From Octopus bimaculoides (Eukaryota), in assembly GCF_001194135.2 (NCBI RefSeq), contig NC_068983.1, positions 55,433,867 to 55,476,534 of the forward strand: a stretch of 42,668 nt of DNA, read 5' to 3'. Within the stretch, counting starts at the first letter, position 1. Each line of letters opens with the position of its first letter. The notes under the pieces are model-generated. The model was given only the letters and a program-made list of their open reading frames with translations. It was not told the DNA's origin and ran no database searches. The translations under genes were made by a program, and so were the position numbers. Shown here in pieces: positions 1 to 42,668 of the stretch.

Positions 1-80
1 ATATATGCATATATATATATACATACATACATATATATATATATACATATATATATATGTATGTATATATCTATCTATAA

Positions 81-115
<35 letters not shown>

Positions 116-607
116 CATACATACATATATATATATATACATATATATATATATGTATGTATATATCTATCTATAAATATATAAACGTGTATGTATATAT
201 ACACAAGCATGCACGCTTTTAATTACACGCGCATACATCCGCACTCACACATCAGGCACACACACACATAATTAGTATATAAACACTTCCCCAAGATCGC
301 AAACGCCTTCACACACATCACCACACTAATACAAACACGCACATATCTATGTACACCCCCCCCCTTTTTTTTCTCTCTCTTCATCCATTATCTCTCATTC
401 TCCTCTTCTGTTCGCCGTTTTCTTCTTTCCTCGTCCATGTTATCACCGTAGCTCCTCTCTCGTCCCCCATTCGCACGCATAAATATACCTCAACAACTCC
501 TCACTGTTAGATTGGTATCTCACTTTTACTTAATGGCATCATTATTATCTCTTAGTCAGCTAGAAATAGCAGCAGACTCCCTCAAATATGCCCCACCTTC
601 TTAAGAG

Positions 608-621
608 GAATAATAATAATG

Positions 622-710
<89 letters not shown>

Positions 711-721
711 GGTTGTTATTA

Positions 722-790
<69 letters not shown>
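608..790. repeat. Compound trinucleotide microsatellite (AAT)n(GAT)n(GGT)n(TAT)n(GAT)n
   Basis: Read directly from the sequence; explains the homopolymeric ORFs. Confidence 0.95.
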
Positions 791-838
791 CTTTTAATTG
801 CCACCAGGGTGAAGGATGAAGGGAAAGACAAAAGTGAA

Positions 839-1168
839 GCGGGAGTGGCTGTGTGGTAAGTAGCTTGCTTACCAACGACATGGTTCTGGGTTCAGTCCCA
901 CTGCGTGGCACCTCGGGCAAATATCTTCTACTATAGCCTCGGGCAAACCAAAGCCTTGTTTCTGGATTTGGTAGACGGAAACTGAAAGAAGCCCGTCTAT
1001 TATATATATATATATTTATATATATATATATATAATAATTTTCCAGAGGATGTAGAAATGTTAACATAGAGTGGTGAATAAATCGATATATCGAATTTGA
1101 AGTCTCTGTCTCTTTTGAATATGAAAATTTAAAAGTNNNNNNNNNNNNNNNNNNNNNNNNNNNATATG

Positions 1169-1205
<37 letters not shown>

Positions 1206-1430
1206 TTATGTTTGTGTGTCTGTGTTTGTCTTCCCCCCCAACATCGCTTGACAACCGATGCTGGTGTGTTTACGTCCCCGTAACTTAGCGGTTCGGCAGA
1301 AGTGACCGATAGAATAAGTACTAGGCTTCCAAAGAATAAGTCCTGGGGTCGATTTGCTCGACTAAAGGTGGTGCCGCAGTATGGCCGCAGTCAATGACTG
1401 AAATAAGTAAAAGAGATAAAAGAGTAAAAA
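839..1430 (+). mobile_element. SINE family A (tRNA-like head, CORE-like CCTTGGGCAAGT segment, internal microsatellite, GTAAAAGA tail)
   Basis: Head GTGGCTGTGTGGTAAG...GGTTCAGTCCC and tail GACTGAAATAAGTAAAAGAG recur many times in this window. The middle contains an extra segment and a gap, so this may be two half copies. Confidence 0.8.
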
Positions 1431-1439
1431 GAGAGTGAG

Positions 1440-2360
1440 AGGAAGAACATCTTGAGGCGAGAATACCTCAGAAGAACCAACTTAATTATGGAAAGTAGAC
1501 TCAATGGAAAGAACAATCAGGGCAATGAATACGTGAGTTGTTTCCTTAATGCGGTGCGGCGCATGTGTTGTGGACATAGAAAGAGCTGAAGGAAAGGAAT
1601 AGAAAAAAAAAACAGGGAAGTGATGACAATGAACAAGGAAGTGCATCCTAAAGGCGATACCGATAGAATGTATGTGTCTCGATAAAAAGGCCGAAGAGAT
1701 CTCATAGGATTCATGATTTGTGTCATCAATGGGGGAAACAGTCTGGATTGGTGCATGAAGCTACAGATTTAATCTTTGTTCGTCGCTGTTCGAAACCTGG
1801 CTAAAATGTAACACTCCAAAAAATATTTTAGAAACAAGATGAAGAAGCAAGATTAAACAACTGAAAAATGAAAACAATGCATGGACAATACCTCAGAGAA
1901 ATCGAAGGTAAAACCAAGACTAACACCCAGAGGTGGTTAAGAAAAAGTGATCTGAAAGGATGTTCTGAGGTATTGATAGGCAACGCCCAGTTACAAACTC
2001 TGGAAACTAATTACACCAATTTCCAAATCGATAAGAGCAGTGGATCACTCCTTTGTAGGATGTGTGGCAGCAAAAACGAAATAATCTCACATGTTGTGAG
2101 TGAGTGTAGCAAACTGGCCCAAAAGGAATAGAAAAGGAGAGACGGTAACGTGGCTAAGTATGTTAACAGAAGATTGCGTGAGAAGAAGGGTCTTGAAAGC
2201 GCACGGAAATAGTACGAACATAATCCGGAAGGTACCACTGAGAACAATGAATATAAGTTCTTATGAGATTTTACAATCCAATATGACTCGGAGTTTGATG
2301 CTCGGAGACCAGACGTTGTTGTAGTTGGTAAAAACAAGTAGGAAACCAAGATTACATCGA
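1440..2360 (+). mobile_element. Decayed 3' part of an RLE-type non-LTR retrotransposon (R4/Dong-like)
   Basis: Translations give EVHPKGDTDRMYVSR, MHGQYLRE, CRMCGSKNEIISHVVSEC (CCHC), YEHNPE and RRPDVVVVGK (restriction-like endonuclease PD motif). Several stops and frameshifts are present. Confidence 0.8.
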
Positions 2361-2364
2361 CTTC

Positions 2365-2748
2365 AGTACTCAGTTGGTACCTATTTTAGTGATTCCGAAA
2401 AGATGAAAGGCAAAGTCGACATCGGCGAAATTTCAGCTTAGAATGTAGAAACAAACGAAATGTCGCTCGGCATTTCGTCAGGTGAGCTAACAGTTCCGCC
2501 AGTTCGCCACCTTCGTAATAATAATGATAATAATTATTATTTCTATAATAGGCACAAGGCCTGAAATTTGTGGGGAGGGGATTAATCGATTATATCGACC
2601 CAGTGTTTCACTGGTACTCAATTTATTCACCTCGAAAGAATAAAAGGCAAAGTTGACCTTGGTGGAGTTTGAACTCAGAACGTAGTGACGGGCGAAATAC
2701 CGCTTAGCATTACGTCCAGCGTGCTACCGATTCCGCCAGCTCACTGCC
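2365..2748 (-). mobile_element. Two tandem SINE family B copies
   Basis: Reverse complement of GGCGAGCTGGCAGAA...GAGTTCAAATTCCGCCGAGGTCGACTTTGCC occurs twice (about 2365-2512 and 2540-2748). Confidence 0.8.
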
Positions 2749-2949
2749 TTCATTACCAAATGTATATCGATGAAATACAATATTCCAGACAAACAGACGA
2801 TGAGGTCAATATTTGATTGACCTTTGATCAATAGATTTGAAGGCCTCTTTTTGTAATTTATAATATAAAATTGTTGGCAACTTATAGTAGAGGGAACTGT
2901 TAAGAAATAGAGCAAAAGTGAACACAAATATATGGGTATTTTTAAGGCA

Positions 2950-3160
2950 TTGAGCTAACAGGATCGTTAGCACGTCGGGCAAATTGCTTAGCGGCATTTC
3001 ATTTTTTTTATATTCTGCGTTCAAATTCCGCCGAGGTCGGCTTTGCCATTCGTCATTTCGGGGTCGATAAAATAAGCGCTACTTGAGTACTGGCGTCGAT
3101 GTAATTGACTAGCCCGCTCCCTCAAAATTGCAGGCCTTGTGCCAAAATTTGGAACCAGTA
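2950..3160 (+). mobile_element. SINE B
   Basis: CGTTAGCACGTCGGGC...GGCCTTGTGCCAAAATTTGGAACC; inverted relative to the preceding copies. Confidence 0.8.
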
Positions 3161-3252
3161 ATATGTGCATTTTTCAACAGCAAGCATAAGATTTCCACGA
3201 AGTAGTATATTCAGTTCACACACACACACATAAATTTTCATGTGTGTATGTG

Positions 3253-3298
<46 letters not shown>

Positions 3299-3769
3299 NN
3301 NNNNNNNNNNNNNNNNNNNNNNNNNNNNNNNNNNNNNNNNNNNNNNNNNNNNNNNNNNNNNNNNNNNNNNNNNNNNNNNNNNNNNNNNNNNNNNNNNNNN
3401 NNNNNNNNNNNNNNNNNNNNNNNNNNNNNNNNNNNNNNNNNNNNNNNNNNNNNNNNNNNNNNNNNNNNNNNNNNNNNNNNNNNNNNNNNNNNNNNNNNNN
3501 NNNNNNNNNNNNNNNNNNNNNNNNNNNNNNNNNNNNNNNNNNNNNNNNNNNNNNNNNNNNNNNNNNNNNNNNNNNNNNNNNNNNNNNNNNNNNNNNNNNN
3601 NNNNNNNNNNNNNNNNNNNNNNNNNNNNNNNNNNNNNNNNNNNNNNNNNNNNNNNNNNNNNNNNNNNNNNNNNNNNNNNNNNNNNNNNNNNNNNNNNNNN
3701 NNNNNNNNNNNNNNNNNNNNNNNNNNNNNNNNNNNNNNNNNNNNNNNNNNNNNNNNNNNNNNNNNNNNN

Positions 3770-3807
<38 letters not shown>

Positions 3808-5379
3808 TGAAATCAGAACAGACACTGCTCTAAATATAAAGCATTCAAACTGACATTCTCCGGTCTCGAAAATAGATCCTCTACTCCATTACGCTTAAAA
3901 CAGATTTAGAAAGGTGACGCTTAATGTTAACTATTTCAACCTACCTAATATACCACCAACCAGACAGTTAACCCACCAGCCAGCCCGCCAGCCAGTAACC
4001 CAGCCAACGAGTCAACCAGCCACACAGACAGGCAGTTACTCATTCATCTTGTCACTCAGTTGTGTTGGCCAACCACCCAACCAAACAACATGGAAGTCGG
4101 TTAGATGTATGTAAAGATCAAAATAGATAAAAAGTTAGGTGTGAAAAGCGAGGATGTGGAGCTGTGTTCTGTGTTAGACCCTCGTAAAGATTTGGATGTA
4201 GAAAGAGCTAAGCACAACTAGAATACGATAACATAATCGCAAGAGTGAAGATTTGCATACACTACACATACAAACACACACACACACACTCACAAACACA
4301 CACACATACATACACACACTAGCACACACGCACACACAGAAACACACACATAGTATATTTTATTATAAGTGTGTATATATGTGAGCATGGGTCCACCGTC
4401 AAAAACCGCGTGTGTGTGTGTCTGTATCTGTGTGTTCGTGTGTGTATGTGTGTGTTGTATGTATATGTGTGCGCGTATGTGTGTATATATCTATGTATAA
4501 TGAAATTATCAAGATAATCAACACGAGTTAAAATAAATTGAAAATAAAAAAGAAAATTATTGCACTGATAAGTATATGATAAAGTTCCATGATAAAAAGT
4601 TTGAGGTTCATATATGCATCATAAAAAATTCTTTCATCTTTTATACCGGTTTCACGTTTTTAAAGATAATCTTGACTATGTTGTAGTCTCGTGACCAAGT
4701 GTTGTCGCCAGCATCAAAAGATATAATAAATGAATGTCGATATAATAATAACAAGGGCTAGAATAATTGAATGGCGTTTATACTATCAAGGGGGAGGGGG
4801 TAAAAAATATCGTGTTCTCGTGCAAGACACTAAATTACTTGTTGCGTGAGAATAATAAGCTGTTAACGAGTAAAATGGCATCAGATGATTAATTCTACAA
4901 TGAAATGATCTCCCAATTACAGGGATTCAATGTTTCTCGGCATGAATGCCTAGAAAATTCAGCTGAAGCTACTTTAGTTCTCATTACCGTTCCAGATTTT
5001 TGTGGAAAACCATATTAACATCAAAGATAACATATTTATTTTAGAGAATAAATTTCGATCTTTCAAGCATTCATTTTTCTTCAATATATTCTGATAATTT
5101 TTCCGCATAATTTTACCGTTTCTAGTCTATAATCCAAAACAATCATTAAATATAAATTTCTTACATCAACAGATAGAAGATTTACTTTTCATTTGTCATT
5201 TTCAGAAGATAATTTAATATATCTTGGTCGAATCTAAATTAATGGAACCTTTGCAAGTTCCACTTCAGCGTTTTGTGAAGTTTAGTAAGCTAAGGGAAAT
5301 ACAAGATATGCATTTCAGATCATATTTCGTATGTGTATTTCGTGTGCAAGATTCTTGATGTGGATACGTGTGTTGAAAG

Positions 5380-5865
5380 AAATACAATTAAACCTCGGGA
5401 GAGGCATTATGCCGGTAATAAATGCACGCACTGGTTCAGTCCTTTATTAATTTATATAGTTTTTTGTTAAATTATTTCATTGCACTCTTGCAATCTCTTC
5501 AGTAACTTGTCTCTCCACTTCCATTTATTTTGAATATATGATCTAGCGTTGTTTTGGCGTTGTTTCGAAACTGTTTGGTATGAGCATGTGAGTGTGTGCA
5601 AGCTCGTATGTGTGCACGCTCATATGTGTGCACGCACTTATGTGTTCGTGCTTATATGTAAGTATGTGCGTCCATATGTGTGTTTGTAAAAAACAACGCC
5701 AGATCATATATTCAAAATAAATGGAAGTGGAGAGACAAGTTACTGAAGAGATTGCAAGAGTGCAATGAAATAATTTAACAAAAAACTATATAAATTAATA
5801 AAGGACTGAACCAGTGCGTGTGTTTATTACCGGCATAATGCCTCTCCCAAGGTTTAATTGCATTT
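5380..5865. repeat. Long inverted repeat (foldback/MITE)
   Basis: Arms 5380-5555 and 5690-5865 (about 176 bp) have only a few mismatches. The 134-bp loop holds ATGTGTGCACGCTC-like repeats. Confidence 0.9.
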
Positions 5866-6027
5866 AAAATCAGTTATAATCATATTTTTACCGTTTAATT
5901 CTTTTCAGTACAAGGATAACAAGATTGTAAGCTTTTCATTATATTCTACTGGTTGTAGTTTTTATCCTTTAAGGTATTATATATTGTCCTCTAGCTTAAA
6001 TAAAACAATTATTTTGCACTACTCACT

Positions 6028-6388
6028 GTAGACGTGGCTGTGTGGTAAAAGGCTTGCTTCCCAACCACATAGTTCTGGGTTCAGACCTATTGCGTGGCAC
6101 CTTGGGCAAGTGTCTTCTACTACAACCTCGGGCCAACCAAAGCCTTGTGAATGGATTTGGTAGCCGGACACTGAAAGAAACGTGTCGTACATATGTGCGG
6201 GTTTGTACCCAACCACTGCTTGACAACCGATGTTGGTTTGTTTACGTCCTGTAACTTAACAGTTCGACAAGAGGCCGACAGAATTATACAAAGCTTTACA
6301 AAATGTCCTGGGGGTCGATTCTTTCGACTAAATCCACCAATGCGGTGCTCTAGCATGGCCGCATTATGAGTAAATGATTAAAAAGAAA
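6028..6388 (+). mobile_element. SINE A, diverged copy without a long microsatellite
   Basis: Same head and tail as the other A copies; the middle is only CGTACATATGTGCG. Confidence 0.8.
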
Positions 6389-6670
6389 CTTTAAAAGGTA
6401 TCCATTGAAATAACTACAGTCCCATTTCCGGTTTCTTTAATTATCAATTCAGTTGTTTTGCTTTCCACAACTGCTGATGTTTGACTTAATTAATTAACAA
6501 GCAGTTTATTCGTACCTTTTGAAGATGAATAACTGTTTATATTTCTTAACAGCCATTTCATCATCATTATTCTAACGAAACTAATCTTCACTGAGTCGCA
6601 GTTTTCAACAAAATTCTGAGACATCGTCCTTCATTTTATTCATTCAATCTTCGAGCTGTGGAGGCCAATT

Positions 6671-6871
6671 TTACTCTTTTACTTGTTTCAGTCATTTGAC
6701 TGTGACCATGCTGGAGCACCGCCTTTAGTCGAGCAAATCGACCCCAGGACTTATTCTTTGTAAGCCTAGAACTTATTCTATCGGTCACTTTTGCCGAACC
6801 GCGAAGTTACGGGGACGTAAACACACCAGCATCGGTTGTCAAACGATGTTGAGGGGACAAGCACAGGCACA

Positions 6872-6963
<92 letters not shown>

Positions 6964-7134
6964 CATATATACGACGGGCTTCTTTCAGTTTCCGTCTACC
7001 AAATTCACTCACAAGGCTTTGGTCGGCTCGAGGCTATAGTAGAAGGCACTTGCCCAAAGTGCCACGTAGTGGGAATGAACCCAGAACCATGTGGATCGTA
7101 AGCAAGCTACTTACCACACAGCCACTCATGCACC
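6671..7134 (-). mobile_element. SINE A, full length
   Basis: Reverse-complement head and tail with an internal (CA)n(TA)n tract. Confidence 0.85.
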
Positions 7135-7164
7135 TATAATTATTATATAGATTTTTTTTTTTAT

Positions 7165-7400
7165 CTTTTCTATTGCTTGTTTCAGTCATTGGAATGCGGC
7201 CATACTAGAGCACCGCCTTGAGGTGATTAATTGAGCAAATCGAATCTAGAGATTATTTTGAAGTGTGGTTCTTATTCTATCGGATCACTTTTGCCGAAAC
7301 GCTAATTCACGGGGACCTGAACGAAACAGCACTGGTTGTCAATTGATGTTGGTTGGGAGAAACAAACATGATACAAATGCGAAGATACACACACACACAC

Positions 7401-7451
<51 letters not shown>

Positions 7452-7620
7452 TGAATACATACACGACCGGTTTCCACACGGTTTCTGCTTACGAAATTCA
7501 TTGACAAGGCATTGGTCAGCTCAGGGTTATAGTAGAAGACACTTGTCCATGATATCACGCGGTGAGGTTGAGCCAGGAAGTATATGGTTACAAAGCAAGC
7601 TTCTTAATCACGCAGCCATA
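7165..7620 (-). mobile_element. SINE A, diverged
   Basis: Diverged reverse-complement head and tail, in tandem with the previous copy. Confidence 0.7.
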
Positions 7621-8524
7621 ATGTCTTCTATGATAAATTCATTTTATTCCCCTTTGTTTCTCTTGTTTGTTTCGTGGCATCGGTTTCTCTGTTCTTCTGG
7701 ATAGGGCTTAATACACGGTTATCATGAAAGCGTGGGTCTGAATTGTGATTACTTCAAACTCCATTAGTGTAATCTGTACTCGATTTTATAATTTAATTAA
7801 TGCACTTTCCGATTCTATATTCCTTGGACGAGATTCAAAGTTATTGCGTTGATTATTTCTTACTTAAGGCGAAAAGTTGTGGTTTCTATCTTTGACATTA
7901 TTTTTTTTCTTATAACTATTTATAATACAAGTTTATATTTAGTACAACTGACGTAAGTAAATTAAAACCGCTTTTCTACTTCAAAAACAACCAACAAACA
8001 CGAAAGGATATTGGAAAAAAAAAACATAATTTGGCTGATACTGATTAAGGTTAAACTTATAATTTGGAGAAATGGTTTTACTGATATGTCTGCAGAAAGC
8101 CAAGTCATAAAGGATGAGAGAGAGAGAGAGAGAGAGTAAGCTATCTCGTAGTGAATACTAAAATTAATTTTTTTGTAGGCGAAATCATCAATAAAAAATA
8201 AATACCAGATCCACATTTTGATAAAAATATTAAAATTAGAACATTTAAGAATTTTCTTGACAGTGTGGTCTATTATAGTTGTTTTTATTTTAGTAAAAGT
8301 TACATACGCTCAACAGCTTTCTATGTTATAGTACAGGTATGAGTTGTTCTTCCTGATCTGATAATGAATGGTTTTCTTTCGTGGTATTCTTCTGGATAAT
8401 TACAATGCGATCTTTTTAAGAATTATATAAACGTTTCTGAAGAAAGTTTTTCACTTATGTTCTTCAGGAATAAGTTGACGAAATTGCATTTCCATTTTGT
8501 TCCATTTTAAATTTGACCTCATAC

Positions 8525-8629
8525 TTGCAAAACTATTTATCGCGATGACAAGAGTTCGATTCTTCATTGGCTTAATTTGCGCAGTATTTGTCTCCATCTT
8601 TCCTTTTGCTGAATTCAATATGCATTTGT
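8525..8629 (-). other. Candidate orphan internal exon (phase 1-1, 105 nt)
   Basis: Acceptor gtttttcatttcatag| and donor GCAA|GTATGA. Open in one frame (KCILNSAKGKMETNTAQIKPMKNRTLVIAINSFA). No homology or partner exon was recognised. Confidence 0.2.
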
Positions 8630-8750
8630 CTATGAAATGAAAAACGAATGACCGTTGAATGAGATGCCGTGCAGCATGTCTCGACTCTGCGCGATCCAAA
8701 ATCAAATCCGAGCTACTATCATTAGAACACCGCCCCCACCCCCACCCACT

Positions 8751-9059
8751 TTACTCTTTTACTTATTTCAGTCATTTGACTGCGGTCATGCTGGAGCACC
8801 GCCTTTAGTCGAACAAATCGACCCCAGGACTTATTCTTTGTAAGCCTAGTGCTTATTCTATCGGGCACTTTTGCCGAAACGCTAATTTACAGGGACGTAA
8901 ACACAACAGCATCGGTTGTCAAAGCGATATTGGCGAGACAAACCCAGACACACAAACATATACATACATATATACATACACGACAGACTTCTTTCAGTTT
9001 CCGTCTACCAAATCCACTCACAAGGCTTTGGTCGGCCCGAGGCTATAGCAGAAGATACC
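8751..9059 (-). mobile_element. SINE A, 5'-truncated
   Basis: Tail and middle are present; the match ends at GCTATAGCAGAAGATAC. Confidence 0.8.
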
Positions 9060-9720
9060 ATGTGGTTGGTAATCCAAAATTTTAAAAAATGGAATGGAAT
9101 TGAGAAGTCCTTAAATACACGTCAAAATATTTCAACTGAATACTCTTTTTACCAGTATACAAACGATAGGATAGGGTGAATATATATATGTGTGTGTGTG
9201 TGTGTGTGCGAGCGTACAGACAGAAAGAGAGAGATATATATTTATAAATGTATACATATATATACATACATATGTATTATCGTGTATACATACACACACA
9301 CACACACACACATGTATGTATAATCGTCTGTATACGTGTGTATGTGTGCATTATATCTTATACACACAGAAGCATATCATAAAGAAATTTGCGTGATTCA
9401 CATGAACAAAAAGAACAAAAGTTGACAAAAAAGTGAAAAATAACAAAAGAAAACGTATTCAACCCACAAGTTAACTTGATGTAATGCATAGCTATATATC
9501 TAAGCGCACGGATAACTTAGACATTCTTCAGAGAATTTTGGCAAACTCCATGGAGGGTTTTGTTGAAATCAGGAAACAAGATAATATTTCGGTGAATGCT
9601 CTCAAACCATGAGAGCTTTCATGGTTGGAAAGCACTCATGTCTTTCAAACAATGAGTTTGAAAGTGTCTAATGTTTGATATAGAAAAACCGACTCCTTTA
9701 GAAGCTGCAATGATGGAAGA

Positions 9721-10282
9721 TAAATCTCATCTCATCTAGGTCGTCCCATGGGACGCCCCAAAGCTGTTTCTACATGTTTTCCCTATTTCTCTCGATCTTC
9801 TATAATTGTTCTCAGCTCTTGTTCTCAGCTCTTCCACACCAGTATCCTCCAGCAAGTTGTCGATATAGCTCATCTTCCTCCTTCCTCTCTTGGTTCTTCC
9901 TTCTGTTGGTTACCAGAGCACTAGCTTGTTAGCAATTTCATCGGTATGTCTGATGCAGTGTCCAGCTAGCCTCATCCTTCTATGCTGTATCTTCAATGTT
10001 ACTTTTGGTAGTCCCTGGTACAAGTGTCGGCAGGAGACATTGAATGCCATTCTAAGTATCCTTATATAATAACCGTCCAACTGTGAGCGTCCATGTTTCA
10101 GCTCCGTATAGAAGAACAGACTCCACTGTTGCCAGAAACACCCTCACTTTCAATTTTCTTGCTAACTTTGAACTCCATATCTTTCTCAATTTATGGTATG
10201 TGCCCCAGGCAAGAGCTTTCCTTGCTACGATGTCTCTTTCAGTACTTTGCGTCCACATACCAAGGTATTTAAAGGAAAGTAG
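9721..10282 (-). mobile_element. 5'-truncated RTE-clade LINE 3' end
   Basis: FKYLG...KLRKIWSSKL...ESVLLYGAETWTLT / LDGYYIRILRMAFNVS...RMRLAGHC...GRRKMSYID. The ORF stops at GGGACGACCTAG and is followed by an (ATGAG)n tail. Confidence 0.85.
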
Positions 10283-10286
10283 ATGA

Positions 10287-10712
10287 TAGGCGTGGTTGTG
10301 TGACAAGAAGCTCGCTTCCCAACCGCATGATTCCGGTTCAGCCCCACTGTATAGCACCTTGGACAAATGTCTTCTACTATGGTCTCGGGTTTTCCAAAGC
10401 CTTGTGAGTGGATTTTGTAAACGGAAATTGAAAGAAGCCCGTCGTGCGTGCATTTGCGCATGTGTGTGTGTGTGTGTGTGTGTGTGTATGCGCGCCTTTC
10501 AGTTTGTACCCCACAACCACTTGACAACCGGTGCTGGTGTATATACGACCCCCGTAACTTAACGGTTCGGCAAAAGGGTTTGATAAAATAAGTACCAAGC
10601 TTTAAAAATTGTGCTGGGGTCGATTCCTTCGACTAAAATTCTTCAAGTCGGTGCCCCAGTATTGCTGCCGTCTAATGACTGAAACAAGTAAAAAATATAA
10701 AATAAAAGATGA
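10287..10712 (+). mobile_element. SINE A
   Basis: Head, (TG)n and tail; abuts the truncated 5' end of the RTE fragment. Confidence 0.8.
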
Positions 10713-10859
10713 AAATTGTTGCTGTCGTTGTTGTTGTTGTTGTTTTTGTTTTTGGTTAGTTCCAAGTCCATTGGAAGTAAAGTCGGACGAAATGACGCTA
10801 TGCATTTTGTCCGACGTTCAAACAACTCTGCTAGCTCGCCACCTTAACACGTAAATGCC

Positions 10860-11010
10860 GGTTTCAAATTTTGGCACTAGGCCTGCAATTTCCAGAGAGG
10901 GAAAACTTAATCTATTGAACCCGAAAGGTTAAAAGGCAAAGTTGACTTCAGCAGAATTTGAACTCTGAACGTAGAAACGGACGAAATGCCGTTGAGCATT
11001 TCGTCCGGCC
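10860..11010 (-). mobile_element. SINE B, partial
   Basis: AAAGGCAAAGTTGAC...GAATTTGAACTC...CATTTCGTCCGG. Confidence 0.7.
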
Positions 11011-11579
11011 TGAACACGTAAACTGATTTTAATATTAGTTTCATTTGACAATATTTGATCCGGAACCTTTTACGTATTGAAGAGATCAAACTGAAGTATC
11101 TAATTACTTATGCATTCTAAAGCTAATTTCGTCTTCCTTTGAACTCAGTACATGACTTTTATATTTGCTATTTCATACTCAGGTTAATAGACACAAAAGT
11201 GAATGCGCGTATGATGTGCGCACGATGAGTCTATGATGTTCGTCCGTATTTCTGTGTGGCGAGGGAGGTGTAACAATATATAAGGAAAGAAATTAATTAA
11301 GATCAAGTGTGATGTCTATACCGAATTTTCTAATTACTTTTGCATTAATATTAATTAGTTTCTTCTTTGAAGCTACTATTCTTTCAGAAGTCAGTTTCAG
11401 ATCCTGCCGCTCTTAGACCGTTCGTTCGAGAACCTTCTCTCTTAAATCTGAGCTCATTTTCCTTGACAAACACTATAAAAGTAAGGTAGATATTAAAGAT
11501 GTCCGGAAATTCGACCTTTCTTACTGATTCTGTATAAGAAATAGCATTGAATAATTCTTTCTGTAATCGCTAACCTCTG

Positions 11580-11712
11580 AGTGTGTGTGTTTGTGTGTAT
11601 GTTACTCTGTGTGTGTGTTACTGTGTATGCTTGTTACTGTGTGTGTGTGTTACTCTGTATGTGTGTGTGTTACTCTGTGTGTGTGTGTGTGTGTGTGCGT
11701 GTGTGTGTGAGT
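11580..11712. repeat. (GT)n-TTACTCT minisatellite
   Basis: About five GTTACT(C)TGT units separated by (GT)n. Confidence 0.75.
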
Positions 11713-11901
11713 CTGGTACCAGCAAACCGAGATTTTAGATAGTTACTTTACGGCCGGAGTATTGTAAGATCGAATCTTCTTGTCGGTCAAAAGATACAAC
11801 TGTCATTTGCTTCCTAATGTGTATGTGTGCGTGTGTGCGCGCGCGTATGTGTGTGTGTGTGTGTGTGCGTGTGTATTTGTGTATGTGTGTGTGTGCGTAT
11901 G

Positions 11902-12135
11902 ATATTGATTTCAGTCTTTAAACTTCAGCCGTGCTGGGGCATCGGGATGAAGAATTTTAGTACATTTTCCTTCTCATTAAAAGCCCGGTACTTATATCGG
12001 TGTCTTTTGCCGAACTGCTACGTTACGGAGGCGTAAACACACCAATACGAGTTGTCAAGCAGTGCTGGGGCAAAAATACAGACACAAAGACAAACACATG
12101 CACACAGTCACGTACACGCACACACACACACACAC
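11902..12135 (-). mobile_element. SINE A tail half
   Basis: Diverged tail plus (CA)n. Confidence 0.6.
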
Positions 12136-12371
12136 ATAGTGATAGACACTATGGCCTGTAGGTAGAATGTAAGAAGATACTCTTATACCAGAGATCTGCA
12201 ACAAAAGGGATTCCGCTAAAGGAACCCAGGGCCATGTGCTGTGTTAAACATAGTATTTTTTTTTTACACGATGTGGTGTGTTAAACAGAATATTAAACCA
12301 TGTGGTGGTGTTAAACAGAGTATTACAGGATGTTATAGAGTTTAACACCACTACATGGTGGTGGTGTTGAA

Positions 12372-12655
12372 TGAGCACGTGGTTTTGTGGTTAGAGTACT
12401 CTAAGACCGTGGGTTCGATTCTTGGCGGTATGTTGCGTCTTTGAGCAAGACACTTTATTTCATGTTGCTCCTGTTAACTCAGCTGGCAAAATTGAGTTGT
12501 GCCTGTATTTCAATGGGCCAGCCTTGTCACACTCTGTGTCACACTGAATCCCCTTCAGAACTACGTTTAGAATACAGTTCTCAGCCACTTGCACGTTAAG
12601 TTCAAGAGCAGGCTGTTCCGTTGATCGGATCAACTGGAACCCTCGTCGCAGTAGC
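12372..12655 (+). mobile_element. SINE C variant with an alternative middle segment
   Basis: Head GTGGTTAGAGTA...GGTTCGATTC and tail TTGATCGGATCAACTGGAACCCTCGTCG. Confidence 0.75.
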
Positions 12656-12711
12656 GTTTTAAGTATACTACTAGATTTGCAGTTTTACGACAGTGTGGGA
12701 AATGTATTATA

Positions 12712-13102
12712 CAATAGAATCTCGTAGTACAAGCGCACCATTGTACAAGTAATTTGCTATACAAGCCGAGAATCGTGCGAATTTTTGGCTTGAAGTACGA
12801 GTGGAAATCCGCAGTACGAGCACACAAATTGTCCCATCTTTAAGGTAATTCAGTTAATAAAACCAGTTTACATATTTCTTTTGCATTCTCTTTTTTTATA
12901 ATTGTCATTTTACATTTTACTTGTAACTACATCTTTTCTATTTTAAAATCCATAAAAAATTATTTTTGAGTGGTTTTGGGTGCCTGGAACGGATTAATTA
13001 TATTTCAGTTAATTTGAATGGGAAAATGATATGTAAAACGAGTAAATCGTAAGACGAGCTCGGTCATAGAACGAATTATATTCGTATTGCGAGGTATCAC
13101 TG
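12712..13102. mobile_element. Tigger/pogo-like MITE
   Basis: TA|CAATAGAATCTCGTAGTAC ... CGTATTGCGAGGTATCACTG|TA. Imperfect CAGT..ACCTCG-type TIRs with TA on both sides. Confidence 0.55.
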
Positions 13103-13670
13103 TATTTTGATATATTTTACAGATCCATCGAAATTATGTCTAGTGGCCGCTTCTATCGACAATAAACTCTCCATATAAAAATATGCATTGAACTAAAAAT
13201 CAATATTCAACAGACACTGAGATAAAAGTCAGAATAAATTATAACTAAACAATGGTCTGTTATCTCCTCATTATCGTTTAACAGATTAGATTCTTTTGAT
13301 ACATATATCGATAAAATTTGAACATTCGTTATTGATAGATATAAGCGTATCTTCATTGACAATACAACTCTATTTATTCAGCAGAGATTTAAAATCGAGT
13401 CTGCTTTTACGCGTTACCAAGTTTTTAAGTGGCTAACATTTACATTCAAATATTTACTGTCTGCAAACAACGAGGAACAATATTCGTTGATTAGATTTAA
13501 TAAACTATCCACGATCTAATGCCGAAGGTTTCAATGAAGCACAACTTAACAAATATTTTTTTCCCTTAAATTTACCTTGTTAGGGGACACACGTTCCAGG
13601 CATATATCGTGTCACACACAAATACACGCACATATGTACAAGAATCACATGCGTAAACACATAGGGAACA

Positions 13671-13706
<36 letters not shown>

Positions 13707-13867
13707 TCCCACATACACACACATACACACACACATCTATATATATTCCGACGAGGCAGCCCATAGCGCAACTCAGTCTCTGATGTTAACTGTTTTTTGT
13801 TTTTTTTATTAAAGCTACAGCTTTGAATCTGCTCAGGATTATCTCTCTTTAGTATTTCTCATTGATG

Positions 13868-14193
13868 AAGGCGAAGTAGGGAATCCGGCGGAATTTGAAC
13901 TCAGAACATAACGGCAGACGAAATATCGCTAAGCATTTCGCCCGACGTGTTAACGTTTCTTATTTCTTTATTGCCCACGAGGGGCTAAACATAGAGGGGA
14001 CAAATAAGGACAGACAGACGAATTAAGTCGATTACATCGACCCTAGCGCGTAACTGGTAGTCATTCAATCGACCCCGAAAGAATGAAGGGCAAAGTCGAC
14101 CTCGGCGGAATTTGAACTCAGAACGTAGCGGCAGACGAAATATCGCTAAGCATTTCGCCCGGCGTGCTAACGTTTCTGCCAGCTCGCCGCCTT
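13868..14193 (-). mobile_element. Dimeric SINE B variant
   Basis: Two B heads joined by a linker (GTCCCCTCTATGTTTAGCCCCTCGTGGGCAATAAAGAAATAAGAAACG on the minus strand). Confidence 0.8.
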
Positions 14194-14317
14194 GAAGTTT
14201 AATGAAATATTAACGATTATTGGGTATATACAAATGAGAAGTTTCTTTGTGTTTAAATCTATTTTAAGATATCTTTTGCCAATTTTTATCTTTATCATTC
14301 TTTTATCTTTTCTTATA

Positions 14318-14683
14318 TTGTTCTCTCATTAGACTGCGGCCATGCTGGGGCACCGCCTTGAAGAAGTTTTATCTGAATGAATCGACCCTAGTACTTAATT
14401 TTTCAAAGCCTAGTACTTATTCTATCGTTTTTTCTTTTTTTTTTTTTCAGGCAGAACCGCTAACTTACAAGGGCGTAAACACACTAGCAACAGTTGTCAA
14501 GCGGAAGCTGGGACAAACACAGACACAAAGACACCTCACCATCTGCCAATTCTACTCACAAGGCGTTGGTTGGCTGAAGGCTAAGATAGAAGGCACACTT
14601 ACCCAGAGTGCCACACAGTGATAATGAACCCGGAACGATGCGGTTGGGAAGCAAGCTTCTTACCACACAGCCACCCTGCACCT
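14318..14683 (-). mobile_element. SINE A, diverged
   Basis: Reverse-complement tail and head (CTTCTTACCACACAGCCAC). Confidence 0.75.
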
Positions 14684-15299
14684 ATTCATTACGAGTTTGT
14701 ACAAATATCAAAAATTAGATTGACTAGTTGAAGTATAAATTTTGTATATATTTGTATTTCCCTTGGTAACAAAACTATACTTTCAAAACTACCTGTCAGA
14801 TGACAGTTTAGTTTAGTTCAAATATATATAAAGAAAATAATATTTATGAATATGAGAAAAGAGTTTGAAATCATCAGTTCAACTGAATAATCAATAAAGT
14901 GGTCCTGATAAAACCGGCCCAAACCGACCCATACTAGTCAAAACAAAGCCACGTTAACGGCACTTTGATATTTTACTGTTGACTCGAGTATATTACTGGT
15001 ATTTACACTGTTAATACTTGACTGATAAAACTCAGAATGGAAAATAAGGATGTAAAGTGACGCAATCCAATACTGCACGACATTCTATCCCCCGTTTTAC
15101 ATAATCCTGCTGACCCCTTGTTGTATATATATTTCTGGGACAATTTCTTTCATTGACACACGGTAACTAATATATAGAGGAGGGTCGGTGCCGATTCAAT
15201 CGATATTATATAGTATTGATTTTTTTTTACATAAGTACAATGTTTCAAATTTTTGAGATAGATCTAGTCAGTTGTAACGATTTTATTTTATCGATCCTG

Positions 15300-15620
15300 G
15301 CTGAGCATTCCGTCGGTTAACGACGATGAGTGTTCCAGTTGATCCGATCAATAGAACAACCTGCGAGTGAAATTAACGTGCGAGTGACTGAACACTCCAC
15401 AGGTACGCGTACCCTTAACATCGTTCTTAGGGTAATTCAGCGTGGCACACAGAATGTCACAAAGCTGGACCTTTTGAAATACAGGTACAACTCATTTTTG
15501 CCAGCTGAATGGACTGGAACAATGTAATAAAGTGTCTTACTCAAGGGCACAACGCGCCACCGGGAATGGAACTCACCATCTCACGATCGTGAGCCAAATG
15601 CACTAACCACTCAGCCCGCA
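15300..15620 (-). mobile_element. SINE C variant with an alternative middle segment
   Basis: Shares the tail GTTCCAGTTGATCCGATCAA; the middle is ACAACTCATTTTTGCCAGCTG. Confidence 0.8.
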
Positions 15621-16065
15621 CCTTCACTATCGACTCTAGAAGTAAGACTGAAAAAGTCAACTTCGGCTGCATTCGAAAACAAATCATAAAGGGAAATAAC
15701 CTAATATTAAACGACATTTTATTATCCACTTCACGTGTTTTTCTCCCAATCACCCCTTCCTTTATTGGAAATATTTGTGACAAATTTCTGTATAGACATA
15801 AGGAAACTAATTTAGGAAGGAGATGATCAATACAGTATATTGTCGATTTAATCGATACGATATTGCATTGATTTCCCTTATAGGTATAGTTTCAAATTTT
15901 TAAGATTGGTCTACTCAATTATTACCGACTTTATTTTATCGATCCCTTAATGAGTAAATCACAACTTTGAGGGTTATAGCTAAATACTGCAAACTACTTT
16001 TTCCGACCTTTATCGGTTTCCGACAGACTAGCGACTATATAATATTAATAAGTAATAATTTTTAA

Positions 16066-16290
16066 GGCGACGAGCTGGTAGAACCTTCAGCAGACTGCAC
16101 AAAATATTACGCGGTATTTCGTCCGTCCTTGTGCTCTGAGCCCAAATACCGCCCAGGTCGACTTTACTTTTCATCCGTTCGGGATCGATAAAATAATTAC
16201 CAATTAGCTGAGCATTGGAGTCGATGTAATCGACTGACTCCACTCCTCTGAAATTGCTGGCCTTGTGCCAAAATTTAAAACCGGTAATTA
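16066..16290 (+). mobile_element. SINE B
   Basis: AAGGCGACGAGCTGGTAGAA...GGCCTTGTGCCAAAATTTAAAACC. Confidence 0.75.
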
Positions 16291-16523
16291 ACAGTTGTTA
16301 TATGGAAGTCGTTAGAGCATTGGGGAAATGTTTTACGGTAATTGTATCAGCTTTACGTTCCGATGTCTAATCCCACTGATGGCAATTTTGCTCTGTATTC
16401 TTCCGGGGTCGATAGAATAAGTAGCGTCAGTGAAGAACTAAGTTCTAAATAAGCAACTGCTTCCCCCGCTACCTCCATTTCTGCCTTGTCTCGTGTAAGA
16501 AATTATTTGATAAACGTTGGGGG

Positions 16524-16775
16524 TGAGCGAAAGCGCGTGATCTAGTGGTTTGTGTGTTGCACTCACGATCGTAAGATTGTGGTTTCGATTCCATGACCTT
16601 GCAGTAGGTTGTGTTCTTGAGCAGAACATTTCCTTTCACGTTGCTCTAGCTGCAGAGGAATAATTCTCCGACGAACTGGCGTCCTCTTCAGGGGGAATGT
16701 AGTGATCTTGGGCATTTATACGCCGTGGAAACAGGGTAACCGGCCTTATGTACCCCAAGGCTTGAGACACCAACA
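16524..16775 (+). mobile_element. Diverged tRNA-headed SINE (C-like head)
   Basis: GATCTAGTGGTT...GTGGTTTCGATTCC...GTTCTTGAGCA; the tail does not match C. Confidence 0.5.
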
Positions 16776-17059
16776 TCCAGATGCTGAAGATGATAACTGA
16801 AGGTAAATAAGCAACACTTACGCAGGCGATATAGCAATAAAAATAACAATAACTACAGCAGTCGTTTGGTAGAATTGATAGAGCGACGGACCAAGTACTA
16901 AGTGGCAGAGCTTAGTTATATGTCTTTCCATTCAGAGTTCAAATCTCGACGAGGTCGGTAAAATAAGAGTACCGTTTAGTTACTACAGTGGATCTTATGG
17001 CCTTCTATTCTGTCGTAGAATTCATATCTTCTTATTTAAGTGAGACATCGAGAGTAATT

Positions 17060-17262
17060 CTTTTTCTAGTATAGGAACACAGCTTGAAATTTTGGGGCAA
17101 GGGGATAATCGATTACTTCAACCCCAGGGCTTAGTTGGTAGTTATTTTATTAAGGACGAAAGGCAAAGTCGACGTTGGGGGAATTTGAACTCGGAAAGTA
17201 AAAACAGACGAAATGCGGTTAAGCATTTTTCCCTGTATTTTAATGATTCTGCCAACTCGCCA
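17060..17262 (-). mobile_element. SINE B
   Basis: Reverse-complement B consensus. Confidence 0.75.
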
Positions 17263-17299
17263 CATGAGACATAAATAAAAAAAAAATAACAACACACTC

Positions 17300-17330
17300 A
17301 GAGGAAAGGTTTTTTAAAATCGTTTTTATT
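17300..17330 (-). terminator. Probable polyadenylation signal of the Argos-like gene
   Basis: AATAAA on the minus strand at 17330-17325 is followed about 25 nt downstream by the GU/U-rich tract GTGTGTTGTTATTTTT. This implies a 3' UTR of about 1.65 kb. Confidence 0.5.
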
Positions 17331-18964
17331 AACAGTTTATCTTTATCGCAAGACATTACAGCAAAAAACCAACTTCTAAACTAACAAACAAACAATTGAG
17401 AAAAAACAATAACAAAAAAACTGTTGAACAAAATTTAGAAATGCTACAAATGGACGTAGCTTTTCATTACAAACGTTCTATTAAGCTTACATTCATTCAT
17501 GCACACATACGTGCATCACACACACCACGTTCAGACACGCGCCACTCGCACGCGTATCTTTATACACACATACATACATATATACATACATACATACATA
17601 TATATATACATACATACATATATATATACATACATACATATATATATACATACATACATATATATATACATATATATATATATATAGATAGATATAGATA
17701 TATATGTACATGCATATATACACACATATACACATTGGGTCTAATAGTCAAGGCGCTTGGCGAGGAGTTGCAATATAGACTCCGCCAGCACCCGAGTTAA
17801 CAATTTTGCTTGGGAAGAACGGAAGTTGTTTCTTTTTAGAGCGAATGTTGTTGTAAATACCACTGAATCTAAATATTCTGATTGCTATTGTTGCTGTTGT
17901 TTGGTATCTAGATTCTAAAGTAGAATCAATATAAAAACGGAAACGAATAGATATATAGATATATATTATGTGCATAGGAAATAGCATACTAGCAGATTTA
18001 CCACCTATTAAAATATCTTACATACCTTGTATACTCGTATACAAACACATCCACTCTCATATATATATATATATATATATTCGCAATCATGCACGCATAT
18101 ATACTTTAATAATAGATTATTGGTTGTTATTTTAATTTTTTTGTAGATATTTTTAAAAATATATCTCTGGTTACATTCACACGTATTATTGGATTAGTAT
18201 ACTAACTACTAACAGTTATAGACAATGGTAAAACTAAATTTTACTTATCATCTTTAGTTGATATCACCACGATCTATTATGCGCTATAGTTGTACACAGG
18301 TATAAACACACACACGATTATATTGATATGAAGAGAGAAAGAAGGAGAAAAATAATAGAATTGAATACTGAATGAACGAGGAAGATTGAACCGCTAAACA
18401 GGATTAAGAATTCTTCAAACACTACTACAATTGCATCGTATCAAAAACAGACGATAGATGTATGAAGAGGTTTTGTATGCATACGCACGCACACACGCAC
18501 GCACGCATATGTGCACATACACATATATTATAACAGTTAAAAAAAAAAAGCATCCAGTATTGTTATGAAGTTAAGCAAAATTATTTGATATATTTTTTAG
18601 GAGAAAAATAAACAAACATTGTGTTAAAGAATATATATTGAAAGTAAACTATGCAGTGATAGATATTTATAGACTAAATATTAAATGTTATATAGAGTGC
18701 ATTAAGAAACATTAACTAAAACGATAGAAAAATGTGAGAAAGTTCGTTTGAAATTTAGATATGTTGTTGTAATTGGATCAAGCACTACAGAAACCAGGTC
18801 GTTTTTCAGACTGAATATTTCTGTATCAGAATAATTAAGCGTGCGTTTTCACATCGTTGAGGACTAACATATAAAGTATGTGTGGCAGGAAAAGAAAAGA
18901 TGAAGGAGAGGAAAAAAAATGAAAAAAGAAGCCAAATCATTGTTGTTATGATCAGTGTCGGAAA

Positions 18965-19177
18965 CTACCGACCTTTTCCAATGATTTGGTCGCACATCCG
19001 AGGGACGTATTCGCCATGTTCGTCATCATCAGTATACATGTTTGGGACGATATCAACTTCAGTTACACATTGTCGACTATTTTGACATAGACAAGTGAAC
19101 TGGTATTTCAAGGCTTCACCAAGTGCTCTATTCACGTAGACTTTAGCACATACAGCTCCATCGGTTGCACATACCAC
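18965..19177 (-). CDS. aos: Argos/Giant-lens-like protein, last coding exon (module 3)
   Basis: Acceptor ttttttcctag|GTG (phase 0). Encodes VVCATDGAVC...FTCLCQNSRQC...PRMCDQIIGKGR* with 6 Cys. The stop TAG is at 18967-18965. Confidence 0.88.
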   Translation of the reverse strand: MVCATDGAVCAKVYVNRALGEALKYQFTCLCQNSRQCVTEVDIVPNMYTDDDEHGEYVPRMCDQIIGKGR

Positions 19178-19244
19178 CTAGGAAAAAATGAATAAATAAA
19201 GAACATTACTGATATTAAGGTACAAACAATTTTACATTTAATAT

Positions 19245-19661
19245 GGTTTCAAAATTTGGCACAAGATCAGCAGTTTTGAGGTTGTGGGTGTTCAAATGGT
19301 ACTTATTTTATCGACCCCGAAAGACGAAAGGCCATGTCAACCTTGACAGAATTTGAACCCAGAACTTAAAGAACCAGAATAAATGCTACTAAGCATTTTG
19401 TTCGACTCGCTTAACAATTTTACCAGCACGCCGATATAACATTGCCATTAATATACATAATGGATGAAACCAGTGTTACCCGGTCCATTAATCGCTTCAC
19501 CACGATAACGGTTTCAAATTTTGGCACAAGGCCAGCAATTTCTGGGCTGGGAGTAACTCGAATACATCCTCGGCGACATTTGAACCAGGAACGTAAAGAC
19601 GGTCGAAATGCAGCTGAGCATTTTGCCCGGCGTCCTACCAATTCTGCCAGCTCGCCGCCTT
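19245..19661 (-). mobile_element. Two SINE B copies in the last intron
   Basis: About 19245-19420 and 19510-19661, both matching the B consensus. Confidence 0.75.
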
Positions 19662-19873
19662 ACTCCATAACAATATTAAACTTCAAAGGACACACGTTCT
19701 CCTTGTTTGTCTGTATTACGACCATTTCCAGAGGAAAGAGACAAACAATAAAAGACAAAAGAGAGCAAAAGACCTGAAAATGTGAACAACTCAGAGTGCC
19801 ATATTGTGATAAGTTACCACTTATTCTCTATATTGTTGTTATTGTTTTGATTACTCAAGCTCAAGTTTTCTTT

Positions 19874-20077
19874 CAGTTCTATATTTAAGAGATGAGGAAT
19901 TATGTACATTATTTACATTTGACGGATATTTGTCCTCATCTTGTTTGTTGTTAACACGTTTCAGCTGATATACCCTCCAGCCTTCATCAGGCGTCTTGGA
20001 GAAATTTCGAACCTGGGTTCTCATTCCTAAGGTATTTTTCGATATCATCATCATTATTATTATTATTATTATTATTA

Positions 20078-20125
<48 letters not shown>

Positions 20126-20197
20126 TCACTGCCTGGAATCTAACTCGGAATCTTGGAGGTTAGTAGCCCGCGCTCTTAACCACTACACCATATGCCC
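19874..20197 (-). mobile_element. SINE family D: tRNA-like head, (AAT)n, hammerhead-bearing tail (copy 1)
   Basis: Head GGGCATATGGTGTAGTGGTTAAGAGCGCGGGCTACTAAC with a B-box-like GAGTTAGATTCC. The tail has GACGC-CTGATGA-AGGCTGG..TCAGCT-GAAAC-GTGTT and lacks 3 nt at the cleavage site. Confidence 0.8.
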
Positions 20198-20199
20198 AT

Positions 20200-20296
20200 G
20201 GGCATATGACGTAGGGTGGAGGGTATATCAGCCGAAACGTTGTGTTAACAACAAACAAGATGAGGACAAATATCCGTCAAATGTAAATAATGTACA
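20200..20296 (+). mobile_element. SINE family D: inverted, internally deleted partial copy
   Basis: The first 15 nt of the head are fused to the tail GGAGGGTATATCAGCCGAAACGTTGTGTTAACAAC...AATAATGTACA, head-to-head with copy 1. Confidence 0.75.
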
Positions 20297-20855
20297 AGTT
20301 TGCTTTGATCAAACAGGCCTACGATGAATAGCATTTCAGCAGCGACTATACTGTTTCTTAGGAATAGCCACAATTACATTATTTTATGTGTCTTTCCCGA
20401 ATTTAAGTCGGTAGTGCATGATTTTTAAGGGGTTTTGAATACTATTTTTTGCTAGTTAAGTCATCACAAAGATGGCTTGACTATTATCCTTCAGAAATGT
20501 GGATTCTTCATTCGACTAAGCAGAATGACAGAATACTGCAAGTACTTGAATGATAGAACTCAGCTAGATGCTCGTTTATACTTGAAGCCAGACAATAACA
20601 ACAATATTCCTTTGAATATTGTTGTGTCGACGCTCCCAAGCGAAGAAGTAGGATCGCCCGAGACATATAAATAAAGGTAGTCTAGCCGTGGTAGGTGAGT
20701 TTGAGTAGCTGTTGAGTAGCAGTCGGTCAGTGGTTGAGTAGAGATCATCCGAAGGTGCTAGATAGCAGTAGCTTGAGACATAACAAATATATTTCTATAC
20801 ATTTCGCCTGTTCAAACATAAAGAATAAAATGTAAGCTACAGTCGTTGTACGTAC

Positions 20856-21067
20856 CTTTTTACAGCGATATTCATAGATCCAGAGGTTATTTCGTTTCTC
20901 CCAACCTCTGAGGTAGAAAATGTTGTTCTTGCATCTGCATCTCTCCTCTCTCATATGGATATGCCAGCCATTAACCTCAGTCTCCATCAAAGCAGCAACT
21001 TCGTCGTCATTGCAAATCCTTTCAGGCATTATAGGACCACACAATTTGTACTGAACTATCATGTCCA
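20856..21067 (-). CDS. aos: Argos/Giant-lens-like protein, middle exon (end of module 1 plus module 2)
   Basis: Acceptor tttgtgtag|TG (phase 1; T+TG=Leu) and donor AAG|GTACGT (phase 0). Encodes DMIVQYKLCGPIMPERICNDD...REERCRCKNNIFYL...IYEYRCKK, which parallels Drosophila Argos HYKMCQPVHKLPVC...HCRCPRNSVTYL...YLFAC (recalled from memory). Confidence 0.88.
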
Positions 21068-21341
21068 CTACACAAATAAGAGAAATCAAGAAAAGAAATG
21101 CATAAATATTGGCTGAAAACGAATGAACAGTGCAATGCGTGTAATATAAGCGTATGATGGTTTGTGATAGAGTCACAAGGTCGGCAATCCTCGTAGGAGA
21201 TGTCTAATCGACTAAATCGATATTTAGTTGTACTTGAATTGTATTCAATGTATCGACCCCGGAGAGATTAAAATCGGAGTTGATCTCGCCGTGAATTTTG
21301 TTTATCATATTCTTTACTCTTTTACACTTTTACTTGTTTCA

Positions 21342-22626
21342 AAACATTAATGAGATGAAATGGATGATAAATATGATGGTATAATGAGAGAAGGCAAAAG
21401 CCGCCCGCCGAACTTTGCTTCTCTATAACACTGTTCTTTATAAAATTAAATTTTCACATTGAGGCTATGAACCTCGTACATAAAAAGTCATAAATTAAGG
21501 TATTTGCCTCTTACGATTTTTCATTACACAATATGAGGCTCTCGTCCTCTTAGGTTTTTTCGCCCGATATAGCCTTCGCTTCTCTCAAGCAAAACGATGG
21601 GTCTGGGTCGGGCCACTTTTCAATACTGAATTCGCCGAGGGGGAAGGAATTCACCNNNNNNNNNNNNNNNNNNNNNNNNNNNNNNNNNNNNNNNNNNNNN
21701 NNNNNNNNNNNNNNNNNNNNNNNNNNNNNNNNNNNNNNNNNNNNNNNNNNNNNNNNNNNNNNNNNNNNNNNNNNNNNNNNNNNNNNNNNNNNNNNNNNNN
21801 NNNNNNNNNNNNNNNNNNNNNNNNNNNNNNNNNNNNNNNNNNNNNNNNNNNNNNNNNNNNNNNNNNNNNNNNNNNNNNNNNNNNNNNNNNNNNNNNNNNN
21901 NNNNNNNNNNNNNNNNNNNNNNNNNNNNNNNNNNNNNNNNNNNNNNNNNNNNNNNNNNNNNNNNNNNNNNNNNNNNNNNNNNNNTCCTCCTCCCCTACGA
22001 TTTTCGGTGGCCAACCATTGTTGCCCACCTTCTTCCTTTTTTTTCCTTTTTTCGAGGAGGTTTCCACCTCCTCGACTTCCTCCGTCTCTCCCTCCACTGG
22101 GGGAGCGGGGGTAACAACATTTGTTAACTGTTCCAGGACCTTACTCTGGTCCTGGGGACAGTCTTTCTTGATATGACCGGGCTTCAGACACCGGTGGCAC
22201 TTGGGTTTACGTCCCTCAAGAATTACCGGATATTTCTGGCCGGCCATCCTCAAAAAATCCGGAAATACCAGATCCCTGGCTGATTGGGTCCACAGGGTCA
22301 AAACCGCTTTTGCCCCAACCCAATCAACTGTAGGTAACAGTTTCATATTTAAGAGCTTGGCTCCACTGCCCCCCAGCCCCAGTCGGATAGTATCCTCTAT
22401 CCAATCAGGTTCTATACCGGGTGGCAGCCCACAGATCCAAGTCCTAGTTAATTTCTTCCCACAGTATGTGGGAAGAAACAGAATTTTTTCCCCTTCTAAG
22501 GGCTGGCTCGCAAACCTGCGAGCCACCTCAGGGGTGTCAAATAGCAACCAAACCGTCGCGTATTTTACACCCCTTGCCATAAACTTAATAGTTGGCAGAT
22601 ATTCTGCTAACTCTTTTTCAATTTCG
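21342..22626 (-). mobile_element. L1/Tx1-type ORF1 cassette (RRM-like region plus CCHC zinc knuckle); no ORF2 visible
   Basis: The ORF from 22580 is open up to the gap at 21984. It contains WICGLPPGI, VILEGRKPK and CHRCLKPGHIKKDC (C-X2-C-X4-H-X4-C, 22199-22158), then an acidic/basic tail. Only a 329-N gap and about 310 bp remain before the element ends. Confidence 0.75.
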
Positions 22627-23080
22627 ACTTACCACACAGCCACTTCTACGCCTTAACTTCTCATGTCTTTTACTCGTGTCTTTTACTTATGTCAGATGGA
22701 GCGATCTCTTTGTCGAAGTATACCACGAACCAGTACATAATACACCTCACAAAGTCGGATTTATTCTACAAATTCATAACTATCATATGATTGGAATGAA
22801 TGCTTTGACAAGCTGAGTGGCTCTAAAGATTCAACTAAACTACGTAATACCATGGATTTATAACAAATCCATATAACAAAGAGTGGTCTGCGCCTGAAGA
22901 ACGTGTTTGGATTTTTAGACACGTGCAACTATTAGTAGCTCCTGGTTTGAGTTTCGTTGTCCTTGCACGAACCGTCTACGAGGAGTTAACGAACTTAAAA
23001 AGACGTAACGGACAGAGAAACATCACTCTCACTCAAATTTACAATGGGATAAAACCAAATGAGATTACGGTAATACTTAC

Positions 23081-23267
23081 ATCGTTTGAAATGCTGCCAG
23101 GTAAATGAATACCTGTCGTGTTCCGACCATGTTGCCGAGCAGTTGTCACAATCACAATTTTTGCCTTCATCGACAATGAAATTATCTTCTTCGCCGTCTT
23201 TGTATTGCATCAGGGTCCTGCACACATGCGCATTTGACTTACACGGGGGATCTGTGTCACGTTTGTG
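23081..23267 (-). CDS. aos: Argos/Giant-lens-like secreted Cys-rich protein, first visible coding exon (module 1)
   Basis: Acceptor ttttgtttccag|CAC (phase 0) and donor CGA T|GTAAGT (phase 1). The 187 nt encode HKRDTDPPCKSNAHVCRTLMQYKDGEEDNFIVDEGKNCDCDNCSATWSEHDRYSFTWQHFKR. The upstream signal-peptide exon was not identified. Confidence 0.85.
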
Positions 23268-23352
23268 CTGGAAACAAAATATCGGAGATATAAAAAAAAA
23301 CAACACAATTTAAGAACCTCTGAATATATGAAACATTCGAAGATATAATTAT

Positions 23353-23589
23353 AACATATATTGTTGTATTTTGGGACGGTCATTTTTTTTTTCAAATAAA
23401 CACACGCACTATATATTTGTTCTTCACTCGTTTATTACTGTTCTTATATTTTAAAATTTTAACTCATGCCTATGTCTAATGTGAAAAAAATAAGAACAGT
23501 AATAAACGAGTGAAGAGCAAATATATAGTGAGTGTGTTTATTTGGCAAAAAAAAAAAAATGACCGTCCCAAAATACAACAATATATGTT
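23353..23589. repeat. Intronic inverted repeat (hairpin)
   Basis: Arms 23353-23447 and 23490-23589, with a spacer of about 42 nt. Confidence 0.9.
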
Positions 23590-23646
23590 TCAACACACGA
23601 TTTCACATCAAGAATCTTGCAACACAAATTGATAAACATGATTATA

Positions 23647-23897
23647 ACATTATTTACATTCGACAGATATCTGTCCTCATCTTGTTTGTTGTTAACACAA
23701 TGTTTCGGCTGATATACCCTCCAGCCTTCATCAGGTGTCTTGAGGAAATTTCGAACCTAGGTTCGAATTCCTAAGGTATTTTTCGATGTTGTTATTATTA
23801 TTATTATTATTAGTGTTCAGGTCATGGTTGGAATCGAACTCGGAATCTTGGGGTTAGTAGCCCGCGCTCTTAACCACTACGCCATATGCCCGTGGGC
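23647..23897 (-). mobile_element. SINE family D (copy 2) with hammerhead motif at 23694-23739
   Basis: A box TGGCGTAGTGG and B box GAGTTCGATTCC. The tail reads GACAC-CTGATGA-AGGCTGG-AGGGTATA-TCAGCC-GAAAC-ATT-GTGTT. Confidence 0.8.
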
Positions 23898-25215
23898 CTA
23901 GTAGGACATAGTCAAAATATAGTAGAATGTATAGTCAGTGCATACTTATAGTATATAGCCTGGATATAAGGCGAATATGAAACATATAAAAAAAATTTGT
24001 TTGGTCCAGGAACTTCTCTCGAATATTCTCTGTTAAGACTTTATCAATATTTTTCTAACGTATTTCCTCTATTACCATAGAAACTATTTACAATTTTCAC
24101 GTAACCTGAATAGAAACAGTAACAGATAAATTGTATGTATATCAGATGTGATATGTGGGTCATACCGTTCGTCAAGTTTGGCGTTATGCTATATTGTCTA
24201 TTCACTTTGTGTACCTTCATAGAAATTGAAGTTGGCAGATGGTTCATTATATTAATTACTTTCCACTGTACTCAATTAGTCTTCATAATAGAGAAAAAGT
24301 TCACCAGAGTTTCATAGAAAGTTCTTTCTGTGAAACTTCATTGAGATATAACGTTGAATTTTCTTGCATTCAGGAATGTTATAAAAAAAAAAAATACTGA
24401 TATTATACATGAATTAGGACAAAATATGTGAAATACTGAAATCTGCAAATTTCAAAGTGTTCCGCCTCCATTTACCATCCCACGTAATTAGATCATTAGA
24501 TTTATCTAACTGTATAAGAAAACATTACTGGGAAATTTGTAACATTAGGCTCCGGTTACTAATTGAAATGCCTCACATTCAATTAACATTTAACAAATTT
24601 TCTGATGTTCAGGAATATGAGTGACTTTTGTTTATCGTATTTTTTACCATTAAAATATTGTCGTTGATATTCTTCTTTTATCTTCTTGTTTAAAAAAGAA
24701 GATGCGTATAACAACGATTTCTAACACCGAAACAATTCAATAAACTTATAACAGGGGTGGGGTATATTCCCTTACATCGACTTACAGGGTATTTCTAGTA
24801 CTTCTTTTAATGACATTAGTGAGAGAAAATAGTGAGTTAACTCCGGTGAGATTTGAACTCAGATCATAAAAGTACAAAAAAAACAATACTTCAAGGAATG
24901 CTTTTCGGTCTGCCACCAAGTCAACTATATCACTGCTTCTTCTGCCTCCCTATGATATTCTAAATGCCTTTATAATTTGACGAATATTATCTTAATTGGT
25001 GGATATTTTGATTGATTTAGCTTTGCGATAAGAAGCTTGTGGTAAGAAGCTTATATTTTCGGTCATAAAAACTACTTCGAATATTATTTTAGCAAGTTTC
25101 AAATGATTTCTTTTGTGCCGTAAACCATTTACCATTTCTGTGGCGCCCTCCCCCACTTACCTTAACTTTCTAAGTACGTGCTTATTTTGTTTAATGGTTA
25201 ATCCAGAGCTGACGT

Positions 25216-25604
25216 TGTTGTTGTTGGCACTCCGTCGCTTACGACGTCGAGGGTTCCAGTTGATCCGATCAACGGAACAGCCTGCTCGTGAAATTAACGT
25301 GCAAGTGGCTGAGCACTCCACAGACACGTGTACCCTTAACGTAGTTCTCGGGGATAATCAGCGTGACACATTGTGACAAGGCTGGCCCTTTGAATTACAG
25401 GCACAACAGAAACAGGAAGTAAGAGTGAGAGAAAGTTGTGGTGAAAGAGTACAGCAGGGTTCGCCACCATCCCCTGCCGGAGCCTCGTGGTGCTTTAAGT
25501 GTTTTCGCTCAATAAACACTCACAACGCCCGGTCTGGGAATCGAAACCGCGATCCTATGACCGCGAATCCGCTGCCCTAACCACTGGGCCATTGCGCCTC
25601 CACA
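25216..25604 (-). mobile_element. SINE family C, full length with 11-bp TSD
   Basis: tRNA-like head GTGGAGGCGCAATGGCCCAGTGGTTAGG...GGTTTCGATTCC and a (CAA)n tail. The TSD AGAGCTGACGT is at 25205-25215 and 25605-25615. Confidence 0.9.
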
Positions 25605-26035
25605 AGAGCTGACGTATAGGTAGAATAAATAAAATAAATGAATTTTCGTCGGTTCTTGAGTGTTCTAATTATTCGATCAATGAATAGAATTGTATATTCC
25701 TTGAATTAACATGTAGATGGCTGAGAATTCCACAGACAAATGTATCCTCAAAGCAATTCTAAGGGAAAATTAGCGTGACATAATGAGTGTGACACAATTG
25801 GACATTTGAATTACAATCCTAATCCTTTGACAGGCTTCCGAACAGTATGCGTCTATCTAGTTTTATTCACAAGATTCGAGTCAACCGGTGGTTATGATTG
25901 AAGGCATTTTCCCAAGATGCAAGGCAGAGGTATCAAACCCGAAATCTCATTACTACAAAGTAATTTATATCTAAGAATAAGATGCCTCAAAGATCAGAGA
26001 TAAAACCGATCGAAACAGTTTAGCAGTAAATATTG

Positions 26036-26246
26036 CTTTCAAATTTTGATACAAGGCCAGCAATTGTGGGGGTGGGATAGGTCGATTACATTGACCTCAT
26101 TGCTCAACTGATACTTATTTTATCGACTCCGAAAGGGATGAAAGGCAAAGTCGACCTCGGCGGAATTTGAACTCAGAACGTAACGGCAGACGAGATACCT
26201 CGAAGCATTTCGCCCGGCATGCTAACAATTCCGCCAGCTCGACGTC
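26036..26246 (-). mobile_element. SINE B
   Basis: Full reverse-complement B consensus. Confidence 0.8.
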
Positions 26247-26736
26247 TTTCCTAGTATTATAGATGATTTATAGATATTCCTGAGCAAGAATTGACAAATA
26301 GTTTTTACATGAAACTAATACGATGTTAAAAAACCGTTAAGAAACTTAGTCGCTCGGTTTCTTTCTTTTATTTTTTTTTCCTAGAAAAATTCACTATTCC
26401 AAGAGAATGTTCTTTCTTTCAGCAAATTGTTTCCACAAACTTAAATATTATGTTAACTTTCGGCAGGAACTAACTCAATAAATAGATAATGATAGGAAAT
26501 GTAGTTTCATAATGTACACCAAAATGTTTTCGTTAATATCCGCTAGAGGTAATTTTAATACGATATCAATACGAGGCTGGCAGCTTGTCATGTTCGTTTG
26601 TTGCTAGACACTTTTATTTAAAGAATGTTTTCAGACATCAGTAGCGGTAACAACTTGTCGGTACATTGGTAGGTGGTTAGGTAGACGCAATTAGTAGCAG
26701 GTTTTGTTGTTTTTTAATCATTATATAGTCTAGAGT

Positions 26737-27165
26737 ATAGGTTCTCAAAGTGGGCTCTACCGCTCTCCGGTGGGCGTTGAGACGGTGCTGGNNNNNNNNN
26801 NNNNNNNNNNNNNNNNNNNNNNNNNNNNNNNNNNNNNNNNNNNNNNNNNNNNNNNNNNNNNNNNNNNNNNNNNNNNNNNNNNNNNNNNNNNNNNNNNNNN
26901 NNNNNNNNNNGGGGGGGGGTTAGAGAAAAAGGAGGCGTTGGGAGGAAGGCAGTGAATTGAGAAACGCTATGAATTTATTATAATATTATTATAGTATTGT
27001 ATATATATTATATAATATTATATTAGGTATCAAACGATTCATAGTATATGTAAATTAGTAAAGTATGAAATATGTATTTATGCATAAAAATAGAGGTGTG
27101 GCGCTGAGGGTATTATGTGGCCATGAGAGGGGTGGGCGGTGGCCCAAAAAGTTTGAGAATCTCTG
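26737..27165. mobile_element. hAT-like MITE remnant(s)
   Basis: Left GGTTCTCAAAGTGGG, with right-end-like TTGAGAAACGCT (about 26960) and AAGTTTGAGAATCTCTG (about 27160). No TSD was found and the region contains a gap. Confidence 0.3.
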
Positions 27166-27370
27166 ATGTACAGCATGTGCTGCCTTGTGCCTAGAGTAGA
27201 AAAGAATATGAACTACTGCTATGCCGCCTTGAAATGTATGTGTACGTGTGTGTGTGTAAGTGTGTGTGTAAGTGTGTGTGTGTGCGCGCACACGCAAACA
27301 CACACTCACACACACATGCACAAAATATATGCAGAGACAGACAGTCAGATACGTATTATGTATGTATGTA

Positions 27371-27407
<37 letters not shown>

Positions 27408-27493
27408 AATATTTAATTAAAAATATTGTATAAATAATTTGTGTCTGAATTAGATTGTTTTCGATTACCTTCCTTGATTTATTAGTCAACTGC

Positions 27494-27545
<52 letters not shown>

Positions 27546-27571
27546 TGATAATAATAATAATAATAATAATC

Positions 27572-27700
27572 TTTTCTACTCTAAGCACAAGGCCCGAAAT
27601 TTTTGGGGAGGGGACCAGTCGATTAGATCGACCCCAGCAAGCTACTGGTACTTAATTTATCGACCCGAAAGGATGAAAGGCAAAGTCGACCTCAGCAGAA
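27572..27700 (-). mobile_element. SINE B 3' half with (AAT)n tail
   Basis: TTTTCTACTCTAAGCACAAGGCC...GGCAAAGTCGACCTC, adjacent to (AAT)n at about 27495-27570. Confidence 0.75.
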
Positions 27701-28007
27701 TCCAGACAACTAAAAATTTTCTTTGAAATGTTCCCCAGTGTAATTGGTGCACTTAGTTTTGTTAGTAAATGCTAAGGTGGTGATTAGGAAAAGCTAATGT
27801 TTTTCAGAAAAAGGAATCTACCAGCAAACTCACACATTATCGATACAGTCTGTAACTAGCAAAGAAAAATATGCAAGAGTTTTCTCAAGTTTAAAATGAC
27901 ATTCTTTTTGTTATCTACATTCCAACAATAGAGTTTTGTGAGAAACCAGCTCCTTGCTGAAGAAACATTTCAAATAATTAAAAATAGAAGGGAACATGCA
28001 ATCATTC

Positions 28008-28047
<40 letters not shown>

Positions 28048-28544
28048 GAACGTGTGTACTTCTAATAATTACACCTGTAACTTCAAACCAGCGAATTCGA
28101 AACCACTAGATCATAGACAGTTAGTGTCTTCAAACATTCTACTTAATACTATGTGATCTCTTCCTGTACAGAAGAGACTTCAAATAAACCCGCATAGTTA
28201 TTCACACACACACACACGCACAATCATATACACTCACGTGCATAGATGCTTAGCTCACATATGTATACCTTTCTGCTTGGAAGCTGAGAAAGAAGAAGGA
28301 AGGAAAAATCAATAGAATATATGATATTATATGTAGGTCTATGTGAAAATATGTAAACGTGGATGCACAAAAATGTACACAAGCACATATACACAAATAT
28401 ATTATAATACATGTATATATTATGCATACATAAACATACATACAATTATATATTATGTATTGTACATTGTATATAATCAATAAATATATATATATATATA
28501 CGCGTATACAATGTAAAGATATACATTCTTTGTAATATATGACA

Positions 28545-28720
28545 TACTAGCAGAGCAACACGGTGTTGCCCGGGAATGAAATTGTTGTTTATATACTGGA
28601 AGGAAAAAAGCAAAATATGCTGTATAGAAATCTGAGAGGACATTCGGTAGATGGACTCTCAGATGAATGATGACCGGGCACCTCTCATGAATTGTAAAAT
28701 TGAAGATGCGCCAAAAAGCC
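28545..28720 (+). mobile_element. Possible non-autonomous Helitron 5' end
   Basis: TACTAGCAGAGCAACACGGTGTTGCCCGGG resembles Helitron-type termini; no 3' hairpin/CTRR was found. Confidence 0.3.
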
Positions 28721-30192
28721 TCATTGGTACTTGGAAACTTTTACGAAAATTAAAATGTGGATTAAATGAAAAAAATGATTTACGTGAATATCCTCACAAG
28801 AGTAATTGAAATAAATTGCGATTGTGGAACCCCTCACGAAAGCACACACGCACGCGCACGCACAGTGTATCACACATAAGATGAAATGNNNNNNNNNNNN
28901 NNNNNNNNNNNNNNNNNNNNNNNNNNNNNNNNNNNNNNNNNNNNNNNNNNNNNNNNNNNNNNNNNNNNNNNNNNNNNNNNNNNNNNNNNNNNNNNNNNNN
29001 NNNNNNNNNNNNNNNNNNNNNNNNNNNNNNNNNNNNNNNNNNNNNNNNNNNNNNNNNNNNNNNNNNNNNNNNNNNNNNNNNNNNNNNNNNNNNNNNNNNN
29101 NNNNNNNNNNNNNNNNNNNNNNNNNNNNNNNNNNNNNNNNNNNNNNNNNNNNNNNNNNNNNNNNNNNNNNNNNNNNNNNNNNNNNNNNNNNNNNNNNNNN
29201 NNNNNNNNNNNNNNNNNNNNNNNNNNNNNNNNNNNNNNNNNNNNNNNNNNNNNNNNNNNNNNNNNNNNNNNNNNNNNNNNNNNNNNNNNNNNNNNNNNNN
29301 NNNNNNNNNNNNNNNNNNNNNNNNNNNNNNNNNNNNNNNNNNNNNNNNNNNNNNNNNNNNNNNNNNNNNNNNNNNNNNNNNNNNNNNNNNNNNNNNGCTA
29401 CCATTGGTTTCATGTTAAAAATAATATCTTAATATCCTTACAGTTTTTCAAGCTGATAACATGGCGGTATGCTGTTTATTTCCAAAATGTGCGTGTGTGT
29501 GAGCGTGTGTGTGAGCGTGTGTGTGTGTGTGTTTGTATTTGTGTGTGTGTGTGAGCGTGTGTGTGTGTGTGTGTGTGTGTGTTACACAATTTCCTTATTA
29601 GTCATTTATCTACCATCGCTTAAAGAATTACTAAATGGTATGCCAAATGCATCACCCGTTTTAACATCATCAGCACATCCTTAAGTACCTTTAGCGCTGT
29701 CTACCTTGTTAAAATCTGTTTTCCCACCTGGTCCACGGTTTTCGGGCAGACACTGAACTGTAAGTATTCTTCGAGTGTCTATAAAAGTCCCGTTCAATGC
29801 TCCTTTCTACATGCAAAACTATTTTAAAAAATTACGAAGTGAGATAATTTCAAGAAATTATGAATTAATTCCTGAAGTGAATTTAGGCGCCTGGGCGAAA
29901 GGAACAGTCTGATCATTGTTTGCCGAGAAGTGGGGACAATCGACAAATGTTACCTTATATTGACTTCGTCAGTTTCAATTTATTTGACAAGGTTAAAGAG
30001 CTAGAAATGTATATCAATGGTTCATGGCCAAATTCAGAGGTAATTCTTTTATGCATGTGAAAGGTTACTCACTGATCTGTAGTCTCGAGTAAACTGTACT
30101 ATACTGACAACAACAACAACAACAACACACATACACAAGCATGCACGCCCACATACGTATGTACAAATGTACAAACACACATGTATGTACAC

Positions 30193-30248
<56 letters not shown>

Positions 30249-31639
30249 ATGCATATATATAAATATATATATATATTCTCACACATGTATATGGATTGAT
30301 TTGGGCACATATGGGCATGTATGTATCTATTTACATACACACAAACAACCATATGTGCGTATGTATGTATGAATGTATGTATGTATCCTACATGTACATC
30401 TATTCTTTTGTTCATCTTAAATGTTAACTAAATATTCACCTGCCGCCAAAACTAATGAGCTACTTTCTCTACTTGGTTTGTTTACATGTCAACATTCTAT
30501 TGTATTCTTCCCGTATTTATAACACTGGGAAACTAATAATAGTTTACCTCTACATTCATTTTTATTCCCGTTTCCTTCTTAGTTTTTATAATTTTTGTTA
30601 TTTTTTTTGTTGTTTTCCCTACGATTTTTTTGTTTCTCTAGAAAAAAAGAAATAGCTCACATTACAACTTCTCTTTCGGTCTTTTGCTTACTTTTATTTA
30701 TTTATCTATTTATTTATTACTTTTTTTTTTGTTCTTTCAATTAGCTCCTCAATTTCTCTACGCACCCAGATATTTAAGGACTCAAACAGCTCTGCTAAAG
30801 TAACACATATCGAGAGTGGATTGAAGCAACGTGAAATGATGTTTTGTGCAAGAACAGAGGAGGCACAATCGTGGTCTTGGAATCAAAACCACGATTTTAC
30901 GATCAGGAGTGTAACACCCTGACCACTAGGCCACACACACACGCGACGGGTTTGCACAGTTTACGTGTACCAAATTTACTTACACGCCACTAGTTAGTCC
31001 GGAGCTATAGTAGAAGACACTTGCTTAATGTCCCGCTTTGTAAGAATGAAACCATGTTTGCGGTTGAATAGCCCTACAACTAGCTTAGATAAGTAGCTTA
31101 GATAAGTGACTAGAAGAAAAACAGAAGAAGCAGATCGTCAACGAGTGAATAGAAAAAAAAAAACAGCCCAATCATATATTTAAGATAACATCTAAAATAC
31201 AGCTACTTCGATATACAGAACATACGACAACCTGTTTAATGCGAAACGAAATGAACTTCATGTTGGCCGTAATCGTATTTCTTTAATTATCAGGTTTTTA
31301 TGTTAAAACCAGGGATTATAAGTCAAGAATTACTTAGTGCAAATTCAAATATATATTATGATAAAAACTAATCCGTATGGCATTGCTACATATATATCCA
31401 GATAAAGAGTTAATTTATATGACTTATGGGGTGTTATATAATTTTGCTAGCTTATTCTGTTTTCACAAGGTGGGGCATGGCATTGATTAAATATTCTACT
31501 GAATTGCATATACAATTTGTCTCTATGTATCTATGGAAATCATTCTTAAAATAACATTTTTACAGGAATGTTTGAGGTCATTACGGCTTACAAGACAACT
31601 CGGATAGTGGAATCGGTATTGTCGTACGAAATTCTTTTA

Positions 31640-31775
31640 TTTCTTGAATTCGAATTCCACCAGAATCGACTTTGCCTTTCATTCTCTTGGGGTTGATAAT
31701 ATAAGTACCAGTTGAGCTCCGAGGTCGATGTAATCCTTAAAATTGCTGGCCTTGTACGAAAATTGGAAACCATTA
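31640..31775 (+). mobile_element. SINE B, partial
   Basis: GAATTCGAATTCC...GACTTTGCCTTTCA...GGCCTTGTACGAAAATTGGAAACC. Confidence 0.65.
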
Positions 31776-31799
31776 TTATCATCAATGAAAGTATTCGCG

Positions 31800-31860
31800 G
31801 CAGCAACAGTAGTAGCAGCAGTAACAGCAGCAGCAGCAGTTGTATTATTATTATTATTAC

Positions 31861-31943
<83 letters not shown>

Positions 31944-32067
31944 AAATTCATGTGGTCGATTGAGTTGAATATGCTCGCCATTAAATTTTTGATCTTATGC
32001 CTAAATAGGAAACTTTCATTTGCTTTTATTGTTGCTGTTATTGTTGTTGTTGCTTTTGCTGCCGCCA

Positions 32068-32099
<32 letters not shown>

Positions 32100-32140
32100 A
32101 CTGCTACTGCTGCTGCTTCTGCTTCTGTTGTTGTTGTTCG
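31800..32140. repeat. Compound trinucleotide microsatellites (CAG/TAT/TAG and GTT/GCT)
   Basis: Read directly from the sequence. Confidence 0.9.
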
Positions 32141-32351
32141 TGCAATAAAAGATATAATTTTCTGTATCTGAATCTGTCTAGTCTCCAGTGGTTGTTTATA
32201 GATATCTTATCACCGACCTCGGGTTACGTGTATTACAAACAAGAGACTGAGTGCTTCAAGCTTTACATTTTTTGCCAATTCTTTGGCTTCCGTCACTCAA
32301 CTGATGAACGTGGTTTTTGTTTTAAATAGGGACCCATAACTTAAGTCCAAG

Positions 32352-32457
32352 CATGTACGTATGCTTAAAGAAGCTCGCTTTGCAGTCACATGGTTTCGGG
32401 GTCACTCCCCGTACCCTGTATGTAAACTTAATAGATGGAAACTGTGTGGAAGCCCAT

Positions 32458-32515
<58 letters not shown>

Positions 32516-32712
32516 TGTGTGTGTGTGTGTGTGTGTGTCTGTCTGTCTTTTGTACGTGCGTGTGTGCGCGTGAGTATTTGTTCTGTGTTTGTCCTCCACA
32601 ACCGATTGGCAATCGGTACTGGTTAGGGGTCAATTTATTCGACTAAGCACTTCAATGTGGTGCCCCAGCATGGCCGTAGTCCAATGATTGAAATGATTAA
32701 AAGATAAAAGAT
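32352..32712 (+). mobile_element. SINE A, diverged and internally deleted
   Basis: Partial head, (TA)n(TG)n and the tail GCCCCAGCATGGCCG...AAAGATAAAAGA. Confidence 0.65.
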
Positions 32713-33487
32713 AACTACTCTCCACTCTCCGCTCTGTCAGCCGTAAATTATATCGTGCAGCAATAGTGAAAGTAGCTTTACAAAAACTATCAAATCTGAC
32801 TCAAATTTATTTCTGTCAAAATCGTTGGTTTTTTACTTGTATTCTTTTGTTCGTTTTTTCTTTTCTCTTTCTGTGTCTCTCCAGTTAATGCTCCCACCAG
32901 AGAAAGCTAATATCTAGACTCACTCTATCAAGCAAGCAAGTTAAACACTATGTCATTTCACTTGTTTATTCAAGGTTTCCTGGTATAAACGATAACCAAA
33001 GGAAATTCTCGGATTTCCTCCCATTACATTATTATATAATAATTTGAAATTATTTGCATGGATTCTTTCAATTAGTAACATAGCTTGACAGCTGGTATTT
33101 CTCTTCTGTTTTTTCTTCTTCTATTCGTATGATAGGACGAGAGTATTTAGTGCCATGAACGATACAGCAATCAACGTTATTGTGCTTGTTAATATATTAA
33201 TATTGTTCGTTGAAATTGTACTATCTGACACGATGTGGTCGATTACATTTTTCGGTTTCACATTATAAGCATTCCTCTCCGCCCGTTTGTTTTTTTCTTT
33301 AGATTTCATTAGTTTATGGTAGACATTATTTTTTTTTTATCCTGACACAACAAGGCCATCAGTTTCTGCTTTTCCCCTCTTAACATATTATCCCATATAT
33401 TTTCGTTCAGAGATGTCTGGTAAATATATATTTGAACGAAAATATACGTTCCCTGTATTCTGAGGTATTATAATTTATTTCTAATAG

Positions 33488-33849
33488 ACGTAGGAGTGGC
33501 TGTGTGGTAAGTAGCTTGCTTACCATGCACATGGTTCCGGGTTCAGTCCCACTGCGTGGCACCTTGGGCAAGTGTCTTCTGCTATAGCCTCGGGCCGACC
33601 AAAGCCATGTGAGTGGATTTTGTAGACGGAAACTGAAAGAAGCCCGTCTTATATATGCATATGTATNNNNNNNNNNCGATGCTGGTATGTTTACGTCCCC
33701 GTAACTTAGCGGTTCGGCAAAAAAAGACCGATAGAATAAGTACTAGGCTTACAAAGAATAAGTCCTGGGGTCGATTTTCTCGACTAAAGGCGGTGCTCCA
33801 GCATGGCCGCAGTCAAATGACTGAAACAAGTAAAAGAGTAAAAGAGTAA
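33488..33849 (+). mobile_element. SINE A, close to the in-window consensus
   Basis: GACGTAGGAGTGGCTGTGTGGTAAGTAGC...GACTGAAACAAGTAAAAGAGTAAAAGAGT, with a small gap inside the microsatellite. Confidence 0.9.
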
Positions 33850-34164
33850 TCCGAAACACTTCATTCATGATGTTTTTCCTATCAGTAACTTCATAATCAA
33901 TCGTAACAGATCCAAACTAATTTGTCTACTTAATCTTCCTTATATATAGATTCAAAATGAATAATAAAAAAAGGTTGTTTGAATGGAGATTGAAAAATAT
34001 GTGTATGTTAAGAGGTTAAACCTAAATTTCATAAATGGTGTGGTGATTCTTGCTAATCTCTGTCAGCGTTTACTTCTCAAATGCAAAAAAGTTTACCATT
34101 TATCTCCCATTTATCAATGTGTAACCTTTTATTAGTCATCTTTTATTTTTTTTTTACCTATTTC

Positions 34165-35070
<906 letters not shown>

Positions 35071-35852
35071 ACAATTTTTTTCCGACTCTTTTTGCTTTCT
35101 TTATCGTTCTCTTTATTTCTAATGATATATATATTCTCACTTACTTCTACTCGCTACCATCTATCTCAGCCTCTTTATTATATTGTGTTACGTTAGTTAT
35201 ATTCTTTTAACTATTTATATATATTACTGCGTCGGTTGTCTACTAAGTACGTCTGGCAGAGTAAAGTAATACTTTTACTGCAGTTTTCTAGAGAATGGTT
35301 TTTAGTGCTGTTTTTGATAGAGTTAAAGAACTAAAACAAATGTCCGAAGAAACTCGTTGCTGTCTGGGTCAGCAAGAATGATAATAGTTTTGACGCGGAG
35401 AAGAAATTGATGTTCCAAGGTTATCTCTTCGTGTGTCCGCGCGCGTGCGTGAATGCGATGTGCGTGTGCGTGTGCGTGTTTGTGTTATATATATATCGAC
35501 AGAGAAGGAAAGGGACAGAGACAGACAGACACACACACACACACACACACAAAGAGAGCAATATTTACATGACCTGCTTCTCTAGTTTTGTCTGAGAGAA
35601 AATCTCCTCTTAGACATGTACTAAAACATAATATCTGTCGAAGCGAAATGAGCATCATCACAGCAGTGGTTCCTGGAAACATTACACGCGTTTCGCCTCT
35701 CTTGAAGATCGTCAATAAGGTGTACCCATCTGTTACACGCCTACGAAATTCTTACCTCGATATGTAAGAAAGAATAAATAATACATTAACTGATACAGCT
35801 GAATGCTTGCTGGGCTGTAAAAACTTCGGTGAATGCAATTTCATATGTGTGC

Positions 35853-35897
<45 letters not shown>

Positions 35898-36450
35898 CGT
35901 ACATGCATATATATATATACACGAACATTCACAATACAATAGGTATGTTTGCTATTTCCCCCCGTTAGGGACTCTTTGTATTTATATTTCCTATTATCTT
36001 TATACTCAGATATTTCTCATTAATCCGCTGTTCCGTCTCTAATGAAGCAACCAGCTAAACACTATGACTCACGTATAGATTTATCTCTTTATAAGAGAAA
36101 TATATGATGGTTATTTAACGACTGCTGTGGCTGTAGCGTGTTTGGCTCAGCACAGTGGCTAAGCGTGTTAGTACCAAGATGAAAAGGAACGTAGCTGAAG
36201 AAGATACTTAGCGCCTCTTATCTCCTAAACGTAGTTAAGTGAGGCTAATACAGTTAATATTTAATGCAAATACATGCAGGCTAACGATAACGAAGAAATC
36301 ATGTGATGGGTTGGGGTTCTAGAGGAATTATAATTCTCAAGAAAGATTAGGGAAACCGTTTTATTTCTTTCCGAAGGTATTTGTGTTCTGAAGCTTTCTT
36401 CCATATCATGGCTGGCGTCGATCGAACAGACATTTCATTAAAGGTTTTCC

Positions 36451-36574
36451 AGAAGTGGCTATGTGGTAAGTAGCTTGCTTGCCAACCACATGGTTCCGGG
36501 TTCAGTCCCAACTGCGTGGCACCTGGGGCAAGTGTCTTCTACTACAGCCTGAGGCCGACCAAAGCCTTGTGAGT

Positions 36575-36665
<91 letters not shown>

Positions 36666-36720
36666 TGTATTTATGTGTCTGTTTCCCCCCACCACCACCA
36701 CCACCATCGTTGGACACTGC
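36451..36720 (+). mobile_element. SINE A head half
   Basis: Head through GTGAGTGGAT, then (AT)n and a short tail remnant. Confidence 0.8.
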
Positions 36721-37033
36721 CTTAATACCAATCTTGAGAAAATAAGCTTCTCAAAACCAGAAAGGAGAAAGCTAATCTGAAGACTACAGTGTGTTACATA
36801 TCCCAAGGCCCCAATATTTACAGGTAAAAACTGAACTTGTAATCTGGATAGAGTAACTACAGATGTATGTATGTATGTTTGTATGTATGTATGTATGTAT
36901 GTATGCATGTATGTATGCGTGTATGTACGTAGTCAATCCAAACAAGAACAAGCAAGAAAAGAACAGCAACTCGAGGACATGGAACAAGTACTGTGTTATT
37001 GGACGCTCAGGAAAGAAAAAAAAAAGAAAGAGG

Positions 37034-37068
37034 AAGTCACGTTTCGAGCGGAGCTCTTCATCAGAAAT
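37034..37068 (-). ncRNA. Degenerate hammerhead-like motif
   Basis: TTT-CTGATGA-A-GAGC-TCC-GCTC-GAAAC-GT-G. The core and stem II are intact, but the triplet is GUG and stem I is unpaired. Confidence 0.5.
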
Positions 37069-37187
37069 ATAGGAAAAGTCCAAAGAAGGGAAGACGGAGA
37101 AAGAAAATCGCCAACGATACACACACGGTCACATATTGGTATGTATGTATAGTGTTGACCAAATGGAAGATAGATAGATAGACATAT

Positions 37188-37223
<36 letters not shown>

Positions 37224-37246
37224 GTATTTAATACGTTGGAAATCTA

Positions 37247-37400
37247 CAGTGCTGGCCAAAAGTCACCGGACAGTAAATCAAAATTCCATAAATACTTAAT
37301 ATTCAATTTTATTTGTTCATTCCAATTATGAATGTTTAATAATTCAATGCCATGGAGTGAAAATCGAGTCAAGCGATAAGAATACAGTTTCAATATATGC
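37247..37400 (+). mobile_element. Tc1-like left terminal fragment
   Basis: TA|CAGTGCTGGCCAAAAG matches the Tc1 TIR start; no right TIR was seen. Confidence 0.5.
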
Positions 37401-37726
37401 GTGCGCTTTCATACTTTCGGACTCGGTGAGATATATCCCAGATGAGCACTGGAGGGGGGGGGTAGTGTAATCGCCTTCCTACCCCTCGAAATTGTTGGCT
37501 TTTTATCAAAATTTGAAACCAATGCGCGCGTGTGTGCTTGAATGTATGTGCGTGTCTGTGTACTTATGTATGTATGTATATATGTATGTATGATTTTTTT
37601 TTGTCTTTGTTTATATACGTACATACGTATTTATGTGTCCATAAATATTCATACTCATGTATGTATAATTGTGCGCCTATGTGTATAGCTGGCAGAAACG
37701 TGTATAATTGTGCGCCTATCTGTATA

Positions 37727-38133
37727 GGCGGCGAGCTGGCAGAAAGGTTAGGACGCCGGGCGAAATGCTTAGCGGTATTTCGTCTGCCGTTACGTTCTGA
37801 GTTCAAATTCCGCCGAGGTCGACTTTGCCTTTCATCCTTTCGCGGTCAATAAATTAAGTACTAGTTACGCACTGGGATCAATGTAATCGACTTAACACCT
37901 TTGTCTGTCCTTGTTTGTCCCCTCTATGTTTAGCCTCTTGTGGGCAGTAAAGAAATAAGAAACGTTAGCACGCCGGGCGAAATGCTTAGTGGTATTTCAT
38001 CTGCCGCTACGTTCTGAGTTCAAATTCCGCCGAGGTTGACTTAACCTTTCATCCTTCCGTGAACGATAAATTGCGAATTAATCGCCTACCCCATTTCCCG
38101 AAATCTTCGGGCCTTGAGCCTAGAGTAGAAAAG
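37727..38133 (+). mobile_element. Dimeric SINE B variant
   Basis: Same linker and junction as the 13868-14193 copy. Confidence 0.85.
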
Positions 38134-38156
38134 GTTAGTCATAAACTATTTCGAAC

Positions 38157-38192
<36 letters not shown>

Positions 38193-38749
38193 NNNNNNNN
38201 NNNNNNNNNNNNNNNNNNNNNNNNNNNNNNNNNNNNNNNNNNNNNNNNNNNNNNNNNNNNNNNNNNNNNNNNNNNNNNNNNNNNNNNNNNNNNNNNNNNN
38301 NNNNNNNNNNNNNNNNNNNNNNNNNNNNNNNNNNNNNNNNNNNNNNNNNNNNNNNNNNNNNNNNNNNNNNNNNNNNNNNNNNNNNNNNNNNNNNNNNNNN
38401 NNNNNNNNNNNNNNNNNNNNNNNNNNNNNNNNNNNNNNNNNNNNNNNNNNNNNNNNNNNNNNNNNNNNNNNNNNNNNNNNNNNNNNNNNNNNNNNNNNNN
38501 NNNNNNNNNNNNNNNNNNNNNNNNNNNNNNNNNNNNNNNNNNNNNNNNNNNNNNNNNNNNNNNNNNNNNNNNNNNNNNNNNNNNNNNNNNNNNNNNNNNN
38601 NNNNNNNNNNNNNNNNNNNNNNNNNNNNNNNNNNNNNNNNNNNNNNNNNNNNNNNNNNNNNNNNNNNNNNNNNNNNNNNNNNNNNNNNNNNNNNNNNNNN
38701 NNNNNNNNNNNNNNATATATGCGTGTGTGTATATGTATATATATATATG

Positions 38750-38811
<62 letters not shown>

Positions 38812-38855
38812 AAGGGCTTCTTGCACTATCCGTTTACCACAAGGCTTTGATACGT

Positions 38856-39323
38856 GATTGCTGGACACCCTGCGGGACGAAAAGTAAGACCCGTCAAAGG
38901 GCGGAAGAACTACTATACTGTGTAGTCAACGGCCAATTCAACAAGTACCTTGTCGCGGTGATGTGCCTGTGTGCTCCTGGGGAGCTATGCTGGAGGGAGA
39001 GAAATCTTCAGGCAGGTCTTACCGGGCCAGACAGGTCGAAGGGTAGGCGACAGACAAAACCTTAAGAACAATGAATCAAAGCGTAGGCAGCAGGGCATGG
39101 ATTTAGTTATTGGCAGGACCTAACAGATCAGATTCCTGGTTTTGAAATATCAAGATGTCATGCAGATGATCTTGAATACAAGACAATGGATGAGACCCTA
39201 ATATTCCTAGTTAGATGGAAACTGCGGGACCACGTGGAGCAGCGCCCTGTGACTCCTGTAGTATGTGCAACCGAAACCCCTATGAGGCGTCCTATGGGAC
39301 GACCTAGATCAGATCAGAGATTA
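38856..39323 (+). mobile_element. Short non-autonomous RTE derivative (5' UTR-like part plus RTE 3' tail)
   Basis: 39286-39323 (GGCGTCCTATGGGACGACCTAGATCAGATCAGAG) closely matches the reverse complement of 9721-9757. The upstream GGGCCAGACAGGTCGAAGGGTAGGCGACAGAC resembles RTE 5' UTRs, and there is no RT ORF. Confidence 0.55.
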
Positions 39324-40679
39324 TAGCGCCAAACTCGACCCAGCCATTTCCATCTCCTTGCTTCAATAGTTTCTCTTATTAACTTCACTCTGGTGCCGGG
39401 TCAATCACTATAACAATAACCATTGCAACCTATTCAACATAACCATGGGATCACAAGCTCCATATACATTTCCCTAACATCAAAGGAGTCCTATACAGGG
39501 ACGATGACTTACTAGTTACCAAAAGCATTAATAAATCCTCCTTAGAAAGAACTAGAAAGGATCTACATAAATTCTTCTCTAATCTAAACCTATCTATTCG
39601 ATAACGCTCACAAAACTTCTAATTTTCTTGACGTAACTCTAAACTTATCAACCTCCCAATACTCCCCTTACTACAAACCTAACCAATATCTTAAATACTT
39701 TAACATCCACTCCAGTCACCACAAATCCATTTTCGATAACATATTCAAGGGCATCTCAACCCGCATATCCGACCTCTCTTCCATTGAGGAAATTTTCAAT
39801 TATCACGCACCATATCACAATCAAGCACTCGCCGCTAGCGGCTTTTCCCAACAAATAGAATACATCCATAACACCCGGCTCAAACAATATATGTCTCAAA
39901 TCACATCTCAAACGCGCACCAACCATCACAATCGCAACCAACTACACACACTCGTCGATGGAACCCTGGAAGGTCTTACACCTAGGCAACCTAGACCCAA
40001 ACACATACATTTAACGCTAGGTCAAAAACGAAAACAACTAAAACAGCTAAAAACAACAGGCCTCGCCACCCACATCTATTCTCCAAAAATATAGATAGCA
40101 CTCCTTTATCTGAAAACCTAGATAGCACTACCCCCAGACACCCTAAAAAAATCGGCGGACGCTCTATTCTGTGAGACACACCCCCATTCTCGCTTAACGC
40201 TAAAAACTTAAGTAAATCCCTCTTTAAAATACTAGACTTTAACTTCCCTCGGCAACATAAATATCATGCTATCTTTAATAGATCCACCCTGAAACTATCT
40301 TATTCTGCCCCCACCCAACTTCGAATCTATTGTAGCAGCCTCTAATAAGCAAAGGCTTTCTCTTTACTATCAAAACTCACATAATTACAACTCTAGTCAT
40401 ACGAACGCTCAACGTACACACAGCTCCAGCACAGATATCCTTACATTAGACCACAACCACAACCCAACCCATCCTACTGACACTTCCCGGAACACCACCA
40501 CAATCTCTACCACTCTTAAAAATAGTACAATTAATAACAACAATACTAATAATAACAATAATGGTAATGATAACGTTAATAATACTAATAATCTAGAATT
40601 TTCTACCCCCTTTTCTAACCTCTCCTCTGACAATATTACCTCCTCCATTCCTGAACTCAATCCACAAAATTCACCTAAT

Positions 40680-41318
40680 TGTAACTGCTGTCCTGAAACC
40701 ATCTGCCCGTTACAAATCCATTGCGGAAGTTATAATGTAATTTATAAATGCACAGTCCTTAATCTATTACACAACTCAACAGCCATATACATGGGATCAA
40801 CCAAAAGTTTTAAGCAACGATATGTCATTCACTTCCATTCTTTTAGATACGATAAACATAGTAAATCTACAGCACTCGTCAACCACATACATCATCTCAA
40901 AAATACAAATATACCCTATACTCTGCCATGGTCCATACTGGATTCAATACTTCCCTACCAAGGTCAACGCTCAGCCTGCAAGCTTTGCCTGAAGGAGGCA
41001 CTTCACATATTAAAGCACAACTCTCCAACACTGCTAAATAAACATAATGAGGGNNNNNNNNNNNNNNNNNNNNNNNNNNNNNNNNNNNNNNNNNNNNNNN
41101 NNNNNNNNNNNNNNNNNNNNNNNNNNNNNNNNNNNNNNNNNNNNNNNNNNNNNNNNNNNNNNNNNNNNNNNNNNNNNNNNGCCTGCAAGCTTTGCCTGAA
41201 GGAGGCACTTCACATATTAAAGCACAACTCTCCAACACTGCTAAATAAACATAATGAGGGACTAAGCACATGCAACCACCGGTTTTTTTCACACATTCAA
41301 ATTCTACCACAAATCTAA
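40680..41318 (+). pseudogene. GIY-YIG endonuclease domain of the Penelope-like element
   Basis: Open frame from TGT at 40680 through ATG 40791 to the stop at 41318, interrupted only by an assembly gap with duplicated flanks. It has a VIY...YMG bipartite motif and flanking Cys/His motifs. Confidence 0.8.
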
Positions 41319-42376
41319 ATGCCTAAATGACCATACAGTATATTTCCACTTACATACCCCTTAGGTAATCCCAATAACCTTATAAATCTACATTTTTACT
41401 CCTAATCCCTATCCAATTCCTCACTCATACTCGAATATCACAACCATTTAATTGTATTCGTATATGTATGCGTGTGTATGTGTGTATGTGTGTGAGTGTA
41501 TGTGTATGTGTGTGTGTGTATGTATGTATACAAGGTATATATACCTACGTGTGCAGGGGCGATAATACATACGTATGTACATGTACATATACATATGAGT
41601 ACGTGTTGTATGTGTAGGTGTTGATATGTATAAATATCTATATACATGTTTAATATATGCACGTATATACACGTTCACATATATATTCTCCAACTACTAA
41701 GCACTGACCTGTCCTCTAACCAACCTAACCTATATTCCCAAATTCTTCATTCCACCATTTTACTACTCCTACACCCCTTTCTCTGTCCCTCACTTAGGCT
41801 CTATCACTATATACCTGACACTCCTTTACTCTTCACACTCTCATACCTTTTTCTCTCTATCACCCATTACCTCCATTCCTTCTATCTGACACTCCTTTTC
41901 TCTTTACCCTATCATCTTTTTATACTCTCATATTTTTCTCTCTCTATCACTTTCACCCCACATTCCTTCTATCAATTTATCTTGACCACTAACCAGTACA
42001 CTTCCCCTCTCTTCATCCCTTTATTATCTCTCTGCCCGCTTTTCTTTTTTCTTATTTATTTTTTTTTCTTATCTTTGCTCCTCTTTTCCTGTTTTGATTT
42101 GACCTTACAATTACATTCCCTACTTTTAGGTCACTTTAAATAAAACCCACGATTCAATAACACCGTGTACAAACTCTATGCTTAGAATGACCAATTGTAA
42201 ATACTATTGGAACTTACTCACAAGATACTGGAATCTTATATGTATACCATTCTGCCTAAATAACGGATCTACAGATGCAATATCCTCGCATATTTCACGT
42301 CAATTTTCATTCCTCCACTTCACTCTCTATTTCATATCTTCTCGAGAATAATTATTGCTTAACCATCTTCTCACAC

Positions 42377-42426
42377 GGTCTCCGATGAAGGGATATATAT
42401 AATATCCCGGAAACAGCTGTAAGACC
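42377..42426 (+). ncRNA. Minimal type I hammerhead ribozyme at the Penelope 3' end
   Basis: Stem I GGTCT/AGACC, core CCGATGA (U4C variant), stem II GGGATAT/ATATCCC, then GAAA. Stem III is the palindrome ACAGCTGT, and the cleavage triplet is GUA (after 42421). Confidence 0.75.
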
Positions 42427-42668
42427 TTCTATTTATAAATGTCCTAAAATCTTTCACAGCCTTGGATTTTTATCTCATCCTGAATATATATATATATATA
42501 TATGTATATATAATAATATTAGGGACAAAATCCAAAATTACAGGTAAAAAACTCAATTAAAATCAATTTATAAAAAATTAAAATTAAATTGAGCCTTATA
42601 GATAAAGTATATATAAAATATATAGTTTTAGGGAAAATAACCAATTTTCAAGAACTCATCGATGAAAA

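Follow-up and report, generated by a model that had tools for sequence, protein, structure and literature searches.

Argos of Drosophila is the textbook antagonist that sequesters a ligand rather than blocking the receptor, gripping the EGF domain of Spitz with a clamp of three domains. To our knowledge, Argos was for years known from arthropods only. A wide distribution of Argos-like proteins among protostomes was proposed in 2025 on the basis of structural bioinformatics (Khilji et al. 2025, Protein Sci., PMC12514838). That paper describes Argos-like three-domain 2FTX proteins such as Capitella teleta R7U7Q8 (presented as Argos-like in its Figure 6b), Aplysia XP_005110430, and an endogenous Pomacea/Conus protein; no cephalopod member is mentioned in its main text. 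In the endogenous gastropod gene, as described there, the signal peptide is encoded by the first of four exons, domain 1 by exon 2 together with the beginning of exon 3, domain 2 by exon 3, and domain 3 by exon 4. The same paper compares two gene structures, with intron phases of 0,1,0 versus 0,2,0, and expression of the Aplysia member is given as highest in the pedal ganglia.

The 2FTX proteins have also been recruited twice into venoms, as the centipede SLPTX11 toxins and as conotoxin superfamilies. The SLPTX11 proteins (for example kappa-scoloptoxin Ssd1b and U-scoloptoxin(11)-Ssd2a) are of ~22 kDa with eight disulfides and three 2FTX domains (PMC4379518, PMC12514838), and have been reported as K+ channel inhibitors (PMC4379518). 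The statement in the first-pass annotation that Argos-like proteins occur among invertebrate venom components was correct for these toxins, which PMC12514838 describes as Argos-like. The cone-snail macro-conotoxins (Tx33.1, MLSML/MMLFM superfamilies) share the domain fold, according to the same paper, and consist of two domains without domain 3, with intron phases of 0,2,0. A literature search using the locus identifiers, and "Argos-like" together with octopus, returned nothing relevant.

The octopus gene, almost certainly of O. bimaculoides, is located on the minus strand of a 42.7-kb window, which is the whole stretch of DNA analyzed, and the coordinates of its features are collected in Table 1. 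The three exons within the window are spliced to a single 612-nt frame of 203 aa, each exon having an AG acceptor and a GT donor. This product is identical to the MetaClust entry UPI0006957755 and matches O. bimaculoides XP_014788675 along the entire length of the latter. The 16 cysteines are distributed 5+5+6 by exon and 6+4+6 by fold module, with one CxC motif per module (CDC, CRC, and CLC). Exon 2 accounts for the last residues of the pro-region (HKR) and the greater part of two-finger domain 1, in which cysteines 1–5, CDC among them, are located. The product of exon 3 contains the last strand and sixth cysteine of domain 1, followed by the whole of domain 2 (cysteines 7–10 including CRC). 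The product of the last exon contains domain 3 (cysteines 11–16 including CLC) and a conserved C-terminus, DQIIGKGR. The three exons in compatible phases, the 203 residues, the 6+4+6 cysteines, and the CxC motif in each module had all been proposed from the letters of the DNA, and are borne out by the splice sites and frame. The description "roughly one exon per module" is accurate, because the middle exon opens with the last strand and sixth cysteine of domain 1.

Table 1. Features of the octopus gene within the window (positions are those of the window)
Feature	Position	Strand	Description
Coding exon 2	23081..23267	−	187 nt; phase 0 in, phase 1 out; AG/GT sites and frame
Intron, coding exons 2/3	21068..23080	−	RNA coverage nil beside exons
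Coding exon 3	20856..21067	−	212 nt; phase 1 in, phase 0 out
Probable A-to-I editing site	21032	−	mRNA-strand genomic A read as G; ATA to GTA, Ile121Val of the 249-aa precursor
Intron, coding exons 3/4	19178..20855	−	RNA coverage nil beside exons
Last exon, coding part	18965..19177	−	213 nt including TAG stop at 18967-18965
3′ UTR	17676..18964	−	at least 1.29 kb, uninterrupted from the last coding exon onward; alignment of transcript contig L003

The intron between coding exons 2 and 3 contains an assembly gap (21656-21984) and a retroelement gag-like open reading frame with a CCHC zinc knuckle (~21985-22580; zf-CCHC PF00098, E = 1.9e-4). The gap is intronic and outside the reading frame; the mRNA passes directly from 23081 to 21067, and no exon is hidden there. 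In the intron between coding exons 3 and 4, an (ATT)n microsatellite is flanked by the two arms of a foldback repeat (19903-19989 and 20207-20296), and a dispersed repeat occupies 20732-20785. Scans for Rfam families and tRNAs were empty.

The 23081/21067 and 20856/19177 junctions, which the first-pass annotation had predicted, were recovered from transcripts. In RNA run X24 the first is spanned by 56 raw reads and the second by 53, with zero intron coverage; the 53 reads carry exon-3 sequence past position 19179. The RNA coverage in this run sits exactly on 23081-23267. Identical junction sequences appear in contigs from seven RNA runs besides X24, and both junctions are seen in contigs of X1, X2, X4, X8, X9, and X12. 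Transcript contig L003 (2122 nt) aligns to precisely the three exon blocks, and to no sequence between them, with identities of 100%, 99.5%, and 99.9%; the block for exon 2 aligns at 100%, and the last block extends from 19179 to 17676 at 99.9%. The RNA depth is unbroken across the 3′ UTR down to position 17800. Expression is uneven among samples, with contig depths of ~1940 in X8 versus 108 in X9, and raw-read depths of ~70 in X24 versus ~3 in X23. At this locus lies a genuine octopus gene that is expressed and whose product is secreted, rich in disulfides, and built of three domains.

The transcripts also revealed that the three-exon model, whose exons and junctions stand, is incomplete, because the exon for the signal peptide had been missed. 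In run X24, 21 reads link position 23267 to an upstream exon ending ...GATGAAGATGACCTACCACGAAGTGGCAG. The 46 codons of this exon (138 nt coding) specify a signal peptide and a pro-region that is acidic and rich in Tyr and that ends in RHKR. Its product starts MDAKYRIVLVFLILAVSIRELRVAAA... and has a 12-residue hydrophobic core; a helix is predicted by AF2 at residues 3–27, and the signal peptide was judged from the core and this helix. The full precursor is thus 249 aa, encoded by a four-exon gene with intron phases of 0,1,0 and coding lengths of 138/187/212/213 nt. Within the sequenced portion of the window, neither tblastn nor blastn of the transcript contig located exon 1, which is placed either farther upstream or in a gap of the 26792-41180 interval. 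The three public Octopus gene models are shortened and lack the signal peptide, which is present in the full-length orthologues P0008, P0005, and P0002.

A phmmer search from the cephalopod orthologue P0002 provided 38 representatives at E ≤ 1e-3, with E-values of 4.8e-22 for Capitella R7U7Q8 (P0026) and 1.1e-10 for the cluster of Pomacea canaliculata LOC112562116 (P0038). The named taxa are Liolophura, Potamilus/Sinanodonta, Bulinus, Haliotis, Pomacea, Elysia, Lineus, Tubulanus, Capitella, Ridgeia, Paralvinella, and Macrostomum. A word-index homologue search returned two cephalopod clusters only, and a rerun with a profile added almost nothing. On sequence similarity, the octopus protein belongs to a conserved spiralian family of molluscs, annelids, nemerteans, and flatworms. 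The octopus and P0002 proteins are 83% identical in amino acid sequence across a deep cephalopod split, with a pN of 0.11 and a saturated pS of 0.89 in the mature region, values that indicate strong purifying selection. The open reading frame has remained undisrupted in octopods and Argonauta, and likewise in a second cephalopod lineage. No tandem copy was found in the window and a single octopod cluster appeared in the protein searches; the gene is apparently single-copy.

The proposed kinship with Argos was examined using profiles, and it stood at the profile level but not for the Pfam Argos family. Neither the 203-aa nor the 249-aa product was matched by PF11581, even with the cutoff relaxed to E ≤ 10, and single-sequence searches of the 203-aa product provided only DUF5731 at E = 0.7 in Pfam and no match in the PDB. 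Among 21 family members, PF11581 is touched by one, at E = 7e-4 and below threshold, and DUF5731 is matched weakly by seven. With a profile of 21 spiralian homologues, hmmsearch detected PDB chain 3c9a_A at E = 4.3e-8 over domains 2–3, including the last cysteine. The hhalign comparison of the spiralian profile with 16 arthropod Argos sequences gave a probability of 97.1% and E = 5.1e-11, with 153 aligned columns spanning domains 1–3. Cysteines 55/62/84/86/89/118/127/152/154/177/182/189/208/210/216 are paired in this alignment with Argos chain cysteines 29/35/50/52/58/80/89/114/116/143/151/157/178/180/186, respectively. The last cysteine, 241, pairs with Argos 213 in the HMM alignment, which places all 16 in register. 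Each group has 16 conserved cysteines, all invariant in Argos, and 13 invariant with three nearly so in the spiralian family.

Identity to Argos is ~17–21% and is concentrated on scaffold residues. Every arthropod Argos protein carries PF11581, and among the 120 listed matches to true Argos, all of those with a named source are from arthropods. The octopus protein is a remote, superfamily-level relative of Argos, short of a demonstrated orthologue. A Haliotis orthologue was named "U-scoloptoxin(11)-Ssd2a-like" by NCBI, after centipede SLPTX11 and not after Argos, which is a hint of a possible paralogous 2FTX lineage as opposed to the Argos orthologue itself.

Beyond the signal helix, the AF2 model of the precursor (pLDDT 87, pTM 0.73) is made up of beta structure only. 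The ~200 aa from the window exons are predicted to form three consecutive two-finger (2FTX) beta-domains with 16 cysteines and presumably eight disulfides. When the model was compared with the PDB using Foldseek at E ≤ 1e-3, the only matches were to Argos, in four chains of 3c9a and 3cgu (probability 1.00, ~220 columns, E = 2.7e-5). The structural part of the Argos proposal held to this extent and not further: the global superposition is poor, with TM scores of 0.33–0.40 and an rmsd of ~10 Å, as the domains match and the inter-domain arrangement does not. Given this poor superposition, the clamp geometry discussed below is one that we infer. Both the octopus protein and arthropod Argos (Giant-lens; PF11581; 3C9A, 3CGU) are secreted and share three two-finger beta-domains with 16 cysteines in register, but fly Argos has a long flexible N-terminal region and an insertion of 119 residues in domain 1, neither of which is present in the octopus protein.

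The resemblance to the published Argos-like 2FTX proteins of protostomes extends to a common sequence family, the signal peptide, the three 2FTX domains, and the 16-cysteine pattern. The four-exon domain layout, as judged from AF2 strands and cysteine positions, is that of the gastropod gene, and the octopus phases match one of the two published structures. The octopus protein differs in its acidic, Tyr-rich pro-region ending in RXKR and in a probable recoding site. The idea of a molluscan Argos-like protein was already published in 2025, and the octopus protein is, by its sequence, an added member of the protostome Argos-like 2FTX group.

The probable recoding site affects residue 121, between Cys118 and Cys127 at the junction of domains 1 and 2. 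A G is read at position 21032 in 45 of the 56 reads of X24, and at a depth of 1134/1423 in X2. The contigs of X1, X4, and X8 contain G only, and those of X9 and X12 contain A only. For DNA, five runs drawn from four studies have T as the sole plus-strand base and no bubble in the assembly; raw DNA reads are too shallow at the site. MFE folding of the mRNA and pre-mRNA around 21032 placed no helix at the site, and an editing-complementary structure was thus not identified. I121V is a probable A-to-I recoding site.

We give a slightly better than even chance to the reading in which the gene encodes a secreted, 249-aa Argos-like precursor that acts as an EGF-ligand-sequestering antagonist; its ligand and role, like the clamp geometry, we infer. 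The structure of the gene, its expression, the secretory features, the fold, and the homology are demonstrated. The mature protein would be released to the extracellular space and would bind a small, disulfide-rich growth-factor module, the likeliest target being an EGF-family ligand of the molluscan EGFR. Such binding would lower the supply of ligand to the receptor, and the protein would then be a diffusible signaling antagonist. EGFR and EGF ligands are present in molluscs (PMC4914847). The role in eye or brain patterning that the first-pass annotation had suggested is speculation.

The same fold may instead serve another target, and this is possible, though we hold it to be clearly on the doubtful side. 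The protein would in that case be a secreted 2FTX/Ly6-uPAR-like binder of a partner other than an EGF ligand, for example an ion channel, the ectodomain of a receptor, or a different growth-factor-like module, and a neural or glandular modulator rather than an EGFR antagonist. The remoteness of the kinship with Argos, carried by scaffold residues, the mismatched predicted inter-domain arrangement, the scoloptoxin-like name of a Haliotis orthologue, and the K+ channel inhibition reported for SLPTX11 all point this way. Function is, moreover, established for Argos alone among the ~1800 protostome 2FTX proteins in 12 clusters that are described in PMC12514838. The sole superfamily member with a known endogenous function is, however, an EGF-ligand trap. 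All three domains are kept in the octopus protein, including domain 3, which the same paper cites as required for Spitz binding, and in its age and its single or low copy number the family resembles a core signaling component.

Recruitment as a venom or salivary-gland toxin component for prey, as in cone snails and centipedes, is very unlikely. The two known recruitments of 2FTX proteins and the very uneven expression between samples would fit it. Toxin families usually diversify between cysteines (PMC12514838), and the strong purifying selection on the octopus gene argues against such a role. From the published descriptions, the SLPTX11 toxins are venom-gland expressed, diversifying, and often truncated, whereas the octopus gene is conserved and apparently single-copy, with neither a tandem copy in the window nor a second octopod cluster in the protein searches. 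The octopus protein also retains the domain 3 that the conotoxins lack, with phases of 0,1,0. Tx33.1 has no detectable relation in sequence, with an hhalign probability of 12.7% against the octopus family, and is absent from the significant Foldseek matches. In Aplysia, the corresponding member is neural, and the study concerned used salivary gland as a negative control (PMC12514838). The single "scoloptoxin" mention in a paper on the octopus salivary gland refers to SSD14, which is unrelated.

The reading of the locus as non-functional, whether as an open frame arising by chance or as a pseudogene in decay that the assembly gap interrupts, might be suggested by the shortened public models without a signal peptide and by the gap within the locus. 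It has a negligible probability and is refuted by the abundant spliced transcripts in many runs, with the intact frames across cephalopods, the intronic position of the gap, and the purifying selection also against it.

The octopus gene alone leaves existing knowledge unchanged: it carries a published family to the cephalopods, corrects annotations, and adds a candidate editing site. It provides a clean test case for the 2025 proposal of widespread Argos-like proteins, as a single-copy, strongly conserved, and highly expressed gene with a corrected full-length precursor, in a host with a large brain and tractable embryos. A bolder proposal, which we consider improbable, is that the cephalopod Argos-like protein is a true diffusible EGF-ligand trap in the nervous system whose domain 1/2 hinge is recoded (I121V) by tissue-dependent A-to-I editing. 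If the editing of I121V were tissue-dependent, two protein versions would be made from one gene. If the protein were a ligand trap in the nervous system, sequestration would be an ancestral protostome means of tuning EGFR signaling and not an arthropod invention.

The three coding blocks of the gene splice into a single 612-nt reading frame that encodes 203 amino acids and ends in a TAG stop codon. The product contains 16 cysteines, distributed as 5 + 5 + 6 by exon and as 6 + 4 + 6 by fold module, and a single CxC motif appears in each module (CDC, CRC, and CLC). Re-splicing and a cysteine count showed the first-pass annotation, which had described a gene with these features, to be accurate. 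The same 203 residues are found with no difference in the MetaClust entry UPI0006957755, and O. bimaculoides XP_014788675 is matched over its whole length by the product. A few residues distinguish it from its counterparts in O. vulgaris and O. sinensis, and the source of the window is therefore almost certainly O. bimaculoides.

The splice junctions proposed from the DNA, 23081/21067 and 20856/19177, are supported by transcripts. The 2122-nt transcript contig L003 aligns with the window in exactly three blocks, with identities of 100%, 99.5%, and 99.9% and nothing between them, and its 3′ UTR continues to at least 17676. In the raw RNA reads of sequencing run X24 the exons are covered and the introns are not; the end of exon 2 is carried past 21067 in 56 reads and that of exon 3 past 19179 in 53 reads. 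Identical junction sequences appear in the contigs of runs X1, X2, X4, X8, X9, and X12. Expression differs greatly among samples, with contig depths of ~1940 in X8 and ~108 in X9 and raw-read depths of ~70 in X24 and ~3 in X23. Ordinary polymorphisms are found in the 3′ UTR at 18912 (A>G, seen in a single RNA run at 45%), at 18538 (homopolymer length variation), and at 18489 and 18493, adjoining a CA-repeat at 18486–18510.

The 203-residue gene model is incomplete at its 5′ end. Position 23267 is linked to an upstream exon by 21 reads of X24, and this exon is present in L003 (nucleotides 83–220) as 46 codons, MDAKYRIVLVFLILAVSIRELRVAAAEYEYDDGIYDDEDDLPRSGR, which read as a signal peptide and then an acidic, tyrosine-rich stretch. 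No copy of exon 1 was found in the window outside its N gaps. Its addition from the transcripts gives intron phases of 0, 1, and 0 and a precursor of 249 amino acids. The end of exon 1 joins the HKR at the start of the following exon (23259–23267) to form RHKR immediately before the first cysteine. This arrangement is kept in other cephalopods, where the motif reads RSRR or RRKR, and the C-terminal DQIIGKGR does not vary among cephalopods. Together with the acidic, tyrosine-rich pro-region, EYEYDDGIYDDEDD, the RHKR motif suggests tyrosine sulfation and cleavage by a proprotein convertase, both predicted from the sequence. Exon 1 is missing from the public models XP_014788675 (O. bimaculoides), XP_029655827 (O. 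sinensis), and CAI9719017 (O. vulgaris), of which two are 184 and one is 207 amino acids long. The two shorter models start at an internal methionine and the longest at a spurious MNVE. In each of these genome annotations the gene is truncated and the signal-peptide exon is lost.

The coordinates of the exons and of the neighboring repeats are collected in the table. The run of N at 21656–21984 falls within the intron 23080–21068 and cuts the downstream part of a gag-like reading frame; this gap hides no coding sequence. In the following intron, the arms of an inverted repeat flank an (ATT)n microsatellite at ~20040–20130 and would pair into a long pre-mRNA hairpin. Two short segments, 20732–20785 (intronic) and 23353–23392 (upstream), recur in many unrelated high-depth RNA contigs from several runs and are dispersed, transcribed repeats that do not belong to this mRNA. 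The reading-frame fragment at 10052–10453 is a decayed retrotransposon copy whose motif is typical of LINE reverse transcriptases, in their C-terminal part. Much of the remaining sequence consists of microsatellites and low-complexity tracts, with eight N gaps in the window.

Coordinates of the coding exons and repeat-derived features in the window
Feature	Position	Strand	Characteristics
Coding block, exon 2	23267-23081	-	canonical AG and GT sites
Coding block, exon 3	21067-20856	-	canonical AG and GT sites
Coding block, exon 4	19177-18965	-	canonical AG/GT borders; frame closes with TAG
Retroelement gag-like ORF, CCHC zinc knuckle	21985-22580	- (gene's orientation)	PF00098, E = 1.9e-4
Foldback (MITE-like) inverted repeat, intron 20855-19178	arms 19903-19989 and 20207-20296		55 nt of perfect complementarity
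ORF fragment, DUF6451 match	10052-10453	-	E = 4e-7; motif LLYGAETWTL

One position within exon 3 differs between RNA and DNA. The genomic plus-strand T at 21032 corresponds to A in the mRNA, the first base of the ATA codon for Ile121 of the 249-residue precursor, which falls between Cys118 and Cys127 at the junction of domains 1 and 2. A G is found here in 45 of 56 RNA reads of X24 and at a depth of 1134 out of 1423 in X2 (~80% in both). The contigs of X1, X4, and X8 contain only G and those of X9 and X12 only A; the transcript-derived protein P0008 has valine at position 121. A-to-I editing is common in coleoids, and the site is probably one of tissue-dependent A-to-I editing that changes isoleucine to valine at the domain junction. 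In DNA or DNA-like data, five runs drawn from four studies present the genomic base only, with no assembly bubble, and an ordinary heterozygous SNP of the same RNA sample, at 18912, stands at 45%. A population SNP retains some probability as an explanation. No local helix is predicted at 21032, and the perfect 55-nt foldback sits in the intron downstream of it.

Single-sequence searches of Pfam and PDB with the 203-residue product were empty. With the full-length cephalopod protein P0002 as query, an exhaustive phmmer search provided 38 matching cluster representatives, among which all of the named relatives are spiralian and "uncharacterized", from chiton, bivalves, gastropods, nemerteans, annelids, and the flatworm Macrostomum. 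A Haliotis orthologue bears the NCBI name "U-scoloptoxin(11)-Ssd2a-like". In an alignment of 21 relatives, 13 cysteines are invariant and 3 nearly so, together with a few aromatic positions. Some spiralians have two or more copies: several loci in Sinanodonta woodiana, and LOC141910135 and LOC141910142 in the nemertean Tubulanus polymorphus, where the close locus numbers suggest neighboring paralogues.

The profile of these 21 members matches PDB 3c9a_A, "Protein giant-lens", over domains 2–3 with an E-value of 4.3e-8, and its domain 3 gives a weak internal-repeat match to Argos domain 1. The true Argos set consisted of 120 matches listed, all with PF11581, from which 16 were aligned for a profile; every source-named Argos among the 120 matches listed is from an arthropod, from chelicerates to insects. 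Profile–profile comparison of the spiralian and arthropod sets gave a probability of 97.1% and an E-value of 5.1e-11; the 153 aligned columns extend from domain 1 to domain 3, and all of the cysteines are in register. The AlphaFold2 model built from the alignment is confident (pLDDT 87, pTM 0.73), with a helix for the signal peptide, a disordered pro-region, and three β-hairpin domains. Four Argos chains were the only significant matches to this model in a Foldseek search of PDB (E-values from 2.7e-5 to 2.5e-4, ~220 aligned columns). The global TM-score against Argos was only 0.33–0.40, and thus the domains match those of Argos and their mutual arrangement does not. The Argos kinship proposed in the first-pass annotation therefore stands on profile and structure; the octopus protein never reached the Pfam Argos model, and among the weak, subthreshold matches of family members, those to DUF5731 outnumber those to Argos. 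The homology of the octopus protein to Argos is genuine but remote, and orthology is not claimed.

The structure of a cone-snail macro-conotoxin, solved by Khilji et al. in 2025, resembles Argos domains 1–2, and the domain was named "2FTX" (PMC12514838). Approximately 1800 protostome 2FTX proteins form 12 clusters, and many are three-domain and "Argos-like"; Capitella R7U7Q8, in Figure 6 of that study, is a relative of the octopus protein (P0026 in our set). No function is assigned there to the three-domain group, for which regulation of EGFR is only speculated, and the Aplysia member is expressed most highly in the pedal ganglia (PMC12514838).

By analogy with Argos, the octopus protein may act as a sink for EGF ligands, the reading that we lean toward by a little. 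This mechanism is possible because EGFRs occur in molluscs, as do EGF ligands (PMC4914847). We infer it only by analogy, because the clamp geometry of Argos is not reproduced in the predicted model and because centipede three-domain 2FTX proteins are reported to inhibit K+ channels (PMC4379518). Both points favor a different extracellular target, a less probable but credible explanation. The first-pass interpretation is thus supported in part, by its homology; the role in eye or brain patterning that it put forward is speculative. It also offered a glandular role, because Argos-like proteins are annotated among invertebrate venom components, and the centipede SLPTX11 venom proteins bear this out (PMC12514838). 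A venom role is improbable given the strong conservation across the deep cephalopod split (83% amino-acid identity; in the mature region, pN = 0.11 against a saturated synonymous pS of 0.89), the lack of a second copy in the window, the single octopod cluster in protein searches, the retention of domain 3, and no detectable relation to conotoxin Tx33.1. The same evidence favors an endogenous signaling role for the octopus protein.

The endogenous gene of Pomacea and Conus has four exons: exon 1 encodes the signal peptide, exon 2 and the beginning of exon 3 encode domain 1, and domains 2 and 3 are encoded by exons 3 and 4, respectively (PMC12514838). The layout of the octopus gene is exactly the same. 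Cephalopods are not mentioned in the main text of Khilji et al., and the octopus gene is a new cephalopod member of the family published in 2025, to which it contributes a corrected model of the gene and a candidate site of recoding.
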